Sequence record: OR896832.1
Length of the DNA stretch: 64,000 bases
Source: Escherichia phage GoldenSnicker
Reading direction: 5' to 3' (one strand)
How positions within the stretch are numbered: position 1 is the stretch's first letter; every line of letters starts with the position of its first letter. Positions 1 through 64,000 of this stretch are shown here, one piece after another. Position numbers and translations under genes: made by a program. The notes under the pieces are model-generated. The model saw nothing but the letters and a program-made list of their open reading frames with translations, did not search any database and was not told the DNA's origin.

Positions 1-9
1 TTTTTAAAA

Positions 10-291
10 TTATTCGTGATTAGTTTCGATGTTGTACATTTTGCACCAGTTCAGCCAATCGCCCAGATCTTGATAGTTGATGCTTTTATCTGCTGCCATC
101 GTTTTTGTCTTGATACCCATATGTGCGTTATGAGTAAGCATTTTTACAGTGAACTCGATTTTATCGCCTTTAGCTTTAACATCAACCAGTTTTGTCCACT
201 GGCTACCAGCACCGCGAATGTTCATACCAACGATGTTTCCGATGTATGCTTCTTTGTTTTTCAGGATTTCGGTTGCTTTGATGAATTTCAT
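10..291 (-). CDS. hypothetical small early protein
   Basis: 93-aa ORF on minus strand in early-gene block; no recognisable motif. Confidence 0.4.
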   Translation of the reverse strand: MKFIKATEILKNKEAYIGNIVGMNIRGAGSQWTKLVDVKAKGDKIEFTVKMLTHNAHMGIKTKTMAADKSINYQDLGDWLNWCKMYNIETNHE

Positions 292-361
292 TTTTGATTC
301 TCCAGTTCGTTTCGGTATGGGTGTATTATGCTATGTTCTTACTTTGGTGTCAACAACTTTT

Positions 362-631
362 TTAGATATTTTCAGAAATAAATTTTAAAACTTGACGTAA
401 ATGTTTCTCATCTTTGATAGTCGCCGGAAGTTCTTCTTTTACTTCCTGTGCAAGATAGATATTTCCGTTCCAAGTGAAAGATCCGTCTTCGTTTACGCGA
501 TAGCTGAACATCCACTCGCAATCATTTTCGATTTCATATACACACAGAAGGGTGTAATCGTTAAAGCTATTGATTTCAAGGTCGAAGCCGTGACGTTTTG
601 CAAAGTTGGTAGTGGTTTTAGTCAGCACCAT
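362..631 (-). CDS. hypothetical small early protein
   Basis: 89-aa ORF; AGGAGA SD and early promoter cassette (672-700) immediately upstream. Confidence 0.5.
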   Translation of the reverse strand: MVLTKTTTNFAKRHGFDLEINSFNDYTLLCVYEIENDCEWMFSYRVNEDGSFTWNGNIYLAQEVKEELPATIKDEKHLRQVLKFISENI

Positions 632-671
632 TGTTTGATTCTCCTAAGTGGTATCTCGTTTCGATGGGTGT

Positions 672-700
672 ATTATGCTATAGGCGTGATCTGGTGTCAA
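672..700 (-). promoter_or_regulatory. sigma70-type early promoter (PeSL-like cassette)
   Basis: minus strand TTGACA (700..695), 17-bp spacer, CATAAT (677..672); near-identical copy at 1173-1201. Confidence 0.6.
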
Positions 701-720
701 CAACTTTTTTAAATTTTTGG

Positions 721-747
721 AAATAAAAAGCCGACACTAAGGTCGGC
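721..747 (-). terminator. rho-independent terminator
   Basis: hairpin gccgac/gtcggc followed by U-run on minus strand, directly downstream of ORF 752-1012. Confidence 0.6.
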
Positions 748-751
748 ACAT

Positions 752-1012
752 TTAAAAATTCTTGCTATATATGCAAGCCTCATAATCTAGAGGATGACCG
801 CCAATCCTACCAGGCTTAATATTCCAACCGCATCGATATTTGCTGACCATGCTAACCGTTTCGGTTCTTAGAGCATTTCTTTGCAAATCATACCCCCTAA
901 ATTCTTGTCTATAAGGACAGTCCGCTTTGCAAGTTGGTGGTTCTACGTCATTTAGCGGGTCAGAAGCAGTTGGCTTTATTATCAATTCTTTGTTTGCAAT
1001 AATCATAAGCAC
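752..1012 (-). CDS. hypothetical protein (start uncertain)
   Basis: 86-aa ORF, Cys-rich; overlaps 960-1154, so true start is probably internal. Confidence 0.3.
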   Translation of the reverse strand: MLMIIANKELIIKPTASDPLNDVEPPTCKADCPYRQEFRGYDLQRNALRTETVSMVSKYRCGWNIKPGRIGGHPLDYEACIYSKNF

Positions 1013-1154
1013 ATCTCATTGAAGGCAATTTAACATCTTCGCAATAAGTGTTGAATCCGTCAAATACAATCACTTCATATTTGACTCCATCGGCGATAGC
1101 TTTTACTTTATACCATCCATGCTTGTATAAAATCTTCATCTTCATTTCCCTCAA
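960..1154 (-). CDS. hypothetical small early protein
   Basis: 64-aa ORF downstream of promoter cassette 1173-1201; overlaps ORF 752-1012 in another frame. Confidence 0.4.
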   Translation of the reverse strand: MREMKMKILYKHGWYKVKAIADGVKYEVIVFDGFNTYCEDVKLPSMRCAYDYCKQRIDNKANCF

Positions 1155-1172
1155 TCTCGTTTCGATGTGTGT

Positions 1173-1201
1173 ATTATGCTATAGGCGTGATCTGGTGTCA
1201 A
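1173..1201 (-). promoter_or_regulatory. sigma70-type early promoter (PeSL-like cassette)
   Basis: TTGACA (1201..1196), 17 bp, CATAAT (1178..1173); part of a ~95-bp promoter+terminator repeat shared with 640-750. Confidence 0.6.
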
Positions 1202-1224
1202 TGCCTTTTTTAAAATTTTATGAA

Positions 1225-1250
1225 ATAAAAAAGCCGACACTAAGGTCGGC
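1225..1250 (-). terminator. rho-independent terminator
   Basis: same gccgac/gtcggc hairpin plus U-run as at 721-747, downstream of ORF 1259-1567. Confidence 0.6.
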
Positions 1251-1258
1251 TAATAAAA

Positions 1259-1567
1259 TCATTTAGACAAATAATCATTCTGTGCAATCCGGTCAGCATG
1301 TTCCGGCGTTACGTCAATTGCAATCACTTTAACGCGTGCTTTCTTGCGACCTGGGTTTTCTCGTAACCAGTGCTCATGACCGTGAACATTTTTATACTGC
1401 GATGCTTCTTCGAAGGTACGGATCGGACCTGGGTAATCAGCGTAAAGGATCTCTAGATCTTCAGTGATGTAAAAATATACATCGTAATTGCTGTTCTCTA
1501 GCTTAAGCAGAGACTTTCGGAACATTGGGAGATTTTCGCGGGTAAATTCAAAGATATTATCTTTCAT
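1259..1567 (-). CDS. hypothetical protein, member of HxHW/AxDV paralog family
   Basis: 102 aa; shares YxYI(T/D)EDL, HGHEHW and VIAIDV motifs with five neighbouring ORFs. Confidence 0.55.
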   Translation of the reverse strand: MKDNIFEFTRENLPMFRKSLLKLENSNYDVYFYITEDLEILYADYPGPIRTFEEASQYKNVHGHEHWLRENPGRKKARVKVIAIDVTPEHADRIAQNDYLSK

Positions 1568-1618
1568 AGTATTATCCTCAATAGTTGGATGAAAAGGGGG
1601 GGCTTAATGCCCCGTATA

Positions 1619-1906
1619 TTAAAACAGTCCTTCCTGTACACCGTAGTAGAGTTCATCGCTGATAATTTCATTAATGCGACGGTGTGCATATTCCTGATTT
1701 GCGAAGTTATCAGCAAGTTCTACTTTAGTTTCGCCGTCATGAGTCCATTTAGTGATAACTTTACCATCTGCAAATTTGAAGTTGAACTCTTTAGCTACTG
1801 CATCGCGTACCAGACGTGCGAACTTGTTGTTACGGATTGCATTATCGGTTTCGTGTGCAGCGTGAGCGAATTTGTTAACTTTCAGAGTGATAGTAATGTA
1901 TGCCAT
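1619..1906 (-). CDS. hypothetical small early protein
   Basis: 95-aa ORF; promoter cassette 1953-1981 upstream. Confidence 0.45.
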   Translation of the reverse strand: MAYITITLKVNKFAHAAHETDNAIRNNKFARLVRDAVAKEFNFKFADGKVITKWTHDGETKVELADNFANQEYAHRRINEIISDELYYGVQEGLF

Positions 1907-1952
1907 AATTTGATTCTCCTAGTTAGAAAGTGTATCTCGTTTCGATGGGTGT

Positions 1953-1981
1953 ATTATGCTATACACCCGATCTTATGTCAA
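1953..1981 (-). promoter_or_regulatory. sigma70-type early promoter (PeSL-like cassette)
   Basis: TTGACA (1981..1976), 17 bp, CATAAT (1958..1953). Confidence 0.55.
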
Positions 1982-1987
1982 CACTTT

Positions 1988-2281
1988 TTATAAAATAATT
2001 TTTTGATATTTTTCTATGATGTTCGTGTAAGTCACATCAACCGCTAGCACCGTTGCTTCGAATCCACCGTTTAGCCAATGGCTATGGTCATGGTCGTGAA
2101 AGAAACCAAGACCAGTACGAAGACCTTCTTTATATTCGGCGCGTACATTTAGATCATCATCGATAAACAGATAAAACCATGAATTTTTACTAGGATTGAT
2201 GATACAACCTTTCAGATTAGGGAGAATATCACGACTAAGAATAAACTTATCACCTACTTTGAACATAATATTAGTCCTCAC
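1988..2281 (-). CDS. hypothetical protein, HxHW/AxDV paralog family
   Basis: 97 aa; HDHDHSHW and VLAVDV motifs. Confidence 0.55.
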   Translation of the reverse strand: MRTNIMFKVGDKFILSRDILPNLKGCIINPSKNSWFYLFIDDDLNVRAEYKEGLRTGLGFFHDHDHSHWLNGGFEATVLAVDVTYTNIIEKYQKIIL

Positions 2282-2591
2282 TTATAAGGTCAAACCAATT
2301 GTTTTTCGCATAATGCTTAATGCGTGCTTGATCTGCTTCCGATGGTGATAGATTCCATGCAACCACTACAACTTCTGACGCATCGTCATCCGTTTCTGAT
2401 ACCCAATGATTGTGATTCATACAGTTATTTGCTATCGAGTGAGCAAATGATTTCATCACTGGAGACGTATAATCGTAGTAACGGATTTTCAGATTTTCAT
2501 CAACGTACAAATAGATCGTATAAGGTTTATATTCAGTAACCAGTAACAGACAGTTACGCAATTCTGGGAAAATCTTTTTAGTTAATTTCAT
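2271..2591 (-). CDS. hypothetical protein, HxHW/AxDV paralog family (start trimmed to internal Met)
   Basis: YLYVDENL and NHNHW motifs; listed ORF extends to 2672 but overlaps the next gene, so an internal start is preferred. Confidence 0.45.
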   Translation of the reverse strand: MKLTKKIFPELRNCLLLVTEYKPYTIYLYVDENLKIRYYDYTSPVMKSFAHSIANNCMNHNHWVSETDDDASEVVVVAWNLSPSEADQARIKHYAKNNWFDLISED

Positions 2592-2592
2592 T

Positions 2593-2832
2593 TTATAATC
2601 CTCGGTCTCGGCTATAGTACACGGTACGCCATACAATTTCATGTTTCGTGTCGCTCCAGCACACGATCTCATTTACTCTTAAATCTTTGTTATCAACAAA
2701 AGATGAACATTGTGACGCTTCTTTCATCATTTTATCTGCTGTTTTCTCATCAAATACAGCACAGATTTCTTTATACACTCGATAATCTTTGAATTGACTC
2801 TGGATACCCATAATTAACACCATTCCAACCAA
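2593..2832 (-). CDS. hypothetical protein, second small paralog pair
   Basis: 79 aa; SQFKDYRVYKEI...KMMKEASQC resembles neighbour 2771-3028 (SKFKDYKAYQQI...KMMEDASKC). Confidence 0.45.
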   Translation of the reverse strand: MVGMVLIMGIQSQFKDYRVYKEICAVFDEKTADKMMKEASQCSSFVDNKDLRVNEIVCWSDTKHEIVWRTVYYSRDRGL

Positions 2833-3028
2833 TTGTTTTTGAGAAAACGTTTATCCACTGTTGAGTGTAGCATGTTTCTTTCCATGATACAATACGAGTA
2901 GAATAATGGTTTTTGTTTCCAGAAAAGGACGGACATTTTGATGCATCTTCCATCATCTTTTCGGCGAACTCTGGTGCGTATACTCGCAGGATCTGTTGAT
3001 ATGCTTTATAATCTTTAAATTTGCTCAT
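2771..3028 (-). CDS. hypothetical protein, second small paralog pair
   Basis: 85 aa; paralog of 2593-2832. Confidence 0.45.
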   Translation of the reverse strand: MSKFKDYKAYQQILRVYAPEFAEKMMEDASKCPSFSGNKNHYSTRIVSWKETCYTQQWINVFSKTIGWNGVNYGYPESIQRLSSV

Positions 3029-3293
3029 AATTGTTAACTACCTTATCAGCTTCTTTTATTGTTTTTACATCAACTGCGATAATCCGTAAAGGTTCGTCGA
3101 AGGTCCACCAATGATCGTGATTATCAGCTTGTGATTTATCACCAAAGGAATCACGAATATCATTTTTACATTTATAGCTAATGTGACCGTCATAGTCAAT
3201 ATAAAGGTAATTATCGAAAATCGGCGTTTTTAAGATCATACCGAAAAATCTTTCTTTGTGTGTCTTATCCAGCGTTGCAGTAATTCGCATCAT
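3015..3293 (-). CDS. hypothetical protein, HxHW/AxDV paralog family
   Basis: 92 aa; YLYIDYDG, DNHDHWW, IIAVDV motifs. Confidence 0.55.
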   Translation of the reverse strand: MMRITATLDKTHKERFFGMILKTPIFDNYLYIDYDGHISYKCKNDIRDSFGDKSQADNHDHWWTFDEPLRIIAVDVKTIKEADKVVNNYEQI

Positions 3294-3517
3294 AATATAT
3301 TCCTCTTAGAAAGGGATGGTCATTTCTTGAGCTTGTACATTTTCGTTAGGATTAAACTTCATCCAACCGATATTGTCTACCAGTATATGCACATTTTTAT
3401 CATATCCTACGTGGGTAGTCAATACTGTATGTGCTTTACCTTCAATGATGAGTTCCATGTACTTCTGAACTTCGATAGCTTTCATTTTGATTCTCCGTTT
3501 GTTGTCTTGATGGGAGT

Positions 3518-3546
3518 ATCTTACTACTCCCTTTAATCATTGTCAA
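3518..3546 (-). promoter_or_regulatory. sigma70-type early promoter with inverted repeat
   Basis: TTGACA (3546..3541), 17 bp, TAAGAT; inverted repeat gggagta/tactccc spans the -10. Confidence 0.45.
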
Positions 3547-3549
3547 CTA

Positions 3550-3753
3550 TTATTTGTTAATTTCCGGTGCGTTGCTTGGATAGTAACCTTCTTTAACACC
3601 CAGATATTTTGCAACCATTCCGGTGATCTTCTGTGCTACTACGATATCGAATTTCAGGTAGTCTTCACCGTGGTTTGCTACAATGTATGCTTCGCATTCT
3701 GCTTTAGTCTGGAACATTTTTGATTCTCCTATATCTCGTTGGTATGTGTGCAT
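3550..3753 (-). CDS. hypothetical small early protein
   Basis: 67-aa ORF with promoter 3752-3781 upstream. Confidence 0.45.
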   Translation of the reverse strand: MHTYQRDIGESKMFQTKAECEAYIVANHGEDYLKFDIVVAQKITGMVAKYLGVKEGYYPSNAPEINK

Positions 3754-3781
3754 TATAGGGGATCACCGATCCCCTGTCAAC
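3752..3781 (-). promoter_or_regulatory. sigma70-type early promoter with palindromic spacer
   Basis: TTGACA (3781..3776), spacer containing ggggatcaccgatcccc inverted repeat, TATAAT (3757..3752). Confidence 0.55.
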
Positions 3782-3785
3782 AACT

Positions 3786-4136
3786 TTATAATGCTTTATA
3801 TGCGTATTTCATAAATTTGTCTGCCACTTCATTGGCATGTTCAGATTCTACGCCTGATTCGAGAACAATAGCTAGGTCGGTTTCGTCATTCCCGCCGTAC
3901 CAATGATTTGATGTTCGATTTTTTTCAATTGGAAATTGGTCACTTTTATCTGTGCGACAAAATACATCTAAATGCTCGTCGATGTAAAAGATCCAATCTT
4001 CATAAAGAATAACGGTATTAGCCAGATTTTTATTGCCTTCAACGAAAGGTTCGGCTACAAACAAATTAGTATGTTCCATAGTATTTTCCTCAAAATTATA
4101 CAGCTTCGTAAACTTCCCAATGTCCAACACCAGCAC
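3786..4136 (-). CDS. hypothetical protein, HxHW/AxDV paralog family (divergent)
   Basis: 116 aa; IFYIDEHL, SNHW, AIVLESGV motifs. Confidence 0.45.
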   Translation of the reverse strand: MLVLDIGKFTKLYNFEENTMEHTNLFVAEPFVEGNKNLANTVILYEDWIFYIDEHLDVFCRTDKSDQFPIEKNRTSNHWYGGNDETDLAIVLESGVESEHANEVADKFMKYAYKAL

Positions 4137-4287
4137 GCTTAACGAAAAGGTTTTCTTTTATGTTATTCATAAACGTCTGGATGGATTTAATGCGGTTTGA
4201 AGGTTTCCATTCTTCGTTGGCATTGCGTCGATACATCATAACATTACCAGTTCGCTTATATTCAGCAACCATTTTAAGACCACACAT
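4096..4287 (-). CDS. hypothetical small protein
   Basis: 63-aa ORF; overlaps 3786-4136 by about 40 nt. Confidence 0.35.
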   Translation of the reverse strand: MCGLKMVAEYKRTGNVMMYRRNANEEWKPSNRIKSIQTFMNNIKENLFVKRAGVGHWEVYEAV

Positions 4288-4343
4288 AATATTATCCTCA
4301 ATTTGTGGGAGAGTATTACCCTCCCGATTATTGTTATACTACA

Positions 4344-4646
4344 TTACGCAAAATTGCGTGTCAATGCTTCTTTTGCTGTTCCGCTAAGATTCTCGATCTC
4401 TCCTGGCATAACATCAACCGCAAGAACTTCTACAACATCCTCTGATCCTAACCAGTGAGTATGACCTTTGTAGAACTTGATATCCCATTTAACGCTATCG
4501 CTAGCCCACCACACATCACCGTCGATAAAGTTGATGTAAAGCACACTACGCCACATTGAATTAATTACTTTCAATACTGCGCCTTTCATCTCTTCCACGG
4601 TGTGGTCTTCCATTTTGAAGACCTCGCCTACCTTAACTTTTGCCAT
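4344..4646 (-). CDS. hypothetical protein, HxHW/AxDV paralog family
   Basis: 100 aa; YINFIDGD, KGHTHW, VLAVDV motifs. Confidence 0.55.
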   Translation of the reverse strand: MAKVKVGEVFKMEDHTVEEMKGAVLKVINSMWRSVLYINFIDGDVWWASDSVKWDIKFYKGHTHWLGSEDVVEVLAVDVMPGEIENLSGTAKEALTRNFA

Positions 4647-4663
4647 TTAGTCACCTCTCTTTA

Positions 4664-4843
4664 TTACATAACAATCACGCCAGCCGTTGAAAGTTGATGT
4701 TTCAACTGAGCATTTTCTGCTACCGTCAAATCAATGATTTCTTGTGACGCTGCAATCATATAGCCATTGGTGATATTGTTTTGCATCAGTTCAATGGTCT
4801 CTTCGTTGTAGCGGATTTTAGCGATGATTTCGTTGAAGTTCAT
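4664..4843 (-). CDS. hypothetical small protein (start at internal ATG)
   Basis: listed ORF 4664-4909 begins by reading through the promoter cassette; ATG at 4843..4841 follows a GGAGA SD. Confidence 0.45.
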   Translation of the reverse strand: MNFNEIIAKIRYNEETIELMQNNITNGYMIAASQEIIDLTVAENAQLKHQLSTAGVIVM

Positions 4844-4877
4844 AATTGATTCTCCTAGTTCGTTTCGGTATGTGTGT

Positions 4878-4906
4878 AGTATAGGGGATCGGTGATCCCC
4901 TGTCAA
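4878..4906 (-). promoter_or_regulatory. sigma70-type early promoter with palindromic spacer
   Basis: TTGACA (4906..4901), 17-bp spacer ggggatcggtgatcccc, TATACT (4883..4878). Confidence 0.55.
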
Positions 4907-4919
4907 CAACTTTTTTGAA

Positions 4920-5264
4920 TTATTTTTTCATGAGCTTAATGGCTTCTTCCATAGCCAACACATTTCGATAGTTAGGGTATCTTGTTAGATCGTCATACAT
5001 TCGCTTAAGGGTGGAAACTTCCTCAAACTCTGGGTTTTCAAGATACAATTGAACGAATTGTTTCTCTACCATCTCTGCTTTTAGCTTGTCTGCTTGTTCC
5101 TGTTCATATGATTTAGTTGGACCCAACACCAACAAAATGATAAAGGTGATCAACGGGCTAATGATCAACGATAGGAGAACATAACCGATAACGCTACGGT
5201 TTAAACGGCTTGCGTACATGCCTACCAGGAAAACAAAAAGGATATAGATAAACAGAAAGAACAT
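4920..5264 (-). CDS. small membrane protein
   Basis: 114 aa with two N-terminal hydrophobic segments and a charged C-terminal tail. Confidence 0.5.
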   Translation of the reverse strand: MFFLFIYILFVFLVGMYASRLNRSVIGYVLLSLIISPLITFIILLVLGPTKSYEQEQADKLKAEMVEKQFVQLYLENPEFEEVSTLKRMYDDLTRYPNYRNVLAMEEAIKLMKK

Positions 5265-5271
5265 ATAATGG

Positions 5272-5745
5272 TTACTCCTTATTTTCGCGCTCGTACTTTT
5301 CGAAATAAAATTCTACTGGCTGGTCGTGGATTGACAGCAAGCCAAAGCGTTTAGCCGCTCGCAACCCCATATTGCGCTGAATGTACTTCTGGAAGTTCTC
5401 TCGTATACACTTACGCCAGTATTCTAAGCCCATACAGCTTTTATAAAGATTGCATTGCACACACGACGGATTCATGTTATCAAGTATATCATGTTCCGGT
5501 TTATGCATTCCTACAACCTTATACTTCCACGATCCATCATCATTACGGGCAATTCGTCCCTTTTCATCATAGACTACTTTTGAGCGTCGCAATACTGGTT
5601 TGATGTGGTCTGCGTGCCAGCGATCCCCTAGTTCCTCGCCACAATAGGCACAACGTCCACCGTATTTCATTTTCAGGATCTGGCGTTGCTCTTTCTTTGA
5701 CAATTTTTTAGGTTTAGGGGCTTTCGCCCCTTCATTATCACACAT
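5272..5745 (-). CDS. HNH endonuclease (free-standing, homing-type)
   Basis: CAYCGEEL...HADHIKP...CVQCN HNH motif; overlaps 3' end of the ligase gene by 8 nt. Confidence 0.65.
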   Translation of the reverse strand: MCDNEGAKAPKPKKLSKKEQRQILKMKYGGRCAYCGEELGDRWHADHIKPVLRRSKVVYDEKGRIARNDDGSWKYKVVGMHKPEHDILDNMNPSCVQCNLYKSCMGLEYWRKCIRENFQKYIQRNMGLRAAKRFGLLSIHDQPVEFYFEKYERENKE

Positions 5746-7234
5746 CGAATACCTCTTTTACTGTATTTGCAGTGGTCTTGTCGTAGCGAATACGTTTGAT
5801 GATCGGGAGAAATAAAGAGAACTCCGGTTCATCTTCTTTACGTGATTTGCTGCGGATATACCCGTTGCATGTCATCTCAATGACTTTTCCAATCAGGTTA
5901 TGACGGTCAGCCCATAACATTTCTCGGTCAAGTTCATTTCGACGATCGAACGGAATTACACGTTCGATACCATCATCACCTTTTTCGGTTGTAGTGTCGG
6001 TTAATCCCGATCCGGTGTTAGTCATCATTCGTCCACACGCACTACGGACAGTAAAACCGCCTACCTTATTGGGGTCTTTACTATGCGGATATACATCAAC
6101 AATTTCCGCGTCGAAGTCAATCACTTCTTTAAATTTAACCTGATCTTTACTACGGCGATCTTCAAATACACCATGCAGATTTTTAAGGATAATACCTTCT
6201 AAGCCCATGTTTACATAGCGATGATATACTTCGCGAGCTTCATCGATATTGTTAACTACAGTATTTTCGATTATCTGAACACGAGGATCGTTAAGTTCTT
6301 CAACAATCTGTTTTAGTTCTTCGAATCGATCTTTATATTGCTTCGTTGCTTTCTCGTTTCCGTAATACACATCACGGTCGATAACATCCCAGACAGTGTA
6401 AACAATACATTGGGCTTCTTCTTTTGGAATAGTTCCTTTCAGTGATTTGTTGAGGATACCATTTCCGGTCTGACGATCCGCAACAACGGATTCTTTTACT
6501 GCTTCCGCTACTGGCGTTAATGGTATTTCCTCTTCTTCAAATATCCATGACAGAGTACCATCATAAACGCTCTCAACGAAGTTCTGCGCTGGTGTTTGCG
6601 AAAGGGTAGGCATATATACCAATTCGCCATCTAGAACAATTCCACGGCCTCGTAGACGCTCTAAAACAGAAAACAAATCATCCAGCCACTGGTAGGTATT
6701 ACCTGAACGGGTATAGATTGCTAATGTTTCCCCGTCAATATCAGCCATACCACGAGCGCCATCACTTTTAAGCTGTGCATATGCCGGATATTTGATATTA
6801 GCAATAGCCTTATCAGAATATGACGATGCAAGGTGGCATGGTTGCTGGGGGATCAGTTTCTTCCATACCTTGTTTGCAGTGGTAGCGGAACAACCGCATT
6901 CCAGATCACGATTCAGGACCATCATTGCAACTTTAGCATCATCTTCTGACAAGCAAGTCAGAGTATCGGTAACTAGCTGTAATGCTGCATTACCAGTTAC
7001 TTGACGCGTGGCAAGTTTATTTTTAAAGACCTGCAATGCACCGGATAAAGACAATACAGACGAATAGCGCGATGGTTTATCGTATTTCTTTACGCCAAAC
7101 GTAACCTGTTTGCAATATGCCAGATAAAAGCATTCTTTCAGCGTTTCATTGCTTGCAGATTCTTTCAGAATCTTTTCTTTCAGCGATGTTTTGTCTGTTG
7201 CTGCAAGCTGATTAATGATATTAAGAATTGACAT
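5738..7234 (-). CDS. 30: ATP-dependent DNA ligase
   Basis: colinear with T4 ligase as recalled (KLTGNAA, RDLECG, AQLKADGAR lysine motif, DGELVY). Confidence 0.85.
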   Translation of the reverse strand: MSILNIINQLAATDKTSLKEKILKESASNETLKECFYLAYCKQVTFGVKKYDKPSRYSSVLSLSGALQVFKNKLATRQVTGNAALQLVTDTLTCLSEDDAKVAMMVLNRDLECGCSATTANKVWKKLIPQQPCHLASSYSDKAIANIKYPAYAQLKSDGARGMADIDGETLAIYTRSGNTYQWLDDLFSVLERLRGRGIVLDGELVYMPTLSQTPAQNFVESVYDGTLSWIFEEEEIPLTPVAEAVKESVVADRQTGNGILNKSLKGTIPKEEAQCIVYTVWDVIDRDVYYGNEKATKQYKDRFEELKQIVEELNDPRVQIIENTVVNNIDEAREVYHRYVNMGLEGIILKNLHGVFEDRRSKDQVKFKEVIDFDAEIVDVYPHSKDPNKVGGFTVRSACGRMMTNTGSGLTDTTTEKGDDGIERVIPFDRRNELDREMLWADRHNLIGKVIEMTCNGYIRSKSRKEDEPEFSLFLPIIKRIRYDKTTANTVKEVFDV

Positions 7235-7700
7235 TTTCACCTCGTTTTGTTAAACGTTCACGAATATCATTGAGGATACTACAAAATTCCGATTCAGTCA
7301 ATATAGTCTTTAACGGATCGGTTCCACCTATACTATGACGTAATTTCTTATTTCCGGTAGAGAGTAATGCTTTACAAAATGCTGGGTTATTCCGTGCCAT
7401 CGTAACAAATGCCAGATGTACCAGTCTGTAATAATGCTCACTCATTCGATGAATCGGGCGACCCTGAAAATATAACATGTGATTCTCAATCTTTTCAGTT
7501 CTTCCGGTTCTTTTTGCTTTGCCACCGTGCATCAAAAAGATTTCTCTTTGTCTCTGAGGGTTCTTAAATCTTAGCCCCTGTAAAAATCCTTCTGTGCTGT
7601 TAATATCGCAACCAAATAGACGGAATGGTCTTTTATTGAAATTACTCAATTCACCCGATGGATAAGGTCCACCCGCATAGATATCAATTTCAGAAGTCAT
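7221..7700 (-). CDS. NADAR (DUF1768/YbiA-like) domain protein
   Basis: YAGGPY...LSNF...PF...F.S.EGFLQGLRF pattern resembling YbiA/NADAR. Confidence 0.5.
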   Translation of the reverse strand: MTSEIDIYAGGPYPSGELSNFNKRPFRLFGCDINSTEGFLQGLRFKNPQRQREIFLMHGGKAKRTGRTEKIENHMLYFQGRPIHRMSEHYYRLVHLAFVTMARNNPAFCKALLSTGNKKLRHSIGGTDPLKTILTESEFCSILNDIRERLTKRGENVNS

Positions 7701-7872
7701 TGAAACTAATCTCGCTAATCAGAGAGAACGGATCATAATCGTCATTAGGAATATCGATAGTAATCGAATGAGGATTTACCCATACACCAAACTGGTCTTC
7801 TTCGGTGAATACTTCGGTATGGATTTCGTGGATGTTTACATTCATAGTTTTCATAATAAAATTCCTTAACAA
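7690..7872 (-). CDS. hypothetical small protein
   Basis: 60-aa acidic ORF upstream of the NADAR gene. Confidence 0.35.
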   Translation of the reverse strand: MLRNFIMKTMNVNIHEIHTEVFTEEDQFGVWVNPHSITIDIPNDDYDPFSLISEISFNDF

Positions 7873-7899
7873 TCAATAACTTACAAAATCATATAGCCA

Positions 7900-7930
7900 A
7901 AATATAGGCGGGATTATTTCCCGCCGTTTA
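7900..7930 (-). terminator. rho-independent terminator
   Basis: hairpin ggcggga-ttatt-tcccgcc with U-rich flank on minus strand, downstream of gene 31. Confidence 0.55.
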
Positions 7931-7936
7931 AAATCA

Positions 7937-8260
7937 TTAACCGTAAACTACCACAATATTCTGTTTGTGCGTTACAGTCCATTTCAGGTCGATCTCTTCT
8001 TCCTTCTTAACGCCGTTAATAACGTCTGGATGAGGAACTTTATTCATCTTGCCATGTGGCAGTAAAACAGTTTTACCCAGCAATTCTTTATCTACCGTTT
8101 CACCGATATCAATAATCTTACCTACCAGCGGAATCTCGCCCATAGTGCGCTTTTGCTCAATAATGATCCCCATAGAGCTTTTTACTTCTGTCCCTGCGCT
8201 TTCTGCTTTAGCTTCAATGATCACATAGTCACCAAGTGCTTTAGGAGTTTTAACGGTCAT
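7937..8260 (-). CDS. 31: co-chaperonin GroES-like
   Basis: 107 aa; GDYVII, VPHPDV and size/position match T4 gp31. Confidence 0.7.
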   Translation of the reverse strand: MTVKTPKALGDYVIIEAKAESAGTEVKSSMGIIIEQKRTMGEIPLVGKIIDIGETVDKELLGKTVLLPHGKMNKVPHPDVINGVKKEEEIDLKWTVTHKQNIVVVYG

Positions 8261-8301
8261 AATTTTATTACCTCTTCAAATCAATACAGTTTAATGATGA
8301 A

Positions 8302-8622
8302 TTATTTATAAATTTCGACGATCTGCGCTGGAGTCAGCCCGTCTACATTAATCAGACTATCAAGCCCAAAACTACGGAAACCTTCAACTGCAATTTCATA
8401 TACTGGCAAAGATGTTTCTGATTCTTTACGCGGTTTTTCAACATTAGGAACTAACCACTTTTCGTATGTTTCGAAAGGCATCAGTGCCGGATCTCGCGTG
8501 GCGATCATCTCACGGACAGCACCATCTTTCTTAGTAAACTGCAAAGAGTGAGTACCGACCGAAAACATTTTCTTTAGTGCTTCACGAAGTGCGATATTAT
8601 CAACTTGTTCAGTCATTATCAA
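8302..8622 (-). CDS. hypothetical protein
   Basis: 106-aa ORF between gp31 and cd. Confidence 0.4.
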   Translation of the reverse strand: MIMTEQVDNIALREALKKMFSVGTHSLQFTKKDGAVREMIATRDPALMPFETYEKWLVPNVEKPRKESETSLPVYEIAVEGFRSFGLDSLINVDGLTPAQIVEIYK

Positions 8623-9115
8623 TACCCTTCAAATCAGTCAATAATGCTTTTGGAATACGCGTGATTGTAATATCTGCATTATTCAGAATATCAGCCCAAT
8701 CACGCCCACCATTTCGATCATATGTGTCGCAATAGTATAGATGTTTAATACCACTGTTTGCAATTGCTTTAGCGCAATCTGGACACGGTGAAGCAGTACA
8801 CCACATACTAGCGCCTTCAATCGATACACCGCTACGGGCAGCAAACAAAATAGCATTTAATTCAGCATGGATCTCGTTTTTCTGTGACCATGCACTATGC
8901 TCTGGTCGTTTTTCTGGGATCATTTTGCCGTCATCATCCAGCCAACCGTTTTTATGTGCATGACAGCTACAATTTACTTGCCCTGCTGGAGTTCCGTTAA
9001 ATCCAGTAGAAATGATTCGCCCGTCTTTTTCGATCAGTGCGCCTACCTTCCACGAAACACATTTAGAGTTCTTTGCGATCAGATAGGCGATCTGCATGTA
9101 AGTTTGTGACAACAT
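8609..9115 (-). CDS. cd: dCMP deaminase
   Basis: HAELNAI and PCPDCA zinc-binding deaminase motifs; 168 aa. Confidence 0.85.
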   Translation of the reverse strand: MLSQTYMQIAYLIAKNSKCVSWKVGALIEKDGRIISTGFNGTPAGQVNCSCHAHKNGWLDDDGKMIPEKRPEHSAWSQKNEIHAELNAILFAARSGVSIEGASMWCTASPCPDCAKAIANSGIKHLYYCDTYDRNGGRDWADILNNADITITRIPKALLTDLKGIDND

Positions 9116-9136
9116 AATATAATCCTCACATAGTAA

Positions 9137-9340
9137 TTAACCGTATACGCGAAAGTATTCTACTGATCCGTCGCTATACTGTTTTACATTGAATGTATTC
9201 ACACCATGATTATTTCTCATGATGACATATACACTGCGACGTTCATCGCTAAACGGCATAACTGGCGCTGGTTCAATATCAACACTAAAACCACGTTTAG
9301 CAAGTGCTTCGCCTAATTGCTTGAGTTTATCGGTAAACAT
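9137..9340 (-). CDS. hypothetical small protein
   Basis: 67-aa ORF. Confidence 0.4.
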   Translation of the reverse strand: MFTDKLKQLGEALAKRGFSVDIEPAPVMPFSDERRSVYVIMRNNHGVNTFNVKQYSDGSVEYFRVYG

Positions 9341-10218
9341 TAAAAGTCTCCGTAGTTAACCTGAAAACATTCTACACCAATTGAGCGGTACATGTCAACC
9401 ACTTGATCACGGTCATCTACTGCCAAAACAACATGATAACGCGGTGCAATTTCAGAGAAGAAAATCTCTTTCTTTACTTCATGATCGGGACGACGATCAT
9501 TAGTTTCACGTTGAAAGTGATCACTAGGTTCAATACCCTGTTCACGCAGCCATTGCAGAGTATCTTCTTCGCAAACATCCTCACGCCCTGAGCATGTAAT
9601 GATACGATAGCCATTATCACGATACAGTTTAAGCATTTCGATCACTTGCGGACGAGGTTTATCTTCTTTGACCTTTGTCCAGTCAAACGGATGACGACCG
9701 CCCTTATCCGCTAATGTCCCATCAATATCAAAGATCACTGCCTTTGGCAGCATGGTATTCGGTTTGTATACTTCTTGACCCATATATTCCTGCATCAGAT
9801 AAAATTGGTTGCGCAAATGAGAAAGTGGAATTGCTTTCTCGCCGCGATAGAAATTACGTTTCTTTAGTGTCTCAAATGATTCATTGAACACTTGTTCAGT
9901 ATACACCGCGTTAAATTCTTTTGCAAGTTCTTTGTAGAATACACGATGTTTTTCTTTCAGGTTGGTATCAGAGATAATGATACTCAATCCGCGTGATAGA
10001 GTCTCACGAGCAATCATTCTCTGAATAGACTCTACCAGCTTTTCTTTTTCCTTAGTATACTTGTATTTCAAATGCGAGTCAACACCAAACAACATAAGAC
10101 GAAGATCATCACGATTCACATTACGATAATTGCTAAACCGTTTACATGTTTCCATCGCCCATGTAGTTTTACCAGACCCAGAACAACCAACGGTTAAAAT
10201 CACTTCACATTTCGGCAT
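9340..10218 (-). CDS. pseT: polynucleotide 5'-kinase/3'-phosphatase
   Basis: P-loop GCSGSGKTTWA, HAD motif FDIDGTLA, C-terminal VECFQV...GDF as in T4 PseT; start at ATG overlapping the o-spanin stop (TAATG). Confidence 0.85.
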   Translation of the reverse strand: MPKCEVILTVGCSGSGKTTWAMETCKRFSNYRNVNRDDLRLMLFGVDSHLKYKYTKEKEKLVESIQRMIARETLSRGLSIIISDTNLKEKHRVFYKELAKEFNAVYTEQVFNESFETLKKRNFYRGEKAIPLSHLRNQFYLMQEYMGQEVYKPNTMLPKAVIFDIDGTLADKGGRHPFDWTKVKEDKPRPQVIEMLKLYRDNGYRIITCSGREDVCEEDTLQWLREQGIEPSDHFQRETNDRRPDHEVKKEIFFSEIAPRYHVVLAVDDRDQVVDMYRSIGVECFQVNYGDF

Positions 10219-10550
10219 TATTTCTCCTTCGGTTTGCACCGTTCCTCATTAAGTTCTTTTCGATAATAACACATGATCAACTTACTTTCAAGTGTATATC
10301 TCTTAATATCCGCAAGCCAGACTCTGAATTTTTGGGAGTCCTCCCACGACATAGAAACTCTAGGTTTACCGTCTATTGTATCCACTTTCAGGTCAATGTC
10401 AACTTTTTCTATTGGTGCTGGTAGTGGAGGATGTAATTTCGGTTCCTGTGAATAATGGTCCATTGTACACGAAGAAAGCGCAAATACAATAGGCAAAGCG
10501 AAGACATGGATTATGGAGGTGTGAAAATTCTTATGTGCTTTCTTAAACAT
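10218..10550 (-). CDS. o-spanin (outer-membrane lipoprotein lysis protein)
   Basis: signal peptide with lipobox LSSC, Pro-rich mature region; adjacent to the i-spanin and pseT as for T4 pseT.2. Confidence 0.55.
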   Translation of the reverse strand: MFKKAHKNFHTSIIHVFALPIVFALSSCTMDHYSQEPKLHPPLPAPIEKVDIDLKVDTIDGKPRVSMSWEDSQKFRVWLADIKRYTLESKLIMCYYRKELNEERCKPKEK

Positions 10551-10666
10551 CCAGTGTATCACGAAAATTGAAAACACCATCAGGATAATAATGCTTGCAC
10601 CTATCCACAGATAATCAACCAGATTAAAATTGCTTATCTGCTCTTGTGTAGGCAATATTTCTATGC

Positions 10667-10990
10667 TCATTTAGTAGCCTCCTTTAATTCTTCGGTAAAC
10701 TCCTTAAATGAGTCATTAAGCTGTTTCTCTACCAACTTGGGTTTTTGTGCTACTACATAGCCTCGTGTAGCGTCTTTCATTGCTTTGTTTTGTTCTTCTG
10801 CAAACTTAGTTCTTATTCCGTACATCTCCTTTTGTAGTGAGTCTACGACCTTCATCTTTTCATCGGTCTTTTTCTTATACTCTGTAAATTCCCGATTCAG
10901 TCGATCTACCTCCTTTTTATTTTCCCACCACATATTGCCACCTACCCCTAGCAACACAGAGATGATAACAATGTATATCAGCTTTGACAT
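10667..10990 (-). CDS. i-spanin (Rz-like)
   Basis: N-terminal TM helix, coiled-coil-like charged remainder; GGGGGG SD before ATG; listed ORF start at 11008 is a TTG. Confidence 0.55.
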   Translation of the reverse strand: MSKLIYIVIISVLLGVGGNMWWENKKEVDRLNREFTEYKKKTDEKMKVVDSLQKEMYGIRTKFAEEQNKAMKDATRGYVVAQKPKLVEKQLNDSFKEFTEELKEATK

Positions 10991-11011
10991 ATTACCCCCC
11001 AACGACAAAAG

Positions 11012-11035
11012 GCGGGGAACTAGCCCCGCTTATTA
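11012..11035 (-). terminator. rho-independent terminator
   Basis: hairpin gcgggg-aactag-ccccgc plus U-run on minus strand, downstream of rnlA. Confidence 0.55.
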
Positions 11036-12205
11036 TTACCAATCAATCTTATCAGCCGGAATCAGTTTCTTATAATTCCGTAGATAGTAAGTTTTCATTG
11101 AATCCAGAATACGGTCATAATCAAGACCATCAAATGCAATCATCAGACACATGAAAATATATGCTTGTGCATCACCATGTTTACGTGATTCGATAGTCGC
11201 ATTTGATGCATATGTCTTTCTGTCTTCTCCCGCGTGTGCGTTATAAAATTCTGTTGCTGTCGTGAAGGCATTGCGAAGAATAGACCTGAATGCTTCCTCG
11301 AATAGCTCGATTCGTTCCAGTGCTTCCGGTTCGCCTTCATATGCAGCACGCAAATCATCGGTTTCGCTTTCTACGACATAGTAGATCAGGTTATTAGGAA
11401 ACATCGATGTGTTTTTAATGTTATGCACACCAATATACCATTCACTCTTCACCTTGAACATTTGACCGTCTTTAGTGCGTGCAACAATTCCTTCGATACC
11501 TTCTGCGATCCGAACTTCATCAAGAATATTGCTAAAACGCGCTGAATCAACCTGTAACGCATTTACCAGATGAGGACGTAGGATTGCGTCAGAAAATAGC
11601 ATTTGATGCGGTACGTACTCTCCTGTGACGTTATGGCGTACATTCAGAAGTGTTAGCGACGGTTCAGAATATTCTACAACAATTCGGTTGCTGGGCGCTG
11701 TATATTCAAAGTTGAAAGTATAATCAGACCCAATATCAGCAATCTTAGCGCGTAGATCCGCATACTTCTCTGAATACAGAAGACCGTTTGCTCTCTCTGC
11801 CTGGCTTGAGTACAAGGCCGCTTTAGACTTCAACTGAACATAGCCATTATCAATGTATGTGCTTACTAGACTACCGTCCATTTTGTCCATGACCATTTCC
11901 ACATCTTCCGGCTTAAAGCGAGCGCGATCATTCTCGCCTAAATTAAAAAACTTCTCCATAGGACGAGATGCAATGCGGACCGGACGACCTTTATCGTCAA
12001 TTTCAAACATGATCCCGCGACACTCTAACGCATCTGGTTTATTCCACATTTCCGGTTTGCTCAAGTACAGATAACTAAAAATGCGCATACGGGTTTGCAT
12101 CGCCGTAATTTCATCTTTGTAATAGAACGTATCAGATCCGTCACATAGTGCCATCAGATTTTTGAACAATGCTAAAACTTTTTTGTTGTTTTCTTTTGTT
12201 GACAT
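11036..12205 (-). CDS. rnlA: RNA ligase 1
   Basis: PDALECRGIMFE, ASRPMEKFFNLGEN, KMDGSLVSTY (active-site Lys), KDRKTYA as in T4 Rnl1 (gene 63). Confidence 0.85.
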   Translation of the reverse strand: MSTKENNKKVLALFKNLMALCDGSDTFYYKDEITAMQTRMRIFSYLYLSKPEMWNKPDALECRGIMFEIDDKGRPVRIASRPMEKFFNLGENDRARFKPEDVEMVMDKMDGSLVSTYIDNGYVQLKSKAALYSSQAERANGLLYSEKYADLRAKIADIGSDYTFNFEYTAPSNRIVVEYSEPSLTLLNVRHNVTGEYVPHQMLFSDAILRPHLVNALQVDSARFSNILDEVRIAEGIEGIVARTKDGQMFKVKSEWYIGVHNIKNTSMFPNNLIYYVVESETDDLRAAYEGEPEALERIELFEEAFRSILRNAFTTATEFYNAHAGEDRKTYASNATIESRKHGDAQAYIFMCLMIAFDGLDYDRILDSMKTYYLRNYKKLIPADKIDW

Positions 12206-12602
12206 AATTTGTGTTCCATTCTGGTTTAAATTTGGTGATCAAAACAGGTTCTTCGATATCGGCAGTGCTTATAATATCTTTACCCGTTGGATTCTCGATG
12301 TACAACTCAAAACACTGGCGGTAATAGAATGTTACTGTCTTACCTTCCTCTAGCGCCTTATGAATATTCTTACTCTTGCGAGTATCCGCTGTTGGTGTTT
12401 GTCTGTTAATGCTAGTCCGGTAATAATTGATCCGCTTTCTGAGATTAACAGTCTGACCAATGTATACCAGTTCATCATCAACCACAATAGCGTAAAGAAC
12501 ATTTAAACGGTTTTTCTGAGGCGGTAGAATCACATCACCATCTTTACACTCTAAACATGAATATTTAACGAATCCATAGTTTTCTATTAGCTCATTAATC
12601 AT
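12141..12602 (-). CDS. denA: GIY-YIG nuclease, endonuclease II-like
   Basis: VLYAI...VYIGQT...RKRINYYR GIY-YIG core; sits between rnlA and nrdB like T4 denA; could instead be a Seg-type homing enzyme. Confidence 0.55.
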   Translation of the reverse strand: MINELIENYGFVKYSCLECKDGDVILPPQKNRLNVLYAIVVDDELVYIGQTVNLRKRINYYRTSINRQTPTADTRKSKNIHKALEEGKTVTFYYRQCFELYIENPTGKDIISTADIEEPVLITKFKPEWNTNYVNKRKQQKSFSIVQKSDGTM

Positions 12603-12626
12603 TATCCTTTCCTCACGTCACAACAA

Positions 12627-12650
12627 AGGCGGGATTTCTCCCGCCCACCT
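12627..12650 (-). terminator. rho-independent terminator
   Basis: hairpin ggcggga-tttc-tcccgcc plus U-run on minus strand. Confidence 0.5.
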
Positions 12651-12652
12651 TA

Positions 12653-13051
12653 TTAACTTTCCAGAATATCGCGAGCTTCGTTACGCTCCTTGATGATTTT
12701 CAGGACAAATTCCAGTTTTTCTTTGTTCAGCGTTCCATTTTCCATTGCTTCTTTGACGGTAAACACTCCGCCACCTTGCCCGTATACAGTGACAGTGATT
12801 TCACCTAACATCGTGGTATGAAAACCGCCAATTTTCGGTGATTCGAAAGAAACAATTACCTCGCGAACAGTATTACCGTCGTTGATTTCTGAGAGGGTAA
12901 TGTCGTTTTTGTAGGCGGTTGCTTTAACCATACGGATCAGCATAGTCTGATCTGGGGAGATGGTCATTTTGTCCATTGCATGTTGCAATGCAGCGTAACC
13001 GAAAACTTTAACGAAGTCCAGAACATCTTTGCGAGTTTGAAATTTAATCAT
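12653..13051 (-). CDS. hypothetical protein
   Basis: 132-aa ORF. Confidence 0.45.
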   Translation of the reverse strand: MIKFQTRKDVLDFVKVFGYAALQHAMDKMTISPDQTMLIRMVKATAYKNDITLSEINDGNTVREVIVSFESPKIGGFHTTMLGEITVTVYGQGGGVFTVKEAMENGTLNKEKLEFVLKIIKERNEARDILES

Positions 13052-13084
13052 CTTGATACTCCTTAGTTGTTTTGGTATGGGAGT

Positions 13085-13114
13085 ATCTTACTACTCCCGT
13101 GATATGCTGTCAAC
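13085..13114 (-). promoter_or_regulatory. early promoter cassette
   Basis: TTGACA (13114..13109) and TAAGAT with gggagta/tactccc inverted repeat. Confidence 0.45.
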
Positions 13115-13310
13115 TGCTTTTTTATGCAACCGCAAACATCAACATTTGAACATTCTTGGCTGTCTGGCTTTCAAAGTTCTGACATTCTTTGATAATGTCC
13201 TCTACTTTCTCGCCGGAGATCTCCGCGTAAGTTTCGATTGCCATTTTCAGTACCGCGTCAAAGTTGTTCATTTGATTCTCCTTAAAGTGTATTTCGTTTC
13301 GATGGGGGTA

Positions 13311-13339
13311 TATTACTACCCCCGTTTCATGCTGTCAAC
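13311..13339 (-). promoter_or_regulatory. early promoter cassette
   Basis: TTGACA (13339..13334), 17 bp, TAATAT; inverted repeat gggggta/tacccc(c). Confidence 0.5.
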
Positions 13340-13557
13340 TACTTTTTAATGACAAGTTCGAATTTTGCTACCTTGCGTCCTCGTTTATTGAAAGCAACCC
13401 ACGGACGGTTTTCAATGTAGAACAATTCTTCACCAATAATGAATACTGGCTGATTGTAAAGGCAACCCATCAGGTCACGCTGGCGAATGGTAGTAGATTC
13501 GTATACTTCGCCTACTACAAAGTGTTTGCTGATAGAGTCGGTGCAAGTAAATTTCAT
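13339..13557 (-). CDS. hypothetical small protein (internal start)
   Basis: listed ORF reads through a promoter; Met at MKFTCTD is the likely start. Confidence 0.4.
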   Translation of the reverse strand: MKFTCTDSISKHFVVGEVYESTTIRQRDLMGCLYNQPVFIIGEELFYIENRPWVAFNKRGRKVAKFELVIKK

Positions 13558-13624
13558 TTTGATTCTCCTTTGTTTTCTTGATGGGAGTATCTTACTACCC
13601 CCGTTATTCAGTGTCAACTACTTT

Positions 13625-13843
13625 TTACTTGTTGTATTCATTCCACCACTGGGTGAGCTTATCAATTATTTTTGTGTTTCTATCCAACTTCTCCCACCGT
13701 TTTCTAGGGTTTATCAACCGGAATAGGTAAGGTGTACTTGTTAAGTGAACTCGGTCAATGTAGTGATTGATGTACTGCTTTTCGATTCTAAGTTTCATCT
13801 TTTTACGATGAAAATATGCAATGACTTGTTCTTCTGTTTCCAT
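13625..13843 (-). CDS. hypothetical small protein
   Basis: 72-aa basic ORF with promoter 13868-13896 upstream. Confidence 0.4.
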   Translation of the reverse strand: METEEQVIAYFHRKKMKLRIEKQYINHYIDRVHLTSTPYLFRLINPRKRWEKLDRNTKIIDKLTQWWNEYNK

Positions 13844-13867
13844 ATGTTCCTCCGTTTCGATGGGTGC

Positions 13868-13896
13868 ATTATGCTATACCCCGATCCGATTGTCAA
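13868..13896 (-). promoter_or_regulatory. sigma70-type early promoter
   Basis: TTGACA (13896..13891), 17 bp, CATAAT (13873..13868). Confidence 0.55.
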
Positions 13897-13902
13897 CACC
13901 CA

Positions 13903-13928
13903 ATAACAAAAAAGTCGCCACTATGGGC
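13903..13928 (-). terminator. rho-independent terminator
   Basis: hairpin gtcgcc-catagt-ggcgac plus U-run on minus strand. Confidence 0.55.
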
Positions 13929-13943
13929 GACTTTGAACAAACA

Positions 13944-14420
13944 TTAATCATGACCGTGATTTGCAATATCCGCTCGCGTCTTATCTTTGTGATTTCCTAC
14001 GTCAAAGACACGATAACCATTTTCACGCAAAACTTTAATCACTTCTGGGTTATCCTCAAAGACTCCGACAACTTCATCTTTATCAAAGGATTTAATTACC
14101 TCTAATTTTATGTGATAGTCTTTACGGGAATCGGTACGGCCTCTCATAAAGATTTTATCAAAACACACCCCGTTAGAAATTAACCAATCAATTGTTTCCA
14201 TGTAAGCATGTGAACTTCGTCCGGTGAGGATGTAAATCAAATGCCCGTTGTCGGAAAGAGCATTAATAACACGAATTACATCGTAAATGGGGGAATCACC
14301 CCCACATGCCTTGTTATATTCGATCCATGACTCGACTTTATCAAGATTTTCAGTTGGCATCTTTGCTAGTCGATGCGTTGGATCTGTGATCGTAAAATCT
14401 AAATCGACAAAATATATCAT
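13944..14420 (-). CDS. HAD-family phosphatase (PseT phosphatase-domain-like)
   Basis: N-terminal DLDFTIT (DxDxT), TGR, K and DN motifs of HAD fold; 158 aa. Confidence 0.6.
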   Translation of the reverse strand: MIYFVDLDFTITDPTHRLAKMPTENLDKVESWIEYNKACGGDSPIYDVIRVINALSDNGHLIYILTGRSSHAYMETIDWLISNGVCFDKIFMRGRTDSRKDYHIKLEVIKSFDKDEVVGVFEDNPEVIKVLRENGYRVFDVGNHKDKTRADIANHGHD

Positions 14421-15577
14421 AGATATTTCCCGAATCGGTTGTAGTCATCGTCTGTTAAATCGGTATTAACCTGAGATACCAGATACATAATCTCTACTTC
14501 TTGCGCCGCGTTTTGAACTTCGTCAGAGTTCAACCATTTACGCATCCACGGTAACGGATGACGACGAACACTAAACGGGCTTTTCAGTCCGGCAGCGCGC
14601 ATACGGGAATCTGCCAGGTATTCTACATAGGTTTTCAGAATTTCCGGTGACAGGTTAGGAATTGCCCCCATTGCGAATAGGTGGTCTACCCATTCTTTTT
14701 CTTGCTCGACAACATCCAGAAAGATTTTCGTTGCTTCGCCTTCAAGTTCTTCCGCAATCTGTTTCCACTCATCACCATCAACCCCCGTTTGCCATTGACG
14801 AATAATGTATTGTGTTCCTTTTAAGTGAAGTTGTTCATCACGCGCAATAAATTTCATGATCTTCGCGTTACCTTCCAGTAAACCACGTTCGGCAAAGCTG
14901 AAAGTACATGCAAAGGACACATAAAAACGGATTGCTTCCAGTGCATTTACGCAGTGTGCACACAGATAAATCGAAGCCATCAGATCTCGTTTTGTATCTT
15001 CAAAAAATCTTCTTGCATCATCTAATGCTGTCTGGTCGTCTCGTTCTTCCCAATAGCGGAGATCTTCTTTTGCATTCTCATACTTACGAATCCAATAAAG
15101 AACATCATCATAATATTTCCCGATAGATTCCGCTCGCTTCATGATAGCAGGGTTATCGATGATCTGGTCGAACTCACTAGCCGGATCAATGAAACAGTTA
15201 CGCATAATGTGTGTATAGCTTCGGCTATGAATTGTTTCGCTGAATGTCCATGTTTGCAACCATGTATCGAGAGTTGGATCAGATACAATTGGACCAAATG
15301 CTGCGGACGGTGCGCGACCTTGAATAGAATCAAGTAATGTCTGATACTTCAAGTTTTCAGTAAAGAAACGCTTTTCAACGTCACCCATATTAAGATATTG
15401 AATACGGTCGGTTGCAAGTGAAATTTCTTCGGGTCGCCAAAAAAATGACAATTGCTTTTCGATCAGTTCTTCAAATACTTGATGACGCTGAATATCATAG
15501 CGAGCGATACCCAACCCACTACCCAGAAACATTGGTTCGTTCATAATATCAACATGTTCGCGGTTAAATACGCTCAT
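14417..15577 (-). CDS. nrdB: ribonucleotide reductase small subunit
   Basis: 386-aa uninterrupted ORF with class Ia R2 features, position and size as T4 NrdB. Confidence 0.85.
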   Translation of the reverse strand: MSVFNREHVDIMNEPMFLGSGLGIARYDIQRHQVFEELIEKQLSFFWRPEEISLATDRIQYLNMGDVEKRFFTENLKYQTLLDSIQGRAPSAAFGPIVSDPTLDTWLQTWTFSETIHSRSYTHIMRNCFIDPASEFDQIIDNPAIMKRAESIGKYYDDVLYWIRKYENAKEDLRYWEERDDQTALDDARRFFEDTKRDLMASIYLCAHCVNALEAIRFYVSFACTFSFAERGLLEGNAKIMKFIARDEQLHLKGTQYIIRQWQTGVDGDEWKQIAEELEGEATKIFLDVVEQEKEWVDHLFAMGAIPNLSPEILKTYVEYLADSRMRAAGLKSPFSVRRHPLPWMRKWLNSDEVQNAAQEVEIMYLVSQVNTDLTDDDYNRFGKYL

Positions 15578-15592
15578 TAATTCACCTCACTA

Positions 15593-15760
15593 TCACTTTT
15601 TAACACAAAAGAACTTAGTATTTCTGTTTATTTCGCTATCCTGCTGCAATTCCTGCACAGCTTCAAAACAATTTTGATATGATGAAAACTCTACGCTGGT
15701 AACAGTTCCTTTATTATATACGCCTACGCTAACGGAAAGCAATAACCATAATGTAGCCAT
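15593..15760 (-). CDS. small hypothetical protein, nrdA-nrdB intergenic paralog 1
   Basis: 55 aa, translated codon by codon: MATLWLLLSVSVGVYNKG...FFCVKK; start overlaps upstream stop (TAATG). Confidence 0.45.
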   Translation of the reverse strand: MATLWLLLSVSVGVYNKGTVTSVEFSSYQNCFEAVQELQQDSEINRNTKFFCVKK

Positions 15761-15933
15761 TAGTTCACCTTTTGTTTTTCAACGCAATATAGATTCATAA
15801 AGCGTTTATTGTCTTCGCGGATAATCTCGCGAACTTTAACGCAATCCTGCTTTGTTGCAAACTCAATGCTTGACATATTTCCGTAATTATACATTGAATT
15901 GCTGATTGCAATCAATAACCATACAGTAGCCAT
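15760..15933 (-). CDS. small hypothetical protein, nrdA-nrdB intergenic paralog 2
   Basis: 57 aa: MATVWLLIAISNSMYNYG...LYCVEKQKVN; TAATG coupling at both ends. Confidence 0.45.
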   Translation of the reverse strand: MATVWLLIAISNSMYNYGNMSSIEFATKQDCVKVREIIREDNKRFMNLYCVEKQKVN

Positions 15934-16100
15934 TATCCTACAACCTCAAAACATTTATCATCAGGAAGAATCGCCCATTCTACACCGTATTCATCCTCGA
16001 CGTAGTAGCAAGTCCCATCATGTCGAGCATCATATTCATCACCAACAACAAAGCTATCAGCTAGCTCAAAATCTACAGCAACACATTTTAATTTGGTCAT
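15933..16100 (-). CDS. small hypothetical acidic protein
   Basis: 55 aa from internal ATG after GAGGA SD; listed ORF start reads through the promoter. Confidence 0.4.
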   Translation of the reverse strand: MTKLKCVAVDFELADSFVVGDEYDARHDGTCYYVEDEYGVEWAILPDDKCFEVVG

Positions 16101-16131
16101 AATAAAATCCTCACTTGTTTTTGATGGTTGT

Positions 16132-16160
16132 ATTATAGCGGGGATTTCTCCCCGCGTCAA
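16132..16160 (-). promoter_or_regulatory. sigma70-type early promoter
   Basis: TTGACG (16160..16155), 17 bp, TATAAT (16137..16132); inverted repeat ggggagaaatcccc nearby. Confidence 0.5.
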
Positions 16161-16168
16161 CACTTATT

Positions 16169-18412
16169 TTACAGCTTGCAAGATGAGCACTCGCTAGCGT
16201 CTTCCGTACCATCAGCACCGTCGCGAACGTTCGCATAATACAGGGTTTTCAGACCGTAATATTGAGCAAACAACATATCATCTAACACATCAGCAATATC
16301 GACTTTACCAGTCTTATAAGTGCTTGGATCGTAGGATGTGTTGGAACTAATCGCCTGATCCACAAACTTCTGCATGATCGCTGCCAGTGTCAGATAAGGC
16401 TTGTTACCTTTCTTGATCAGTGTCCAAAGCAGGTCAATAACATCAGCATTATTCTCTACGTTCGGAATAACCTGATTAAATTGCCCTTCTTTCGATCCTT
16501 TAACCGATACAATCCCGCGAGGCGGTTCAATACCATTTGTGCTGTTAGACACCTGAGAGGACGACTCACAAGGCATCAGCGCCGACAGTGTACTGTTACG
16601 AATGCCATATTTTTTCAGGTCTTCGCGCAGTTCTTCCCAATCCATCTCATACACCGGATCAACCAGTTCATCTACTGTCTTTTTGTACCAGTCGATAGGA
16701 AGTTCACCGCGACCATAGCGTGTTTCGTGCATCAGTTCGCAAGCACCCTTCTCTTTAGCCAGTTGCACACTAGCCTTAATCAGAGCATATTGCAAGCGTT
16801 CAAACGTTTTATGCGTAAACTCGTTAGCGTCTTCATATGTGAAGAAATTATCTGCTAGATATGATGCAAAGTTAGTCACACCAACACCCAGAGAGCGACG
16901 TTTTTTGGCTGTCAGAGCTTGTTCTACAGGATAATCCTGATAATCTAACAGGTTGTCAAGTGCACGCACCATAACCATAGCAATGCGTTCTACTTCTTCC
17001 ATATTTTCGATATCGAAATTACCTAAAACATATGCTGCCAAAGTACATAGGCTAATTTCTGAATCATCACGACCCATCGGTTTTGTAGGCAGAGCAATTT
17101 CACAACACAGGTTAGATTGTTTAATCGGTGCTACATTACGAATAAACGCCCCGTGATTGTTCATGTTGTCTGTGAACGCTGGGTAGATTCGACCAGTGTT
17201 AAAACGTTCAATTGCCACCGCTAAAAACAGGTCTTCGGCTTTAACACGAGTTTTACGAACACTCGGATCTTTTTCCAGTTTTTCGTAAAGCTGGCGGAAA
17301 CCTTCCTCATCTCGGAAGTATAGATCCCACAACAAGCCACCCGCAACATCTGGACTAAACAGAGTAATGTAATCCCGTTTAAGGAATCGCTCTACCATCA
17401 GGTTATTAATCTGTACGCCGTAATCAAGATGACGAATGCGGTTATCTTCCACCCCCTTATTGTTCTTTAACACAATCAGACTTTCAAACTCTAAATGCCA
17501 CATTGGGTAATAGAGAGTCGCTGCCCCGCCACGAATACCGCCTTGTGAGCATGACTTAACGGCAGTCTGAAAATGTTTCCAGAATGGGATAACGCCAGTA
17601 TGACGAACTTCACCATGCCCGATCTTAGACCCTTCCGCGCGAATCATGCCAGCGTTGATACCGATACCAGCACGCTTGCTAATATACTTAATGATTGCAT
17701 TTGCGGTTTCATTAATACCCTGCAATGAGTCATCACTTTCAATCACCACACACGAACTAAATTGGCGTGTTGGGGTACGCACACCTGCCATAATCGGAGT
17801 AGGCAGAGAGATTTGCTTATTCGCAACAGCATTATAAAAATCAATCACATGTTCAAGTCGATTTTCTGTCTCTTCTTGATGCAAGCACATACCGATCAGC
17901 ATATACGCAAATTGCGGTGTTTCGATGATTTTCTTAGTGCTGCGATCCTGAACAAGATATTTCTCTTTTAACTGCATCGCACCAGCATAGGTCATTTTAA
18001 AATCAAGTTTATGGTCGATGAATTTCTCCAGATATTCCACTTCTTCACGGGAATACTTTTGTAGAATTTCGCGATCATATTTTCCGGTTGCAATATTACG
18101 CTCAATATGGCTATAAAAATCAATAGGTTGGAATTGACCGTATACTGATTTACGAAGCGCGAACATTGCAAGGTTACTTGCTACATATTGATAATCAGGC
18201 GTTTCTACAGTGATGTTATCTGCGGCGACCTTAATCAATACTTTCTGGATATCATTGGTAGACATACCTTCTGTCAGAAGTGGTTCAACCATATCAAACA
18301 ATTCATATGGATCAACGTTATGACCTTCGGCTGCCGCTTCCAGAATTTTCATTACTTTTTCTTTTTCAAACGGAACAGTCAGACCGGAAGACTTAACAAC
18401 ATTTTTAATCAT
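16169..18412 (-). CDS. nrdA: ribonucleotide reductase large subunit
   Basis: 747 aa; near-colinear with T4/E. coli NrdA (PTRQFSSCVVIE, NLCCEIA, SALMPCESSSQVSNSTNG, C-terminal CSSCKL). Confidence 0.9.
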   Translation of the reverse strand: MIKNVVKSSGLTVPFEKEKVMKILEAAAEGHNVDPYELFDMVEPLLTEGMSTNDIQKVLIKVAADNITVETPDYQYVASNLAMFALRKSVYGQFQPIDFYSHIERNIATGKYDREILQKYSREEVEYLEKFIDHKLDFKMTYAGAMQLKEKYLVQDRSTKKIIETPQFAYMLIGMCLHQEETENRLEHVIDFYNAVANKQISLPTPIMAGVRTPTRQFSSCVVIESDDSLQGINETANAIIKYISKRAGIGINAGMIRAEGSKIGHGEVRHTGVIPFWKHFQTAVKSCSQGGIRGGAATLYYPMWHLEFESLIVLKNNKGVEDNRIRHLDYGVQINNLMVERFLKRDYITLFSPDVAGGLLWDLYFRDEEGFRQLYEKLEKDPSVRKTRVKAEDLFLAVAIERFNTGRIYPAFTDNMNNHGAFIRNVAPIKQSNLCCEIALPTKPMGRDDSEISLCTLAAYVLGNFDIENMEEVERIAMVMVRALDNLLDYQDYPVEQALTAKKRRSLGVGVTNFASYLADNFFTYEDANEFTHKTFERLQYALIKASVQLAKEKGACELMHETRYGRGELPIDWYKKTVDELVDPVYEMDWEELREDLKKYGIRNSTLSALMPCESSSQVSNSTNGIEPPRGIVSVKGSKEGQFNQVIPNVENNADVIDLLWTLIKKGNKPYLTLAAIMQKFVDQAISSNTSYDPSTYKTGKVDIADVLDDMLFAQYYGLKTLYYANVRDGADGTEDASECSSCKL

Positions 18413-18479
18413 ATTACCTCACTTCATATTTTAGCAGGAACAAGTTTATCCTCCATATTGGGGGCTTTCGCCCCCTTTG

Positions 18480-19700
18480 TTATACTGCCATTTGAGCGGT
18501 GATCGCTGGATGGCTTTGATAGTTGTGAATTTTAAAATCTTTCGGAGTCTTTGTCAATACCTCATCTAAAGATTTAAATTCCGGCAACTCAATTGTTGGT
18601 TTATCAAACGGAACACGGCTTAACTGTTCCATAACTTGATCAAAATGGTTTTTATAAATGTGAGTATCTCCACCAGAGAAAATCAGTTCTCCTACCTCAA
18701 GATCACACATTTTCGCTATGATGTGAGTTAACAGCGCATAGCTGGCGACGTTAAAGGGCAAGCCTAAAAAGCTGTCTACGCTTCGCTGAAACCACATACA
18801 AGACAGTTTACCTTCATTGACGTAGAATTGCACGAAAGGATGACATACACCTAACACAGCATTATGCGTTTCCTGTACGTTCCATGAATCAATGATAATA
18901 CGACGACTATATGGATCATTCTTGATCATGTCAATAACTTTTTGTAACTGGTCTTCCCAAATCTTCGGGCGATAGACATATTCTTCATCGTCTTTAGTGC
19001 TTGATGTGTCTACGTCCATACTAACAAACATCGTGGTATCCGGTGCTATAATATCCCCACCCAGATAATCACTATCAAGCAGATAACCGAAATAACCATC
19101 ATCTACCCATTCCTGGAATCCCCACAAGCAATATGCATCATTAACAAAATTAGATTGAGTCTTCCAGTGGTCTGCTACCAGAATATAATCAAACTCTTCA
19201 TAACGCATACCACGCCAGATAGCACATAAACGGTCTTCTGTTTCATTGGTTGGCGTAAAGTCTTCTACCCACGGGTGTTTAAATGTATGTGTATATTTGC
19301 TCTTAACGCGCTTAATTTTGATTTCACCGTGTGGATGAATCGGTTTGCGTCGCCACGCCATACCATACATATTGCCGACATTATAACCATTGAATCGCAA
19401 AGGATTCTTTTCTTTCATATCAAGGCAGTTTCCGCGCCAAATATCAAAGGCTTCCTCGTCAAACTTGCCGCGTGTAATTTCCTGTAAGCGACGGCGGTCA
19501 AGTGACCCCTCCATAAACCATAGCAACTCGCCAATTATAGAGGCTGTAGCCATCTTTTTAGTGGTCAGTAATGGAAAACCCTTACTTAAATCAATTCGCA
19601 TCTCTGCGCCGAATTTAGAGAGCGTACCTACCCCAGTTCGGTCTTCACGAGGCCAGCCATTATCAAGAACATCACGCAACAGTTTCAAATATTCTTTCAT
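18480..19700 (-). CDS. td: thymidylate synthase with ~110-aa internal insertion
   Basis: ThyA motifs (DRTGTG-like, DSWNV, CHPFVQFY, FLGLPFNVASYALL, GDTHIY); extra segment between the GxxWR and DPxSRR motifs; no intron. Confidence 0.85.
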   Translation of the reverse strand: MKEYLKLLRDVLDNGWPREDRTGVGTLSKFGAEMRIDLSKGFPLLTTKKMATASIIGELLWFMEGSLDRRRLQEITRGKFDEEAFDIWRGNCLDMKEKNPLRFNGYNVGNMYGMAWRRKPIHPHGEIKIKRVKSKYTHTFKHPWVEDFTPTNETEDRLCAIWRGMRYEEFDYILVADHWKTQSNFVNDAYCLWGFQEWVDDGYFGYLLDSDYLGGDIIAPDTTMFVSMDVDTSSTKDDEEYVYRPKIWEDQLQKVIDMIKNDPYSRRIIIDSWNVQETHNAVLGVCHPFVQFYVNEGKLSCMWFQRSVDSFLGLPFNVASYALLTHIIAKMCDLEVGELIFSGGDTHIYKNHFDQVMEQLSRVPFDKPTIELPEFKSLDEVLTKTPKDFKIHNYQSHPAITAQMAV

Positions 19701-19935
19701 CCCACTTCCCCTTTTTCTTTGCTTTCTTACGCAGTTTTGCTACTGTCTCGCTAATGTTAATAAAAATATCGTCTGGACCGAATACAGTAACAGGTCTTGA
19801 TATATCGCTATTTTCTTGTACAGGAAACCATGACGCTTTCGATTCATCATAGAGATATTGCAACCCGTAAAGATCTTCTGCTACTGCGTAGTTTTCATTG
19901 GTTGCCGACCATAATCGAATAATACTGATTTTCAT
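19672..19935 (-). CDS. hypothetical protein
   Basis: 87 aa from ATG overlapping the upstream stop; Lys-rich C-terminus. Confidence 0.4.
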   Translation of the reverse strand: MKISIIRLWSATNENYAVAEDLYGLQYLYDESKASWFPVQENSDISRPVTVFGPDDIFINISETVAKLRKKAKKKGKWDERIFETVA

Positions 19936-20027
19936 TATTGTTCCCGTCCGCAGTGTAAACACCGACTACCAACAAACATCAAAGATTCACCGCAATGTTT
20001 GCACTCATAATCTGTCAGAATTTTCAT
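19935..20027 (-). CDS. 30-aa zinc-ribbon peptide
   Basis: MKILTDYECKHCGESLMFVGSRCLHCGREQ, two CxxC pairs, translated by hand; below the ORF-track size cutoff. Confidence 0.4.
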   Translation of the reverse strand: MKILTDYECKHCGESLMFVGSRCLHCGREQ

Positions 20028-20028
20028 G

Positions 20029-20610
20029 TTACGCCTTCTTACGTTCTAAAATTTGCTCACTGATCAGGTAATTATCAAGGAAGTAATTATGTTCTTCTTT
20101 TGCTGCAAAGTCAAAATATAATTCCTGAATCATTTCCTTAGATATACCAACATCATATTCGAACGGATCATTAATTCCTGCTCGTTGAACATACGTTAAC
20201 ACAATACGGTCCGCAAAGTCAACCGCTTTTTCAATCAGGGAAGGTCCGCCAATAACGCTTACCAAACCTTGCAATTTCTCTATGACTTCTAATAATTCCT
20301 TCAATCCACCATCATTAGTAATCGCGGTATACACATCTGGTTGGTCGCCGTTTTTTGCTTTCGGTGCTGGCTTACTGGTATCGGTGCTAACAACCACATT
20401 CACACGACCTTCCAGTGCTTTAGGGAGACTTTCAAAGGTATTACGTCCCATTACAACCGCCGCAAGTTCAACATCTCCCATAGTGCGCATTTTAAAGTTT
20501 TCCATGTCCTTTTTAATTGGACGCCCCCAGGGTAAACCGCCTTTAAAACCAAAAGCCCAATTTTCATCTGACATTTTAGTGTCACCAATAGCAAATACAC
20601 ATTGAATCAT
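20029..20610 (-). CDS. frd: dihydrofolate reductase
   Basis: AFGxxGGLPWGRPIKKDMENFK and VIGGP motifs; size and position as T4 frd. Confidence 0.8.
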   Translation of the reverse strand: MIQCVFAIGDTKMSDENWAFGFKGGLPWGRPIKKDMENFKMRTMGDVELAAVVMGRNTFESLPKALEGRVNVVVSTDTSKPAPKAKNGDQPDVYTAITNDGGLKELLEVIEKLQGLVSVIGGPSLIEKAVDFADRIVLTYVQRAGINDPFEYDVGISKEMIQELYFDFAAKEEHNYFLDNYLISEQILERKKA

Positions 20611-20625
20611 AATATAAATCTCCCA

Positions 20626-20955
20626 TCAAATCAGTTTGAAATAGTTTTCGTTTACATTTTCTTCTGTGATTGCTGTCTTAAATTCTTGACCGTTATCCGG
20701 TGTGATGAAATAACGGTCAGAATAATCACGAAAACGTTTTAAGTGAGATACCCCAACATTAACACCATTTTCCCAAAAACGAAAGGTAATCATTTTTGGT
20801 TCATATCGATAGTCGCTGGTTAACACAGTACCATCCCCGCGACGGGCTTCATAAACCGTAATACATTCACGATTAGCGGCTTTAAGGCATTCTTCAATAG
20901 TGCCGCACGAGATAATACTTACTTTTTCATCTACGATTTGTTCTACAGTCCACAT
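20626..20955 (-). CDS. hypothetical protein
   Basis: about 110 aa from the internal Met. Confidence 0.4.
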   Translation of the reverse strand: MWTVEQIVDEKVSIISCGTIEECLKAANRECITVYEARRGDGTVLTSDYRYEPKMITFRFWENGVNVGVSHLKRFRDYSDRYFITPDNGQEFKTAITEENVNENYFKLI

Positions 20956-21002
20956 AATATAATCCTCTCTTTGTTTCGATATGTGCATTATACACTATTG
21001 CG

Positions 21003-22181
21003 TTACGCTGTCAACTCTTTTTCAAAAGATTTTACGATATACATGATGGTGCTCAATTCGGACGGCGCTACTGTCTCTGTGTAGCCATCCGGCATATCTT
21101 CTTTCGAGATATAGGAAGTTTTACCTTTCATTACTTCCTTGATTTTGTTCTCTAATTCTAAGATCTTTTGACCGTCTTGTAAAGTCAATTCATAAAAGAT
21201 CTCATGATCGAACTTTGAAACACGAGATTGGTTTCTCATGCGCTCATGTGTTTCTTTGTTTGTTATTCCAAATTTCACGCCAACAAAGGAATCATTGTTG
21301 GTTAATTTCTGTATATAAAGAGTTCCTGTCTTTAATGCCTGATAACCATGCTTAGAACACAACGGGCAGCGTGTTCCGCGATTAACAAAATTATCAATAG
21401 TTACATCCCATTCATGGTTACGTTCGCATGTCAGAAGTATTCTTGTTAATGCACCTTTCCACTTTCCTGAAATCCCAATAAATTTTAGTCTGTTGGTTTC
21501 GCATATTTTTTCAATTTGTTTTAATCGGTCACTTTTTGTTATTGGTGCTGTTCCGCTACATTTGCGACACCGACGACCTAGTTTGAACTTATCATAACTT
21601 TGTTCGTAAATGTGATTATTAGGACACTCAAATTTAAGTTTAGTTTTTGTTCCTCTCCATTCCCCAATTATACCCAAAAATTTATAATCTCCTTTATTTT
21701 CATTTATATAAGATAAGGAATCTTCTTTATCATGCATCTTGCCCCCGTTACATAAAGGACATCTTGTTTTTTGATGAATGAAATCTGTATATGTTGGTTG
21801 GTATGTGTGTCCGTTTGTACAGTTCATAATGAGTCTTGTTCTGCTATTTTTATACTCCCCACCAACAAAACCAACAAATACATCGTTTGTTTCTTGTTTT
21901 ATTCTTTCTATCACATTGTTTGGGTTTAATCTTTGAGAATCAACCACACATTTCTTACACGAAACGTTTTTCCTGATATTTGCTAGAGTTGATGTGTATT
22001 CATGCTTGTTATTACATAATATAAGAGCTTTTGTTTTGAGACCAGACCATTCTCCAACAAACCCCATGAAAGAATAACCAACTTCCAAACATGAATTTTT
22101 TACAACATTTTCCCAATAGAAGGGAGTTTTCGTGTTTCCTTTTATTTCTATACTAATCTCATGTGCTTGACGTACTAACAT
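21003..22181 (-). CDS. protein with four tandem C-H-C-C zinc-ribbon repeats and a GIY-YIG-like C-terminal domain
   Basis: four ~66-aa repeats (F[VI]GxxGxWxGxxT...C..NxH...F...RCxxC); C-terminus LYIQKL...GVKFGIT...R resembles the T5orf172/GIY-YIG family. Confidence 0.6.
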   Translation of the reverse strand: MLVRQAHEISIEIKGNTKTPFYWENVVKNSCLEVGYSFMGFVGEWSGLKTKALILCNNKHEYTSTLANIRKNVSCKKCVVDSQRLNPNNVIERIKQETNDVFVGFVGGEYKNSRTRLIMNCTNGHTYQPTYTDFIHQKTRCPLCNGGKMHDKEDSLSYINENKGDYKFLGIIGEWRGTKTKLKFECPNNHIYEQSYDKFKLGRRCRKCSGTAPITKSDRLKQIEKICETNRLKFIGISGKWKGALTRILLTCERNHEWDVTIDNFVNRGTRCPLCSKHGYQALKTGTLYIQKLTNNDSFVGVKFGITNKETHERMRNQSRVSKFDHEIFYELTLQDGQKILELENKIKEVMKGKTSYISKEDMPDGYTETVAPSELSTIMYIVKSFEKELTA

Positions 22182-22213
22182 ATTTTTATCCTCCGTTGTT
22201 TCGATGATTGTGT

Positions 22214-22241
22214 ATTATACATTACCACATCAGCATGTCAA
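22214..22241 (-). promoter_or_regulatory. sigma70-type early promoter
   Basis: TTGACA (22241..22236), 16 bp, TATAAT (22219..22214). Confidence 0.5.
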
Positions 22242-22271
22242 TACATTTTCATAAAATTTTAGGCAATAAAA

Positions 22272-22295
22272 AAAGCCTTCCCGAAGGAAGGCTTT
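22272..22295 (-). terminator. rho-independent terminator
   Basis: hairpin gccttcc-cgaa-ggaaggc flanked by A-run and T-run, downstream of gene 32. Confidence 0.65.
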
Positions 22296-22303
22296 AAAAT
22301 TCA

Positions 22304-23272
22304 TTACATCCCTAACAGAGCGTCAAGATCATCCAGATCAGAAGCGGAGGAAGTACCGCCACCCAGGTCCAGAGATGCCATCAGGTCATCAGCGGAAGAA
22401 TCTAACGCCGTGCTAGCTGCGTTAATACCAACTACAGTGCTAGCTGCGGTAGTACCAGCGTCGAATGCATTCATCTGTGCGTCAAAATCATCAAGCTGGC
22501 TGTTAATCGCTGCCGCAGCACTGGAAGCCGCAGCACCAGCTACCATAGAAACGCCCATAGTTTTCTTAAATTTGGTTTCCAGTTCATCGAACGGTTTAAA
22601 CTGGCTAGGAGCTACAATCTCACTCAGATCAACCATGTTTTCCATCAGATATTTCTGATATTCTTCGTCTTCAATTTTCGGAAGCTGTGATTGCTGCATG
22701 AAACGAGAATCATCATAGTTCTGGTGTTTATCAACCTTCTTAGCTTTCAGGAGGAAGTTAGCACCGGAGAACACACAAGTTACATCTACCGGAACTTCGC
22801 CCATGTCGGTATTCACGTTCACCATTGCAACGATCTTATCATAAATTTTCTGACCGAATCGGAATTTGAATACCTTACCTTCATTTTCTGGTGCTTGAGG
22901 ATCTTTCAGTACCAGAATATTTGCGTAGTAAGAGGCTTTACGCTTAATCAGTTGCCATTCTGTTTTATCGGTATTGTACAGATCTTTTTCGTTAATATAT
23001 TTGCACACAGGACAAGAATCAAAATCACCGTGGGTGCTGGAGCAGTTTTCCCAATACCATTTGCCATTAACTTTGAAGGAATGGTTTACCAGTTTCACAA
23101 TCGGCAGACCGTCTTCTGTCTTAGACGGCAGGAAGCGAATCAGGGCTTCACCGTTACCTGCTGCATCAGTCTTAATCTTCCACTCTTTCGGATCTTCTTT
23201 GGAGAAACCGTTGCCACCTTTCAGTGCGGCCAGTTGAGCTTGAAGTTTGGAAGAATCTTGGCGTTTAAACAT
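22304..23272 (-). CDS. 32: single-stranded DNA-binding protein
   Basis: strong colinearity with T4 gp32 (MFKR, FLPSK, NHxFKxNGKWY, [30 protein letters not shown]). Confidence 0.9.
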
Positions 23273-23332
23273 ATTCACTATTCCTTCTTTTGATTGATTT
23301 ACTAGACTATTATACAGATTTAAGTTTACTTG

Positions 23333-24013
23333 TCAACTATTTGTTTCTGCTTTTAATTGAGATATTTCTTTACACTCTTTAACTACTTTAACAAATAATG
23401 CTCTTGCTTTTGCGGCGTCAATAACAAGTAGTTTCTTGTACGCCTTCATTTTAACACTATAAGTTTGCCAAATCAAGTCTTTGGCTACCTTGTCGTGTTC
23501 GTCGATTATATTTAGAAAGCTATCTAACAACATAAACGACTCAAACGATATAATCCGATTTTGCAGTAGTTTAAAAATACCGCTTGTTTCGGTTGCGGGA
23601 TTATATGTAATTAGCTCTTTAAGAGTAACCCCGCGTTTCTCTGAGAAGTATACAAGACTTTTAATGTCATCGTCAAATCTTGTTGCTGCATCGGTTATCT
23701 TTCCTATGTATTCCATATAAAAGCCGTATGCGTCAACATCAGTGATTTCACCTACCCATGCATCGGTATTAGCTACCAGATTGCTTAGGAATAGGAAGTA
23801 TAATTCTCTTAGATTGTACTTTTCCGCTAATTTTGCGAAATAATACTTATCTCTGCGTTTATTGAATGCGGCATCAGACAACCGCATCCTCCAATTGTAT
23901 TTTACGCAATCATAACGCCCGTTCATGTGAGCTTTCATCATGCAATATAACATATACACAGATTTAGCATTAATTCGCATATCTGGATCTGGAGGAAGAC
24001 GGTTTCTGATCAT
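23333..24013 (-). CDS. 59: helicase loader gp59
   Basis: GKSVYMLY...HMNGRYD...KYNW...RRDKYYF...LVANTDAW match T4 gp59. Confidence 0.85.
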   Translation of the reverse strand: MIRNRLPPDPDMRINAKSVYMLYCMMKAHMNGRYDCVKYNWRMRLSDAAFNKRRDKYYFAKLAEKYNLRELYFLFLSNLVANTDAWVGEITDVDAYGFYMEYIGKITDAATRFDDDIKSLVYFSEKRGVTLKELITYNPATETSGIFKLLQNRIISFESFMLLDSFLNIIDEHDKVAKDLIWQTYSVKMKAYKKLLVIDAAKARALFVKVVKECKEISQLKAETNS

Positions 24014-24022
24014 ACATACCCC

Positions 24023-24292
24023 TTAAATATCGAGAGTGTTGGTCGGTTCGTCGATCACTCCCTTCCTGAGCGTTCTATTTACTATACATTCTTGTGTGAT
24101 CTTGTCAATAATGGACACCGGAATATACTTCTGATAGTGACCATATTCGATAGAGTTTTCCTCTACAAACTGCGTTGTCGCTTCAAGATAAGTCAATCCC
24201 TCTTCAACAACCAGTTTTTCGATTGCAAGACCGTTTGCTGTTTTATTCGCGGCTTTTACCGCATGTTCATTAAGCATTGAACACCCGATCAT
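24023..24292 (-). CDS. 33: late transcription co-activator gp33-like
   Basis: 89-aa acidic protein in the T4 gene 33 position; assigned by synteny only. Confidence 0.45.
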   Translation of the reverse strand: MIGCSMLNEHAVKAANKTANGLAIEKLVVEEGLTYLEATTQFVEENSIEYGHYQKYIPVSIIDKITQECIVNRTLRKGVIDEPTNTLDI

Positions 24293-24545
24293 AGAGTTCT
24301 ACCGCTTCGTCGCGTTCTGCTTCGAAGGTTTCGCGCTGTTGCTGGTGATACAGTTTAAACAGAATGCCCCACATTTTACCATCTACGCCTAATTCTTCTT
24401 TAGCACGCTGTTTGATCTCTTTGATCTTATCGCCATATGCTTCTTGAATGGTTTTCTGATCGCTGGCTTCTTTAATCAGTTGTGCCAGGGTATTTCCGTG
24501 TACATTTTCATCGAATACTACTTTTTCTTTTTTCTGTTCAGTCAT
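24270..24545 (-). CDS. dsbA: dsDNA-binding protein DsbA-like
   Basis: 91-aa charged protein in the T4 dsbA position; synteny only. Confidence 0.45.
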   Translation of the reverse strand: MTEQKKEKVVFDENVHGNTLAQLIKEASDQKTIQEAYGDKIKEIKQRAKEELGVDGKMWGILFKLYHQQQRETFEAERDEAVELYDRVFNA

Positions 24546-24550
24546 AATAT

Positions 24551-25150
24551 TTAACCCTCTTTCGTCATTAATTGAAAACCACGTTCAGCTTTTGAAATTT
24601 CGCTAGGACTTAAATCGTCACCAACATATTCTAGCATCATTTCTCGGATAATGTCAAGTGCTTTTTCATCACCTGATTTTAACTCGAACTCAAGTTCATA
24701 ATGAGCAGTGTTTCCCAATCCTTCGCCTACTTTGCCATAATAGAAAGTGTCTTTGCACATTTCCACTATACCACAACCCATATCTAGAGTCAATGACTTG
24801 CGATATGTCATTACTTGCATTATTGCAGTGATATAGTCGGAGTTTACCCCTAGACTATCAATAAAATGGACGAACTCATCCCAATTTGAAAATGTCATTT
24901 CCTCGCGGTTGAATAGTCCAGATTCATTATCACCCATTTTGACCATGATCTCTGATTTTCTACAGTCAAGTCGTGCATAAATTCCTTTTTGACGTAGCGC
25001 ATGATCTTCGGTATCATAATAAAATTCGTGTTTTAATATGTTATCTCGGTCTAAGAGATTGTACCCGTCATACATTGCCACCCACAAATCACAGATGGTT
25101 TCGACGCCAATTTGTGAGTGTGCATAGTATTTTAATTCAAGTTCTTTCAT
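24551..25150 (-). CDS. CYTH-domain (triphosphate tunnel metalloenzyme / class IV adenylate cyclase-like) protein
   Basis: N-terminal ELELKYY (ExExK) and C-terminal YELEFELK acidic strands typical of the CYTH fold; 199 aa. Confidence 0.5.
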   Translation of the reverse strand: MKELELKYYAHSQIGVETICDLWVAMYDGYNLLDRDNILKHEFYYDTEDHALRQKGIYARLDCRKSEIMVKMGDNESGLFNREEMTFSNWDEFVHFIDSLGVNSDYITAIMQVMTYRKSLTLDMGCGIVEMCKDTFYYGKVGEGLGNTAHYELEFELKSGDEKALDIIREMMLEYVGDDLSPSEISKAERGFQLMTKEG

Positions 25151-25160
25151 GTGTCAACCC

Positions 25161-26108
25161 TTAGAACTCACCAATTTTCTGTAACATTTTAACTAACGCA
25201 TTTGTTACAAAATAGTTATAAATTTTACCGCGTGGTGCTGGTTTAGATTTTTCCCATGCTAACAAAATTTCATATTCGATGTTATCAGGAATAAATTCAA
25301 AATCAATAAGTTCGCGGTTTTCGTCAAAGCGTCGTGCTTCTTCCTCTGTCATCAAAGACTTTGGATCTTCGGCATCGAAAATTTGCTCTAACCATTTGGT
25401 TGCAATTGGTTTAGCTCGTTCTCCTTCCAGTCGTGAGATAATGAAATCACTACGGCACTTGATAGAAGCTACACCGTCTTTTGCGTCACCCTTAACACAT
25501 TTTACCATAAGGTCTTTGTAAGGGCTACCATATTTGCATTTCTTCCACGCTTTCTGTACTGGCGACCACTGTTTCACGTTTTTGTATTTGTGCAACTGTG
25601 TGTAGTCACCATCGCCTGAGTTGATCAGCACCTGGCGACCTTCGACAGAAAACTTTTTAGTTAACACAGCGATTATATCATCCGCTTCAACTTTGTCAAC
25701 CTTAATAACGTGATAAGGCATGTTCTCTTTAAACTCTTCGGTGATCTTATTGATCGCAGCAAAGATCATCTCCCAATCACGCGGATCTGCGTCTCGTTTT
25801 TCCTTACGGTTGCGTTTATAGTAAGGGGCGATATCACGTCGCCAGTAACCTTTACTTGAATCAAAGGCAAGTACCGTAATTGGGTATTGCTCTTTGAATT
25901 TTGTCATATTATAACGCATGGTGTCAAGAATAAGATGACGAATCATGCCTTCATTAATAGGATCTTCCGGTTTAAAGGTATGCGAGATAGTAGCAATCAT
26001 AAGCTGCGACATATCAATCAAATGCACACCTTCCGGCAGTTTATCTTCTGGATCATCGAAGAAATCATTAAGTGTAGCGGTAGTTTTTGTAAACGGGTTA
26101 TACGTCAT
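25161..26108 (-). CDS. rnh: RNase H / 5'-3' flap exonuclease
   Basis: close match to T4 RNase H (KGYWRRD, YYKRNR, DKVEADDIIAVL, NSGDGDYTQLHKY, NVKQWSP, PRGKIY). Confidence 0.9.
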   Translation of the reverse strand: MTYNPFTKTTATLNDFFDDPEDKLPEGVHLIDMSQLMIATISHTFKPEDPINEGMIRHLILDTMRYNMTKFKEQYPITVLAFDSSKGYWRRDIAPYYKRNRKEKRDADPRDWEMIFAAINKITEEFKENMPYHVIKVDKVEADDIIAVLTKKFSVEGRQVLINSGDGDYTQLHKYKNVKQWSPVQKAWKKCKYGSPYKDLMVKCVKGDAKDGVASIKCRSDFIISRLEGERAKPIATKWLEQIFDAEDPKSLMTEEEARRFDENRELIDFEFIPDNIEYEILLAWEKSKPAPRGKIYNYFVTNALVKMLQKIGEF

Positions 26109-26110
26109 AA

Positions 26111-26296
26111 TTAAGTTCTCTCCACTCTCACAACAACATATTCGCCAAACGAGTTAGATACTTCACGATCATACCCGTATTTCTCCATAACTCGCAGAAT
26201 TGCATTGTTTAATTCGGCACGGAAATAATTGTAATCCTTATCAGGGATTCTGTCAACTACCCATTTTGCACCTTCTGACAAATCAACTTTAACCAT
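26111..26296 (-). CDS. hypothetical small protein
   Basis: 61-aa ORF abutting the rnh start. Confidence 0.35.
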   Translation of the reverse strand: MVKVDLSEGAKWVVDRIPDKDYNYFRAELNNAILRVMEKYGYDREVSNSFGEYVVVRVERT

Positions 26297-26324
26297 AATA
26301 TATCATCCTCTTTTGTTTCTATCA

Positions 26325-26332
26325 AGCCTTAT
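26325..26332 (+). promoter_or_regulatory. T4-type late promoter
   Basis: exact TATAAATA followed by AAGGAGA SD and ATG of gene 34. Confidence 0.65.
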
Positions 26333-26370
26333 TTTATAAATATGAACATACTATAAAAGGAGACCCAATA

Positions 26371-29300
26371 ATGGCAGATTTTTCTCAACATTTCAAGGCC
26401 ACATTTGGCTTTGACGCTGGTAATGAAAAGGTCGTCAATGTAGCATTGGCTGATAAGAATGTCAACACCGATGCGGTCAACGTTGAATTTTTCAATTACC
26501 ATAATGGTATTACTCAGTATGACACAACTCGCGGTTATGATCAATACGGAACTACAATCTATCAAAACCGTCCGTATTATGCAAAAGAAGATATCACAAA
26601 GCCAGCAGGTGATTTTGACCCGACTAAATGGCAAGCACTGCGCACGGACCCACGTTGGGATTATATTGCAGCAACTTCCGGTGATACTCCTTTAAAGTCT
26701 GGTGATTATATCGCAGCAGATGGTCAATTTGCAAACTTGACTTTCTCTATGCCAACTAAACCAGCAGAGGGAGACACTATAACAGTAAAAGATATCGGTG
26801 GCAAGTGTGGTGTTAACGAATTATCGTTCTTGAGTACAGGACATGAGTTTTACCATAATGGTAATGTATATAACAGAAAATGGTATTGCACTACCCCGTA
26901 TGCAATGAACTATTTCATCTTTGTTCGGAATCGTTGGCATGTTTATCAGACAGGAACAGAGCCACGCGGTGTGTACGCACAGCCAGCGATTGATGCTATT
27001 CAAATGCAGAATGGTGATCAGGTATTTCGTCGTAGTTCGTTGGGTAATATTACCTTAGTGCTTCCTAAGTTTGCCAACAATGGCGACATGATCCAGACTA
27101 CAGACCTTGACGGATTAACCGCAACCAACCACGTTACGGTTAAAGTTCATGAGCACGCAGAAGAACAATCAATTGGCACGTCCGGTCTAAAAGAGATTAT
27201 CGGTAAGCGTAGCGGTCATGGTGTATTCATCTTTGACAAGACGGAAAACTTATGGCGTTTGTGGGATGGTGATCAGTCTGTTCGTCTTAAACCGATCATC
27301 AATGACACTCGCTTGCAACCTAATAGCTATGTTGCTGTATTTGGTGGTCGTGATGTTACTCTGACGCTGCCGACCAATGTCGAGCTGGGTGATCGTATTC
27401 AAGTTTCTATGCAGTATATGCACGGAAACCAGACTTGCCGAATCATTACCTCAGAAGAGGATACAAAAATCCTTATGCAGAAAAACATGGTTCAGTTTCC
27501 TAAGCGTAGCGAGTACCCATTCAATGGGACCGATACATGGACTGGAGTGTCTGAATTGTCTTTCAACGCTGCAAATGATTATGTACCTTATCTGGAGTTC
27601 TCTTATTCAGAAGGTGATGATGGTAAGAAATACTGGTTGGTGGCACATGCTCACCCGATTGTAGAACGAGTAGATCCGACTCGTAAAGATCGTGTTGGTG
27701 TAATTGCACTGGCTACCCAGACTGAAACGAATAAAAACCATGAAGAGAATCCTAGCGACGAAGTTGCTGTAACACCAAAAATGCTGGCTAATAAAACAGC
27801 CAACGAAACTCGACGCGGTATTGCTCGCATTGCGACTCAAGCGGAAACGCATCAAGATACTGGTTCCAACTTCCTGGATGATGTTATCGTTACACCCAAA
27901 AAGTTAAATGACTGTGTTGCTACCGAAGCCCGTCGTGGTGTGATGGAAATTGCAACCCAGCACGAAACCAATGAAGGTTTAGACGATACCCGCGCTATTA
28001 CTCCTAAGAAATTAGAAGAACGTCGCGCTTCCGAAGATCTAGCTGGTATTGCTGAAATTGTTCAGGCTGGCGGTAGTGCTGCCGCTCGACGTGGCGAAGC
28101 TGGTACAGGGATCTATAACATCAACGACCATGCTAAAATTGTTACGCCACAAAACATCAACGAAGTCAAGGCGACCGAAACTTCCCGTGGTGTTGGCTAT
28201 CTGGCAACTGACGCGGAAGTGCAAGGGGCTACAGAATCAACCCCGCAAGATGCTTTACTAATCACGACTCGCACGCTAACGAAACGTACTGCTACCGAAT
28301 CTCGCACTGGTATCGCTGAAATTGCAACTCAGGAAGAAACAAACTTAGGTCAAAGTGATAACCATATCATCACGCCTAAAAAGCTGCATACTCGCCGCGC
28401 AACGGAAACTTTACACGGTTTAGCAGAAATTGCAACTCAGTCGGAATTTGACGCAGGTCTTGACGATGCTCGCATTTCTACCCCATTGAAGATTAAAACC
28501 TTCTTTGAGAATGCACAGCGTTTGAAAGTAGATCCGACTCAGGGGCTTAACCTTACTGGTGATTTGTGGCAAGGTATCATGATCAGCGGTCTGGATGCAA
28601 CCGAAGACACAAAAGGTGTCTCTAAAGTTGCTACTACTCAGCTTACGGATGCTGGTCAAGATGATACTACAATCATCACGCCTAAAAAGCTGCAAGGCAA
28701 AAAAGCCACCGAAGGTAAAGAAGGTATTATCCGCGTTGGTACTCAAGCCGAAACCGTGGCTGGTACACTGGCTAATGTAGCAATTTCTCCGAAGAACTTC
28801 AAATATGTTGTTCAGACAGAGGATACATGGAAAGCAACCGAAGCGCGTCGTGGATTCTTGAAAGTTGCTACTCAGGAAAACTGTTTTGTTGGTGATAATC
28901 TGCAAGGTTCTACTCAAGAACTAGGAAACTACCAGCATGACGGAATTGCTGTTACCCCTAAAGGATTAAACTACGCACTTGCTAATTTCTTACCTAAGAT
29001 GGCAACCGCTCAGAATAGTTTGAAATTGGGTAACGTAGAGGCCGCTAAATGGGCGCGTAGAGACATTGACCAGACCATAGAGAGCAATTACACGTTTAAT
29101 AAAAACGTTAACGTGAAGGGCGATTTAGAGTGCTTAAAATCAGGTTCCTTTGAAACTCTGTCTGTGACTAAGAACTCGACCGATGTTCCGAGTAATGGTC
29201 ATCTGGTGTTGGGTGAGCGTGGAGTTGACGGTCACACCGGAATTACTCTGCATGGCACAACCGCATCGGAAGGCATGAAAAACTCGTGGTCTATTATCGT

Positions 29301-30111
29301 TGGTGGTACTGGAACAGCGCAAGTTGTTGATAGTGATGCTATCGCTTTCGGTAAAATCAATGATGGTGGAGTCGTTGAGCATTACGCCTTTGCTATGAAA
29401 CACAATGGCGACGCGACAGCATATAGAGACTTTATTGCAGGTCGTAACCTGTATGCGAAACAAGGCGGTTTATACATTGTTGACCAGTCTAATCCGGCAA
29501 TGACTCGTTCCCCAGATGGTATGCTGAATATCGGTCACGGTGGAAGTGTTAACATCAAGGCAGGTCATCAAACGTTAACTACAGAGATCGCCGGACAGAA
29601 ATATCAGATCGTACACGCAGGAAACGCTGACGAAGTTCTTAACCGTCAGTTTGTTAAGAATGCTGGCGATACAATGGTCGGTAAGCTGACTATGGATAAT
29701 GCGCCTATTGTTTCTGTTAAGCATGAAGCTAGCGCGGCAACCGCTCCGGCAATCGGTAACATCGGTTTCTGGAATATGCGAGTTACTACCCAGAACATCA
29801 AAGAAACTTATCCAGAGAAGAAAAACGGTACTCTGATGCAATGGGGTACTGACGCGGACGGGCTTACCCAGCTTTGGTCCCCTGATGGTACTCATAAACA
29901 TTATATCCGTTCCGGTACTGGTGGTCAATGGACCGCATGGGGTGAAATTTACACCAAACAGAATAAGCCTACCGCTCAGGAAATCGGGGCAGTAGTTGCA
30001 GAAGGTGGTTTAATGAACTCTATGACGGTTCGTGATTGGATCAAAGTTGGTAATGTTAAAATCATCGCCAATAATCTGACTCGTACCGTAGACTTTATCT
30101 GGGAAGACTAA
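26371..30111 (+). CDS. 34: long tail fibre proximal subunit
   Basis: 1246 aa; MAD N-terminus shared with 36/37; about ten internal TE.RRG.A.IATQ.E...ITPKKL repeats; position after rnh. Confidence 0.85.
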   Translation: MADFSQHFKATFGFDAGNEKVVNVALADKNVNTDAVNVEFFNYHNGITQYDTTRGYDQYGTTIYQNRPYYAKEDITKPAGDFDPTKWQALRTDPRWDYIAATSGDTPLKSGDYIAADGQFANLTFSMPTKPAEGDTITVKDIGGKCGVNELSFLSTGHEFYHNGNVYNRKWYCTTPYAMNYFIFVRNRWHVYQTGTEPRGVYAQPAIDAIQMQNGDQVFRRSSLGNITLVLPKFANNGDMIQTTDLDGLTATNHVTVKVHEHAEEQSIGTSGLKEIIGKRSGHGVFIFDKTENLWRLWDGDQSVRLKPIINDTRLQPNSYVAVFGGRDVTLTLPTNVELGDRIQVSMQYMHGNQTCRIITSEEDTKILMQKNMVQFPKRSEYPFNGTDTWTGVSELSFNAANDYVPYLEFSYSEGDDGKKYWLVAHAHPIVERVDPTRKDRVGVIALATQTETNKNHEENPSDEVAVTPKMLANKTANETRRGIARIATQAETHQDTGSNFLDDVIVTPKKLNDCVATEARRGVMEIATQHETNEGLDDTRAITPKKLEERRASEDLAGIAEIVQAGGSAAARRGEAGTGIYNINDHAKIVTPQNINEVKATETSRGVGYLATDAEVQGATESTPQDALLITTRTLTKRTATESRTGIAEIATQEETNLGQSDNHIITPKKLHTRRATETLHGLAEIATQSEFDAGLDDARISTPLKIKTFFENAQRLKVDPTQGLNLTGDLWQGIMISGLDATEDTKGVSKVATTQLTDAGQDDTTIITPKKLQGKKATEGKEGIIRVGTQAETVAGTLANVAISPKNFKYVVQTEDTWKATEARRGFLKVATQENCFVGDNLQGSTQELGNYQHDGIAVTPKGLNYALANFLPKMATAQNSLKLGNVEAAKWARRDIDQTIESNYTFNKNVNVKGDLECLKSGSFETLSVTKNSTDVPSNGHLVLGERGVDGHTGITLHGTTASEGMKNSWSIIVGGTGTAQVVDSDAIAFGKINDGGVVEHYAFAMKHNGDATAYRDFIAGRNLYAKQGGLYIVDQSNPAMTRSPDGMLNIGHGGSVNIKAGHQTLTTEIAGQKYQIVHAGNADEVLNRQFVKNAGDTMVGKLTMDNAPIVSVKHEASAATAPAIGNIGFWNMRVTTQNIKETYPEKKNGTLMQWGTDADGLTQLWSPDGTHKHYIRSGTGGQWTAWGEIYTKQNKPTAQEIGAVVAEGGLMNSMTVRDWIKVGNVKIIANNLTRTVDFIWED
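27690..28975 (+). repeat. tandem ~40-codon coding repeats inside gene 34
   Basis: repeated peptide module ATExRRGxAEIATQxE...DDxxIITPKKL seen about ten times. Confidence 0.6.
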
Positions 30112-30116
30112 TTAAA

Positions 30117-30132
30117 GGGGGCGAAAGCCCCC
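30117..30132 (+). other. GNRA-tetraloop RNA hairpin GGGGGC-GAAA-GCCCCC
   Basis: perfect 6-bp GC stem with GAAA loop between genes 34 and 35; identical sense-strand hairpin at 18460-18475. Confidence 0.5.
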
Positions 30133-30144
30133 TATGGGGTTATT

Positions 30145-31284
30145 ATGACACAAGATATAGAATTACGCAACACTGGAATTAGGTTTGCGCATTTCGACGA
30201 AGACTCTGCGACATTTACCAGCATTTCAGAAAATAACTCTGTGATGTATAAGCTGGAAGTGCGCGGATCTAATGCGGATTCTACCAAACCAGCAAGGATT
30301 AGATTTAATGGAGTGGAGATCGTTGGCACTGGCTATGAAAATGGCCTAAATTTTAAAGTTCTTACTCCAACTGGACAACTACACGAAGAAAAGGTATTCT
30401 ATGGTCGCGGTGCTGTTTTGGCAATGCGTGATTATCTTTCTTTGCTGAAAGGTGACTATATCATTGCGATGGCAACGCATGGAGAGTTGTTTGCAGACCC
30501 GATAAGTGATGTTGTATTTTCTAAGATGGGATCTGTATCATTCCCGAATCACATTTTGCTACAGCAAATGCCTCGTGTATCCTATGCAGCAATTTATTCT
30601 ACTAAAATGGGTAAAATTGTGTGCGAAGGGATGCAAGCGTCCAACGGGGAAGGACAAGATTCATCTATACAAATTGAGAAGGTTTATGATACTATAGATG
30701 ATCTTGCTATAACAGGAACACCACAACGATTTTTAGATTATCCGGTTGAGTATGTTAGCGAAGATGCCGAACATTTCGAGCTAATACAATGGCCTCATGA
30801 TGAGACCAGCGCCCCACTTGAGGATTTTAACATAAAGGCAGGTGACAAACTATCAATATCCTTTGAATTGTTCCGTGATAGTGCCGCAGCCGCAGCCAAC
30901 GTAACAGCGCGTTTCTATCACAACTACTTCACCGATGGACAATATCAAACTGGTGTTCGATACAATGCCAGCAAAAAAGACCAATGGGAAAAGTTTGAAG
31001 CCGTCTATACCGTACCGGAAGGAGTTGATAGTGTAGTAACTGGTTGTATCAGATATCCAACCAACTCCAATGAAGGTATTGTTAAAATTAGAAACATACT
31101 AATAACGCCGATCAGTGGAGTCGTCAAAACTACTGGTCCTACTTCATTTGGTGTTAATGGTGTTAGAACAACTCATATTCAGGATAACGGTGATTTTACT
31201 AACCCTGTAATGAGTCTTCTTAAACTACCCAGAGATAATAAACACATCACATCCAACAACTTTAAAGAGTTCGATGTTGATTAA
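30145..31284 (+). CDS. 35: long tail fibre hinge protein
   Basis: ENNSVMYKLEVRGS, VSYAAIYST, RFYHNY, FGVNGVR resemble T4 gp35. Confidence 0.8.
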   Translation: MTQDIELRNTGIRFAHFDEDSATFTSISENNSVMYKLEVRGSNADSTKPARIRFNGVEIVGTGYENGLNFKVLTPTGQLHEEKVFYGRGAVLAMRDYLSLLKGDYIIAMATHGELFADPISDVVFSKMGSVSFPNHILLQQMPRVSYAAIYSTKMGKIVCEGMQASNGEGQDSSIQIEKVYDTIDDLAITGTPQRFLDYPVEYVSEDAEHFELIQWPHDETSAPLEDFNIKAGDKLSISFELFRDSAAAAANVTARFYHNYFTDGQYQTGVRYNASKKDQWEKFEAVYTVPEGVDSVVTGCIRYPTNSNEGIVKIRNILITPISGVVKTTGPTSFGVNGVRTTHIQDNGDFTNPVMSLLKLPRDNKHITSNNFKEFDVD

Positions 31285-31290
31285 CATTTT

Positions 31291-31315
31291 TAACAAGCCG
31301 ATCCATGTGGTCGGC
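31291..31315 (+). terminator. rho-independent terminator
   Basis: hairpin gccga-tccatgtgg-tcggc followed by TTTATTTTT after gene 35. Confidence 0.6.
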
Positions 31316-31445
31316 TTTATTTTTATACAGTTGGTTAAATTGTAACCAAAACGAAGAAAGATCTTTAGAATAATAGAAAATTTGTTTCGGTTAAAAATTA
31401 GTCAGTGCCTACGGCACGTCGCGAAGCGATATTTTGTTAACATTC

Positions 31446-31453
31446 TATAAATA
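31446..31453 (+). promoter_or_regulatory. T4-type late promoter
   Basis: exact TATAAATA about 33 nt upstream of the gene 36 ATG. Confidence 0.65.
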
Positions 31454-31486
31454 CTCGGAACTATAACTAATTTTTGAGGTTACTTT

Positions 31487-32977
31487 ATGGCAGATTTGAA
31501 ATATGGATCTACTGTAGGCGGATCTCCCATTTGGACGCAAGGAAACTTGACGATCCAGCCAGCGGGGGATCAGCTTTTCTACAAAGGTCATAAAATCTAT
31601 ACCGCTTTTGATAGACCTTCGGCTACCGATTTTGATGCTGTTAGCGCATCCGAAGGTGGCACATTTCAAAAGCAAGTTCATTTCGAGGAAGGTTTAAGCG
31701 TAGGTAGCGCATCGGCTGGAGAAACCAAAAAGAATGGTATCTTTAAAGGTCAGAGCGACGCTGCTAATTTTGACGGCGTAAGCTGGGGTTTGCATTCATG
31801 GAAGTCAATAGGCTTTGTTAATGCCCGTGATGGCGTTATTATGGCGTATATTGACACCACAACGGGCGAATTTAAGTCTAAAGGGACTATCGAAGGGACA
31901 ACCATTAAAGACACAGGTCAACGCGTCTATAGCCCTGTTAATAAACCAACGAATAATGATTTAGATTTGGTGTCTCGTCGCGGTGATACTCTCACAGGAA
32001 CATATAATTTAAACACTGTCACTGTTAAACTATCGGTTGATTCGAAATTAATTGCAAGGGAACGTGATTTAATTAATTTTGATGCGACTAAGATCTATTA
32101 TGGTAACGTTCTTGATACGTTGGTCTTCCGAAGTAAAGATGAGCCTACCATTTTTGTTAATGGCAGAGAAGGTCGTTTTTATCACACCAACAATAAACCA
32201 ACTAAAGCCGATGTTGGACTAGGTAATGTCACCAATGATGCGCAGGTTAAACGTGCTGGTGATATTATGGAAGGTAACTTGCAAGCGCCTAGAATGTTGG
32301 CGACAAACGATCCTGCTGGTCCTAATGAATTGGTTCGTTTGAGCTACTTTGAGAGAAAATCAATGGTAGCAAATCCAACCATCATTGGAAACGTTGATTG
32401 GAACACTCTTATTAATCGCGGTATCTATCGTGTGGAAAATGCTGGGTCGGGTACTAATAAACCGTCTGATAGCTATTATAACGGCGTTTTGATGGTATAT
32501 CGCCCAGAAGATGCGGTCGGTACTCGTCGAATTGTTCAGGTGTATTATCCTGAATCTATTGACCATCCGATGTGCTGGCGTTCGTGTTCTAATGAATCAT
32601 GGACTGCATGGAACTATGTAGATCACCGTAAATTGGCTGATATTCGCTATGTTAACGTAACTGGCGATACCATGACAGGACCGTTAACTGTTCCGGCTGC
32701 AAATGGCGTTAGAACAGCTAAAACTAACTATAACGGGGATAACTGTTATGCGGCGTTAAGCGGTGCTGATGGTACTGCTATGATTCACCGCATTAGTGAT
32801 ATTAAAGGGACCGAAAAGCTGGGGATCACCCACGACTCAAAGGTCGTGTTTTTCCGTTCTAGAAACAATACTCAAACCGTGGACCGCTATCAGCTTTATC
32901 ATGAAGGTAATAAACCTACTCCGGCTGATGTTGGCGCGGTTCCACTTAATGCGGTGATTGATTTTGGTACTTTCTAA
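31487..32977 (+). CDS. 36: long tail fibre distal connector
   Basis: N-terminus MADLKYGSTVGGSPIWTQGN matches T4 gp36; 496 aa versus 221 in T4, with repeated NKPTxADVG and GDTMTGxL modules. Confidence 0.8.
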   Translation: MADLKYGSTVGGSPIWTQGNLTIQPAGDQLFYKGHKIYTAFDRPSATDFDAVSASEGGTFQKQVHFEEGLSVGSASAGETKKNGIFKGQSDAANFDGVSWGLHSWKSIGFVNARDGVIMAYIDTTTGEFKSKGTIEGTTIKDTGQRVYSPVNKPTNNDLDLVSRRGDTLTGTYNLNTVTVKLSVDSKLIARERDLINFDATKIYYGNVLDTLVFRSKDEPTIFVNGREGRFYHTNNKPTKADVGLGNVTNDAQVKRAGDIMEGNLQAPRMLATNDPAGPNELVRLSYFERKSMVANPTIIGNVDWNTLINRGIYRVENAGSGTNKPSDSYYNGVLMVYRPEDAVGTRRIVQVYYPESIDHPMCWRSCSNESWTAWNYVDHRKLADIRYVNVTGDTMTGPLTVPAANGVRTAKTNYNGDNCYAALSGADGTAMIHRISDIKGTEKLGITHDSKVVFFRSRNNTQTVDRYQLYHEGNKPTPADVGAVPLNAVIDFGTF

Positions 32978-32982
32978 TTTTA

Positions 32983-33004
32983 GCGGGGATTATCTCCCCG
33001 CTTT
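32983..33004 (+). terminator. rho-independent terminator (weak)
   Basis: hairpin gcgggga-ttat-ctccccgc followed by TTTTC after gene 36. Confidence 0.45.
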
Positions 33005-33047
33005 TCTAAATAATATTATTCTAATAACCGTTTAAGGATTTTATAAA

Positions 33048-35951
33048 ATGGCAGATTTAAGCAGAATCCAATTTAAACGTACTAGCACTAAAGGCCGTCG
33101 ACCTGATGCTGGTACGATGAATCCGGGGGAATTGGCAATCAACCTTGCGGATCAATATCTTCTTACTAAAAATGATTCCGGTGCTATTATCAATTTAAGT
33201 TGTCCTCCGGTTTATGACAGCGATGTTACAATGGCGGGTAAGGTTAAAGGAAATAATTATATTTTAAGTAAAACCGCTAATTATTTTGAAGACCAAACCG
33301 CGCGAGATCTTAATTATTTTGGTGCGTTTCGACCGAATAATGCTGATGGTTGGTCTAACTTGATTCTGAACATTCCTCATCCCAGCGGTAAAGCACACGG
33401 TCGCGGGTTTGAATTTGAATATGGTTCTAGTTCCTCTCAGGTTAAAACCTATGGCTTTGATAAGGATGGTAACAAGAGATTCAGCTTTCGCATGTATCAC
33501 GAAGGTGATAAACCTACTCCCTCAGAATTGAACGTCTATAGCAAACAAGAAATTGACCGTATGTTTGTTAAGAACGTTAAAATGTCCACTCCTTCCGGTG
33601 AAGCAACCCGTGGTTATTTTAAAATTGCATCCGCAATGATCCCGCAGAGTGGTCGGATGGCGTTTCTGCGAATCTATGGTGGGAACGGATTTAATGTTAA
33701 CTCCTACGATCAGGTGGATTTCCTTGAAATTGTGATTCGTAGTGGTAATAATAACCCTAAAGGCGTTAGTATTGCTGCATATCGTCGAAATTCTTTGAAC
33801 GTCCATGAAGTATTTGCAATTAATACTTCCGGTGATAACTATGACATTTATGTTAACTATGGTCGCTTCACCGATAACGTTATTGTAGAGTTTGGAAAAA
33901 CTGTTGATGTTGCATTGACTGTTCACGATGTTCCTGAATTTTCGGCGACTAAACCAGAAACCGGAACTAAATTTGATGCTCGTGTTATTACCATGTTCAA
34001 CACCGAAAACAAAGCAGGAACGTTGATGTTTGATAATAACTCACAAGCAACCTATGATATTGTGAGCCTTAGCAATGCACCTGATAATAGCCGAAATTAT
34101 CTGCGTAAATTCCGTAGCAAAGCGAATGAAACAATATGGCATGAAACTGTTCAAGGTGATGTGTATCGTTTGGCTACTGGTTCCACCGACCAAAAAGAAG
34201 TATTAAAAATTGTTGGTAGTGATGGTTTATTTGTCAATAGACTTCATCTGCAAGGCAATAACGCGATTCGTATGTGGCGTCCTACTGGTTGTAGTAACTA
34301 TTTTGAATATATGGATCAGCGAGACGGGGCTAATAAACGTCAAGGGTGGTTTGGTTTTGGTTCTACAGAAACCAACGATTTTCAATGGTATAGTGACGAA
34401 GGTAAAAACTTTGTTAAGCTAGAAGCAAGTGGTCAAGTATCTTTAAGCGCAGGTGCAACCAAAATTGTATACACTAATGGTCAATATGTAGCTGCCAATT
34501 CTGATGCATACCGTATGATCTTTGGTAATTATGGTGCATTCTGGCGTAATGACGGCACTAAAGTTTATCTTATGTCTACTGCCGAAAATGATAGATTTGG
34601 TGGCTGGAATGCCTATCGTCCATTCATTTATGATTTAACTTCCGGTAACGTTCAATTAGGCGGTGATGGTAACGAAGATGCATTAACGTTAGAAAGTGCT
34701 TCTCGTGCCGCTCGCTTTAGTAATGACGTTTACATTAAGAAAGGGCTTTTGACTTTCGACGCTGGACGATTAGGATCTCGTGATTTCTTTAAAATCAACC
34801 ATTGGGGTGATAGCAATAACGCCCGTGATAACATTTTGCAGTTTGAAGACAGTCAGGGCGCACATTTTACCACTGAACGTGCTATGGGTACTGGTAACAT
34901 AACAGCACGTTTTAAAGGCTTTGTTCGTGTAGAATCTGGCGAAATTGCATTTGATGCTAATCGGGGGTCGCAGTCTCAATTTACCTTACACACATGGGGT
35001 AACGAGCAACGCAAACAGGTTTTTGAATGTAAGGATGCTACAAGTTATCACTGGTATACTGAACGTACTCAGGGTGGCACTGGACCTATTCTGTTCTGTA
35101 TGGCTGGTAGTCTAAACGTTGGTAGCAATATCACAACAACTGGTGCTGATATTACGTTTAAACGCGCTGGCAATAAGCACATCTGGTTTAGAGATCCAGA
35201 CGGTTTAGAGTTGGGCTTGATGTATTGCGATGACGCTGGTGTTATTCGCTTCCGTGGTCAGAAACAAGCCCAGGCGTGGAAATTTGCAGATAAAATGATC
35301 CAGTTGGAATCTGGTACTGTATCTGGTGGCGGTAATGGCCTGATTCGTGGTGAAGTTGCTGGCGGTAGTTGGGCTAGCTGGCGTGACCGTGCTGCTGGCC
35401 TTATGGTTGGGTGTCCTCAATCAACCGATTCCGCTCATAACATCTGGAAAGCTACTCATTGGGGTAAATATCACATCGCAGCAATGGGTGTACACGTTCC
35501 TAGCGGTACTATCGGTAATGCTATAGCTCGCCTAAACGTTCATGACGCCAACTTTGAATTTAGCGCCTCCGGTGACATGTCGGCAGGGCGTAACGGTTCG
35601 TTTAACGATGTTTATATTCGTTCTGATACTCGCCTTAAAATCAATAAGGAAGAGTATAAGGAGAATGCCACCGATAAAGTTAATCGCTTGACGGTATACA
35701 CCTATGACAAGGTTAAATCTTTAACCGACCGTACTGTCATTGCTCATGAAGTTGGTATTATTGCTCAGGATCTTGAAAAAGAATTGCCGGAAGCCGTAAC
35801 AACTTCTAAGATCGGCGATCCTGATAAGCCAGAAGAGATCTTAACAATTTCTAACTCTGCTGTCAACGCTCTTTTAATTAAGGCGTTTCAGGAAATGAGC
35901 GAAGAACTTAAAGCCGTTAAAGCTGAACTAGCGGAACTTAAAAAGAATTAA
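33048..35951 (+). CDS. 37: long tail fibre distal subunit with C-terminal intramolecular chaperone domain
   Basis: N-terminus MADLSRIQFKRTSTKGRRPDAG...GELAINL matches T4 gp37; C-terminal ~110 aa begin with SDTRLK and end in a coiled-coil-like tail. Confidence 0.85.
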   Translation: MADLSRIQFKRTSTKGRRPDAGTMNPGELAINLADQYLLTKNDSGAIINLSCPPVYDSDVTMAGKVKGNNYILSKTANYFEDQTARDLNYFGAFRPNNADGWSNLILNIPHPSGKAHGRGFEFEYGSSSSQVKTYGFDKDGNKRFSFRMYHEGDKPTPSELNVYSKQEIDRMFVKNVKMSTPSGEATRGYFKIASAMIPQSGRMAFLRIYGGNGFNVNSYDQVDFLEIVIRSGNNNPKGVSIAAYRRNSLNVHEVFAINTSGDNYDIYVNYGRFTDNVIVEFGKTVDVALTVHDVPEFSATKPETGTKFDARVITMFNTENKAGTLMFDNNSQATYDIVSLSNAPDNSRNYLRKFRSKANETIWHETVQGDVYRLATGSTDQKEVLKIVGSDGLFVNRLHLQGNNAIRMWRPTGCSNYFEYMDQRDGANKRQGWFGFGSTETNDFQWYSDEGKNFVKLEASGQVSLSAGATKIVYTNGQYVAANSDAYRMIFGNYGAFWRNDGTKVYLMSTAENDRFGGWNAYRPFIYDLTSGNVQLGGDGNEDALTLESASRAARFSNDVYIKKGLLTFDAGRLGSRDFFKINHWGDSNNARDNILQFEDSQGAHFTTERAMGTGNITARFKGFVRVESGEIAFDANRGSQSQFTLHTWGNEQRKQVFECKDATSYHWYTERTQGGTGPILFCMAGSLNVGSNITTTGADITFKRAGNKHIWFRDPDGLELGLMYCDDAGVIRFRGQKQAQAWKFADKMIQLESGTVSGGGNGLIRGEVAGGSWASWRDRAAGLMVGCPQSTDSAHNIWKATHWGKYHIAAMGVHVPSGTIGNAIARLNVHDANFEFSASGDMSAGRNGSFNDVYIRSDTRLKINKEEYKENATDKVNRLTVYTYDKVKSLTDRTVIAHEVGIIAQDLEKELPEAVTTSKIGDPDKPEEILTISNSAVNALLIKAFQEMSEELKAVKAELAELKKN

Positions 35952-35992
35952 GGAAACTCCCAGGGAAGGGGAACTACTAAGGAGAAACGGCT

Positions 35993-36232
35993 ATGGTCTA
36001 TAATATCGTCATTGGTGCTTTGTCTAATTTCGGAATGAAATTATTGTCAAAGTTAATTAGTGAAAAGATGCTCACTAAAATTTTCTTCTATTGCGCTCGT
36101 CGTCTTGCGGCTTATACCAATACGCCAATTGATGATCGTTTTGTGGAAGAACTTTATAAGGAGTTTAATAAAGATCAGTCAGAAGATAGTAACGAGCAAG
36201 ATAAACCTAGTGATAGTCAACTACCTAAATAA
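35993..36232 (+). CDS. hypothetical small protein
   Basis: 79 aa, amphipathic N-terminus and acidic tail; occupies the slot where T4 has gene 38. Confidence 0.4.
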   Translation: MVYNIVIGALSNFGMKLLSKLISEKMLTKIFFYCARRLAAYTNTPIDDRFVEELYKEFNKDQSEDSNEQDKPSDSQLPK

Positions 36233-36265
36233 GAGTACACTGTCATAGTTATCTTAGGGCATTAT

Positions 36266-36922
36266 ATGCAAGTTTCTGAAAAAGGGAAAGACTTTGCTAT
36301 CTCAAATGTCCTGCGCGCTATTTTCACAACTAAAAGCACGGAGTTGCTCGTACTTCGTGTTTTTGCTGCCGTCGTGTTGTCCATATTGGCATTTGTCGTT
36401 TATAGTAAAAACGAGTTATTTGCGCTTTATAAAGAGACTCGTTATGAGACTTATGCTCACATTCTCCAGGTAGAGAAAGACCGCAATTTTGATAATGCAG
36501 CACAGGAGCAGTTACAGATAGTTCATGTGTCGGCTGATGCCGATTTTTCTGCTGTTTTTAGTTTTCGTCCGAAAAACCTAAACTATTTTGTTGATTTGGT
36601 GGCATATGAAGGAAAGCTACCACACACAATCGATGAAAAAAATTTAGGCGGATTCCCTATCAATAAAACGAGTGAAGAATATCGTAGGCATCTTTTAGGT
36701 AAATCATATTTTACCGATAAAGATTTCCAGTATATTCCATCAAGAGAAAAGAAATTAGAGAATATCGATATAGGTTTCATGTATTCTTGTCCTATATTCA
36801 ATCTCGATAATGTCTATTCTGGTAGTATCGCCATTTCATGGAAGAATAAACCGGATATTGACATTGAGAATTTAGATACTCTTTGCAATCAATCTGCCAG
36901 AATCCTCGGAAGGATTAGATAA
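36266..36922 (+). CDS. t: holin
   Basis: 218 aa, same length as T4 T; LQIVHVSADADFSAVFSFRPKNLNYFVDLVAYEGKLP and MYSCPIFNLDNVYSG match. Confidence 0.85.
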   Translation: MQVSEKGKDFAISNVLRAIFTTKSTELLVLRVFAAVVLSILAFVVYSKNELFALYKETRYETYAHILQVEKDRNFDNAAQEQLQIVHVSADADFSAVFSFRPKNLNYFVDLVAYEGKLPHTIDEKNLGGFPINKTSEEYRRHLLGKSYFTDKDFQYIPSREKKLENIDIGFMYSCPIFNLDNVYSGSIAISWKNKPDIDIENLDTLCNQSARILGRIR

Positions 36923-36925
36923 CTT

Positions 36926-36956
36926 AAAGGGGAAGCCTTTCGGCCTCCCCTTCTTT
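36926..36956 (+). terminator. terminator hairpin
   Basis: ggggaagcc-tttc-ggcctcccc followed by TTCTTTTT at the convergent t / minus-strand gene junction. Confidence 0.5.
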
Positions 36957-37205
36957 TTATTGGCGCATAGACGCGCCTGAATCGCATTTTGACGCTGTAT
37001 GATGAAAACAGGTAGCGTACCAGTCATTGGCTTGTTTGTCTTCGTCAGAAAACGCGTAATTGCGTTGTATGCCGTTTTCTACTTTGACCAGTGCAATAGC
37101 TGTTTCTGGAAGATCAATCAATCGGACAAAATCACCATCTTCCCACTCTACACGAGCAATATCATAGCCCATCTCAAAGTATACAATCGCTTGTTCTAAT
37201 TTCAT
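36957..37205 (-). CDS. hypothetical protein
   Basis: 82-aa ORF. Confidence 0.4.
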   Translation of the reverse strand: MKLEQAIVYFEMGYDIARVEWEDGDFVRLIDLPETAIALVKVENGIQRNYAFSDEDKQANDWYATCFHHTASKCDSGASMRQ

Positions 37206-37531
37206 TCTGGAAACTTCCCGTAAACATTCTCTGCCAGCTTACGTGCATCTTTTACAATATCTTTCATGTAATGACTATAATTTTTAGCTAGATCAATGAT
37301 GCAGTCAACAAAGAAGTAATAGCGTCGCAGTGCTACCAGCTCAACATCTTCAAGATGACCATTTTCTCCAATCGCTGAAATATGTTTAAATTCCTTTTGG
37401 ATCGCGTCCATCGCTACATTAACTTCTTTTATAATATCTTTCGTATTATATGCACCTCGACTAATCAAAATTTTGGTTAGGTCTTCTGCTTTTTCGTGAA
37501 AGTTGTCAATTTCAAACTCGATCATAATCAC
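37202..37531 (-). CDS. hypothetical protein, paralog pair A
   Basis: 109 aa; C-terminus ...ARKLAENVYGKFPE resembles the neighbour's ...ARIMTENIFGKF. Confidence 0.45.
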   Translation of the reverse strand: MIMIEFEIDNFHEKAEDLTKILISRGAYNTKDIIKEVNVAMDAIQKEFKHISAIGENGHLEDVELVALRRYYFFVDCIIDLAKNYSHYMKDIVKDARKLAENVYGKFPE

Positions 37532-37639
37532 CTCTCATAATTTCACGCTGTTGTTTCAACATTTTTTCGTGGTTTGCTAATTCTATACCTTGTAATAGCA
37601 TAACCAGTGCAATTTTCAATGATTCATCATCTTTCATAA

Positions 37640-37972
37640 TCAAAATTTACCGAAAATATTCTCTGTCATAATTCTTGCTTCGTCGATTATTTTCGTCATG
37701 TTCATGGTGTAGTTATGATCATTTAGTGCCTTAATGACAACGAGCAAGGAATCTAAAAACACTCGATACCGGGTATATTCTACGCTATTTGTGAATACCG
37801 ATGTTTTCTCTACTTTATCGATCAGATAGCCTAAAACCGATAGCGCCTCGTTTACTTCCCTTGTTACTTTATCTGCGCTAAACAACACCGGATAAAGACG
37901 CGGTGTGATTAACCGCGCTGCCTCTTTCAATTCTGTCGCTTTCCATGATTCATATTTGTCATAGTTAAACAT
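37640..37972 (-). CDS. hypothetical protein, paralog pair A
   Basis: 110 aa; paralog of 37202-37531. Confidence 0.45.
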   Translation of the reverse strand: MFNYDKYESWKATELKEAARLITPRLYPVLFSADKVTREVNEALSVLGYLIDKVEKTSVFTNSVEYTRYRVFLDSLLVVIKALNDHNYTMNMTKIIDEARIMTENIFGKF

Positions 37973-37984
37973 TGTATAATCTCC

Positions 37985-38317
37985 TTACAGATGAAAACCT
38001 GTTACGATCACCGCATCGATCATACCGCTAGGAATAAACGGTTCACCCTCTTTTATTTCAACTTTGAATTGATGCCATTTCGCTAATACTTCTTCCGGTA
38101 CACCCAGCGATTCGGCGTCTGCTTTAGTTTCATCCATAATCCAACTAGGCTGCATGAGAGCATAGTTTACATAGTCCATTTCTGGGGTCATGTCATCAAT
38201 GTTAATATATTTGCAGTTGACGCGTTTCAGAATTTCAAATTCTTTATTGTCAACCTGTACCATGTATAATTCAGTAGTTTCTGGAATCAGTTCCCACACA
38301 ATCAGTACATTTTTCAT
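37985..38317 (-). CDS. hypothetical protein
   Basis: 110-aa ORF. Confidence 0.4.
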   Translation of the reverse strand: MKNVLIVWELIPETTELYMVQVDNKEFEILKRVNCKYINIDDMTPEMDYVNYALMQPSWIMDETKADAESLGVPEEVLAKWHQFKVEIKEGEPFIPSGMIDAVIVTGFHL

Positions 38318-38325
38318 AGTTCACC

Positions 38326-38694
38326 TCACTTAACAAAGATTTTCTTTAATGCTTTCAGGATCGTTGCTTCCGGCGCTTCTTCCGGTGGAGGAAGCAATTC
38401 TACCACTTCCTCTTCCAACTCGATATAGTCTACCAGATATTCTACATAGAATGCAAGTGCTTCCATGAAATTAAATGCTACATCCGATTCACCACAAGCG
38501 CCTACATGCATTGTATAAACATCACTGCGATCAAGTTTGTGGATGCTTCCCAGATAGTTCCGGTTATACCAGACTTCCCACACTTTCAGCTTTCCGGTTT
38601 TGGTTGCTGTTTTATAATCGGTTTCGTAATGATGCAATTGACGTTGCAGATCATTGATAATAACACATTTTTCGTAATTATTTTGAATTTCCAT
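38326..38694 (-). CDS. hypothetical protein
   Basis: 122-aa ORF with acidic C-terminus. Confidence 0.4.
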   Translation of the reverse strand: MEIQNNYEKCVIINDLQRQLHHYETDYKTATKTGKLKVWEVWYNRNYLGSIHKLDRSDVYTMHVGACGESDVAFNFMEALAFYVEYLVDYIELEEEVVELLPPPEEAPEATILKALKKIFVK

Positions 38695-38704
38695 GATGTA
38701 ATCC

Positions 38705-38896
38705 TCACTTATCGTTAAGAAGTTCTAAAACTTTCTGTCGTACTTTGTCAATATTAGTTGATTCAAAAACTGTACGGTATCCCCAGCTTTGACCGTATGA
38801 GCGGTTGCAATCTCCATATCCCCATTGTTCAACCTGATAGTATTCAAGGAATGGGTGCTGCCGAACTATGATACCATCGCGATTAAAAATTACCAT
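38705..38896 (-). CDS. hypothetical small protein
   Basis: 63-aa ORF. Confidence 0.35.
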   Translation of the reverse strand: MVIFNRDGIIVRQHPFLEYYQVEQWGYGDCNRSYGQSWGYRTVFESTNIDKVRQKVLELLNDK

Positions 38897-38919
38897 AATA
38901 TAATCCTCACGTCAACAAC

Positions 38920-39207
38920 TTATTTTCGGTTGTGGTCGCGATATGTTTTAAAATATCCCTCGTACCACGGTAAAATATCTGGATTTTTACCACTATACAG
39001 ACCTTTAACCATCATGTCAATAAGGCCATCTGGTGTTTGATAGTTTCCAGCTTTTATAAGCTCTCTGATTAAAATCTCTCTGTATATGTCTTTCGGATCT
39101 TCGTAATCAACTTGTATTGTGGTTGTGGTCTCATTCAATTTGGTTTCTGGAGTATCTCGCATTGCATCCCACCAATCTTTTGTGACCTTCATGTTATTGA
39201 ATTGCAT
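38920..39207 (-). CDS. hypothetical protein
   Basis: 95-aa ORF. Confidence 0.4.
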   Translation of the reverse strand: MQFNNMKVTKDWWDAMRDTPETKLNETTTTIQVDYEDPKDIYREILIRELIKAGNYQTPDGLIDMMVKGLYSGKNPDILPWYEGYFKTYRDHNRK

Positions 39208-39218
39208 AATTTAACCTC

Positions 39219-39977
39219 TTACTTGCAAACGTATTGATCTACATCAATTGCGCCACCGAATGTAGGGTGACGTTTTTCAAATCGAATAGTTCCGTCGTTT
39301 GGTTCGAAAACGGAGTATTCATATAGATCTTTCTTGCCAACATTCTTATAAAACCCGCCTTTAGTCATAACGGTTTCTTGTACGTTTGCTTTGTGTACGT
39401 TGTATTCATCAATGTATACAAAATCAACCATCTTCCCATTTTTAATGGTTACTTTAAGATCCCCTGGCTTGTTTCCATATTTTGCATACAGTGGAGCTTC
39501 TTTAATTTTGGTGGAAATTCCATCTTTCATACTCCACTCATAACGAACGGTGCATTGATAGGTAAAAGTTTCGACCTTCTGTTCTTCCACCATTTTTTCT
39601 TCCTGTTTCGGTTGTTCTTCGTCAACCTTCACAGAAGTCTCTGAATCGCTTTCTGACGCGGTTTCTTCTTTAGGTAATACATTCATCAAGTTTTGGATTT
39701 GAGCGTTGTATACAGCCTCCAGTGGCTGAATCTGCCCGATATTGATCATTGTATCACGAACAGTTTTATTCCAGTTGCGTTGCTCTTGTTTCAGAGACGG
39801 ATCAATCTTAACAGCCTTAACATATACTTCATGAAGTTTAGAATCCAGTGCGGAGATTGACTCATTAGCACAAATAAACTTCTCTGATTTTGTAGTGGCT
39901 TTAGCGCAATCAAAGGACGCAGCATTAGCACCGAAAGCAGTAGCGGAAAGAACGATAGCAGCGATAATGTTTTTCAT
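39219..39977 (-). CDS. secreted protein with DUF1311/LprI-like N-domain and Cys-bracketed C-domain (possible lysozyme inhibitor)
   Basis: signal peptide MKNIIAAIVLSATAFGANA; DCAKATTKSEKFIC...LD..LHEVY...QRNWNKTVRD pattern; acidic linker; C-domain with TKG motif and terminal Cys. Confidence 0.5.
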   Translation of the reverse strand: MKNIIAAIVLSATAFGANAASFDCAKATTKSEKFICANESISALDSKLHEVYVKAVKIDPSLKQEQRNWNKTVRDTMINIGQIQPLEAVYNAQIQNLMNVLPKEETASESDSETSVKVDEEQPKQEEKMVEEQKVETFTYQCTVRYEWSMKDGISTKIKEAPLYAKYGNKPGDLKVTIKNGKMVDFVYIDEYNVHKANVQETVMTKGGFYKNVGKKDLYEYSVFEPNDGTIRFEKRHPTFGGAIDVDQYVCK

Positions 39978-40049
39978 AATATATTCCTCAGTGTTTTTTG
40001 TCTTGATGGGAGTATCTTACTACTCCCTTAATCCGGTGTCAACTACTTT

Positions 40050-40205
40050 TTAAATTTCTTCTACAGTAAAGTCTTCAATGTTGTTGTGCTCGGAGAACGT
40101 TGCCAGACCAGCATTCCATGCATCATCCTCAGAGAAGAATACACCGTAACGTTCATATCCTTTAGCGCCTTCAAATTTAATCATTAATTTGTGAGTATGT
40201 TTCAT
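40050..40205 (-). CDS. hypothetical small protein (internal start)
   Basis: 51 aa from ATG after the promoter cassette. Confidence 0.35.
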   Translation of the reverse strand: MKHTHKLMIKFEGAKGYERYGVFFSEDDAWNAGLATFSEHNNIEDFTVEEI

Positions 40206-40236
40206 TTTGATTCTCCTTCGTTGTCTTGATGGGTTT

Positions 40237-40265
40237 AGTATAGGGGATCGCCGATCCCCTGTCAA
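40237..40265 (-). promoter_or_regulatory. sigma70-type early promoter with palindromic spacer
   Basis: TTGACA (40265..40260), spacer ggggatcggcgatcccc, TATACT (40242..40237). Confidence 0.55.
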
Positions 40266-40275
40266 CAACTATTTT

Positions 40276-40488
40276 TTAATTTTTACCCGCTCGTGCATTA
40301 ATACGCATTTTCTGCATAGCCATGATCTGGCTTACTGCTTCTTCTTTACGTTCTTGCGTGATAACGTGACCAGATTCCGCAAACTCTCCCGCAACTTCTT
40401 CTACGATCTCGCGAACTTGAGAACGTCCAAAGATGCGGTTTCCTTCGTAGCTCATAAATTCAGTCACTACTTGCTCAATAGATTTCAT
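40276..40488 (-). CDS. hypothetical small protein
   Basis: 70-aa ORF. Confidence 0.4.
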   Translation of the reverse strand: MKSIEQVVTEFMSYEGNRIFGRSQVREIVEEVAGEFAESGHVITQERKEEAVSQIMAMQKMRINARAGKN

Positions 40489-40549
40489 GTGATTCTCCTT
40501 TCGTTTGGTATGGGAGTATGTTACTACTCCCTTATCTTTACGTCAACAA

Positions 40550-40711
40550 CTATTTTAAATTATTTTCGACCTTCACCCATTCCGCGTATTCTTGCGCGGC
40601 TACTTTCGGATTTAGTCCGTCTTCGTACATTGCATCAAGTAATTCTTTGTCGGTGGGCTTATACCCTAGATAAGCCTCCACCTGATTTTTCCAAATTTTA
40701 TACCAGTTCAT
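40550..40711 (-). CDS. hypothetical small protein (internal start)
   Basis: about 53 aa from MNWYKIW. Confidence 0.35.
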   Translation of the reverse strand: MNWYKIWKNQVEAYLGYKPTDKELLDAMYEDGLNPKVAAQEYAEWVKVENNLK

Positions 40712-40715
40712 ATTA

Positions 40716-40988
40716 TCACCAGTCAAGAGCGCGTGTCTCTGCGTCTTCCCATGCTTGATCCATAACAGCCTTGAAAACATATTCTAGAGTATCATCTTTA
40801 GAGAATCCGAAGACTTTAGACGGAATATCTTCGATTGCTACTCCCGCAACTTCTGCATTACGCGCTTGGCAATAATGCAACTCTAAGTTATCGAGATAGC
40901 GACCGCCTAATTTCTCCATATCATCCCAACATTTCCAGTAACCTACTTTATCTGCAATTGCCAACACTTTGCTGTTTTCGTTGTTCAT
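40716..40988 (-). CDS. hypothetical protein (internal start)
   Basis: about 90 aa from MNNENSK; promoter 41020-41049 upstream. Confidence 0.4.
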   Translation of the reverse strand: MNNENSKVLAIADKVGYWKCWDDMEKLGGRYLDNLELHYCQARNAEVAGVAIEDIPSKVFGFSKDDTLEYVFKAVMDQAWEDAETRALDW

Positions 40989-41019
40989 CTTTGATTCTCC
41001 TTTTGTTTGGTATGGGTGT

Positions 41020-41049
41020 ATTATGCAATGCTGGATTATGGAAGTCAAA
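41020..41049 (-). promoter_or_regulatory. sigma70-type early promoter
   Basis: TTGACT (41049..41044), 18 bp, CATAAT (41025..41020). Confidence 0.5.
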
Positions 41050-41065
41050 CAACTTTTCAAATAAA

Positions 41066-41090
41066 AAAAGCCGACCACAAGGATCGGCTT
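41066..41090 (-). terminator. rho-independent terminator
   Basis: hairpin agccga-...-tcggct plus U-run on minus strand. Confidence 0.5.
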
Positions 41091-41099
41091 AATAGTCAG

Positions 41100-41495
41100 T
41101 TACTTACTAAATTTCTTTTTGGCTTCGTCTACTGCATGAGATGCCAGCACCGCTGCCGCATGTGCACTTTTATCTGTGTTGCATAGAACACCCAGATAAA
41201 CATCACGCCAAAGTTTAATCATCTCGTAGATCATATCAATATCATTTTCTTGTTTGTTGGCGATGCTATTCGTCGTTATCTGGTAAGGCAACGGCTTGAT
41301 CTGTACTGGTTCCGCCATCGGGCTAATCGGTTTCGGATCAGTCATAATAGGTGCTGTTGTTGGTGGTGTTTTCCATACATCATTATTCCACGGTTTAATC
41401 GTTGTATCGTAAAGTTTATAAGGATTTTTGTCTGGATTAACCATCCAGGCATGATGAGTACCCAAACCATTTGAAGTAATGCGTCGTTCAGTCAT
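41100..41495 (-). CDS. hypothetical Pro-rich protein
   Basis: 131-aa ORF. Confidence 0.4.
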   Translation of the reverse strand: MTERRITSNGLGTHHAWMVNPDKNPYKLYDTTIKPWNNDVWKTPPTTAPIMTDPKPISPMAEPVQIKPLPYQITTNSIANKQENDIDMIYEMIKLWRDVYLGVLCNTDKSAHAAAVLASHAVDEAKKKFSK

Positions 41496-41697
41496 ACTTT
41501 CCCTCCAAAAATTCTTTCATCAAATAGTCTATCGTTGCTCTGTGTTCTGGTGTGTTTGTTATCTCTGCTAACTTGTTCAGAGATTCAATAGTGATCCGGT
41601 TGGCTTCTTCCATAGTCTCAAAGACCATCGGTACAATCTTTTTATTGTTGTACACGAAAGCCACATAACCGCCTTCTGGATATTCTTTCATAATCAA
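41488..41697 (-). CDS. hypothetical small protein
   Basis: 69-aa ORF between gene 52 and downstream genes. Confidence 0.4.
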   Translation of the reverse strand: MIMKEYPEGGYVAFVYNNKKIVPMVFETMEEANRITIESLNKLAEITNTPEHRATIDYLMKEFLEGKYD

Positions 41698-43055
41698 CCC
41701 TTCTTAAGTTCTTTAAGATCTTTCTTATATTCCTTCATTGCGGTCGTCTTTGTCCAATACTCATATTCACTATGATGTTTATCGGCATCTTTGACCAGTC
41801 GATCATACTCTTCTTGAGTAACGCTATACAATGGCATAGAAACTAGCTTATCGGCGTATGGACGCAGTTTTTCATGTCCATTGATGGATTGCATTACCTC
41901 GGCCTTTTTCTTTCCCTGTAGCTCGATTTCTCCCTTAATTACGCGATCGATAAATTCGGCTTTAGCCATTGCATAATTGTATGCTTCCAGCGTTTCCGCT
42001 TGCATCAATTCAATGCGTTTATCGACATACCCTAAGCGAATTTCGACGAATCGACGGATCAGATCGCTCGCTTTCTCGAATACTTCAACTAAACCACGTT
42101 CATTAACCACTACGATATTCTGGGCTACTAACTGCGTTAGTTTAAAATCCTTCATGATTTGCTCATGTCGAGCGGATTCATCTTCACTTTTGAAATAATC
42201 GCGTTTCAGTGTTACTTCAAATCTGAATCCATCCTTAGAGCAACGGTCATTATATGAGACAATCAGATCTTTTTCTTCCAGTGCATCCAGTACCGCTACA
42301 TATTCTTCACGGTCGAACTTATAAGGAACTTCTGATATTGTCAGTTTAGTCTTGCCGTTTAGTTCATATGTACCCTCAAGAATCACACCATCGCGATCAT
42401 CTCGCGGGATAACTTTACCCGTGAATTTCGGGAATTGAACACTAGGTTCTTTATCCAGTTTTCCGGCAAGTGCTAGCTCTGTGCATTCAATAAGGCTTTC
42501 CAGTGAATGCGGTAAAATGTCAGTTTTATACCCTGTAGCAATACCACTAATACCATTAGCCAATACCATTGGCACAACTGGCAAGTAGAACGCTGGCGGG
42601 ATGTGTTCCAGATCTTCGTGCTTGGGTGCGCAATTCATATCTTTATAGATTTTAAAGAAGTTTTCATGCACGCGAGCAAAGATATAACGTGCCGCACCTG
42701 CTTTCTGGACTAAACGCGATCCGAAGTTACCTTGACCGTCAAGCAGTGGAGTATTATTGCTCCATGTATTCGCCATGAGTGATCCGGCTTCTACGGCATT
42801 AGTTTCCCCGTGGTGATAACCCAACTCAGCAACACCAGATCCAATATCTGCCATCTTACGGAATTTCTTACGGTCGCCTTTACTCTTTTGTAAAGCACAT
42901 TCCATAACAAAGCGTTGCACTGGTTTAAGCCCATCCACTAATTGAGGAATCCCGCGTTCCTCGGCAGAATAGATCGCATATTCCTTAGCTTCATTATGTA
43001 CAATGCTTTCAAGGCTGCGGTAAGTAACTGATTTATTCATCTTCACCTCATACAC
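41694..43055 (-). CDS. 52: DNA topoisomerase II medium subunit (GyrA-like)
   Basis: 453 aa; GLKPVQRFVM, active-site region ARYIFAR; size and position as T4 gp52. Confidence 0.85.
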   Translation of the reverse strand: MYEVKMNKSVTYRSLESIVHNEAKEYAIYSAEERGIPQLVDGLKPVQRFVMECALQKSKGDRKKFRKMADIGSGVAELGYHHGETNAVEAGSLMANTWSNNTPLLDGQGNFGSRLVQKAGAARYIFARVHENFFKIYKDMNCAPKHEDLEHIPPAFYLPVVPMVLANGISGIATGYKTDILPHSLESLIECTELALAGKLDKEPSVQFPKFTGKVIPRDDRDGVILEGTYELNGKTKLTISEVPYKFDREEYVAVLDALEEKDLIVSYNDRCSKDGFRFEVTLKRDYFKSEDESARHEQIMKDFKLTQLVAQNIVVVNERGLVEVFEKASDLIRRFVEIRLGYVDKRIELMQAETLEAYNYAMAKAEFIDRVIKGEIELQGKKKAEVMQSINGHEKLRPYADKLVSMPLYSVTQEEYDRLVKDADKHHSEYEYWTKTTAMKEYKKDLKELKKG

Positions 43056-43410
43056 GCTTACAAATCACATTCTTTACTTTATCAGATTTATCAGCCCAAT
43101 CCAATAGCCATTTTAACGGAAGGATTGACACAATAAACGGGGCAGCAATCAAAGCAAACATGATACACCTGATAATCAGGAAAACGCAAGTGACAAAACT
43201 AGCGATAGTGATCCCGACAAAACAAAATACCATAGAAAACAGAGTAATGATATAGAAAGGCCAGAATACCCACTCCCGCATCTTAACGCCTTTGTATTCT
43301 CTGAATTGCTTAAAATCTACAAACAACTCTCGGATAGACGCGTACAGGACCGAAAAATCATCTTTCATTGCTCTGAATGAGCAATCTTCTATTTTAGAAT
43401 GACCTAGCAT
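43048..43410 (-). CDS. membrane protein
   Basis: 120 aa with two or three hydrophobic helices. Confidence 0.45.
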   Translation of the reverse strand: MLGHSKIEDCSFRAMKDDFSVLYASIRELFVDFKQFREYKGVKMREWVFWPFYIITLFSMVFCFVGITIASFVTCVFLIIRCIMFALIAAPFIVSILPLKWLLDWADKSDKVKNVICKRV

Positions 43411-43412
43411 TA

Positions 43413-43706
43413 TTAACCGCCTTTCATCATTGATACTGGAATTGTTTTCTGATTTGTGTATAACTGGCCTACTTCAATTTTTTCTTGAATCAACACGACG
43501 TTACAATATCCACTGTCTTTAAGTTTTCTGATAATGACTCGCTTTTGTTCGTCGGTGATAGGATTGACTGTTCTCACCAATTCACCGCAAATAATAGCAC
43601 CATCTTTACAATTGCCAGTAACTTTCATGCTACGACCGTGAACAACAACCACATCACCGTAAATCACATTTTCGTCGTCGTATTTGGTAATAACCGTGAC
43701 CGTCAT
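43413..43706 (-). CDS. hypothetical protein
   Basis: 97-aa ORF. Confidence 0.4.
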   Translation of the reverse strand: MTVTVITKYDDENVIYGDVVVVHGRSMKVTGNCKDGAIICGELVRTVNPITDEQKRVIIRKLKDSGYCNVVLIQEKIEVGQLYTNQKTIPVSMMKGG

Positions 43707-43726
43707 AATGTATTCCCTCTAAGAAA

Positions 43727-43748
43727 GGCCGCGCAAAGCGGCCTATGT
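43727..43748 (-). terminator. hairpin terminator
   Basis: ggccgc-tttgc-gcggcc followed by a U-rich stretch on minus strand. Confidence 0.45.
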
Positions 43749-43751
43749 TTA

Positions 43752-44078
43752 TTATTGTTCTACAGTATAACTGTTGTTTTCAAGCCATGCAATAACAATC
43801 TTTTCGCCAATTTCATCGAGCATTTCATCAGAGCCATATTCTTTGATGAAAATCGATGGATCGTTATTGCTTACTACGTGCTGGATCACAACATGTTCAG
43901 GAATTGCGTCTAGCAGTTCGCTATGATCATACTCATTAACGATATCTTCAACACTAACATTATTAACCAAATCAACATCATCCATAGTCACAGTAACGCG
44001 ACCGGACGGACGCAATGAATATTGGCTACTTTCAACTTCAACATGTGCACTTTCGCAAGTAACTTTCATATCAACCAT
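43752..44078 (-). CDS. hypothetical acidic protein
   Basis: 108-aa ORF. Confidence 0.4.
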   Translation of the reverse strand: MVDMKVTCESAHVEVESSQYSLRPSGRVTVTMDDVDLVNNVSVEDIVNEYDHSELLDAIPEHVVIQHVVSNNDPSIFIKEYGSDEMLDEIGEKIVIAWLENNSYTVEQ

Positions 44079-44092
44079 AATTAATTCCTCTG

Positions 44093-45094
44093 TTAGTAAT
44101 GGCTAAAACCTTCGGTTACATCTTCAACCACATAGTAACGATGACAGCGCATTTTGGCATTCGCATAATCTTTCGGGATACTTACAACGTGACGCGGATC
44201 AACTTTACATTTAATGATTCGGCCTCGTCCACCGCCATAGTGCGGAATATAGTGTTTCGCTGCAACGTGGAGGCCATTAGAGCAAGTGCGATCATCATCT
44301 GGGTCCACGTCTTTACGCTTCATTTTAACCGTGCGCCCTGGGCTATTATCAAACGTATGCGTAAAGAAATCTTTATAATCAACATCAACACGTTTCCATG
44401 CATAGAAGCAACCATCTTCCCCGATCTCAATGTCGTTGTGCTCTAAGAAGTCAAATAGACGATCTACGGCCTTACGGCTAGGGTTTTTCTTGCACTTCTC
44501 AAAGAAGTTCAGATAGTGCGTATATGGCTTATTCTCTTTAATCGACTCCACAACTCGACGAGTCAGATTATTATCAAGAACAATATTATGATAATACACA
44601 ATACCATTTTCGATACGGAAAGCGCCGTGATAATATACTTCAACCGCTTTCTTAATGTCAATCAGCGTAATTGCTTTAATAAAATCATTCTGCTTAACTG
44701 CTTCCAGTGCTTCATTAAAGTTAACATGTGATGGATCAGCAGTATAAACAATGTCACCACATGTAATAGTAATAAACTTAGTTGAGGCTATGGCTACGAT
44801 TTTTGAGGAAGTAGTCACGGGCTTTTTTGCGCGTTCACCGCCTTTTCCTTTACTGGTTTTACGGCGTGCTTTACGTTTTTCTAGTGCCTTGCGGCCTTCC
44901 GCTACTGCGTCTTTCTGAATCAGTAATACACGGGAAGCAGTGCGACGAGATACACCAAATGCTGCCGCAAGTGCTTCGCGGGTAGTAAACTTACCTTCAC
45001 CCCACTGTTTAGCCAGTTTGATTTGTTTCGCAGAATCCAGGCATTGAACGTTACGGTCAGAGACGGTGATTTTTGCTTTAGTCATAGTATTCAT
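44093..45094 (-). CDS. rIIB: rIIB protein
   Basis: 333 aa adjacent to rIIA; N-terminal HTH-like segment; assigned by size and synteny. Confidence 0.6.
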   Translation of the reverse strand: MNTMTKAKITVSDRNVQCLDSAKQIKLAKQWGEGKFTTREALAAAFGVSRRTASRVLLIQKDAVAEGRKALEKRKARRKTSKGKGGERAKKPVTTSSKIVAIASTKFITITCGDIVYTADPSHVNFNEALEAVKQNDFIKAITLIDIKKAVEVYYHGAFRIENGIVYYHNIVLDNNLTRRVVESIKENKPYTHYLNFFEKCKKNPSRKAVDRLFDFLEHNDIEIGEDGCFYAWKRVDVDYKDFFTHTFDNSPGRTVKMKRKDVDPDDDRTCSNGLHVAAKHYIPHYGGGRGRIIKCKVDPRHVVSIPKDYANAKMRCHRYYVVEDVTEGFSHY

Positions 45095-45147
45095 TCCTCT
45101 ATTAGTTGGGCGACTCTCGCCGCCCGATTCACATCATTATACCAGAA

Positions 45148-45279
45148 TTATTTTGCTTCTACAACCTTGCGGATTGTGCGGTCTGATACATTATAGATTC
45201 GTGCCAGTTCGCCTTTAGTCAAGCCGCGAGCGTATTGTTTACGGATGGTTTCTTTCTGGATATCGGTCAGTTTAGTCAT
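45148..45279 (-). CDS. 43-aa helix-turn-helix peptide
   Basis: hand translation MTKLTDIQKETIRKQYARGLTKGELARIYNVSDRTIRKVVEAK with AGGTGA SD; HTH-like LTKGELARIYNVSDRTIRK. Confidence 0.45.
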   Translation of the reverse strand: MTKLTDIQKETIRKQYARGLTKGELARIYNVSDRTIRKVVEAK

Positions 45280-45290
45280 AATATCACCTC

Positions 45291-47399
45291 TTAAAATTTA
45301 ACATTCTTAACCAGTTTCATAAAGTCTTGTGCGCGTTTGTCATTATGCAGAATACGATACCAGTTATCTACAATATCATACAGTAACGGGCTATTCTCTT
45401 TAAACTTCGCACAAACTGCTTTAATTCGTTCGTTTGCTGCCGTGAATTTTTCATCACAGATCTTTTTAGTTTCTTCGTCCATAATCCAACGAGTACGAAG
45501 GAGTAACTTGGAAACCTCTTTATTATAATGACGACCGTACAGTCTGTCAATAAATTCTGGAACACAGCGTTCTAGTTCATCGTCATGAAACAACATAGTG
45601 ATCACACCAAGATATTCGCCATACCCCAGATGATTGGTCTTAACCTTCTTAGCCAGACCAGCCAGCTTACCGCGAACAAATTCTAGCGCACATTCCAATT
45701 GTTCGTCAACGAGATATTTTTGTGTCTCGTTACGAGTAATAATATACTTTGTTACCCCGAAGTAGTCAAGCGCCGTGTGTAATGTATTTTCACTATGGAT
45801 CGATTTACGACTACGGCTTTCGAATGCATCACCTACGCGGAACATGTGCAAGCCTGATAACTCGCGAATCTCTGCCGCTTTCATGTGATGGCTGGTTTTA
45901 TGCCAACTGTCACCAATCTTTTCCATGATATACACGTTAGGCAGCTTAGGAGTCGCTTCACGTTGTGTACGCTCGGTCTTCTCCGGTTTAACTGCTTTAG
46001 CACGCAGATCATCGGCCTCAGACACTTTAATCACGGTCATTTCAGAATCATCATAATACTGTTTGATGTACTCGAAAGTCTCCATATGTTTTTCGTTGCG
46101 CTGACGGAACACAAGTACCTTTTTATTGATGCCGTATTCCTGGACCATGCCGTTAAGAGTCAGTGCACGCAGTTTCGGTTTATCGGTATCATCAATAAGA
46201 CACGTAATATCTTCTTTATGCATCCATACAAAATGCGTAATGTTGTATTGACTGCTAACGAAAGCAGGGCGCAATTTACTTATTGTGTGACGAGTACGAT
46301 ACAGAGTATACACCTGACCTTCTACGTCATTAGGCGAATCTTTACCCGCATTCACAAACTTATTATAGATTGCTACCGGATCATCCCACTTCCCGATCTT
46401 ACCCATCTTGCTAATAATATTGCGTTGAGTCGATGAATACTCGCTCATAAATTGCGCAAGTTTACGCTCTGTTTTAATGTTGGCGATCTTCTCTTTAACC
46501 TTTTCCAACATCATTTCATTGATTTCTGCAATGCGTTTTTCGATGTTCGCTTTAGTCTCAATTGACAAGTGAACTTCTTCACGCGATGGCATCAGGTCCA
46601 GATCACCCAACTCAAAATTAATGTAAATGGTCTGGTGCTGGCGGTTTACAGCTTCTAACCATGTTCCGCGAACATATTCATACGGGATCGGATACTGGAT
46701 CTTACCCATGATTGCATATACTACATAGGAATCGTTATCACGCCCATTACAAACATAATAATTATCAAAGCTAGGGAAATAATTAATTTCGATTGCATTG
46801 ATATTAGGTTTGTGTTCCCCAAAATGACGCAGTACAAATTGCGCTTCTCGATGCCATGTCTGAATATCTTTTTCTTTCACTGGAATAGTGATTTTCAGAC
46901 CATTGTCTTCATCAGTCGGTTCGTCGAAAATCTGCACCATTTTCGGCATCGAGTTTTGCACAAATGCCGTAAAGCCATAAGCGCGACCATTGTAATAGTT
47001 TACGATTGTAAAGGTGTCGGTATAGCTATAAGCAGACTTCGCACCCAAACCAAAAGACCCGATATAGTCATTAGTCTGGTCTTTTGTTGATTCAAAGTAA
47101 ACCGTAAACAGTTGTTCTAATTCTTTCTTAGACGGAATACCAGTACCATAATCACGCACAGAAAAATACGGTTCGATTGCAGTCGGTAAATGAATATCAA
47201 ACGGACGATCTAAGGTTCCGGCTTCTTTGTGAGTGTCGGTAGCATTGCACGAATACTCACGGACGCAAGCACGCTCACAATATTGATAAGTGTTCTTAGA
47301 AAGCACCATAAAAGCCTTGCTACTTGCTTTCAGTGAAAAATCAACCGCACCGCTCAAGTCACTGCCAAATACTTCTTCATTATCAATATGCATTTTCAT
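45291..47399 (-). CDS. rIIA: rIIA protein
   Basis: 702 aa; N-terminal GHKL-ATPase-like region (DYGTGIP, GSFGLGAKSAY); size and position as T4 rIIA. Confidence 0.7.
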   Translation of the reverse strand: MKMHIDNEEVFGSDLSGAVDFSLKASSKAFMVLSKNTYQYCERACVREYSCNATDTHKEAGTLDRPFDIHLPTAIEPYFSVRDYGTGIPSKKELEQLFTVYFESTKDQTNDYIGSFGLGAKSAYSYTDTFTIVNYYNGRAYGFTAFVQNSMPKMVQIFDEPTDEDNGLKITIPVKEKDIQTWHREAQFVLRHFGEHKPNINAIEINYFPSFDNYYVCNGRDNDSYVVYAIMGKIQYPIPYEYVRGTWLEAVNRQHQTIYINFELGDLDLMPSREEVHLSIETKANIEKRIAEINEMMLEKVKEKIANIKTERKLAQFMSEYSSTQRNIISKMGKIGKWDDPVAIYNKFVNAGKDSPNDVEGQVYTLYRTRHTISKLRPAFVSSQYNITHFVWMHKEDITCLIDDTDKPKLRALTLNGMVQEYGINKKVLVFRQRNEKHMETFEYIKQYYDDSEMTVIKVSEADDLRAKAVKPEKTERTQREATPKLPNVYIMEKIGDSWHKTSHHMKAAEIRELSGLHMFRVGDAFESRSRKSIHSENTLHTALDYFGVTKYIITRNETQKYLVDEQLECALEFVRGKLAGLAKKVKTNHLGYGEYLGVITMLFHDDELERCVPEFIDRLYGRHYNKEVSKLLLRTRWIMDEETKKICDEKFTAANERIKAVCAKFKENSPLLYDIVDNWYRILHNDKRAQDFMKLVKNVKF

Positions 47400-47413
47400 A
47401 ATATAATCCTCAC

Positions 47414-47671
47414 TTAATTAAAATCTTCTTTGTCCATCTCTGCGTAGATTACATCCCACGCCCATAAATCAATAAACGCATTATATGTCACGGTGCAATC
47501 GTTGTCAATCACTTCTTTCGCATATTTCTTGATGTTTTCGTAGGAAACTTGCGGGTCAATTTTGTGTTTACGAAGGTGCGCATATTCATATCTCAGACAT
47601 TTCATAAATAGGTCCATCGATTTCTTTTCTCGATGACACTTGGCGATCATAAAATCAAAACTTCGACTCAT
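47414..47671 (-). CDS. hypothetical protein
   Basis: 85-aa ORF downstream of rIIA. Confidence 0.4.
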   Translation of the reverse strand: MSRSFDFMIAKCHREKKSMDLFMKCLRYEYAHLRKHKIDPQVSYENIKKYAKEVIDNDCTVTYNAFIDLWAWDVIYAEMDKEDFN

Positions 47672-47682
47672 TTTTCTACTCC

Positions 47683-47877
47683 TTATACATTTTCAATTAC
47701 CCATTGCAGATGGGCTTCTGCGTCAACCAGTTCAGCGCGGCTTTTCTCTAAGCACTTGCTGTATTCTTTACGTTCCCACTCGGCAATTTCGTTTTTCAGG
47801 ACTTCTTCATAGTAAGCAATTACGCCTTTCAGGTCTGAAACTTTACGGCTTGCCAATTCGATGTAATGGTTACGCAT
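47683..47877 (-). CDS. hypothetical small protein
   Basis: 64-aa ORF. Confidence 0.35.
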   Translation of the reverse strand: MRNHYIELASRKVSDLKGVIAYYEEVLKNEIAEWERKEYSKCLEKSRAELVDAEAHLQWVIENV

Positions 47878-48073
47878 TTTGATTCTCCTTTGTTACTAGA
47901 TAACGAATTTGGTCTTGCATTGCGATCAGTTCCCAGCGTGCTACTTTCATCATGGAAACTGACTCTTTGAACATAATATTAGCTTTTTCCTTATCCCCTG
48001 TCAAGTAGATTTCTGCAATTTTTTCACAAAATTTTTGAGTTTCTTCATTCTTAAACGGTTTCATATAAGTCAA
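47870..48073 (-). CDS. hypothetical small protein
   Basis: 67-aa ORF with promoter 48095-48123 upstream. Confidence 0.4.
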   Translation of the reverse strand: MTYMKPFKNEETQKFCEKIAEIYLTGDKEKANIMFKESVSMMKVARWELIAMQDQIRYLVTKENQNA

Positions 48074-48094
48074 CCTTTTGTTTTCTATGGGGAT

Positions 48095-48123
48095 ATTATG
48101 ATATATCCCCGATCCAGTGTCAA
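48095..48123 (-). promoter_or_regulatory. sigma70-type early promoter with stem-loop
   Basis: TTGACA (48123..48118), 17 bp, CATAAT (48100..48095); inverted repeat ggggatat/atatcccc spans the -10. Confidence 0.55.
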
Positions 48124-48131
48124 CGGATTTT

Positions 48132-48431
48132 TTAATCTTTTTTCAGTGCATCCATTACTCGCTCTGCGATCAGTTCTCTTAAGCACTGATAACCATGATA
48201 TTTGATGGCAATGTCACGCAGATCATTAACCAGTTCCCGTACTTCATGGTCTTTCAGATCGTCTCTGTATTTCGATTTAATCGTATCTTTAGGTGGATTG
48301 CGGATAACCTGAAAACCTTGTTCTGCAATCACTGCGGCTTCGCGCTGGCGTTCATGTTGTACTGTATTTTTGATCAGGTCTGCTTCCATGAACTTTGCCA
48401 TACTCATCATCATGTTATTCTTTTTGCTCAT
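48132..48431 (-). CDS. hypothetical protein (internal start)
   Basis: about 99 aa from MSKKNN; promoter 48466-48494 upstream. Confidence 0.4.
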   Translation of the reverse strand: MSKKNNMMMSMAKFMEADLIKNTVQHERQREAAVIAEQGFQVIRNPPKDTIKSKYRDDLKDHEVRELVNDLRDIAIKYHGYQCLRELIAERVMDALKKD

Positions 48432-48465
48432 TATTAAATCCTCATAAAAGAAAAGGGAGACTCCC

Positions 48466-48494
48466 ATTATAGAGAATCTCCCTTGTATGTCAAG
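48466..48494 (-). promoter_or_regulatory. sigma70-type early promoter
   Basis: TTGACA (48494..48489), 17 bp, TATAAT (48471..48466). Confidence 0.5.
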
Positions 48495-48496
48495 TG

Positions 48497-50320
48497 TTAT
48501 GATTGCATCCAAATTTTGCGCTGATCTGCATCTTCACTATAGAGCAAATCGAATAGCTCTTTATAGTTTTCCGGTAACGTGATGATCTCCATGACAGGAT
48601 CGTTGATCACGCGATGATAGTCTGATTCTGTGAGCGATGCTAAACCTTTTATATATCGAATGTTGTAACCTTTGATATTATCTCGGTCGTTCTCGAAATC
48701 TTCTAGGTCATAATACCATCGAACATCATCACCTTTCTTTGGTTCAGCAATGATAATAGGTGTTTTGATAAACCGGATTCGTCCATCTTCGAACAATTCA
48801 GGCCAACGTGCAAAGAAAGAGATCAGACTAGGCTTAATAGACCCGATCCCGTCGGTATCAGCGTCTGTCATAATCGCAATATTTTTGTATTGCATAACTT
48901 CCAATGCATCAACACCAAATTGCAAACCAGTGATCGCCATGATGTTAAAAATTTCGGCGTTCTTAACGATCTTTGCCTCTGGTTGCTCCCACGTTGTAAG
49001 AGTTTTACCTCGCAACGGGAAACCTCCATGTAAATCTTGATCACGTACAGAGATCAGATAGTTGATCGCGGAATCACCTTCCGTCAAAAACAGGGTAGTT
49101 TCTGCGTCAGTTCCAATAAGGTTAGCTTTAACGTGTTTTGCTACCTTAGCCCGTTTTGCTGCCTTTGCTGCCTTAGTCGCTGCCGCTTTATCTGCTGCCT
49201 CTTTGCGTGCCAGGACTACAGCAATAATAGGCATGATAATGTTTTCTTTCTTCGCAATGACTTTAGCCAGTTTTTTAAAGTCCAGATCAATGTGTCGCTT
49301 GATATCACCAGTTGGATTAGTCAAGCGTTCTTTTGTCTGTGAATCAAAGCGCAAGTTAGGCAATTCACGAACAATAAGAATACAGGTCAATCCAGACTTA
49401 ACCGCAGCTTTAGTAACATCAACCTTATATTCTTTCTTGATTCGTTTTACAATCTCTTCACAAAGATCATCTGTCACGTAGTCTACGTGTGTTCCCCCGT
49501 TTTTGGTAAACAGACCATTAGCAAAGGATACTGATTTAAAACCTTCTCCCTCGACCGCCGGAACTAGAGCAAGTGAAAAGTTTTTATCTTCAATGACAAA
49601 CGGATCATCATTGTATAGTTTAGCATAATCCTTGAACTTACTAACAATACGTTTACCATTAAACTTAAACGTGATCTTAGGAAAGATTACGCTCAATGAT
49701 TGCAGACGATCATGAACAATATCTAAAACAGAGTTGTCCATCATATAACCTTCGAAGTGGTCGAAGTCTGGGCAAAATGTAACCTTTGTTCCCTTCAATT
49801 TTGATGGTTTTGACGACCATGTGATATTTTCAGCGCCGTTTGTGCACTGTACGGTCATTTCTGTTTCGCCGTCACATGTTACACCAGTAAACCAATCGCT
49901 AAAGAAATTTGACAACGACGACCCCACACCGTTCATCCCTTGCGTTAATCGATTGGTATCATCAAAGTTAGACCCTGCTTTTGTTCGTGTCCATGCGGCT
50001 ACAGGTTGCGGAATCTGCGTACCCTCTGGGGTAGTAACCATATGTTGAGGAATACCGCGACCATTGTCTGTTACCGTAACAATATTGTTTTGGATATCGA
50101 CGCTAATCACATTGGCAAATTCAAAGTTAGTGCGGATCGCCTCGTCTACAGAGTTGTCGATGATCTCATCAATGATTTTAACCAGTCCAGGAACATATGA
50201 AATTTTTGTCCACTTACCGAACAGGAAACGTTGATGTTCTTCGTAAGTTGTTGATCCTATATACATTCCTGCACGCTTAAGGACATGTTCACGATCAGAT
50301 AAAATGCGAAACTCACTCAT
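48497..50320 (-). CDS. 39: DNA topoisomerase II large subunit (GyrB-like), fused 39+60 type
   Basis: 607 aa single ORF; N-terminal ATPase region LKRAGMYIGS; length equals gp39 plus gp60 of T4. Confidence 0.85.
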   Translation of the reverse strand: MSEFRILSDREHVLKRAGMYIGSTTYEEHQRFLFGKWTKISYVPGLVKIIDEIIDNSVDEAIRTNFEFANVISVDIQNNIVTVTDNGRGIPQHMVTTPEGTQIPQPVAAWTRTKAGSNFDDTNRLTQGMNGVGSSLSNFFSDWFTGVTCDGETEMTVQCTNGAENITWSSKPSKLKGTKVTFCPDFDHFEGYMMDNSVLDIVHDRLQSLSVIFPKITFKFNGKRIVSKFKDYAKLYNDDPFVIEDKNFSLALVPAVEGEGFKSVSFANGLFTKNGGTHVDYVTDDLCEEIVKRIKKEYKVDVTKAAVKSGLTCILIVRELPNLRFDSQTKERLTNPTGDIKRHIDLDFKKLAKVIAKKENIIMPIIAVVLARKEAADKAAATKAAKAAKRAKVAKHVKANLIGTDAETTLFLTEGDSAINYLISVRDQDLHGGFPLRGKTLTTWEQPEAKIVKNAEIFNIMAITGLQFGVDALEVMQYKNIAIMTDADTDGIGSIKPSLISFFARWPELFEDGRIRFIKTPIIIAEPKKGDDVRWYYDLEDFENDRDNIKGYNIRYIKGLASLTESDYHRVINDPVMEIITLPENYKELFDLLYSEDADQRKIWMQS

Positions 50321-50419
50321 TATTAAACCTCTTCATAACATAACCATAACTTACTGCAACCGCCACAAAGACGGCTGCAACAATCATATTAAAAATTGAG
50401 TGATTGTCAAGTATATGAC

Positions 50420-50593
50420 TCATGACACGCGCACATTTTTATCGTAATACCCGCCATTAATCCCGCGCGGGGCAGTCAATCCCTGTTTGCATTCTTTACC
50501 GCATTCAGGGCATTCTGCCTTTTCACGCTCGGAAATTTTGCGGATTTTCTGAAATTGACCGTGTTCTTCACAAGAATAATCGTATAATGGCAT
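50420..50593 (-). CDS. FmdB-like zinc-ribbon protein
   Basis: MPLYDYSCEEHG...CPECG; about 57 aa from the internal ATG. Confidence 0.5.
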   Translation of the reverse strand: MPLYDYSCEEHGQFQKIRKISEREKAECPECGKECKQGLTAPRGINGGYYDKNVRVS

Positions 50594-50594
50594 A

Positions 50595-51263
50595 TTATCC
50601 CCTTTGTTTCTTAACTGAATTTGGATCTGGATTTTCTGGTAGGTCTTCCAGACCCATAGCATAACGTTGTGCATAGATTAGCATAAGAATATCGCGAGCG
50701 CAATCATGAATTGCATCATGTGCGATAAAACCATCTAGCGTACCCATTGGTAACGGACACTCACACATCCCGCGATGCATCAATGTACGCTCAATGGCGG
50801 TGCGAACATCTCGGATATTCCAGAATCGCACAGGTTCAAGGCTGAACGTCTCTCGTGTATTGTGTGCACGGCGGATCATATCAACTAGTAACGGAATATC
50901 AAACGCATTACCGCGTGACCACAATACGGATTTAACCGGATCTACTCCTACGGCTTCACAGAATGCGTTAAAACGCGCTAAACCTTCTTTAGTTGATACT
51001 TCCGTACCATTTGTGATTAATTGCTTTCTCATGCCTTCTGAGGCGGTATTCTTCCACCATTCAACCACACCATGATCAAACACCCTTACACCTTTCTGGG
51101 AAGGAATATCAAATTTTACCAGAAAGGAATTGTCAACCAGTTCTTTAAATGTAGGTGGATTGTGCGGATCTTCTTTAAATCCGATTGCCGCCATATTGAT
51201 AACCGCCCCATCAGGCGGATAACCTAAACTTTCAAAGTCAATCATTAAATCCACTGGAAGCAT
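50595..51263 (-). CDS. dexA: 3'-5' exonuclease, DexA-like (DnaQ fold)
   Basis: Exo I motif MIDFESLG and Exo III motif HDAIHD; 222 aa; sits before dda as in T4. Confidence 0.7.
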   Translation of the reverse strand: MLPVDLMIDFESLGYPPDGAVINMAAIGFKEDPHNPPTFKELVDNSFLVKFDIPSQKGVRVFDHGVVEWWKNTASEGMRKQLITNGTEVSTKEGLARFNAFCEAVGVDPVKSVLWSRGNAFDIPLLVDMIRRAHNTRETFSLEPVRFWNIRDVRTAIERTLMHRGMCECPLPMGTLDGFIAHDAIHDCARDILMLIYAQRYAMGLEDLPENPDPNSVKKQRG

Positions 51264-51264
51264 T

Positions 51265-51504
51265 TTAAATATCCTCCGCGATATGCCGGAACAACTCCAG
51301 ATCGTTTTTATCTAACACTAGATTGCATTTGGTTGACCGATAATTGCAAACATTAATCAGTAAACTTTCCATCGCCTGTACCGACTGTACTTTATGTCGA
51401 AAAGACATTACATGTTGTGCATAATCAGCGTGAATTTTATCACGATGGAATGTTACGATGGCATCTAAACATAACAGTTTATCAAGTTCATCAATAATCA
51501 TCAT
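51265..51504 (-). CDS. hypothetical protein
   Basis: 79-aa ORF. Confidence 0.4.
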   Translation of the reverse strand: MMIIDELDKLLCLDAIVTFHRDKIHADYAQHVMSFRHKVQSVQAMESLLINVCNYRSTKCNLVLDKNDLELFRHIAEDI

Positions 51505-51505
51505 A

Positions 51506-51688
51506 TCAGTAACCCCGCTTAGTGAAGTGATCTATCATGGAATTAATACAATCGGCCTCGCTGATTCCAGATATACCCCATCCGTAGTTACCCCACCTGA
51601 AATGCATGTATACACATTCGCCATGATACGATACTTTCACTTCGTCAAATTCTGGGATACTTCGCATAATCATAATAATATTCCTCAA
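51506..51688 (-). CDS. hypothetical small protein
   Basis: 60-aa ORF. Confidence 0.35.
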   Translation of the reverse strand: MRNIIMIMRSIPEFDEVKVSYHGECVYMHFRWGNYGWGISGISEADCINSMIDHFTKRGY

Positions 51689-53076
51689 ATATAGTCTACA
51701 CGATACCGTGCACGGGTAACACCCACATATAATAACTGCATTGCCAATTCAAAGTCAACATTATCTGTACACATGCAAGGGGTATACAGGAACACGCGGT
51801 CTACGCTGATTCCTTGTGACTTATGAATAGTGCAAGCTGGTAATGCTTTTACATTCAAGAACATACGCTTCATCGTCCAGAAAGAATCCCAATCCGGTTT
51901 AAATTTTGGATTCTCTTTCTTCATTTCGCGATATTGTCCGGCGACCGTATTCAGATAGATAGAGAAAATGTTCTTCTGACGTTGTTCTGTCAGAATGTTG
52001 ATTTCTACTAAATCTGGTTTATCTGTAGTGATTCCGACTGCATCTAACCCTACTTTCTGATTTAGGATTTCTTTGTCTTCGTCATCATCGACGCTTTCCA
52101 CTTTCAGAGTATATCCTAAAACTGGTTGCGGATCTACCCCCGTGCAACGTAATGTAAATTCACGCGGGATGACCTCTTTAACTCGGATCATCTCACCATT
52201 GTTAAAAATAACATTGGGAATCTTCTTCCCGCGTTCATCTCGCAGATATTCGATCAATGGTTCCTGAGTAACCAGAATTTCATCTACAATCACTGGTTCA
52301 TCGGTGTTATAAACGCGCTTACGTACAATTTCATTGAGTTTTTCGACGCTCTTGTTAGTGTAAGCCAGAATACGGTTTTCTAGAAGGTCTTCCGGCGTTT
52401 TAACGGTTTCGAAATAATGCTTCATAAACTCCGGCAGAGTTGAGCTATGGAATACACCCTCGTTACCGCACTGCTTTTCGAATACCCATTTACCATTACG
52501 GACAGCGGTTGCAACGTCAATTATTGGTGCATTGGACCGTTTAATCTCTGTGAGTTCTACATTCTGGAAATTTTCATCCGTGAAGAAAGGAGAGATCGAC
52601 GTTGCACCGCTCGGATCAACTGGTCGTAACTGGTGAGGATCGCCAACTGCAATAACAACAATTCGACCGTTGATACTCTTCATGAGAATATCAAATAGTT
52701 TCTTATCGACCATACTCGCTTCATCAACAATGATGATCTGAACATCATCTAGCTTAGGAGTATCTTTTTGCTCAAATACTTGAGTATCTTCATAGTTGGT
52801 CGGGTTAAGACGCAATAAAGCATGTAAAGTAAATGCTTGACGACCTACCGCTTTACTCAAAACTTTTTTAGCCTGGTGGGTAGGCGTTGCCAAAACCACA
52901 CCAGTTACACCACGGCGGACCATTTCCTGAACAATGAATTTCATCATTGCGGTTTTACCAGTACCCGCCGCACCACGGACAGTTGTATGCTTCTTTTGTT
53001 CAATGCGTTTCATTAGAACATCAAAAGCATGTTTTTGCCCGTCTGTTAACATATCGAAAGTTAATACTCTGCTCAT
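51685..53076 (-). CDS. dda: SF1 DNA helicase Dda
   Basis: Walker A GAAGTGKT, FDxLTDGQKHAF N-terminus, C-terminal YVGVTRAR; colinear with T4 Dda. Confidence 0.85.
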   Translation of the reverse strand: MSRVLTFDMLTDGQKHAFDVLMKRIEQKKHTTVRGAAGTGKTAMMKFIVQEMVRRGVTGVVLATPTHQAKKVLSKAVGRQAFTLHALLRLNPTNYEDTQVFEQKDTPKLDDVQIIIVDEASMVDKKLFDILMKSINGRIVVIAVGDPHQLRPVDPSGATSISPFFTDENFQNVELTEIKRSNAPIIDVATAVRNGKWVFEKQCGNEGVFHSSTLPEFMKHYFETVKTPEDLLENRILAYTNKSVEKLNEIVRKRVYNTDEPVIVDEILVTQEPLIEYLRDERGKKIPNVIFNNGEMIRVKEVIPREFTLRCTGVDPQPVLGYTLKVESVDDDEDKEILNQKVGLDAVGITTDKPDLVEINILTEQRQKNIFSIYLNTVAGQYREMKKENPKFKPDWDSFWTMKRMFLNVKALPACTIHKSQGISVDRVFLYTPCMCTDNVDFELAMQLLYVGVTRARYRVDYI

Positions 53077-53390
53077 TATCCTAAAATCCTCACCTTGCGA
53101 ACACAGATAGTATTGAGTTCTCGCCGTACCCGTTCTTTCTCATATTCAGGAATTTTGTATTCTATACCATCCCGAACAATTTCAGAAGACCGGATTATAC
53201 CAAATTTTCGTTTAGGCACAACCTTGTATTTCGGTTCACCTGCCAATAGACTCTCACAATAATCTATCTGATCACACATTGACGCTAACGCAGCATCATG
53301 TGTTTCGCAAGTTAGGACGCGACCCTTCGCGTCCACTGAGTATTGAAAGAATCCGTCTTTATCACGATAACATACAGCAAATACATGCAT
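53076..53390 (-). CDS. hypothetical protein
   Basis: 104-aa ORF. Confidence 0.4.
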   Translation of the reverse strand: MHVFAVCYRDKDGFFQYSVDAKGRVLTCETHDAALASMCDQIDYCESLLAGEPKYKVVPKRKFGIIRSSEIVRDGIEYKIPEYEKERVRRELNTICVRKVRILG

Positions 53391-54145
53391 TATAAACCTA
53401 CCTTCGCTTTCATCAATTCAATCCACGACGCATCAATCGGAAGCCCGTATTTCACGCGTTCTTTTTGTGCTGGCGTTAAGTTCTCATACTTAGAAAGAGA
53501 TTCAATCAAAACGCTGGTATATTTTAGCACGATTTCGGTATTGTTTGCAATAGCCTTAAGTTTTTCTTCTTTCTTGTTGATTTCGCTAAGGGCTTGCTTG
53601 AGATCTGCAATTTTCTGATAACGTTCTTCCATACGGAAGAGAGTATTTTTAATCGCTCGCTCGGCTGCCTCTGCTTTCTCCGGTTCGTTGTGCTTTTTGT
53701 GGCGCTCGATTGCTAATTTCTTTTCTTCGATTGCCATTTCCTGATTTTTGATGCGATTCTCGTTAAGTTCGATCCACTCGATGTACTTCGCACGTAGGGC
53801 AATTTCATCATCAGAAAGTTTACCGTTAGTTCCTAGTTCCTGGATCTCTTTAAGAGATTCGATAGTGTGATTGCCACGGAAAGAATTGTATTTCAGTTTA
53901 ACCGGAATTACATTGCCATCAACATATCCCAGATTGCAATCAATGCGCTCTAAGGAGAGTCCGTCATCACCTTCACCGAAAGCCTCACCTGAATAGGCAC
54001 AATGAGTCTGGCGGTAAATGTTACGAACAGTGACTAAGCTCATAGAGAAGTCTTTGTTGCGACGTGAAGCACCAGCCATGATAGAGTTCAGCCGGAAAAC
54101 AACCAGCGCCAATTCTTCGTTAGATTTAAAAGCAAACAGTTTCAT
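53390..54145 (-). CDS. hypothetical protein with coiled-coil C-terminal half
   Basis: 251 aa; N-terminal Cys/His-containing region then a long charged helical region; no confident family assignment. Confidence 0.4.
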   Translation of the reverse strand: MKLFAFKSNEELALVVFRLNSIMAGASRRNKDFSMSLVTVRNIYRQTHCAYSGEAFGEGDDGLSLERIDCNLGYVDGNVIPVKLKYNSFRGNHTIESLKEIQELGTNGKLSDDEIALRAKYIEWIELNENRIKNQEMAIEEKKLAIERHKKHNEPEKAEAAERAIKNTLFRMEERYQKIADLKQALSEINKKEEKLKAIANNTEIVLKYTSVLIESLSKYENLTPAQKERVKYGLPIDASWIELMKAKVGL

Positions 54146-54206
54146 AATTGATTCTCCTTAGTTGGCATGTGTGTATTATTGTCTATCTGGTTTGTGCTGT
54201 CAACAC

Positions 54207-54710
54207 TTAAATTAAAGAAAATTTGTAAATCTCTATCAGATCGCCGTTACACGCGTAAACTTCCTCGATCTCATCAAGGATCATGGTCGTCCCTGTCTTG
54301 TATATGCACTCGCGCTCATCTGCCAACATAGCATACAAAGACAGTCGAGTAGTCGGATTGTCATACTCTTTAGACACCACTCGGTCAATAGCATGTTCGT
54401 AATAATTCATGCAAGGCTTGGTAGGTTTTATTGCAATAATCTTTCCTGTTGCATAAACATCGGTTGCAAAGTCCTCTGCTGTTGATTGTAGTGGCGTAAA
54501 GCTCATAGGACGCTCTACAACGAAAGAATCACCCACAATTAAGGTATCCAGCTTACGGCCTTCTCTTTTGCTCACACCGCGATACAAGGCTTCATGATGC
54601 ACTAACCGTTCAGTCTTTTCGATCAATCCATTAAGGATCGACATATCGATATTTTCTTTAGAGTTCATCACTTCATCAATGATGTTAAGTTCTTCTGGTG
54701 TAAATTGCAT
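54207..54710 (-). CDS. ADP-ribosyltransferase, ModA/ModB-like
   Basis: candidate R-S-E triad: YRG, STAED, ERE; start at ATG after GGAGG SD (listed ORF start lies inside the promoter). Confidence 0.5.
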   Translation of the reverse strand: MQFTPEELNIIDEVMNSKENIDMSILNGLIEKTERLVHHEALYRGVSKREGRKLDTLIVGDSFVVERPMSFTPLQSTAEDFATDVYATGKIIAIKPTKPCMNYYEHAIDRVVSKEYDNPTTRLSLYAMLADERECIYKTGTTMILDEIEEVYACNGDLIEIYKFSLI

Positions 54711-54742
54711 AATAAAAAGCCTCCAATCTTTCGACGGGAGGC

Positions 54743-54771
54743 ATAATAAAACCATTATAGAGTAGTGTCAA
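54743..54771 (-). promoter_or_regulatory. sigma70-type early promoter
   Basis: TTGACA (54771..54766), 17 bp, TATTAT (54748..54743). Confidence 0.5.
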
Positions 54772-54778
54772 CTAATTT

Positions 54779-55303
54779 TTAGTAGCCGCGTTCTTGACGG
54801 GCGAAGTTTTCAGCATTTTTCAGATAGTACAGAATAAAGAGTTCTTGAGCGTCAATACCCAGCGGGATCATCTTTGACAGAATGAAGTGGATCGCGTCCA
54901 CAAATTCAAATTTCACTTCAAGCTGATCTTCTGGTGACAGTTCAGAGAATTTACGCGCTCGCGCTTCCCCGTGGTTCTTTTTCCACATTTTCCAGATTGC
55001 ACTTGCATCTTTACCATTGGACATTCCACCCAGCGATGTGTAAAGCTCTCGTGTTTCGTCTGCGATAGCGTCATCCATCCGTTGCATCCAATCCAGCATT
55101 TCACCGCAAGTCTCTAGCTTAGTTGGATTTGGGACCCAATCAAATTTTTCGGATAATGCAACCTGCAAACCAGTTTGCATTTCGAGCATCACCTGAAACG
55201 GATCTTTACCTTCTGCAATAGCGTGATGATATGCGGCGATAGCCGCGTTAATATCTTTTTCGTTAACCAGACCAGCACAAGAATTAAATTCTGACATATT
55301 CAC
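54779..55303 (-). CDS. 56: dCTP pyrophosphatase (dCTPase/dUTPase)
   Basis: 174 aa; position before gene 61 and size as T4 gp56. Confidence 0.7.
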   Translation of the reverse strand: MNMSEFNSCAGLVNEKDINAAIAAYHHAIAEGKDPFQVMLEMQTGLQVALSEKFDWVPNPTKLETCGEMLDWMQRMDDAIADETRELYTSLGGMSNGKDASAIWKMWKKNHGEARARKFSELSPEDQLEVKFEFVDAIHFILSKMIPLGIDAQELFILYYLKNAENFARQERGY

Positions 55304-55311
55304 CTCATTAA

Positions 55312-56340
55312 TTAAAATTTACAATATTTCATAAACCGCATTTTAGCCATCAGACCTTGTACGGTGTTCTCTTTGATGTATTCCATGATCTGGTCGCGTG
55401 TAGCGCCCTCGTCCTGAATCATGGCGTTAACGTCTTTAGAATGCCACGGGCAGCGATCCCACAAAACAATCTTTTCCCCTGCATTGATAAACTTTTCCAG
55501 TCGGTGCATTGTATCGGCAGACCGTGGTTCCGCATCAAGTACAAACACTCGCTGATCAGGGAAAGGAATTTCATCTAATCCCAAAGTACCGCCAGTAATT
55601 GCACACCCGTTATCAATAAACAATGAATCGATCGGACCTTCTAAGAAATACACTGGCCTACTCGGATCGGCGCGTTCAAGACCATAGACCTTACTCGCTA
55701 ACTCATGAGTTTTAATCGTCATATATTTGGTCTTTCCGTAATCCTTTCTCAATGCTCGCCCCTGAATGGATTCTATCTTGTTCTCGCGGTTAAAGATAGG
55801 AATCACTAAACGCGGTTCAGGTTGTGGATTCTTGAAAGTATCAGCCTTAATGTGATTTGCTACCTTTTGCCATTCTCTCGTGAAATACAGAAGATCCCAT
55901 TTATCGTGGGGAATGCAACGATCACTGACATACTTTATTATAGGATGATTAGCCGGAAGAGTATCTAATCTCTCGCAGAAAGGCAATGTTTGCACTTTCT
56001 TAATCTCCGGCTTTTCTACCTTTTTCAGTGGCTTGAACGTGGTGTTCTTGTGGTCGCCTTGTTCCTTCCGTCGTTCCATAAGCCATTCCCTGAATAGGTC
56101 CGGCTTATATTGTTTAAGAAATTCACCTAACGGCTGATTGTAGTTACAGTTGAAACAACCACAACGCAAACTATCCTTATAGGTATAGATACGGAATCGC
56201 GCTTGAGTATGATTTTTCTTTGAGTCACCGCAGATCGGACAACTACAGACCAGCGTAAATGAGCTAGTATGCAACCGTTTAAAATTTCGTTCGCCGTATA
56301 TGGCTTTTTCCGCTATTTCATAATCTGCGTAGTAAATCAT
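55312..56340 (-). CDS. 61: DNA primase
   Basis: 342 aa, same as T4 gp61; zinc-binding CPICGDS...CFNCN and TOPRIM-like region. Confidence 0.85.
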   Translation of the reverse strand: MIYYADYEIAEKAIYGERNFKRLHTSSFTLVCSCPICGDSKKNHTQARFRIYTYKDSLRCGCFNCNYNQPLGEFLKQYKPDLFREWLMERRKEQGDHKNTTFKPLKKVEKPEIKKVQTLPFCERLDTLPANHPIIKYVSDRCIPHDKWDLLYFTREWQKVANHIKADTFKNPQPEPRLVIPIFNRENKIESIQGRALRKDYGKTKYMTIKTHELASKVYGLERADPSRPVYFLEGPIDSLFIDNGCAITGGTLGLDEIPFPDQRVFVLDAEPRSADTMHRLEKFINAGEKIVLWDRCPWHSKDVNAMIQDEGATRDQIMEYIKENTVQGLMAKMRFMKYCKF

Positions 56341-56349
56341 AATAACCTC

Positions 56350-56553
56350 TTATAGCTCAAATTTCATGAAAGTTCCTACACTTTCATTTTCATTCTCTCC
56401 GTTTTCATCTAAGCCAAATTTATAGACACTACCATCTGGCGATGTGTAAGAGAATACACGAAAACGGCCTACCGGGTCAAGTTCTGTAAATTCATATTCT
56501 TTTCCGGCTTCAAAAAGTGCATATGTGCTTTTAAGACATTTCATCGTAATCAT
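56350..56553 (-). CDS. hypothetical small protein
   Basis: 67-aa ORF; start overlaps upstream stop (ATGA). Confidence 0.4.
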   Translation of the reverse strand: MITMKCLKSTYALFEAGKEYEFTELDPVGRFRVFSYTSPDGSVYKFGLDENGENENESVGTFMKFEL

Positions 56554-56693
56554 TTAAGTGCCACCGACAACAGAATGAGAACTACACCAACATACATTGT
56601 GATCTCGGATAACTTTTCTGTTTTTGTTTTGTGTCCAGATAATCCGAAAACAACAACACCGACAATAGCGGACAGCAAGCCAACGATAAACAT
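56550..56693 (-). CDS. small two-helix membrane protein
   Basis: hand translation MFIVGLLSAIVGVVVFGLSGHKTKTEKLSEITMYVGVVLILLSVALK (47 aa); possible GTG start at 56708. Confidence 0.45.
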   Translation of the reverse strand: MFIVGLLSAIVGVVVFGLSGHKTKTEKLSEITMYVGVVLILLSVALK

Positions 56694-56700
56694 GATGATA

Positions 56701-56877
56701 CTAAGCACCGTCTTTCTCCTTTTTGCGTTTTTCTTTACCCGCTACACTAGGTCCACGATTGGTAATAGATCCGCTCGTTTCACCTGCTGCGATCTTCTCA
56801 GGATTGCCGCCAGCATCGCCAGCGGTCATATCTTCTTTGAGTTTATTTTCTTCAACAAACTGTTTAAATCCAATCAT
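56701..56877 (-). CDS. hypothetical small protein
   Basis: 58 aa, hand translated, Gly/Lys-rich; start overlaps upstream stop (ATGA). Confidence 0.4.
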   Translation of the reverse strand: MIGFKQFVEENKLKEDMTAGDAGGNPEKIAAGETSGSITNRGPSVAGKEKRKKEKDGA

Positions 56878-57251
56878 AGAATAATCTCTTTCAGTAAGTC
56901 AACAATCTGGTCTTTCGTCAGTTTATCCTGATTCTCTACAATCTTGATAACACAAGCGTTAACATCTTTGCGAGTCACTCGGGAGATCGTTTTAATACGA
57001 TGAAACGGTTCGTAGAAATATACTGCTTCATTATAGAGCGCAGCAATTTTTCGACGCATTTGATCTTTATCTGACAAGAAAACAAGTGCTGTTTTATGAC
57101 CTTCTACACCCGCCACGTTATATAGTTCAGCAACACCCCAGCGACCTTCCGGTTCAATCATTCCGGCGTGTTTACCGTCGATAAAAATAAGAATATCTCC
57201 GTTGAATGCGGTTTTGAATGCTACATCTTCCGGCGTAATCATATTTTTCAT
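56874..57251 (-). CDS. hypothetical protein
   Basis: 125-aa ORF. Confidence 0.45.
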   Translation of the reverse strand: MKNMITPEDVAFKTAFNGDILIFIDGKHAGMIEPEGRWGVAELYNVAGVEGHKTALVFLSDKDQMRRKIAALYNEAVYFYEPFHRIKTISRVTRKDVNACVIKIVENQDKLTKDQIVDLLKEIIL

Positions 57252-57281
57252 AATATCGTCTCCTTAGAGTTTCATTATAGA

Positions 57282-57917
57282 TCAAGCGAATGTAGAAAGC
57301 AAACGTTTTGTTTCTTTCAGTTGTCGTTCAAGATCTTTGCGTTTCTCTTTAAGTTGCATTTTAGCATTATTTCGCTGTTTTTCAACATCTTTATCAATGC
57401 TCTTATTCCAGTTATCAATATCAGAATAAGTTGGTATACCCAATTCTAGACCTAATGCGGTTGGATACAGGGTAACAGTCCATAAACCGCTAATCTTCTT
57501 AAATAGGTCGGGGTGTAGTGTACTATCTACATCTTCCGGTGTCAACTCTTTTTCTTCTTTCAGTGGTGGGATCTCGTCATATGGTTCCAGTGCATTTACT
57601 TTAATATCAGATACCTCATCAAAGAATCCGCGTACATCCGCAGGAAATACACAAGCAATTTCCCAACCGTGATCACGCAGAGAAGTAATATTTTTCACTC
57701 CCCCACCATGTGTGATGATTGATGTGACATTGCCATCAAGGTCCACCGAATTTACGAGAAATGGCTTATCGTCTGTCAGATCATTATAAAACTGTGCTTC
57801 GGCTGTAGTCATCTCCAGAAACAGATCTCGGATCGGACGACCATCAGGTGCGTTACCTTCCTTGAGAGTATAAAAGCGACTTACGATCCATTTTGGCGGT
57901 AAAGCATTAGCGATCAT
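57282..57917 (-). CDS. hypothetical protein
   Basis: 211-aa ORF between genes 61 and 41; similar in size to T4 61.2. Confidence 0.45.
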   Translation of the reverse strand: MIANALPPKWIVSRFYTLKEGNAPDGRPIRDLFLEMTTAEAQFYNDLTDDKPFLVNSVDLDGNVTSIITHGGGVKNITSLRDHGWEIACVFPADVRGFFDEVSDIKVNALEPYDEIPPLKEEKELTPEDVDSTLHPDLFKKISGLWTVTLYPTALGLELGIPTYSDIDNWNKSIDKDVEKQRNNAKMQLKEKRKDLERQLKETKRLLSTFA

Positions 57918-57967
57918 GTTATATCTCCTATCAAATCATTCACCAGCGCCCCGCAGGGCGCATTTTA

Positions 57968-59380
57968 TTAGAAAGTCATGTTATTTGCTAGCTCGTCGAG
58001 TTTTTCTCGTTTCTCGGCTTGCTGTGCGCTTTGTGGTTTAACTTGTGCATTCTCCTGATCTGCGATCTGGTTTGGTACTTCATACCAACGCTGATTGCCT
58101 TTTTTCACACCAACGTTAAACCGTGAATAATAGTTCTTATCACCGTAACGAGACTTGATCTGCTTCATGAGTTGGACGCCCATTTTAGCCAGGTCTTCGG
58201 TTTCGATAACACCCAACATAAAGTCGGCAGTAGCCGGAAGACCTGCTGATTCAGCGGTATCACTCATGTTAAGGTCGGAAGCATCCCAACCCGCGCGGGT
58301 AGTCTGTGCCGCAGTCCAACCAACAACATCCCACTTAACAAAAAATCCTCGCAGTTCTTCCGCAATCGCCTTAACTAGTGTGTAACTATTTTCAGAGTAT
58401 ACACGCAAGCGAGACGATGCGCAAATCCCCAGATAGTCAACAATCACAACATCAGGTTTAAACTGTTTCTTGAGTCGCAATTCATTCATTAACGCCTCAA
58501 AGTGATTGGAGTTCGCGCCACCAGTCGGATACTGCTTGATCATCAATTTTCCAACCGGACGATCTCCGATCTTCTTATTCTTAACACGCTTCATACGTGC
58601 GGAATATTCCGCAAAAGAAACATTACCATTATCCAATTCATCTAATGTAATGTCAAGCAAGTTTGCGTCGATACGTTTGGCTACGACATGCTCTGCCATC
58701 TCCATTGAGATATACAATACATCATAACCACATTCCATATAATCCGCAGCAAGAGAACATAATCCAAGCGATTTACCAACATTTACACCAGCAAGCAACA
58801 CATTTAGCGTTTTTCTTTCCGCACCTCCTTTCGTGATTTTATTCAACATCGGCAGCTTAAACGGGATCTTATTCGCCTTAGTCTGATATAGCAAGAATCG
58901 TTTTTCAAAGTCATTAAACCAGTCATGACCTACATCAGAATCAAACGTAATGGATAGTGCTTCCTGCATGATCTCAGGAATAGCACCCTCACTCGGCAAT
59001 TTCTTATTCTGTTTCTCTTTTGGTAGTTGTGCGTTCGCCTGAATCTCTAGCGCCCGTGACATTGCATTATACATGGCACGGTCACGAATAAATTTTTCGG
59101 TTTCCTTCATTAACCAATCAAGGTCTTCCGGTGTATTCTCAAGCGAATCAAGAAGAGTTTTAGCCCCTTCATATGTTGTCTGATTGCCTCTCTCCTTGTC
59201 TAAAGCAATCTGTAATGCAGTTGGCGTAGGAATGTTGGAATATTCGTCTACGTGCTTTTTAATCAGCTTATAAATCAGTTTTTCTTCGTCTTCGGTGAAG
59301 TAGTCCGCTTTAAGGTGAGGCCATACATTCGTAAAGAATGCGCCATTGTAAATCAACTGTGAAAAGATAGTTTTAATCAT
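57968..59380 (-). CDS. 41: replicative DNA helicase (DnaB-like)
   Basis: 470 aa; Walker A GVNVGKS; position and size as T4 gp41. Confidence 0.85.
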   Translation of the reverse strand: MIKTIFSQLIYNGAFFTNVWPHLKADYFTEDEEKLIYKLIKKHVDEYSNIPTPTALQIALDKERGNQTTYEGAKTLLDSLENTPEDLDWLMKETEKFIRDRAMYNAMSRALEIQANAQLPKEKQNKKLPSEGAIPEIMQEALSITFDSDVGHDWFNDFEKRFLLYQTKANKIPFKLPMLNKITKGGAERKTLNVLLAGVNVGKSLGLCSLAADYMECGYDVLYISMEMAEHVVAKRIDANLLDITLDELDNGNVSFAEYSARMKRVKNKKIGDRPVGKLMIKQYPTGGANSNHFEALMNELRLKKQFKPDVVIVDYLGICASSRLRVYSENSYTLVKAIAEELRGFFVKWDVVGWTAAQTTRAGWDASDLNMSDTAESAGLPATADFMLGVIETEDLAKMGVQLMKQIKSRYGDKNYYSRFNVGVKKGNQRWYEVPNQIADQENAQVKPQSAQQAEKREKLDELANNMTF

Positions 59381-59694
59381 ACATAGCCCCCAACTACACG
59401 CATAACAAAGGTCTTGAGTTTATACCAGAAAGTTTCTTTTTTCAACTTTTCTTCTGCTTCTTTGATCTGCGCGGTTAACGCCTTAATGACGTGTGGATAT
59501 ACCACATCACGATCTGACGGCGTGGAGTAGTCGACCACAATACCTTTAGTGTCTGGATCGTATTCAACATTATGAATATAGACAATATGATGCTCTCCCT
59601 CTTCATCAACAATTATCAATTCCTGAATAACTGTCTTCATTGCTTCTTGAATCAAGCCGTGTGCTTCTTCTAAACTTGTTGGTTTCTTATCCAT
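59377..59694 (-). CDS. gp40-like protein (head vertex assembly chaperone)
   Basis: 105 aa between 41 and uvsX; hydrophobic C-terminus; assigned by synteny. Confidence 0.4.
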   Translation of the reverse strand: MDKKPTSLEEAHGLIQEAMKTVIQELIIVDEEGEHHIVYIHNVEYDPDTKGIVVDYSTPSDRDVVYPHVIKALTAQIKEAEEKLKKETFWYKLKTFVMRVVGGYV

Positions 59695-59718
59695 AATATA
59701 ATCCTCTCTAGATATGAA

Positions 59719-59745
59719 AAAGGGGCACGTAGCCCCTTTACTACC
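59719..59745 (-). terminator. rho-independent terminator
   Basis: hairpin ggggc-tacgt-gcccc followed by UUUUU on minus strand, after uvsX. Confidence 0.55.
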
Positions 59746-59749
59746 ATTG

Positions 59750-60820
59750 TTATGCTAACATATCTTCGATTTCTTTGTCAACTGCTTCGTCGCTGATCAC
59801 TTGCCCCAGCTTATAATGATCGTTGATTGCTTCGTTAAACTTATCGTTTGTCAGAAGCGGTTTCCAGAACTCAATGCTATTGGTTTCTTTAGCACGGAAC
59901 TTGCGTTCTTCGGTTTCCATCTCTCCGGTCTCAGTATTCAGGATTGAACGAGAATACCAGCCGTTTGACGGTTTCACTACCCAACCTAACTCTACAGCCA
60001 ACTCCAGCAAACCGGAATAAGGATCGATGCCACCGCTAAATGTTACGCTAATCGGGAACTTAGATTTTTCTTTAACGGTTCGTGATTTTTCCGCATTCAG
60101 GATAAAATCATAACCAGTAATTTCGGTTCCTTCTTTCTGCTGACGACGACCAATAATGAAAACTTCATTGGCTGAATACATCGCGCCCGTACCGCCGGAC
60201 ATAACGGTCTTACTAAACATTTCTTGTGTTTCGTAAGTGTGGTTAATAGCGATGCACGGGATATCATTCATAGTCAGATATGGCGTCACCATACGGAACA
60301 AGCCTTTAAGTGCTTTAGCTCGCGTCATATCCTGTGCAGATTTCTCATTAATCGCGTCTTCAACTTCTTTTTTACTTGCTAAGTTACCGATTGAGTCAAT
60401 AAAGATGATCACTTTATCTTCACGGGTAATTTGCTCAAGCTGGTTCATGATTTCAAATTTAAGTTCTTCGATGTTCTTGATTGGAACATGCACCACGCGA
60501 TCAGGGTCTACACCCATAGACTCCAGATATGCGGAAGTAATACCAAACTCAGAATCAAAGAACAAGCACGCCGCATCAGGATTCTGTTTCATGTATGCAC
60601 TAACGCAAGTTAATCCCATGTTTGATTTAAAGTGCTTAGACGGACCAGCAAAGAAAATCAGACCAGATTGAAAGCCTTTTTTAAGATCACCTGAAAACGC
60701 AATATTCAGCATCGGGATCTTAGTGCGAGTATTTGTTTTTTCGTTAAAGAAGCTGGATTTAGACAGTACCGCAGTAGTTTTCAGGGTAGAGTTCTTTTTC
60801 AGTTTTTCCAGTACAGACAT
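59750..60820 (-). CDS. uvsX: RecA-like recombinase UvsX
   Basis: 356 aa; Walker A GPSKHFKS; colinear with T4 UvsX. Confidence 0.85.
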   Translation of the reverse strand: MSVLEKLKKNSTLKTTAVLSKSSFFNEKTNTRTKIPMLNIAFSGDLKKGFQSGLIFFAGPSKHFKSNMGLTCVSAYMKQNPDAACLFFDSEFGITSAYLESMGVDPDRVVHVPIKNIEELKFEIMNQLEQITREDKVIIFIDSIGNLASKKEVEDAINEKSAQDMTRAKALKGLFRMVTPYLTMNDIPCIAINHTYETQEMFSKTVMSGGTGAMYSANEVFIIGRRQQKEGTEITGYDFILNAEKSRTVKEKSKFPISVTFSGGIDPYSGLLELAVELGWVVKPSNGWYSRSILNTETGEMETEERKFRAKETNSIEFWKPLLTNDKFNEAINDHYKLGQVISDEAVDKEIEDMLA

Positions 60821-60831
60821 TATTAATACCT

Positions 60832-61020
60832 CTATTCAGTTAATCCGTAATACTTTAATTGCTTCATTGTTATTCGATCTTTGTAGTGCTCTTGAATTAA
60901 CTTTTTCATCGCATCAACATCGATCGTCACAAATACTTCGTTGCTGTGATTTCCGTGAACTTTCTTGAAATGCTCTATGCCTTCCTCACGTTCACGTTTA
61001 ATCTTTTCAATGTCTCTCAT
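60832..61020 (-). CDS. hypothetical small protein
   Basis: 62 aa from internal ATG; the only ORF between uvsX and gene 43. Confidence 0.4.
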   Translation of the reverse strand: MRDIEKIKREREEGIEHFKKVHGNHSNEVFVTIDVDAMKKLIQEHYKDRITMKQLKYYGLTE

Positions 61021-61081
61021 CGTATATTTCTCACGTTGGCGGGTATCGTCACCCAACACCCGCCATTATACACACTTTATC

Positions 61082-63760
61082 TTAAATGTCAAACAGGTCA
61101 GTCAGAGAAGCAACTTTCTCATATTGCAGCTTTGCAGCCGTGGTAATGTTCTCCAGTGGTTTGACGAAAGTCTTATTAAACAACAAAGGCCAGTCTAACC
61201 ACTTTAACACCTCTGATTCAATTTCTGGTGGAATACGAGTACCGGACAACCAACCAAAACAGATTTCTCCAAACGGATTTCGATCTTTCAGCGGTACAAT
61301 CATAACCTTCTCGCCCTCACGAATCGGATCTAGTCCAAATTTTCGAGCATTACGATTATAACACAATACACTCTTAACCGCATACGGACAACCCTTAATC
61401 GGATACCCGTTTGAATCGCTGTATTTCTGTAGGTTGTTTGCAGATGATACCGCAGCAACATCAAGATAGTCAAGTTTTCTAAATTCTTGCTCAAAAATAC
61501 CGTAGTATTCCTGCAATGACTCTTCCCCTTCCTGCAACATACGGCGAATACATTCTTTCAGTGATTTCTGACATGCTTTAGGGGTGGAGCTACGTTGCGT
61601 TTCCAAGCCCATGATTTTTAGCTTAGGTTCAGCAAAGCGCGTTCCTTCCATATCCCAAACATTAAGAGCATAACGTTTTTTGCCAGTCCAGAATCCACCG
61701 ATACCCGCAGATTTCAACGGAGGACCAGCAATTGCCTCGCGGTCCATAAACATCAAGTGCTCATAGTTGTTCATGTACTCGCATAACTCGCGATATCCCT
61801 TGTCGATAATAGGTTCCATTCGATGTTTACCGAAATTATCAAGGAAGTCAACAAGTTTTTCGGTATCGTCGAAACGGTCTTCCCCGCCAACCTTATCAAC
61901 AACATTGTTAACCAGCACATAAACGGAGTCAGTATCACAATAACGAACATATGCAAAATCGGTTGTTCCGCAAAGCTCGTTTAAGTATTCGTTAATCTTA
62001 CGCTCAATCCACTGAATTGCAAGCTGACCAAACAAGGTGATCGCACTAGCGTTACGGAGATCATAAAAACGGAATTTAGGATTCCCCAACGCACCATAAA
62101 GGGAGTTGATCAAAACTTTACGAGAAAGCTGGTTTGTATTGCACAAGATCGACTCGTCTTTACATTCTTCCAGCAATTTCTCTAAGGCATCTTTACTTAA
62201 TTCAGAAAGCATCGATTTAAACGCTTCATCAAAGTCGTGACGCACTTCAACGCTATAGCTAATGGTCCCCCCATAAACATGATTTTCATCGTGTAGAATC
62301 GCTTTACATAGTTCAGCATTGCGATCACATGCCAACATCATGTTTTTGTACTGCTTACGCTGATCGAATACCTTTTTAATCTCAATCGGTACGATACCAT
62401 GAATATCTTTTCGATACATCCATCCGTTAGGCGAGCAAGAATACTCATCACTCGGACGTGGTGCAGTTTTATTGATATACTCGTGCATCGGTGCAGCATC
62501 AAAAGATCCGGCGATTGTTTCCGGCGAAATATTAACCTGTCGAATAATAGATGGATACAGACTTGTTAAGTCAAAGCTCATCATCCAACGGTAAGCATTA
62601 GGTACTGGCTCTTTTACAAATGCGCCCGGATAAGTCTGCTTAGGCTGTATCTTGTTCTCCGGTACTACTTTACCCTCAGCTTTCAGAGATCCGAAAATAA
62701 TAGCATCCCATACTTTCATCGGGTTATAAACATGGTTAAATTTAATCTTTGCATAGAAACATAGACTATACACAAGATCGATAAATCCACGCTTTTTATC
62801 AATCGCCAGCACACGATCAACGTCGCCGATGTTATAATCGATGTAAAGTTGATGGTTATCATCACGCAATTTCTTTAACGGACCATCATAATCAACCTTA
62901 CCGATTCCTGTCTCATATTCAGCAACATAATCTAATGCATATGTTGGTTGAGTAGTAAAGCTAAATTTCTTGTACAGGTCAATATAATCAAGGCTTTCGA
63001 TCCCCATGATCGTAAATGCTTCACGCTCGTTGCCAAAATCATCCTGTGAGATTCGGGATTTAATCTTACCGCACGGGCTTAGACGGTTAGCGGTTCTACT
63101 TCCGAACTTATTGCTGATACGTTTAATGATATATGGAATATCGAATGTTTCTGTGTTCCAGCCAGTGAAACCAACTGGTCGGTTTTCCTCAAAGAATCGG
63201 ATGTATTCTAACAGCAATTCATCTTCTGTGTCATAGACGTTATAAACAACGCGCTCTACAATATCAGGTCGAAGAATAGACTTGCTTGCTTCCCAGATTT
63301 CACCGTTTTTTCCTTTCAAATCAAATACAAAGAAACGATCATGTACGGAATCATAATGCGTAATTGCATCGATAGGATATTTCGCTTCTTCTGGTTTAGG
63401 AAATTCCGGTGCAGTGACCTCGATATCAACCCATGCTACACGGATTTTATTTCGGTCATATCGAATCTCGCCTTTATATGTATCGGACAGATAGGAGATG
63501 ATAAAATCATCCATCCCTAGTGCCTCCTGCCCCATTTCTCCCATCTTTTTACGCCATTTGTTGGCCTCGTTCATAGATGGGAATTTTTTAGCAATGCAAG
63601 GCTTGCCGTAGATATCTTTATAATTCGTAACCATACCAGGCGCGGCATGATGAAATAAAGTTGGCGTATATTCAACGTAACGCTCTTGTTCTTGTCCAGC
63701 ATCATCAATATAACGCTCGTAGATCTTATCACCCACTCGCTCACATGACAGAAAATACAT
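61082..63760 (-). CDS. 43: DNA polymerase (family B)
   Basis: near-colinear with T4/RB69 gp43 (YGKPC, DAITHYDS exo motif, SLYPSII, YCDTDS); start set at MYFLSCE after GAAGGAG SD. Confidence 0.9.
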   Translation of the reverse strand: MYFLSCERVGDKIYERYIDDAGQEQERYVEYTPTLFHHAAPGMVTNYKDIYGKPCIAKKFPSMNEANKWRKKMGEMGQEALGMDDFIISYLSDTYKGEIRYDRNKIRVAWVDIEVTAPEFPKPEEAKYPIDAITHYDSVHDRFFVFDLKGKNGEIWEASKSILRPDIVERVVYNVYDTEDELLLEYIRFFEENRPVGFTGWNTETFDIPYIIKRISNKFGSRTANRLSPCGKIKSRISQDDFGNEREAFTIMGIESLDYIDLYKKFSFTTQPTYALDYVAEYETGIGKVDYDGPLKKLRDDNHQLYIDYNIGDVDRVLAIDKKRGFIDLVYSLCFYAKIKFNHVYNPMKVWDAIIFGSLKAEGKVVPENKIQPKQTYPGAFVKEPVPNAYRWMMSFDLTSLYPSIIRQVNISPETIAGSFDAAPMHEYINKTAPRPSDEYSCSPNGWMYRKDIHGIVPIEIKKVFDQRKQYKNMMLACDRNAELCKAILHDENHVYGGTISYSVEVRHDFDEAFKSMLSELSKDALEKLLEECKDESILCNTNQLSRKVLINSLYGALGNPKFRFYDLRNASAITLFGQLAIQWIERKINEYLNELCGTTDFAYVRYCDTDSVYVLVNNVVDKVGGEDRFDDTEKLVDFLDNFGKHRMEPIIDKGYRELCEYMNNYEHLMFMDREAIAGPPLKSAGIGGFWTGKKRYALNVWDMEGTRFAEPKLKIMGLETQRSSTPKACQKSLKECIRRMLQEGEESLQEYYGIFEQEFRKLDYLDVAAVSSANNLQKYSDSNGYPIKGCPYAVKSVLCYNRNARKFGLDPIREGEKVMIVPLKDRNPFGEICFGWLSGTRIPPEIESEVLKWLDWPLLFNKTFVKPLENITTAAKLQYEKVASLTDLFDI

Positions 63761-63842
63761 AATATAAACTCCTTCACTTACGAAAGACACTCATTATAGG
63801 GGAATCGACTTAGTTTGTCAATACCCCTATCCCATCAGTATC

Positions 63843-64000
63843 TTAGCGTCCGATCTGATATTTCTCGATCAGAGTCCACTCTTCTTTCTGTTTGAAAGAC
63901 AGTACACGGAAATTATTAACTTCGGTAGTTTCAAAATCACTATCAATCAGGGTACACAGATTCCACTGCGCCAGAAGTTTTGCAATGTTATTACGGCGTA
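63843..64000 (-). CDS. regA: translational repressor RegA, C-terminal part (5' end outside window)
   Basis: hand translation ends NNFRVLSFKQKEEWTLIEKYQIGR, matching the T4 RegA C-terminus NNFRVISFKQKHEWKLVPKYTIGN. Confidence 0.75.
   Translation of the reverse strand, partial: RRNNIAKLLAQWNLCTLIDSDFETTEVNNFRVLSFKQKEEWTLIEKYQIGR

Follow-up and report, generated by a model that had tools for sequence, protein, structure and literature searches.

The interval between rIIA and rIIB in Escherichia phage GoldenSnicker, an RB49-like relative of T4 (Krischvirus), harbours a short open reading frame of 43 codons (ORF43), whose product appears from sequence comparison to be homologous to the helix-turn-helix (HTH) module with which RIIB begins in other T4-type phages. 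The best explanation of this arrangement is that ORF43 encodes a detached RIIB-type HTH module, which is coupled to rIIA and plays a free DNA-binding role in the rII locus; we regard this account as probable, though well short of certain. Few genes in genetics are as famous as rIIA and rIIB, and the picture that emerges here is that of an RIIB HTH that would be separable and, in one lineage, would be kept as a free copy under stronger selection than RIIA or RIIB. ORF43 is already an annotated gene; its kinship with the RIIB module, the variation in HTH copy number and the strong constraint have apparently not been described, as far as we found.

Gene order and expression signals of the rII locus

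The window analysed here is a single stretch of 64,000 nucleotides (OR896832.1), and the features of its rII locus are collected in Table 1. Between positions 44900 and 45500 it displays 98–99% nucleotide identity with 58 Krischvirus genomes. Read along the minus strand, gp39 and several small ORFs come first, followed by rIIA, ORF43, rIIB, three small ORFs and gp52, and the identities of rIIA and rIIB are also backed by the annotation of near-identical Krischvirus genomes. The start of rIIB can be placed at either of two ATG codons. The one at 45085 was chosen in the RB49 annotation; its Shine-Dalgarno spacing of ∼10 nt is normal and it is the likelier start, since the GAGG motif would lie only 1 nt away from the alternative at 45094. 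Within the window there are no further copies of the HTH module, whether linked to a nuclease or otherwise, and a search for known RNA elements between 44800 and 45600 returned a sole match, a spurious lncRNA far under threshold.

Table 1. Features of the rII locus of GoldenSnicker, in minus-strand order (positions in the window)
Feature	Position	Strand	Remarks
rIIA, 702 aa	45291..47399	-	ORF list; PHROG match; RIIA annotation of relatives; weak GHKL ATPase hits
rIIA stop TAA	45293..45291	-	
Shine-Dalgarno GAGGTGAT of ORF43	45290..45283	-	one base past the rIIA stop
ORF43, 43-aa HTH ORF	45148..45279	-	ORF finder; ATG start; encodes MTKLTDIQKETIRKQYARGLTKGELARIYNVSDRTIRKVVEAK
ATG of ORF43	45279..45277	-	
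Weak -35 TTGTAG	45164..45159	-	within the last codons of ORF43
Stop codon of ORF43	45150..45148	-	
ORF43-rIIB spacer, PeSL-type	45095..45147	-	promoter and stem-loop, then rIIB Shine-Dalgarno
Extended -10 TGgTATAAT	45144..45136	-	predicted promoter
Stem-loop GGGCGGC-GAGA-GTCGCCC, GC-rich	45125..45108	-	
rIIB alternative ATG, longest ORF	45094	-	GAGG only 1 nt upstream
rIIB, 330 aa	44093..45085	-	PHROG match; start as annotated in RB49
N-terminal HTH of RIIB itself, ∼residues 12-57	44915..45052	-	more diverged

The original prediction, made from the nucleotide sequence alone, described a 43-residue ORF with a good Shine-Dalgarno sequence between the two rII genes, and this description proved accurate: the exact sequence is in the ORF list, on the minus strand, and is preceded by GAGGTGAT. 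The GAGG core of this element is situated 7 nt from the ATG, and the rIIA stop and the start of ORF43 are separated by 11 nt in GoldenSnicker. The position of GAGGTGAT immediately after the rIIA stop suggests translational coupling to rIIA, which lies directly upstream and is probably co-transcribed with ORF43. In relatives, GAGGTGA or TGGTGAT is found 4, 10 or 11 nt past the rIIA stop, or the two frames overlap in an ATGA (locus L019). The Shine-Dalgarno sequence is kept despite this variable distance; the relation to rIIA would therefore be one of re-initiation rather than of a fixed frame.

ORF43 corresponds to RB49ORF272c in RB49, where it is annotated as 'hypothetical protein'; a literature search for 'ORF272c' turned up no paper. 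Nearly all relatives carry the same annotation, phage W115 alone naming the product 'DNA binding HTH domain protein'. The peptide matches PHROG 15481, a family whose function is unassigned, over its entire length (E 3.4e-33, residues 1–43 on profile positions 1–43 of 43).

The spacer that follows ORF43 matches the published description of PeSL elements, to judge from its predicted signals. In RB49 and phi1 a PeSL is composed of a sigma70-type early promoter and a stem-loop that attenuates upstream transcription, the position of the stem-loop varying relative to the promoter (PMC2839356). A simple promoter scan missed the rIIB promoter of GoldenSnicker on account of its weak -35. The relatives keep a stem-loop of different sequence, and two of them (L007 and L010) have a consensus TTGACA-N17/18-TA(C/T)AAT promoter whose -10 hexamer falls within the loop of the stem-loop. 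No intrinsic terminator was detected by scan between ORF43 and rIIB, and no U-tract follows the stem-loop. The possibility that the stem-loop serves as operator of the HTH peptide was considered and rejected, as the stems differ among lineages and the recognition helix (helix 3) is invariant; nor is any conserved candidate operator evident in the spacers flanking ORF43.

A separate feature concerns the last codons of ORF43 (GTTGTAGAAG..., window 45148..45170), which are near-identical at the nucleotide level in L006, L007, L009 and L010, synonymous sites elsewhere in the gene being saturated. A promoter or UP element of rIIB that overlaps the gene may account for this near-identical 3' end.

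Conservation and predicted fold of the ORF43 peptide

A tblastn search of 50,697 phage genomes recovered ORF43 intact in 58 of 58 Krischvirus records. A word-index search of 5.8 billion proteins and protein clusters added little breadth to the family, which comprises only six clusters at 90% identity; all are 43–44 residues long, with identity going from 95% down to 69%, and the variant lies between the two rII genes in every contig that carries one. For five lineages, codon alignments gave pairwise dN/dS values of 0.02–0.34, with synonymous differences at 46–77% of synonymous sites (pS 0.46–0.77), a level near saturation. Conservation in relatives had been named as a check in the original prediction, and the unbroken record in Krischvirus, the six diverged clusters and the low dN/dS all speak in its favour. 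For the same genome pairs the peptide is 69–86% identical, as against 37–40% for RIIA and 52–54% for RIIB, and it appears by this measure to be the most constrained protein of the rII locus.

ORF43 is regarded, as far as sequence tells, as a genuine protein-coding gene because dN/dS is low, the length is constant, the Shine-Dalgarno sequence is kept and conservation is above that of both neighbours. ORF43 could instead be a pseudogene fragment left over from the rIIB 5' end and without function, or an ORF arisen by chance within a regulatory spacer, an idea to which its shortness, its location beside a promoter/stem-loop cassette and its annotation as merely hypothetical lend some colour. Such an origin was rejected on the grounds of a dN/dS far under 1 with saturated synonymous sites, a length kept in six lineages and a Shine-Dalgarno sequence conserved despite variable spacing; with conservation exceeding that of both neighbours as a further argument, we hold it to be extremely improbable.

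The degree of conservation also bears on the nature of the partner. ORF43 might encode a protein–protein adaptor or an extra RIIA–RIIB subunit that docks via its HTH surface, or else a decoy for host sensors of RIIB. The obligate synteny and the apparent translational coupling with rIIA in every lineage speak for a role of this type. RIIA and RIIB counter RexAB and RIIB alone triggers gasdermin/CARD defence (bioRxiv 10.1101/2023.05.28.542683), and the decoy version draws on this double standing of RIIB as anti-RexAB factor and as trigger. Nevertheless, conservation of the peptide far exceeds that of RIIA and RIIB, which is unexpected for a co-evolving partner and is the reason why a co-evolving phage partner is deemed less likely. 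In addition, the strong positive charge and the invariant third helix favour nucleic-acid binding. An adaptor or decoy role seems to us unlikely.

The peptide has a mass of 5.0 kDa, a pI of 10.2 and a net charge of +6. An AlphaFold2 model, for which the six-sequence ORF43 alignment was the input, reaches a pLDDT of 90.7 and contains helices at residues 6–18, 22–28 and 33–41. The protein is thus modelled as a minimal three-helix HTH with nothing else attached, and a 43-residue HTH that lacks arms may bind DNA only weakly on its own. In Pfam the peptide scores 24.5 bits against CENP-B_N (PF04218), over the cut-off of 21.2, and 22.3 bits (E 9e-5) against Sigma70_r4 (PF04545), just under the cut-off of 24.1, many other HTH families scoring lower than these two. 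Foldseek, whose E-values are not significant for a model of 43 residues, aligns it with the DNA-binding domain of Hin (TM 0.83), the N-terminal HTH of the IstA transposase (TM 0.81, rmsd 1.0 Å) and CENP-B (TM 0.78), with gamma-delta resolvase also among the neighbours, and further with LuxR/NarL-type domains such as NarL, DosR and SdiA (TM 0.63–0.72). The peptide can be placed in the CENP-B_N/psq/transposase-recombinase group of tri-helical HTHs at the level of fold or clan only. Among solved structures no RIIB structure was found, and the matches are to generic HTHs.

The original prediction had assigned the peptide a sigma-region-4/LuxR-like HTH and envisaged either a small transcription factor or an anti-sigma-like peptide. 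As a description of the fold, the assignment agrees with Pfam, AlphaFold2 and Foldseek; as a statement of family membership it fails, and by family thresholds the peptide would belong to neither the sigma nor the LuxR families. GerE does not appear in the Pfam list, which runs to 19 families at E up to 1, and NCBIfam has no family for the peptide, its sigma models being far under their cut-offs. The anti-sigma suggestion finds no backing: neither AsiA nor any anti-sigma family appears in the Pfam, PHROG and NCBIfam lists or among the 50 Foldseek matches listed, and the predicted fold is that of a DNA-binding HTH.

The idea of a small transcription factor, or of a mimic of sigma region 4 with host RNA polymerase or promoter DNA of the -35 type as its target, takes its strength from the Sigma70_r4 score itself, from weak matches to the C-terminal regions of ECF sigma factors, from the LuxR/NarL-type domains among the structural neighbours and from the very high conservation of the peptide, which fits a conserved host target. 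RB49 lacks motA and the middle-promoter consensus (PMC1524935), and a sigma mimic could be relevant in a phage without MotA and T4-type middle promoters. However, MotA is also absent from RB43-type phages and yet these have no such ORF, so that a link between ORF43 and the absence of MotA is weak. Furthermore, the sigma score falls short of the Pfam cut-off, transposase, recombinase and CENP-B-type HTHs match better, no anti-sigma family matches the peptide and the location within the rII locus would be left unexplained. We give this possibility a small chance.

Kinship with the RIIB N-terminal HTH

Several comparisons converge on RIIB. In the tblastn search, the next matches listed after the Krischvirus self-hits are mostly annotated as RIIB, a ranking read from a spread sample of the matches listed, and in the loci examined the matching part consists of residues 1–43 of Jiaodavirus and Karamvirus RIIB. 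BLASTP aligns the peptide with Jiaodavirus RIIB at 53% over 40 aa (E 1e-8). When the ORF43 family is compared by hhalign with an eight-member RIIB alignment, it falls onto residues 6–46 of T4 RIIB (98%, E 1.9e-13), and PHROG 609 gives a weak match at its RIIB N-terminal columns. Conversely, an RIIB-family HMM applied to 155 HTH proteins assigns the highest single-domain scores among the matches listed to the ORF43 family (25.9–27.9 bits), and only one bona fide RIIB and one 49-aa protein come near them among those matches. The original prediction seems to have overlooked that the nearest phage relatives of ORF43 are the N-terminal HTHs of RIIB; because of these relatives ORF43 is considered an rII-type module and not an unrelated insert.

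ORF43 is nonetheless a separate gene. Covalent continuity with RIIB is lacking, as the frame closes with its stop codon and a spacer of 53–62 nt follows, and the split between the small ORF and rIIB is present in all relatives. The RIIB resident in Krischvirus has an HTH of its own, which aligns with T4-type RIIB from residue 15 and is diverged (...VSRRTASRVLL). The 43-aa peptide displays no significant similarity to this HTH, and a recent duplication of the resident module was rejected for that reason. The peptide is also only 21–37% identical to the HTH repeats in the RIIB of the metagenomic locus L006, and the two observations together imply that any duplication would be old. In a neighbour-joining tree of 18 modules, built on ∼40 columns and without support values, the ORF43 family is placed next to the Tevenvirinae RIIB modules and the fused modules of the Krischvirus lineage group with the L006 repeats; the grouping of ORF43 with the Tevenvirinae modules is only suggestive.

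Elsewhere the two rII genes are contiguous. The original prediction had described them as directly adjacent in T4, and this is borne out for T4-type phages: in Jiaodavirus, Karamvirus and Pseudotevenvirus the start of rIIB abuts or overlaps the rIIA stop, and a survey of 53 IMG/VR rIIB loci for which upstream flank was present has rIIB starting between -8 and +27 nt from the rIIA stop in most of them. The Krischvirus locus is the only one of the 53 with an HTH ORF in the gap. In the same survey the enterobacterial T4-type RIIBs have one N-terminal HTH each and none is detectable in more distant RIIBs.

The number of HTHs in RIIB is variable, from one in T4 to three in L006, and the RIIB N-terminal HTH appears on this evidence to be a separable module with variable copy number. 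L006 encodes an rIIA product of 715 aa, a 43-aa ORF and an RIIB of 459 aa (4685..6064), the latter with three tandem N-terminal HTHs at about residues 8–42, 63–98 and 149–183, all beside the free ORF. Another RIIB, of 775 aa (P0069), has two HTHs. A particularly compact arrangement is seen in L019, where a 44-aa HTH ORF is interlocked with both neighbours, with the rIIA stop in an ATGA and with the rIIB start in a TGATG, leaving no spacer, and where the distance from HTH to HTH across the stop resembles the distance between repeats in L006. The overlap and the spacing in L019 fit the split of an RIIB with two HTHs, which is the preferred origin of ORF43.

Three side observations were made on these loci. 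The rIIA of L019 (57..1296) is just 236 aa long, with an RIIA-like N-terminal portion of 94 residues followed by a short unrelated tail, and a PeSL is absent; either a deletion in this variant or an error of assembly could explain it. In L025 (IMGVR_UViG_638276010_000001, 180.5 kb) the insertion of a single base close to the 3' end of rIIA, at ∼1460..1530, joins rIIA and rIIB in a single open frame of 775 aa from the locus edge, and its relative L024 has the usual rIIA/rIIB overlap; either a sequencing error or real RIIA–RIIB fusions could lie behind this frame. The 'RIIB' profile of PHROG 609 (1055 columns) includes an RIIA-like N-terminal part.

T4-type genomes carry many intergenic homing endonuclease genes, and a different origin has to be weighed, in which ORF43 is the domesticated remnant of a free-standing homing endonuclease inserted between rIIA and rIIB, with the C-terminal HTH surviving. 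Such a remnant might bind the former target site, for example in protection from related endonucleases. A HMMER search of 1.84 billion representative proteins showed that the motif class L-T-x2-Q-x3-I-x3-Y-x2-G-x-T-x2-E-L-A-x2-Y-x-V-S-x2-T-I is widespread, and the best single-domain matches to the ORF43 profile outside the family are the C-terminal HTHs of HNH endonucleases, with P0023 at 49 bits and ∼58% identity, and P0044, P0099 and P0101 among the others; a GIY-YIG-like protein (P0076) and a LAGLIDADG-like protein (P0075) match as well. Against this profile the endonuclease HTHs score 41–49 bits and the best RIIB N-terminus tested scores 32.6 bits. Since the motif class is widespread and the endonuclease HTHs outscore RIIB, sequence alone is no proof of descent from rIIB.

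Those scores are, however, in part an ascertainment effect, the endonuclease matches being the extreme tail of a very large set of 1.84 billion proteins selected for likeness to the query, and this is why position and context were given more weight than score. ORF43 starts exactly at the HTH just past the rIIA stop, where the RIIB HTH starts in other phages. No nuclease domain or endonuclease remnant is present at the rIIA–rIIB site in any lineage examined, and in cultured phage genomes the best non-self matches, among those listed, are RIIB and not endonucleases. We think descent from an endonuclease improbable.

The same profile search brought to light many metagenomic proteins of 220–720 aa (P0007–P0020) with four to seven tandem HTH copies of the type KLTxxQxxxIxxxYxxGxSxxELAxxYxVSxxTIxxI. 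Three small stand-alone HTH proteins also match, without recognisable rII context, which was judged by sequence or Pfam matches for P0080 and P0142 and by the list of short neighbouring genes for P0143.

Proposed origin and function, and comparison with known systems

In the detached-module account, an ancestral rIIB would have carried HTHs repeated in tandem at its N-terminus, and a split behind the first of them would have set it apart from the rest of the gene. In the lineage represented by L019 the split would amount to a stop/start overlap only; in Krischvirus it would involve a stop codon together with a PeSL cassette. ORF43 would then be expressed with rIIA, through a shared transcript and the coupled Shine-Dalgarno sequence, and rIIB would rely on its own early promoter behind an attenuating stem-loop. 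Acting in trans, the peptide would play the part of the HTH that RIIB carries covalently, which would be to bind nucleic acid or a target in the host. This target would evolve slowly, and would be either a particular nucleic-acid site or a host component that is itself conserved.

The classical r1589 deletion is said to remove the start of the B cistron and yet to keep B function, and this behaviour, if correct, would be in keeping with an N-terminal module of RIIB that is accessory and detachable. A passing mention of the r1589 rIIA–rIIB fusion, the only one that a literature search yielded, describes the fusion as hypomorphic. On domain grounds RIIB has been called a specific transcription factor (PMC7824862).

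A further step, which we put forward very tentatively and think rather unlikely in its full form, is that Krischvirus-type phages possess a three-gene rII system, in which the RIIB module is released as an RIIA-coupled 5-kDa protein that marks the contact with the real target. A site on replicating DNA that is associated with the membrane is one candidate for this target, and a component of host defence is another. If this were true, the peptide would provide a minimal handle on the RIIA/RIIB mechanism. A peptide of 43 residues is a simple reagent for asking what an RIIB-type HTH binds, and the natural split allows one to ask whether the RIIB HTH works in trans. Taken alone, ORF43 adds modestly to annotation and to evolutionary history: the architecture is a variant, but the system is a known one and not of a new kind.

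Comparison with known systems places the peptide at different distances from each. The best structural matches are the N-terminal domains of CENP-B and IstA and the domains of Hin and gamma-delta resolvase (TM 0.74–0.83), and IstA, Hin and CENP-B superimpose on the model with an rmsd of 1.0–1.6 Å. Unlike the peptide, these domains are linked to others, either catalytic or likewise DNA-binding, and make use of flanking arms. Sigma-70 region 4 and the LuxR/GerE HTH have in common with the peptide the general fold and the pattern L-T-x-x-Q/E...G-x-T-x-x-E-L-A...V-S-x-x-T-I. The peptide nevertheless lies under the Pfam cut-off for the sigma-70 family and is devoid of the other sigma regions (2 and 3), and with respect to LuxR-type proteins it lacks both the fourth helix and the receiver or ligand domain.

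The HTHs of HNH, GIY-YIG and LAGLIDADG endonucleases and of the multi-repeat HTH proteins contain a motif very similar to that of the peptide, with identity of up to ∼58% and scores of 41–49 bits. The genomic context of the endonuclease proteins is different, and a nuclease domain is absent from ORF43 and all its relatives. Against the RIIB profile, moreover, the endonuclease and multi-repeat proteins score under the ORF43 family among the matches listed.

The closest counterpart is the N-terminal HTH of RIIB itself, which spans approximately residues 6–46 in T4 and 3–42 in Jiaodavirus and corresponds to the N-terminal part of PHROG 609. The two have the same three-helix pattern, L-x3-Q/K-x2-I-x3-Y/F-x2-G-x-T-x2-E-L-A-x2-Y-x-V-S-x2-T-I-R-R/K-V, and occupy the same position, just past the rIIA stop and at the very start of a reading frame. 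The differences are equally well defined. RIIB runs on after helix 3 into a charged linker, whereas the peptide stops right after that helix and is deprived of both the linker and the C-terminal domain; it is much more basic, with a charge of +6 compared with +1 for the T4 module; and it coexists with a second, diverged HTH carried by the resident RIIB.

Follow-up and report, generated by a model that had tools for sequence, protein, structure and literature searches.

The DNA analyzed here, a 64-kb window comprising the whole stretch of 64,000 nucleotides, comes from a Krischvirus, an RB49-like T4-type coliphage, and is 98% identical to RB49 at the nucleotide level. Around the gene of interest (positions 51600-56400) the identity is 98.2% to RB49 and 98–98.6% to dozens of related phages. 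The minus strand at 54207..54710 (stop codon included) holds mod, a gene for a 167-aa protein and the counterpart of the RB49 gene RB49p014 'modB'. A first-pass annotation, made from the sequence alone, had delimited an open reading frame at exactly these coordinates, leaving out the strand. The start codon is the ATG at 54710, which is preceded by a GGAGG 9 nt 5' of the ATG and agrees both with the RB49 annotation and with all of the close homologues, which begin M-Q/E-F-T. A mechanical call gave a longer ORF from an ATG at 54755. That start was rejected because it has no Shine-Dalgarno sequence, because transcription is predicted to begin downstream of it, and because the homologues and the RB49 gene begin at 54710. 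The protein is 99–100% identical across 56 deposited phage genomes, and mod is a conserved, intact gene.

A Mod-type ADP-ribosyltransferase (ART) gene is already a known and ordinary component of T4-type genomes. In the RB49 annotation, RB49p014 carries the gene name modB and the product name "RNA polymerase ADP-ribosylase"; the database 'modB' annotation of the RB49 gene dates from 2003, and modB or ADP-ribosylase is also the annotation in dozens of Krischvirus genomes. The names are far from uniform, however: records of the identical 167-aa protein call it modB, modA, 'ModA or ModB', 'ADP ribosylate ribosomal protein', 'RNA polymerase ADP-ribosylase' or hypothetical protein. The literature searched contained no experimental data on the Mod of the window or on any Krischvirus Mod.

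The gene order in the window is 61-56-mod-srd-dda.1-dda. In T4, the corresponding order is 61-dam-56-segF-soc-mrh.2-mrh.1-mrh-srh-modA.4-modA.3-modA.2-modB-modA-srd-dda.1-dda. Directly upstream of mod is gene 56, the dCTPase gene (54779..55297, minus strand), identified by PHROG 173 (E=5e-37), by tblastn with T4 gp56 (E=3e-51, 49% identity) and by the RB49 annotation. (The mechanical ORF of gene 56 begins at a GTG at 55303 and would give 174 aa; the RB49 annotation and the alignment to T4 gp56 favor the ATG at 55297, giving 172 aa.) Directly downstream, as in T4, is srd (53390..54145, minus strand), identified by PHROG 1400 'Srd anti-sigma factor' (E=6e-74), by tblastn with T4 Srd (E=3e-25) and by the RB49 annotation. 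Mod is thereby placed where Mod-family genes are found, in a T4-type early region beside srd-dda.1-dda, with srd separating it from dda.1 in the window as in T4. The first-pass annotation had held that the position relative to dda and gene 56 differs from that in T4, where srd and soc intervene. The difference is real in so far as a second mod and the whole block from modA.2 to segF, soc included, are missing; srd, on the other hand, is present and in the same place as in T4. By tblastn, T4 modA.2, modA.3, modA.4, srh, mrh, mrh.1, mrh.2, soc, segF and dam have no match in the 64 kb.

The proposal that there is only one mod-like gene was borne out in the window, where neither tblastn with the T4 Mods nor a family HMM run over 416 ORFs found a second paralogue. 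Similarly, tblastn with the Mod protein found a single place per Krischvirus genome among the records listed. Elsewhere in its genome, RB49 does have alt, in diverged form, and a paralogue of alt (Nolan et al. 2006, PMC1524935).

Two further observations concern the genes downstream of mod. Besides the Srd family, PHROGs of HNH endonuclease and endonuclease VII match Srd over residues ~20-100 (E=1e-12 to 1e-4), which hints at an HNH-like origin of the N-terminal part of this protein. The stop and start codons of srd and dda.1 overlap by one base at 53390, as do those of dda.1 and dda at 53076, which suggests that srd-dda.1-dda may be translationally coupled.

Between gene 56 and mod lies a predicted early promoter of the sigma-70 type, (G)TTGACA-17-TATTAT with an A-run upstream (54743..54771, minus strand), which matches the consensus at 11/12 positions and is found 33 nt 5' of the start codon. 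Early promoters of RB49 have a G at -33 and an A-rich, UP-like -40 region (PMC1524935), and the mod promoter fits this description. It is also kept in L005 (IMGVR_UViG_3300005711_000037), a locus from a Krischvirus relative and the only informative one added by a scan of IMG/VR.

Directly 3' of the promoter, sequence and folding predict an RNA hairpin, GCCUCC-C-GUC-GAAA-GAU-U-GGAGGC followed by UUUUU (54719..54742, minus strand). It consists of the GCCUCC/GGAGGC stem, three inner pairs, a GAAA loop and a U5 tract, and it appears in both the MFE and the centroid structures (z=-2.2 for the region). In L005 the hairpin is preserved, with one G.U pair changed to G-C. The Shine-Dalgarno sequence of mod (54724-54720) is the 3' arm of the hairpin. 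The structure could terminate transcription after gene 56, mask the Shine-Dalgarno sequence when transcripts run through, or do both. In RNA that reads through from genes 61 and 56, the hairpin would then cause termination or cover the Shine-Dalgarno sequence. The predicted transcription start, on the other hand, is ~7 nt after the -10 element and past the 5' arm; mRNA from the proximal promoter would therefore have a free Shine-Dalgarno sequence. This arrangement of promoter, hairpin and Shine-Dalgarno sequence resembles that of T4 gene e (PMC3014915), and the comparison suggests that the region may be a combined terminator and Shine-Dalgarno-masking element, as it is there.

A second strong sigma-70-like promoter, GTTGACA-17-AATAAT (54175..54203, minus strand; 11/12 matches), overlaps the 3' end of mod. 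Since this promoter sits just upstream of srd, it seems that mod and srd each have their own early promoter.

The assignment of the protein to the Mod family is firm. PHROG 832 "RNA polymerase ADP-ribosylase" matches residues 2-153 with E=1e-20, and an HMM built from 31 family members gave E=1.3e-53 for mod, with the next best of the 416 window ORFs at 0.15. When 1.84 billion representatives were searched exhaustively with a profile, 222 relatives came up at E<=1e-3, with representatives of ModB and ModA scoring highest; in the same search the representative of Mod's own cluster (P0001, 99% identical to it) was matched at E=1e-64. All close homologues carry the precomputed Pfam label PF26816. 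Scans of the protein against Pfam-A and NCBIfam gave nothing significant, the copy of Pfam-A evidently being one without PF26816, and a match to DUF5507 (E=0.13) was dismissed as noise. Distant matches to the family profile carry the Pfam domains ADPrib_exo_Tox (PF03496) and ART (PF01129).

Some of the proteins matched by the profile are of a quite different kind. Giant proteins of 1,500-7,000 aa (P0036, P0038, P0043, P0049 and others) have several separate matching stretches each, and P0114, which carries a Phage_Mu_F domain, is also matched. Presumably, these are ART fusions that are packaged in virions or resemble polymorphic toxins.

An AlphaFold2 model of Mod, made from a 13-sequence alignment, has a pLDDT of 90.5 and a pTM of 0.83. 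Foldseek found 104 matches to this model in the PDB at E<=1e-3, and the best 50 of the 104 are all ARTC toxins or effectors. They include Certhrax, BECa, CDTa, VIP2, C3, iota Ia, ExoT and HopU1, with a probability of 1.0 and TM scores of 0.5-0.62; for the first six of these, E is about 1e-6. Among the predicted structures in BFVD, ModB of phage CBH8 was matched with a TM score of 0.91 and ModA of phage Sf22 with 0.85. By sequence, a PDB search with the single Mod sequence gave no match, and the family profile gave only a marginal one (E=0.02), to XopAI, an ART-like effector, in its EXE region. Since there is no sequence relative with a solved structure, the fold assignment rests on prediction. 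As modeled, Mod has the ART fold and belongs to the ARTC (cholera-toxin-like, R-S-E) superfamily.

Among the closest known systems are C3bot, VIP2, iota Ia, CDTa and Certhrax (ADPrib_exo_Tox), which share with Mod the predicted fold and an arrangement of R, S-x-S/T and E-x-E on strands 1, 2 and 5. However, Mod is only 10-16% identical to the C3-like and binary toxins and has no direct Pfam match; in the model, the segment preceding the EXE motif is a helix (119-132); and Mod would be cytoplasmic, whereas the toxins are secreted. T4 Alt (682 aa) is a relative at the level of the ART-domain superfamily (by PHROG), and RB49 likewise has its diverged alt genes. Alt is a large protein that is packaged, injected and encoded elsewhere in the genome, whereas Mod is a single domain of 167 aa that would be made after infection, and so does not have the form of a multidomain virion protein of ~680 aa.

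The residues expected at the active site are all in place. R44, G45, S70, E132 and E134 occur without exception in the aligned family members (31/31). R44-G45 aligns with R73-G74 of T4 ModB and R72-G73 of ModA, S70 with ModB S99 and ModA S96, and E132/E134 with ModB E171/E173 and ModA E163/E165, so that the alignment called for by the first-pass annotation puts all of them in register with both T4 proteins. The R44 codon (54579..54581, minus strand), in the motif LYRG, would encode the NAD-binding arginine on beta-strand 1. The S70 codon (54501..54503, minus strand), in PMSFT, would provide the serine of the R-S-E triad within an S-x-S/T motif, at the canonical S-T-S motif position of this enzyme class. 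The E132-R133-E134 codons (54309..54317, minus strand) form the EXE motif, with E134, aligned to ModB E173, as the predicted catalytic glutamate. DSSP places R44 of the model within strand 42-45 and E134 immediately ahead of strand 135-137; S70 is part of strand 69-72, after which comes helix 75-85. This is the layout of the superfamily, in which strand 1 carries the arginine, strand 2 carries Ser-x-Ser/Thr and leads into a helix, and the glutamate stands at the start of strand 5. ModB R73 and E173 are reported to be essential for NAD binding and catalysis (PMC10468400; bioRxiv 10.1101/2025.07.11.664405). A glutamate two residues before the catalytic one, the EXE motif, marks arginine-specific ARTs (PMC3102197), and by this motif, present as E132-R-E134, Mod would be arginine-specific.

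The triad had previously been sought in YRG, STAED and ERE. YRG (Y43-R44-G45) and ERE hold up, but the serine of STAED, S76, was rejected because it is conserved in 8/31 members only; the invariant serine, in 31/31, is S70. The positions corresponding to S109/S111, which we take to be the published triad serine of ModA/ModB, are not conserved in the alignment.

The identification of the ORF as a gene for a Mod-family ADP-ribosyltransferase is thus supported by the profile, the predicted fold, a bridge of sequence relatives and the active-site residues. The original proposal of a Mod-like ADP-ribosyltransferase is in this respect well founded, since the family profile, the predicted ARTC fold, the retention of the residues reported to be essential in ModB and the slot next to srd all agree with it.

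What would such an enzyme do? Very probably, this member of the T4 Mod family is a mono-ADP-ribosyltransferase of one domain that is expressed early, is specific for arginine and uses an R-S-EXE site. Host RNA polymerase would transcribe the gene after infection from its own sigma-70 early promoter. The protein would bind NAD+ through R44 and S70, and E134 would catalyze the transfer of ADP-ribose, with E132 assisting and directing the reaction to arginine. The acceptors would be arginine side chains of host proteins of gene expression, that is, of transcription or translation, and the modification would be part of the takeover of the host. We infer enzyme activity, arginine specificity, early timing and host targets alike from the comparisons described here.

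A protein with the ART fold might also serve another purpose: its substrate could be a protein of host defense, or no protein at all, its main activity could be that of an NAD+ glycohydrolase, or it could have lost catalysis altogether. AcrIF11 (PMC12421852) is an example of a phage ART with a different target, and the lineage of this Mod is a distinct one. However, its catalytic residues are intact and invariant, including the EXE motif of arginine-directed protein ARTs, and its genomic slot is shared with modA and modB of T4. Any of these other roles is therefore considered very unlikely, and an arginine-directed Mod enzyme remains the preferred reading.

Is it a ModA or a ModB? Mod is 27% identical to T4 ModB and 25% identical to T4 ModA. 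In a neighbor-joining (NJ) tree (BLOSUM62, 100 bootstraps), it falls with five metagenomic proteins in a clade of its own, the "short Mod" clade, whose members are 161-176 aa long, with a bootstrap value of 100. The ModA clade is separate, also at 100, ModB is found elsewhere, and all deeper nodes have values <=41. An assignment to ModA or ModB by phylogeny was accordingly abandoned, the deep nodes being what they are and the short Mod clade standing apart from both. The ~30 residues with which ModA and ModB begin are absent from the short clade, the alignment of Mod beginning at ModB residue 31, and the members of the clade have the motifs PCMNYYEHA and MLADERECIY in common. Among deposited phages, only Krischvirus carries a member of this clade. 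For three of the other members (P0018, P0022 and P0029), the best matches in the phage collection are to Krischvirus at only 40-47% identity, so these proteins probably come from unsampled phages.

Profile comparisons add to this picture. With hhalign, the short clade matched the ModB clade with a score of 107 (E=5e-17) and the ModA clade with a score of 72 (E=5e-11), the lowest of the three comparisons; ModA and ModB clades matched each other with a score of 97. Likewise, T4 ModB finds mod in the window by tblastn (E=4e-8), whereas a tblastn search with T4 ModA gave no match there. It looks as if ModB has diverged less than ModA, and it is ModB that the short clade resembles more.

Mod could, then, be a strict functional orthologue of T4 ModB, ADP-ribosylating S1, EF-Tu and trigger factor and perhaps RNAylating S1 and L2 with NAD-capped RNAs, activities described for the T4 enzyme (PMC10468400; PMC3014915). 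The modB annotation in RB49 fits with this, as do the tblastn result, in which ModB was the only T4 Mod to be found, and the higher profile score to the ModB clade. Mod and ModB (207 aa) have in common the PHROG 832/PF26816 family, the R-G, S-F-T and E-x-E residues and the slot between gene 56 and srd-dda.1-dda. On the other hand, the identity of 27% is hardly above that to ModA, and the tree has Mod in its own fully supported clade; it shows no group that joins Mod to ModB and leaves out ModA and the other Mod lineages. ModB is one of a tandem pair in T4, whereas Mod is the sole Mod of its phage, and at 167 aa it does not have the full-length architecture of about 207 aa: the first ~30 residues are absent, as are about 12 before the EXE segment. 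The various names given to the same protein in the records also speak against reading the annotation literally. Strict orthology is possible but on balance improbable.

[quoted passage not shown] Were Mod to take the part of ModA, Arg265 of both alpha subunits would be ADP-ribosylated by it, and host and early promoters that depend on UP elements would be shut down. The PHROG name points in this direction, and the early promoters of RB49 do carry A-rich UP-like elements. ModA (200 aa) is of the same family, with the same predicted fold and the catalytic residues R72, S96 and E163/E165. It also has in common with Mod a KEY[DN] motif in the 103-117 region and a pattern of indels, in that both lack a 4-residue insertion; the tree groups Mod weakly with the ModA clade, at a bootstrap value of 41 only. 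However, this grouping may be an artefact, since the ModA clade is a long, divergent branch. The low profile score and the failure of ModA to find mod by tblastn count against this role, and the alt genes of RB49 could cover the modification of alpha. ModA differs further from Mod in having S-A-S instead of S-F-T and an N-terminal extension, at 25% identity. A ModA role is thus unlikely.

Based on these comparisons, Mod appears to be neither a ModA nor a ModB in the strict sense, and is best placed in a distinct short Mod lineage; the 'modB' label on the Krischvirus gene is one of convenience, not a call of orthology. Since the profile score of the short clade to ModB exceeds that to ModA, there is a weak lean toward ModB-like behavior, in which several targets in the translation apparatus would be modified, as a matter of resemblance and not of orthology. 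Isoelectric point and net charge were considered as a guide to RNA binding, but all Mods are acidic, so these values are uninformative. The choice of target could be affected by the lack of the ~30 N-terminal residues and by the shortening of the segment that leads to the EXE motif. That short Mods represent a third functional type, with a target set unlike that of ModA or ModB, is nevertheless quite unlikely. If they did, one minimal enzyme might modify both the alpha subunit of RNA polymerase and the translation apparatus, or it might modify a host protein that is new as a target of ADP-ribosylation.

Given that the gene family is familiar, the worth of the analysis lies mainly in its corrections: S70 is the serine of the triad, srd is not missing, and 'modB' does not denote orthology. 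Of modest interest are the targets that so small a Mod, present as a single copy, would have in a T4-type phage. Being ~20% shorter than ModB, Mod would be convenient for a first experimental structure of a Mod or, if it accepts NAD-capped RNA, for RNAylation-based conjugation tools.

A last observation comes from the Krischvirus relative L005 (1-3823). Its identity to the window is 97% for Dda, 100% for Dda.1, 96% for Srd and 94% for gp61, as against 75% for Mod and 71% for gp56. The mod-56 pair thus looks like a module that is locally exchanged or fast-evolving.

Follow-up and report, generated by a model that had tools for sequence, protein, structure and literature searches.

The region between the helicase and primase genes of Escherichia phage GoldenSnicker is, on balance, probably the Krischvirus form of the variable 41-61 region, a non-essential early accessory cassette that is the positional counterpart of the T4 island. 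The window we analyzed, a 64,000-nucleotide stretch of the phage genome (OR896832.1), is that of an RB49-like Krischvirus with 99.5% identity to RB49, this region included. As the initial annotation stated, five ORFs lie between the primase and helicase genes; all are on the minus strand, fill positions 56350-57917, and match RB49 genes (dc2, dc1, g61.1, RB49ORF018c, and RB49ORF017c in GenBank). The lengths given for dc2 (211 aa), dc1 (125 aa), 61.1 (58 aa), and ORF017c (67 aa) stood, but the 47 aa given for ORF018c did not, as it encodes 52 aa from a GTG at 56708. The features of the region are as follows.

58628..58656, minus strand: candidate sigma-70-like promoter, TTGACA-17-GATAAT, inside gene 41; 11/12 match to consensus
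57968..59380, minus strand: gene 41 replicative helicase, upstream flank, 470 aa; from the ORF and the RB49 gp41 annotation
57946..57961, no strand assigned: GC-rich hairpin, GCGCCC-(4 nt)-GGGCGC, in the gene 41-dc2 spacer
57282..57917, minus strand: dc2, 211 aa; from the ORF, the RB49 annotation, and PHROG 16187
56874..57251, minus strand: dc1, 125 aa; from the ORF, the RB49 annotation, and PHROG 16174
56701..56877, minus strand: gene 61.1 homologue, 58 aa; from identity to T4 gp61.1 and PHROG 1823
56550..56708, minus strand: ORF018c, membrane hairpin, 52 aa; from the GTG start and PHROG 18360
56350..56553, minus strand: ORF017c, acidic small protein, 67 aa; from the ORF, the RB49 annotation, and PHROG 9181
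55312..56340, minus strand: gene 61 primase, downstream flank, 342 aa; from the ORF and the RB49 gp61 annotation

The five-gene set was found in all 58 Krischvirus records. The divergent relative L018 has the same gene order (41, Dc2-like, Dc1-like, 61.1, hairpins, ORF017c-like, 61). Purifying selection acts on all five genes (dN/dS 0.09-0.46 against L018 and 0.12-0.39 against JSE). Because they are kept in 58 phage records and their dN/dS values are low, the five ORFs are not chance frames but real, previously annotated hypothetical genes of RB49-like coliphages. Finding them matters little as such, the genes being already annotated as hypothetical in 58 RB49-like phages. An Rfam scan of positions 55000-60000 matched no RNA family.

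In T4, dmd (61.5), tifA (61.4), sp (61.3), adfA (61.2), and 61.1 are encoded between genes 41 and 61, so the earlier statement that 61.1-61.5, including spackle and dmd, occupy the same site agrees with the T4 gene listing. This T4 interval is a possible anti-toxin-antitoxin island, its genes being non-essential and implicated in host interaction (PMC9391042). Like the T4 island, the GoldenSnicker genes are small, tightly packed, on the same strand, and at the same site between helicase and primase. Only 61.1 is shared, and while it abuts gene 61 in T4, two inserted genes separate them in the window. For the other four genes, dc2, dc1, ORF018c, and ORF017c, no relationship to Dmd, TifA, Sp, or AdfA could be detected. 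In pairwise blastp of the five ORFs against T4 61.1, 61.2, sp, 61.4, and dmd, 61.1 alone was matched, and none of the five matched PHROGs 1586 (Sp), 2102 (Dmd), 2375 (TifA), or 3781 (AdfA). Comparison of family alignments by hhalign against AdfA, Sp, TifA, and Dmd gave probabilities no higher than 1.4% (≤0.5% for Sp, ≤0.2% for Dmd, and ≤1.4% for TifA and AdfA), with sensitivity limited by the single sequences on the T4 side. Scans of Pfam, NCBIfam, and PHROGs returned only self-families of unknown function and, for the hairpin only, compositional membrane matches. A tblastn match to Sp in the window (E 0.019) is spurious and falls inside gene 41. Thus the earlier view that no ORF could be matched to sp or dmd held up in blastp, in PHROG and Pfam hmmscan, and in hhalign. 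Profile comparison with Sp, Dmd, and Imm recovered neither Sp nor Dmd and no Pfam Imm family. One T4 relative, overlooked in the first reading, is present: the 58-aa ORF is a gp61.1 homologue. In Aeromonas phage 31, 61.1 alone lies between 41 and 61. T4's proposed anti-toxin island is in effect replaced wholesale in a sister genus, which supports the view that the site collects exchangeable host-interaction cargo.

Judged by the distribution of their sequence matches, the four genes other than 61.1 belong to very small families and are lineage-restricted or horizontally shared with unrelated phages. The layout suggests that all five genes would be co-transcribed early with 41 and 61 and would be partly coupled in translation. 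The cassette would be directed at the host or at rival phages and would take no part in core replication, and such an accessory role would make it the positional counterpart of the T4 dmd-tifA-sp-adfA island with different cargo. Dispensability is suggested by a frameshift of ORF018c in G2494 and a 1-nt deletion in dc1 in FL15, each in a single record and possibly a sequencing error. Mobility is suggested by ORF017c, as homologues with 46-60% identity are encoded in 14 non-Krischvirus phage records. The exclusion or antitoxin functions considered plausible in the initial annotation gain from the T4-like position of the genes but not from similarity to any characterized protein; sequence, profile, and fold searches found no member like a characterized anti-defence, antitoxin, or exclusion protein. 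Such roles are inferred from where the genes lie and how they evolve. Synteny with T4 alone is weak evidence, since variable regions gather unrelated cargo. A genus-specific housekeeping role would also fit the dN/dS of 0.09 for dc1 and the presence of the set in 58 of 58 Krischvirus records. The candidates for counter-defence or exclusion in Krischvirus are narrowed to a diversifying membrane hairpin and a small acidic protein shared with T1-like phages. Krischvirus is frequent among E. coli phage isolates, several of them from pathogenic E. coli strains according to the hosts in the records.

The ORFs had also been described as linked throughout by ATGA or TAATG overlaps. ATGA overlaps are present at two junctions, dc1/61.1 and ORF018c/ORF017c, but TAATG is found at none. 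The 61.1 stop and the ORF018c GTG start share 8 nt (GTGCTTAG). Spacers separate gene 41 from dc2 (50 nt, containing the hairpin), dc2 from dc1 (30 nt, containing AAGGAG), and ORF017c from gene 61 (9 nt, TAAGAGGTTATTATG). GGAG is found within three SDs of the cassette, and the dc2 SD, AGGAG, is 8 nt upstream. Promoter and terminator scans gave counts no higher than the shuffled expectation. We take the candidate promoter in gene 41 to be the hypothetical early promoter annotated in RB49 g41, and judging from its sequence it may be an early start for transcripts entering the cassette. The hairpin has a terminator-like score on the plus strand only, the coding strand having no following T run, and the 58-nt stretch containing it has a predicted fold of -14.9 kcal/mol (z -2.06). 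Beneath the hairpin match, the records of G2248 and G37-3 annotate a terminator.

Krisch and co-workers describe variable regions of RB49 and phi1 as carriers of adaptive cargo (PMC4122927). Similar to the hyperplastic regions of these phages, which promoter-early stem-loop (PeSL) elements bound, the locus has variable cargo amid core genes and a G/C-rich stem-loop beside the cassette. However, a PeSL is defined by a near-consensus sigma-70 promoter downstream of the stem-loop and ahead of an SD and start codon, and the gene 41-dc2 spacer, with only the stem-loop, leaves no space for such a promoter. The stem-loop is about 28 nt from the dc2 ATG, with no promoter match there. Nor is a PeSL present where the allele swaps in ORF018c and at the dc1 N-terminus begin and end, another difference from those regions.

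By sequence, the 58-aa ORF is unambiguously a gp61.1 homologue, with 49% identity to T4 gp61.1 (blastp, E 3e-18) and a match to PHROG 1823 over residues 1-56 (hmmscan, E 5e-24). Matches to gp61.1 were found in 1440 phage records. The gene adjoins gene 61 in T4, Aeromonas phage 31, Bp7, and K65; in the window ORF018c and ORF017c lie between the two, with operon and orientation the same. The window protein has the family motif E-D-M-(V/T)-A-G-D-x-G-G-N-P-E-x-I-x-x-G-x-T-S-G-x-(V/I)-x-N-x-G-P as well as the basic tail, small size, and M-x-x-F-x-x-F start of the family. It differs in a five-residue insertion, NKLKE, ahead of the motif and in not being encoded beside gene 61. The gp61.1 protein is homologous to gp23 residues of about 55-101, around the gp23 maturation cleavage site. 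A hydrophobic-x-Glu site aligned with the cleavage site is kept in 10 of 10 gp61.1 forms and in the four gp23 sequences aligned (4/4). In addition, the start of gp61.1 resembles, in sequence, a capsid targeting sequence (CTS), in which positions 4 and 7 are reported to matter for targeting and positions 8 and 10 for processing (PMC9026906). The decapeptide pattern has aromatic residues at 4 and 7, a hydrophobic one at 8, and Glu at 10, and the window protein (MIGFKQFVEE) fits it with F4, F7, V8, and E10; T4 gp61.1 begins MKTFKEFIKE, and IPII and IPIII begin MKTYQEFIAE. Unlike the genes of T4 IPII and IPIII, that of gp61.1 belongs to the replication operon and not to an IP locus, and the long forms of the protein (154-166 aa) bear the motif C-terminally rather than after an N-terminal leader.

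It is conceivable, though we consider it improbable, that gp61.1 is a capsid-associated copy of a gp23 segment and, separately, that the hairpin and ORF017c are a novel pair acting in exclusion or counter-defence. Under this proposal, gp61.1 may be a free-standing gp23 segment spanning the prohead-protease site, with a CTS-like leader. It would enter the prohead, where gp21 would cut after the conserved hydrophobic-x-Glu site, and would then fill the site meant for the gp23 N-terminal arm or be injected alongside the DNA, as internal proteins are. If true, gp61.1 would be an unrecognized capsid-associated peptide from within the primosome operon. Connecting gp61.1 with the gp23 cleavage site and the CTS yields a definite hypothesis about a gene that is among the most widespread T4-like genes of unknown function; we found no paper on the function of gp61.1, dc1, or dc2.

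Among phage records, dc2 and dc1 are confined to the 58 Krischvirus records. The window's Dc2 and Dc1 match PHROG 16187 (E 3e-147) and PHROG 16174 (E 5e-86), respectively, by hmmscan. A word-indexed search of 5.8 billion proteins, followed by one of 1.84 billion representatives, returned close relatives and a few distant unannotated ones. The latter, an exhaustive HMMER search, gave 13 matches for dc2, dc1, and ORF017c together. Outside Krischvirus, dc2 has six distant metagenomic relatives. HMM and hhalign comparisons detected no paralogues of Dc2 or Dc1 among the window's ORFs, and profile searches with the Dc2 and Dc1 alignments matched no PDB sequence. Constraint on dc1 is strong (dN/dS 0.09) and that on dc2 less so (0.26). 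The N-terminus of dc1 is an allele mosaic in JSE and FL15. AF2 modeling of Dc2 alone, from a shallow alignment, gave an unusable pLDDT of 53, and modeling of a Dc2-Dc1 chimera with distant homologues gave 71. In the Dc2 model, residues from about 10 to 102 make up an acidic alpha/beta domain at the N-terminus (AF2 pLDDT about 85), and a linker and middle section of low confidence lead to a long C-terminal helix. Dc1 is predicted to open with a beta meander, after which come four helices (AF2 pLDDT 71-90).

It is also possible, but unlikely, that dc2, dc1, and perhaps ORF017c encode Krischvirus accessory factors of the replisome or of recombination, acting for example in primosome loading or regulation or in ssDNA binding. 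Consistent with this, dc2 and dc1 are flanked by 41 and 61 and share their strand, no Krischvirus record lacks them, and dc1 is strongly constrained. In Foldseek against the PDB, the best-ranked folds belong to proteins that bind or anneal ssDNA, namely ThermoDBP-RP2 (4psn, E 0.05) and RAD52 (E 0.14-0.6); these, like OspA, are insignificant, no fold being found at E ≤ 0.001 and TM-scores being at most 0.24. Moreover, the same replisome operates without dc genes in Aeromonas phage 31, which has only 61.1, and in T4, which has other cargo, and the viable isolate FL15 has a dc1 frameshift. Searches of BFVD with Foldseek found uncharacterized phage proteins only, among them A0A873WCD5 and the ECD7 proteins A0A220NT93 and A0A220NT95, with the aligned domain not resolved in the output. 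On the predicted models, the N-terminal domain of dc2 appears to be one member of a wide fold family made up of uncharacterized T4-like phage proteins, which again argues against a dedicated replisome role.

The product of ORF018c is a two-helix hairpin, as anticipated in the initial annotation (GRAVY 1.51; hydrophobic stretches at residues 1-23 and 36-50, joined by the loop GHKTKTEKLSE). We assign it 52 aa because AGGAG lies 7 nt upstream of the GTG at 56708, because the GEC-3S/JSE allele has ATG at this GTG codon and Val at the internal Met, and because PHROG 18360 spans 52 positions and aligns with residues 1-52. ORF018c is a hypervariable cassette. Over its segment, nucleotide identity drops to 65-78% in GEC-3S, JSE, and G2494, against 98-100% for the flanks, and L018 has two hairpins in tandem at this position. 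The protein would act in the inner membrane, inserted as a hairpin whose Lys-rich loop faces the cytoplasm. Its likeliest role would be stopping entry of superinfecting DNA or neutralizing a membrane-bound host factor, and the repeated allele replacement and duplication would mirror an arms race. T4 Imm, a protein of 83 aa with a two-helix architecture, is likewise a small phage-encoded membrane protein from an early region. ORF018c is shorter at 52 aa, and its comparison with Imm is by way of the Pfam listing. Pfam presumably includes an Imm family, and scanning ORF018c against Pfam at E up to 1 gave ten weak membrane-composition matches, none to an Imm family.

The architecture of ORF018c, with a short charged loop between two hydrophobic helices within about 50 aa, would also suit a lysis-timing or membrane-depolarizing peptide (holin, antiholin, or toxin-like) in place of an exclusion or counter-defence protein, and weak sub-threshold matches were found to phage holin TIGR01673 (E 0.095) and SLATT (E 0.18). 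These matches are far under the curated cut-offs and typical of hydrophobic composition. As ORF018c is encoded in the replication operon away from the lysis genes, is frameshifted in one isolate, and has a second helix of only about 16 hydrophobic residues, we regard a lysis function as very unlikely.

That chance frames or annotation artefacts account for some of the small ORFs (52 and 67 aa), as their shortness and the omission of ORF018c from several records (four versus five hypothetical proteins) might suggest, has a negligible probability and is effectively refuted at the sequence level by the ORF018c allele comparison and dN/dS: synonymous change far exceeds non-synonymous (ORF018c dS 1.16 versus dN 0.27 and dN/dS 0.23-0.46; ORF017c dN/dS 0.12-0.15), the diverged ORF018c allele retains frame, length, loop motif, and start codon position, both genes have SD sequences or coupled starts, and ORF017c has homologues in another phage family.

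The acidic ORF017c protein matches PHROG 9181 (hmmscan). The non-Krischvirus records bearing its homologues that we inspected (3/3) are all Drexlerviridae, T1-like siphoviruses, with the homologue amid small early genes near polynucleotide kinase. A conserved membrane-peptide partner beside these homologues was sought and is inconsistent: in Pocis76 an unrelated 38-aa single-helix peptide follows the homologue, and JohannLBurckhardt has none. In one Drexlerviridae phage the homologue is encoded near a gene whose annotation reads anticodon nuclease activator.

Five genes lie between gene 41 (helicase) and gene 61 (primase), as the initial annotation had described; they are on the minus strand, and all match annotated genes of Krischvirus RB49. 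The 1.9-kb stretch around them is 99.5% identical to RB49, and 58 phage records, all from RB49-like coliphages and Shigella phages, match it at 90% identity or more. In the RB49 GenBank entry, the minus-strand genes here are, in transcription order, g41, dc2, dc1, g61.1, RB49ORF018c, RB49ORF017c and gene 61, and the cassette is therefore already in databases as named or hypothetical genes. Its function is uncharacterised, and nothing points to a novel type of system. Its features are:

57282-57917, minus strand: dc2, 211 aa (ORF listing; RB49 gene dc2)
56874-57251, minus strand: dc1, 125 aa (ORF listing; RB49 gene dc1)
56701-56877, minus strand: 61.1, 58 aa (ORF listing; RB49 g61.1)
56550-56708, minus strand: ORF018c, 52 aa if read from a GTG (47 aa if from an internal ATG)
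56350-56553, minus strand: ORF017c, 67 aa (ORF listing; RB49 ORF017c)
57946-57961: GC hairpin in the gene 41-dc2 spacer

The dc1/61.1 and ORF018c/ORF017c junctions are ATGA overlaps, and 61.1 overlaps ORF018c by 8 nt (GTGCTTAG) if the GTG start is used. Spacers separate gene 41 from dc2 (50 nt, with the GC hairpin), dc2 from dc1 (30 nt, containing AAGGAG) and ORF017c from gene 61 (9 nt). Linkage by ATGA or TAATG overlaps had been proposed initially; two ATGA junctions were recovered, with no TAATG among the cassette's junctions. The cassette is more likely than not carried on the primosome operon and partly translationally coupled. The hairpin, labelled 'terminator' in two related records, has a terminator-like score on the plus (non-coding) strand only (GCGCCCCGCAGGGCGC then ATTTTATT), and no T run follows it on the coding strand. 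The 58-nt stretch with the hairpin after gene 41 gave -14.9 kcal/mol (z -2.06), and no Rfam family matched in the cassette region.

All five ORFs are genuine genes, and artefactual ORFs were excluded. We compared the window with L018, a 3.1-kb Logan contig (SRR8048117) from a divergent, Krischvirus-like metagenomic relative that preserves the gene order of the whole cassette. The dN/dS values were 0.26 for dc2, 0.09 for dc1, 0.19 for 61.1, 0.46 for ORF018c and 0.15 for ORF017c, at dS of 0.8 to 2.2. For the ORF018c cassette against JSE, dS was 1.16 and dN 0.27.

In T4 the interval between genes 41 and 61 carries dmd, 61.4, sp, 61.2 and 61.1, in agreement with the 61.x genes, including spackle and dmd, named in the initial annotation. 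Dmd inhibits RnlA, TifA (61.4) inhibits ToxN and AdfA (61.2) inhibits DarT, and the region was proposed as a possible anti-TA island (Srikant et al., PMC9391042). The T4 proteins fall in PHROGs 3781 (AdfA), 1586 (Sp), 2375 (TifA) and 2102 (Dmd), which none of the five cassette ORFs matched, and hhalign of the cassette family alignments against the same four proteins gave probabilities of at most 1.4%. Scans of the ORFs against Pfam, NCBIfam and PHROGs returned only self-families of unknown function, and the 64-kb window holds no homologue of Sp, Dmd, TifA or AdfA elsewhere. The earlier failure to match any ORF to sp or dmd is borne out by these profile comparisons, with the addition that the 58-aa ORF is, by sequence, clearly a homologue of T4 gp61.1 (49% identity, E 3e-18; PHROG 1823, E 5e-24). 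Gene content between 41 and 61 differs in other genera as well: a 61-aa gp61.1 is the sole gene there in Aeromonas phage 31, and S16, Bp7 and K65 have sp and small ORFs.

On balance, we lean towards the five genes being a non-essential early accessory cassette, the counterpart of the T4 island by position with unrelated cargo, which would most likely serve host interaction or phage-phage exclusion. The exclusion or antitoxin functions once thought plausible from the T4 interval are partly supported: the positional argument holds, and no ORF shows similarity to Sp, Dmd, TifA or AdfA. The hyperplastic regions of RB49 and phi1 have been described as adaptive cargo exchanged at promoter-stem-loop elements (Comeau et al., PMC4122927); the hairpin after gene 41 differs from such an element in being without the promoter part. 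The cassette is of modest interest, chiefly for its diversifying membrane hairpin, for the mobility of ORF017c across phage families and for the lead from gp61.1 to gp23.

In the phage collection, dc2 and dc1 are confined to 58 Krischvirus records. Word-indexed searching of 5.8 billion proteins yielded nothing further beyond near-identical sequences and a few with 54-74% identity. An exhaustive HMMER search with a dc2, dc1 and ORF017c concatenate against 1.84 billion representative proteins gave 13 hits, seven to dc2 (down to 24% identity, one a fragment), two to dc1 and four to ORF017c. In JSE and FL15 the N-terminal third of dc1 (57095-57215, minus strand) has a variant, mosaic form, with 77-85% nucleotide identity versus about 98% elsewhere. 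The main rival explanation, a role for Dc1 and Dc2 as replisome accessories specific to the genus, is favoured by their position and constraint, but both are absent from other T4-like replisomes and dc1 is frameshifted in FL15, where a 1-nt deletion truncates Dc1 after about 20 residues (a single record, in which a sequencing error is possible). We consider such a role unlikely.

AF2 modeled Dc2 alone, from a shallow alignment, at an unusable pLDDT of 53, and a Dc2+Dc1 chimera with distant homologues at 71. In the chimera the N-terminal domain of Dc2 (about residues 10-100) was near 85 and Dc1 at 71-90, with the Dc2 linker and middle part below 50. The chimera had no Foldseek match in the PDB at E ≤0.001; ThermoDBP-RP2 (E 0.05), RAD52 and OspA were rejected as not significant. 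Against BFVD, besides Dc2 and Dc1, it matched many uncharacterised T4-like phage proteins (E 1e-5 to 1e-2) from Krischvirus, Aeromonas, Acinetobacter, Edwardsiella, Proteus, Serratia, Yersinia and Klebsiella phages, in an output that gives no aligned chimera part per match. The Dc2 N-terminal domains of the window and four distant relatives repeatedly matched PHROG 5347, weakly (E 3e-4 to 0.01). Taken together, the BFVD and PHROG 5347 matches suggest that T4-like phages share a broad, uncharacterised fold family of which this domain (about residues 10-102) is probably a member. Paralogues of Dc2 or Dc1 were not detectable by sequence within the window.

The ORF lengths given initially were recovered for four genes; the 47-aa membrane peptide is instead 52 aa. 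Its GTG start is correct because an AGGAG lies 7 nt 5' of it, the GEC-3S/JSE allele has ATG at that position and Val for the internal Met, and PHROG 18360 has 52 positions, aligned to residues 1-52. By hydropathy, stretches 1-23 and 36-50 flank the loop GHKTKTEKLSE, consistent with the two hydrophobic helices noted before and with a predicted membrane hairpin. When the region was aligned across seven Krischvirus versions, ORF018c stood out as a discrete, hypervariable cassette (56550-56735, minus strand), with 65-78% nucleotide identity in GEC-3S, JSE and G2494 between flanks at 98-100%. The second allele (GEC-3S, JSE) retains the length, hydrophobicity and loop motif FGLSG(H/Y)KTKTEK(L/I)SE. 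The G2494 frame is destroyed by 14-nt and 1-nt deletions, again in a single record with sequencing error possible, and at this position L018 (1564-1897) encodes a tandem pair of two-helix peptides, each of about 50 aa and diverged from the other. That the hairpin is lysis-related or toxic seems to us quite improbable.

Outside Krischvirus, 14 phage records, mostly of genomes of about 50 kb, contain homologues of ORF017c at 46-60% identity. Three were inspected, all of them Drexlerviridae of the subfamily Tempevirinae:

L014, 3004-3195: ORF017c homologue
L015, 3004-3177: ORF017c homologue
L016, 1553-1744: ORF017c homologue

In these three its neighbours are small early genes, with polynucleotide kinase close by; in Hafnia phage Pocis76 a gene labelled as an anticodon nuclease activator is next to it. 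The distribution indicates horizontal exchange of ORF017c between phage families.

With the 58-aa 61.1 protein, tblastn matched 1440 phage records; it also found gene 23 in Aeromonas phages and, in several Krischvirus records, a second site. The genes 23 compared were:

RB49 (L008), 279-1865
T4 (L009), 46-1611
PX29 (L005), 1827-3434

By blastp, with E-values that refer to a five-sequence database, gp61.1 aligned at about 50% identity to gp23 residues 62-100 (RB49), 63-101 (T4) and 59-110 (PX29). Reciprocally, gp23 N-termini matched PHROG 1823, the gp61.1 family (E 8e-12 and 5e-10), and the only PDB sequences matching gp61.1 were T4 gp23 and mature gp23* (residues 4-36; E 1e-3 to 3e-3). The aligned gp23 segment covers the gp21 maturation cleavage site, and gp61.1 is homologous to it. 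We found no paper on this similarity.

In all 14 sequences aligned (ten forms of gp61.1, four of gp23), the residue before the cut, at gp23 Glu65, is Glu, and a hydrophobic residue always stands two positions ahead of it. The pattern agrees with the gp21 protease's preference for L/I-x-E (PMC9026906). Short forms start with M-(K/I)-x-F-x-(E/Q), and the T4 gp61.1 start, MKTFKEFIKE, is like the IPII/IPIII capsid-targeting sequence MKTYQEFIAE, whose positions 4, 7, 8 and 10, reported as critical (PMC9026906), are conserved in gp61.1. Long forms (154-166 aa) carry the gp23-like motif at the C-terminal end, after an uncharacterised but conserved N-terminal domain, about 100 aa long (PHROG 2086):

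L020, 565-1065: RB43
L026, 377-865: PMBT1
L021, 583-1059: Acinetobacter phage Meroveus
L023, 607-1071: S16

It is possible that gp61.1 is packaged, cleaved or mimics the gp23 N-terminal arm. Several records, among them ON286974 (W115_51), MN709127, MN894885 and OP114734, label the 58-aa homologue 'major capsid protein', an annotation artefact that arises from the local similarity to gp23.

Follow-up and report, generated by a model that had tools for sequence, protein, structure and literature searches.

Alleles of gene 42 are distributed unevenly among the T4-related phages, being found in the T-even phages, JS98, RB69, CC31, the Acinetobacter phages, and some Aeromonas phages (Petrov 2010, Table 4; PMC2993671). 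The distribution of denB and alc is that of gene 42, and the RB49-type phages carry none of the three (PMC2993671). RB49 has been described as devoid of hydroxymethylase and beta-glucosyltransferase, and HpaII and NheI digest its DNA but not that of T4 (Yaung et al. 2014; PMC4041780). In the related phage TB34, cytosine was found to be canonical by HPLC/MS (2026; PMC13390438). That RB49-type phages have neither gene 42 nor glucosyltransferases is already known and has long been established. In T4, the interval between uvsX and gene 43 holds, by that phage's annotation, segA, beta-gt, 42, imm, and imm.1; a preliminary description of the DNA analyzed here had correctly named beta-gt, 42, and imm as its content in T4 but left out segA and imm.1.

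The stretch considered here, 64,000 nucleotides of Escherichia phage GoldenSnicker (OR896832.1; hereafter the window), is part of a Krischvirus genome, that is, of an RB49-like or 'pseudo-T-even' coliphage. Over positions 59000-64000, megablast identified 59 phage records with 98.0-99.3% nucleotide identity, all of them Krischvirus and including RB49, phi1, JSE, GEC-3S, and kaaroe; the best matches were vB_Eco_SAP (99.3%) and vB_Eco_TB34 (99.2%), and 58 of 64 matching phage records spanned at least 80% of this segment. Over positions 20001-45000 the best matches reached 96-97% identity, indicating that the window represents a separate isolate within Krischvirus. ARAGORN found no tRNA genes in the 64-kb window; RB49 is likewise without them, as are phi1 and JSE (Petrov 2010, Table 2; PMC2993671).

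At the uvsX-43 junction the window (Table 1) contains a single open reading frame of 62 codons, on which the listing of open reading frames and the sequence itself agree. It begins with ATG and would encode 75 amino acids if a GTG at 61059 were taken as the start. Transcription runs on the minus strand from gene 43 through the 62-aa ORF to uvsX, with spacers of 61 nt between gene 43 and the small ORF and 11 nt between the small ORF and uvsX, leaving no room for a further gene in the interval. With the 62-aa ORF as sole occupant, the preliminary observation that dCMP hydroxymethylase and glucosyltransferase are missing from this position is borne out. UvsX is 63% identical to its T4 counterpart and the gene 43 product is 55% identical to T4 gp43 over 903 aa. 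The core genes on either side are shared with T4 in the same orientation (41, 40, and uvsX on one side; 43, regA, 62, 44, and 45 on the other), the difference being that T4 carries five cargo genes between uvsX and 43, in addition to alc, denB, ndd, arn, and alpha-gt, that the window does not have. The absent cargo is a difference in gene content and not a statistical feature, so that chance is not at issue.

Table 1. Features of the window discussed in the text, with coordinates, strand, and supporting matches.
Feature	Position	Strand	Evidence or remarks
cd, dCMP deaminase	8609-9115	-	56% identity to T4 Cd; Pfam dCMP_cyt_deam_1 2.2e-23
Empty alc slot	11009-11035	.	27-nt junction, pseT.3 (10667-11008) to rnlA (11036-12205)
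denA, endonuclease II homologue	12141-12602	-	49% identity to T4 DenA, E 2e-41; = RB49p224
td, thymidylate synthase, 406 aa, with ~125-aa insertion	18480-19700	-	Pfam Thymidylat_synt 1.4e-84 in two stretches
Gene 52-rIIB interval	43056-44092	.	small ORFs only, no Pfam match; without ac, stp, ndd, denB
Gene 56 homologue (dCTPase/dUTPase family)	54779-55297	-	49% identity to T4 gp56, E 3e-50
uvsX, RecA-like recombinase, 356 aa	59750-60820	-	Pfam T4_UVSX_C 4.7e-35 and RecA; = RB49p024
62-aa early ORF, function unassigned	60832-61020	-	phrog_12120; = RB49p025
GC-rich hairpin GGCGGGT...ACCCGCC	61038-61064	-	directly after the -10 box
Perfect sigma-70 early promoter TTGACA-16-TATAAT	61065-61092	-	12/12 match to consensus
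Gene 43, DNA polymerase, 892 aa	61082-63760	-	Pfam DNA_pol_B and DNA_pol_B_exo1; = RB49p026

The small gap between uvsX and gene 43 is real but ordinary for the lineage, the layout being identical in RB49, phi1, JSE, SAP, and TB34. In RB49 the gene order is RB49p024 (uvsX)-RB49p025-RB49p026 (gene 43), with an early promoter annotated in between that overlaps the end of gene 43, and RB49p025 is 98.4% identical to the 62-aa ORF of the window. The two genomes are alike in having no 42, glucosyltransferases, alc, or denB and in retaining 56, cd, denA, and td; they differ in that nucleotide identity is ~98% at uvsX-43 and 96% over the tail-fibre region, and also in homing-endonuclease-like content. 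SAP and TB34, Krischviruses of the Durham collection with 99.2-99.3% identity over 59000-64000, have the same junction as the window, yet carry two HNH homing-endonuclease genes flanking gene 61 (SAP 96685-97248 and 98302-98865) that are absent from both the window (at 55298-56350) and RB49. Between frd and gene 32, the window carries a 392-aa ORF (21003-22181, minus strand) with repeated CapR and treble-clef zinc-finger domains, which is probably homing-endonuclease-like; since RB49 has a 485-aa version and SAP only a 109-aa ORF at this position, the slot is a variable one.

The preliminary description had also pointed to a dCTPase gene (56), cd, and a DenA-like nuclease in the window, and each is indeed a homologue of the T4 gene (Table 1); taken together with Td and Frd, these products are 37-56% identical to those of T4. 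The gene 56 homologue matches Pfam dUTPase_2 and phrog_173 (NTP pyrophosphohydrolase) and has no relative in the PDB. RB49 and SAP also have an annotated gene 1 (dNMP kinase), which lies beyond the part of the genome covered by the window. None of this is diagnostic of hmC, because nearly every T4-related phage carries 56, cd, and denA, irrespective of its DNA chemistry. Gene 56 occurs in every listed phage except the giant Aeromonas and Vibrio phages (Petrov 2010; PMC2993671), gp56 and gene 1 are not specific to hmC phages, and RB43 and RB49 retain homologues of DenA and dCTPase-dUTPase despite their canonical DNA (Nikulin and Zimin 2021; PMC8056088). Genes 56, cd, and denA belong to a nucleotide-metabolism set common to nearly all T4 relatives, whose products provide dUMP and dTMP and introduce nicks into host DNA. 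For a phage with cytosine DNA, a gp56 dCTPase of strong activity, together with DenA, would be awkward.

Genes linked to hmC were sought by tblastn (E up to 10) in the window, in the SAP genome (complete, 165,332 bp), and in the initial 38.7 kb of RB49, the queries being beta-gt, 42, imm, imm.1, alpha-gt, alc, denB, arn, and ndd as translated from the T4 record. In these three targets the sole match to T4 gp42 was td (E 0.01-0.03), the best of the remaining hmC-linked queries reached E 0.047 (arn), all being short matches at chance level, and the glucosyltransferase queries, which comprised T4 alpha-gt and beta-gt, gave no match better than E 0.8. Positive controls matched as expected (56, 49-51% identity; cd, 56%; denA, 49-50%; also frd, dam, 49, and nrdC). 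The curated annotation of RB49 (ranges 1-88,000 and 120,000-164,018) lists no 42, gt, alc, denB, arn, or ndd, and T4 gp42 compared by tblastn with all phage records found no Krischvirus among 60 of the 1504 matches. In a Pfam scan of ~40 unannotated ORFs of RB49, SAP, and the window, no glycosyltransferase, second protein of the thymidylate synthase family, TET/JBP, or C5-methyltransferase was detected; what the scan did reveal was a DEAD-like helicase, CapR/HNH-type endonucleases, CYTH, RlaP, and SLT matches, an Ig-like Hoc-type protein, a GmrSD_N domain, and an amino-methyltransferase.

The only gene of the thymidylate synthase superfamily found was td. In alignment, its product has the catalytic Cys (in GVCHPF) and the Asn in LPFNVASY, as does T4 td, at a position where T4 gp42 has Asp (RND). 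A reading of td as a dCMP hydroxymethylase in disguise is ruled out by this Asn-type active site. The insertion in td covers approximately residues 118-245, between MYGMAWRRKP and IWEDQLQKVI, is absent from T4 td, and has no Pfam match; RB49 and SAP have the same long form as the window.

In the window, hmC-linked genes are missing from three of their syntenic slots. In addition to the uvsX-43 interval, these are the junction where T4 has the order pseT.3-alc-rnlA and the interval between gene 52 and rIIB, placed by tblastn at 41718-43019 and 44105-45052, respectively, where T4 has 52.1, ac, stp, ndd, and denB (Table 1). Taking into account relatives that are 96-99% identical, we infer that the hmC genes are missing from the whole genome of this isolate. 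In the neighboring segment 36923-41717, from holin t to gene 52, no homologue of motA or asiA was found at E 1e-3; T4 has both genes there. RB49 is not known to have a MotA-type mode of middle transcription.

A second line of evidence is provided by the restriction sites of the window. All 64 palindromic hexamers were counted and compared with the 2016 non-palindromic hexamer pairs: 26 of the palindromes are absent, as against 20 of the non-palindromic pairs (Fisher p 6e-30). Of the palindromic hexamers with four G/C, 17 of 24 do not occur although ~9.5 copies of each would be expected from composition, and A/T-only palindromes are not avoided. The missing sites include those of HindIII, BamHI, PstI, KpnI, NcoI, SphI, XhoI, SacI, SacII, PvuII, ScaI, and StuI, and that of EcoRI, which is absent from both the window and SAP; TCCGGA, GAATTC, AAGCTT, and GGATCC each have zero copies in the window. 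The non-palindromes that are missing are mostly sub-words of degenerate palindromic sites, and GGCC, CCWGG, and CCSGG are depleted 2- to 7-fold in the window. Sites by which RB49 was cut experimentally (DraI, HpaII, NheI, and XbaI) are present. Similar numbers of palindromic hexamers are absent from SAP (24 of 64) and from 132 kb of RB49 (23 of 64). By comparison, 85 kb of T4, with ~8.6 copies expected per four-G/C hexamer and hence similar statistical power, lacks only 4 of 64. Such a purge of Type II palindromes is the expected outcome when DNA has long evolved under Type II restriction. That it occurs in the window and not in the hmC-protected DNA of T4 argues independently for ordinary cytosine, and the window by itself suffices to show it. 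So thorough a purge is unusual and represents an anti-restriction strategy that contrasts with the base modification of the T-even phages. Our literature search, which covered the journals incompletely, found no paper describing restriction-site avoidance in RB49, and a description may exist.

The best explanation of these observations, which we hold with high confidence, is that the window comes from a Krischvirus genome without an hmC system, with ordinary cytosine in its DNA and with restriction sites purged. The lineage lacks the entire T-even hmC module genome-wide, including 42, the alpha- and beta-glucosyltransferases, and the accessory genes alc, denB, and arn, which make sense only for a phage without cytosine in its own DNA, and it replicates and packages ordinary-cytosine DNA. 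The uvsX-43 interval is a variable slot of T4-type genomes, occupied in T4 by segA, beta-gt, 42, imm, and imm.1 and in Krischviruses by one small early gene. Protection from restriction appears to be achieved by purging Type II sites rather than by base substitution, and probably also by Dam methylation, the gene for which lies outside the window. Unmodified cytosine in RB49 and TB34 is taken from the literature, and the present isolate is presumably unmodified as well. The preliminary description held that the modification state could not be inferred from the window, a position that proved too cautious given that the empty alc and ndd/denB slots and the extreme avoidance of Type II palindromes point to ordinary cytosine; the alternative it offered, that the DNA may be unmodified, was the right one. 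In practical terms, cutting, cloning, and targeting of Krischvirus DNA are possible as with any ordinary DNA, and Krischviruses can transduce; classical restriction and BREX are expected to be effective against them, and Type IV enzymes are not.

A reading that is compatible with ordinary cytosine, and not opposed to it, is that the DNA bears low-density methylation alone, with Dam-type N6-methyladenine, possibly N4- or N6-methylation by a second amino-methyltransferase, and no replacement of cytosine. We regard this as possible but somewhat doubtful. A Dam homologue 46% identical to T4 Dam is encoded in SAP (127198-127992) and in RB49 (RB49p063), and RB49p143 is a second methyltransferase of the MTS/Eco57I/N6_Mtase type; both genes, however, lie outside the window. 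HPLC/MS detected no modified nucleosides in TB34, although sparse methylation could have gone unreported, and the miscalls in the TB34 record, which are confined to CCSGG, could reflect a modified base at that motif. RB49p143 (plus strand, at 35754-36593 of the RB49 stretch examined; SAP 162388-163227) is a candidate second DNA methyltransferase situated in the late baseplate cluster between gp8 and gp9. Approximately 2 kb upstream of the position corresponding to the start of the window, SAP_053 (172 aa; minus strand, at 39772-40290 of the SAP stretch examined) shows a match (4.8e-20) to DUF262, the N-terminal domain of GmrSD Type IV restriction enzymes. Should SAP_053 be part of a nuclease directed at modified DNA, it would be in keeping with unmodified DNA in the phage itself.

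The interpretation of ordinary cytosine throughout the genus is challenged by a recent report on SAP, the DNA of which was found to contain approximately one-third 5-hmdC and two-thirds alpha-gentiobiosyl-methyl-dC and to be sensitive to BrxU (2026; PMC13390438). The authors identified no hydroxymethylase or glycosyltransferase in SAP and call the modification unexplained; SAP and TB34 are 99.96% identical (PMC13390438). This report conflicts with everything seen in the sequence, and if it holds, modification in Krischvirus cannot be predicted from gene content. The modification could in principle be genuine, with cytosine fully replaced by hmC and gentiobiosyl-hmC through cryptic Krischvirus enzymes unrelated to gp42 or to known DNA glycosyltransferases, an idea that draws on HPLC/MS and BrxU data (PMC13390438) for SAP, the database genome closest to the window over 59000-64000 (99.3%), on retention by the genus of a dCTPase-family gene, denA, and dNMP kinase, and on the existence of ORFs of 200-275 aa without a Pfam match (SAP_034, SAP_055, RB49p049, and dc2). 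Were this so, no conclusion on the DNA chemistry of the present phage could be drawn from the genes missing between uvsX and 43, and a new pathway of hydroxymethylation and glycosylation would reside among unannotated early genes, possibly switchable between near-identical isolates.

Several observations make a cryptic pathway very improbable. TB34, with essentially the same genome, is unmodified, and the differences between SAP (OZ034687.1) and TB34 (OX001802.1), as taken from Table S5 of PMC13390438, resemble sequencing artefacts more than biology. The 14 SNPs are without exception C>T changes affecting the third C of CCCGG and touch 14 of the 32 CCSGG sites in SAP, and the roughly 50 indels are mostly single-base changes in homopolymers, many of which would frameshift essential genes (for example, 43, uvsX, 45, 39, nrdB, and 47); both uvsX and gene 43 are indeed split in the annotation of TB34. 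With these differences looking like artefacts, the two phages are probably not genetically different. Motif-specific miscalls at CCSGG could reflect either a modified base in TB34 DNA or an artefact of the chemistry. A genetic basis for modified SAP and unmodified TB34 was looked for among the differences in Table S5 and rejected, all of them having the appearance of artefacts. Furthermore, SAP has the modification profile of seven T6-like Tequatroviruses from the collection to which it belongs, and among the BrxU substrates its DNA was digested least (PMC13390438), both of which would fit a mixed or mislabelled lysate. Digestion of RB49 DNA by HpaII and NheI (PMC4041780) also stands against a cryptic pathway, as do the 24 palindromes of 64 absent from SAP itself, a sign of long exposure to restriction. 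On balance, we infer that a mixed or mislabelled SAP lysate is likelier than a new pathway.

The remaining possibility, raised in the preliminary description, that gene 42 lies elsewhere and the junction reflects a mere difference in gene order, with a 42 homologue, glucosyltransferases, and hmC DNA as in T4, could appeal to the window being 64 kb of a roughly 165-kb genome, to the presence of 56, cd, and denA, and to the annotation of gene 1 in RB49 and SAP, but it is scarcely credible given that T4 gp42, alpha-gt, and beta-gt find no homologue in the complete SAP genome (best match td, E 0.01) or in the curated annotation of RB49 (1-88,000 and 120,000-164,018), that every sequenced relative examined is without a thymidylate synthase-family paralogue or a glycosyltransferase, that Table 4 of Petrov 2010 leaves out the RB49-type phages and places them among those without 42, alc, and denB (PMC2993671), that the window has neither alc nor denB, genes that go together with gene 42, in the slots belonging to them, and that strong avoidance of restriction sites would be pointless for an hmC phage.

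The 62-aa protein that occupies the interval belongs to phrog_12120 (4e-42), has no Pfam match, and shares 96.8% identity or more with its full-length matches in Krischvirus. A search of 5.8 billion proteins returned near-identical proteins only, comparison with PDB sequences gave nothing meaningful, and the AlphaFold model is of low confidence (pLDDT 63, pTM 0.30). More distant relatives, 45-50% identical, are encoded by Salmonella phage Akira and by Klebsiella Jedunaviruses. In Akira, gp37 is a free-standing 60-aa gene (2947-3129 of the Akira stretch examined), and in Klebsiella phage IME346 (Jedunavirus; 2968-4257 of the stretch examined) the family forms the N-terminal ~55 aa of a DUF2800/PD-(D/E)XK protein; the motif IEHFKK-HGNHS-EV-V-D is common to the 62-aa ORF, Akira gp37, and the IME346 N-terminus. 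The uvsX neighborhood and this one fusion to a PD-(D/E)XK nuclease hint that the protein might act as a small accessory domain in DNA processing or recombination.

The -35 hexamer of the promoter preceding the 62-aa ORF overlaps the last codons of gene 43, and the same early promoter is annotated as hypothetical in RB49. A transcript from it would start near the GTG at 61059, which favors the ATG start and the 62-aa form over that of 75 aa, and the promoter probably also feeds uvsX, 40, and 41. The 56-nt stretch containing the adjoining hairpin has a minimum free energy of -22.7 kcal/mol (z -5.0 vs shuffles). PeSL (promoter-early stem-loop) cassettes of RB49 and phi1 were reportedly the subject of work by Arbiol et al. 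in 2010. Such a cassette pairs a sigma-70 promoter close to the consensus with a G(n)-loop-C(n) stem (Comeau et al. 2014; PMC4122927), and the arrangement in the window, at 61038-61092, resembles them in that a near-perfect promoter and a stem-loop of G-run and C-run stand beside a small ORF at a variable junction; it may be called a PeSL-like cassette. It is unlike a PeSL in that the hairpin begins 1 nt after the -10 box, so that the transcript would hold only part of it. Perfect TTGACA-N16-18-TATAAT sites number 10 in the window, vs 0.09 expected, and all lie on the minus (early-gene) strand, at 3752, 20987, 22214, 23309, 25672, 45522, 47480, 48466, 61065, and 63793. The first of these promoters (3752-3780) contains a GGGGATC/GATCCCC inverted repeat within its spacer.
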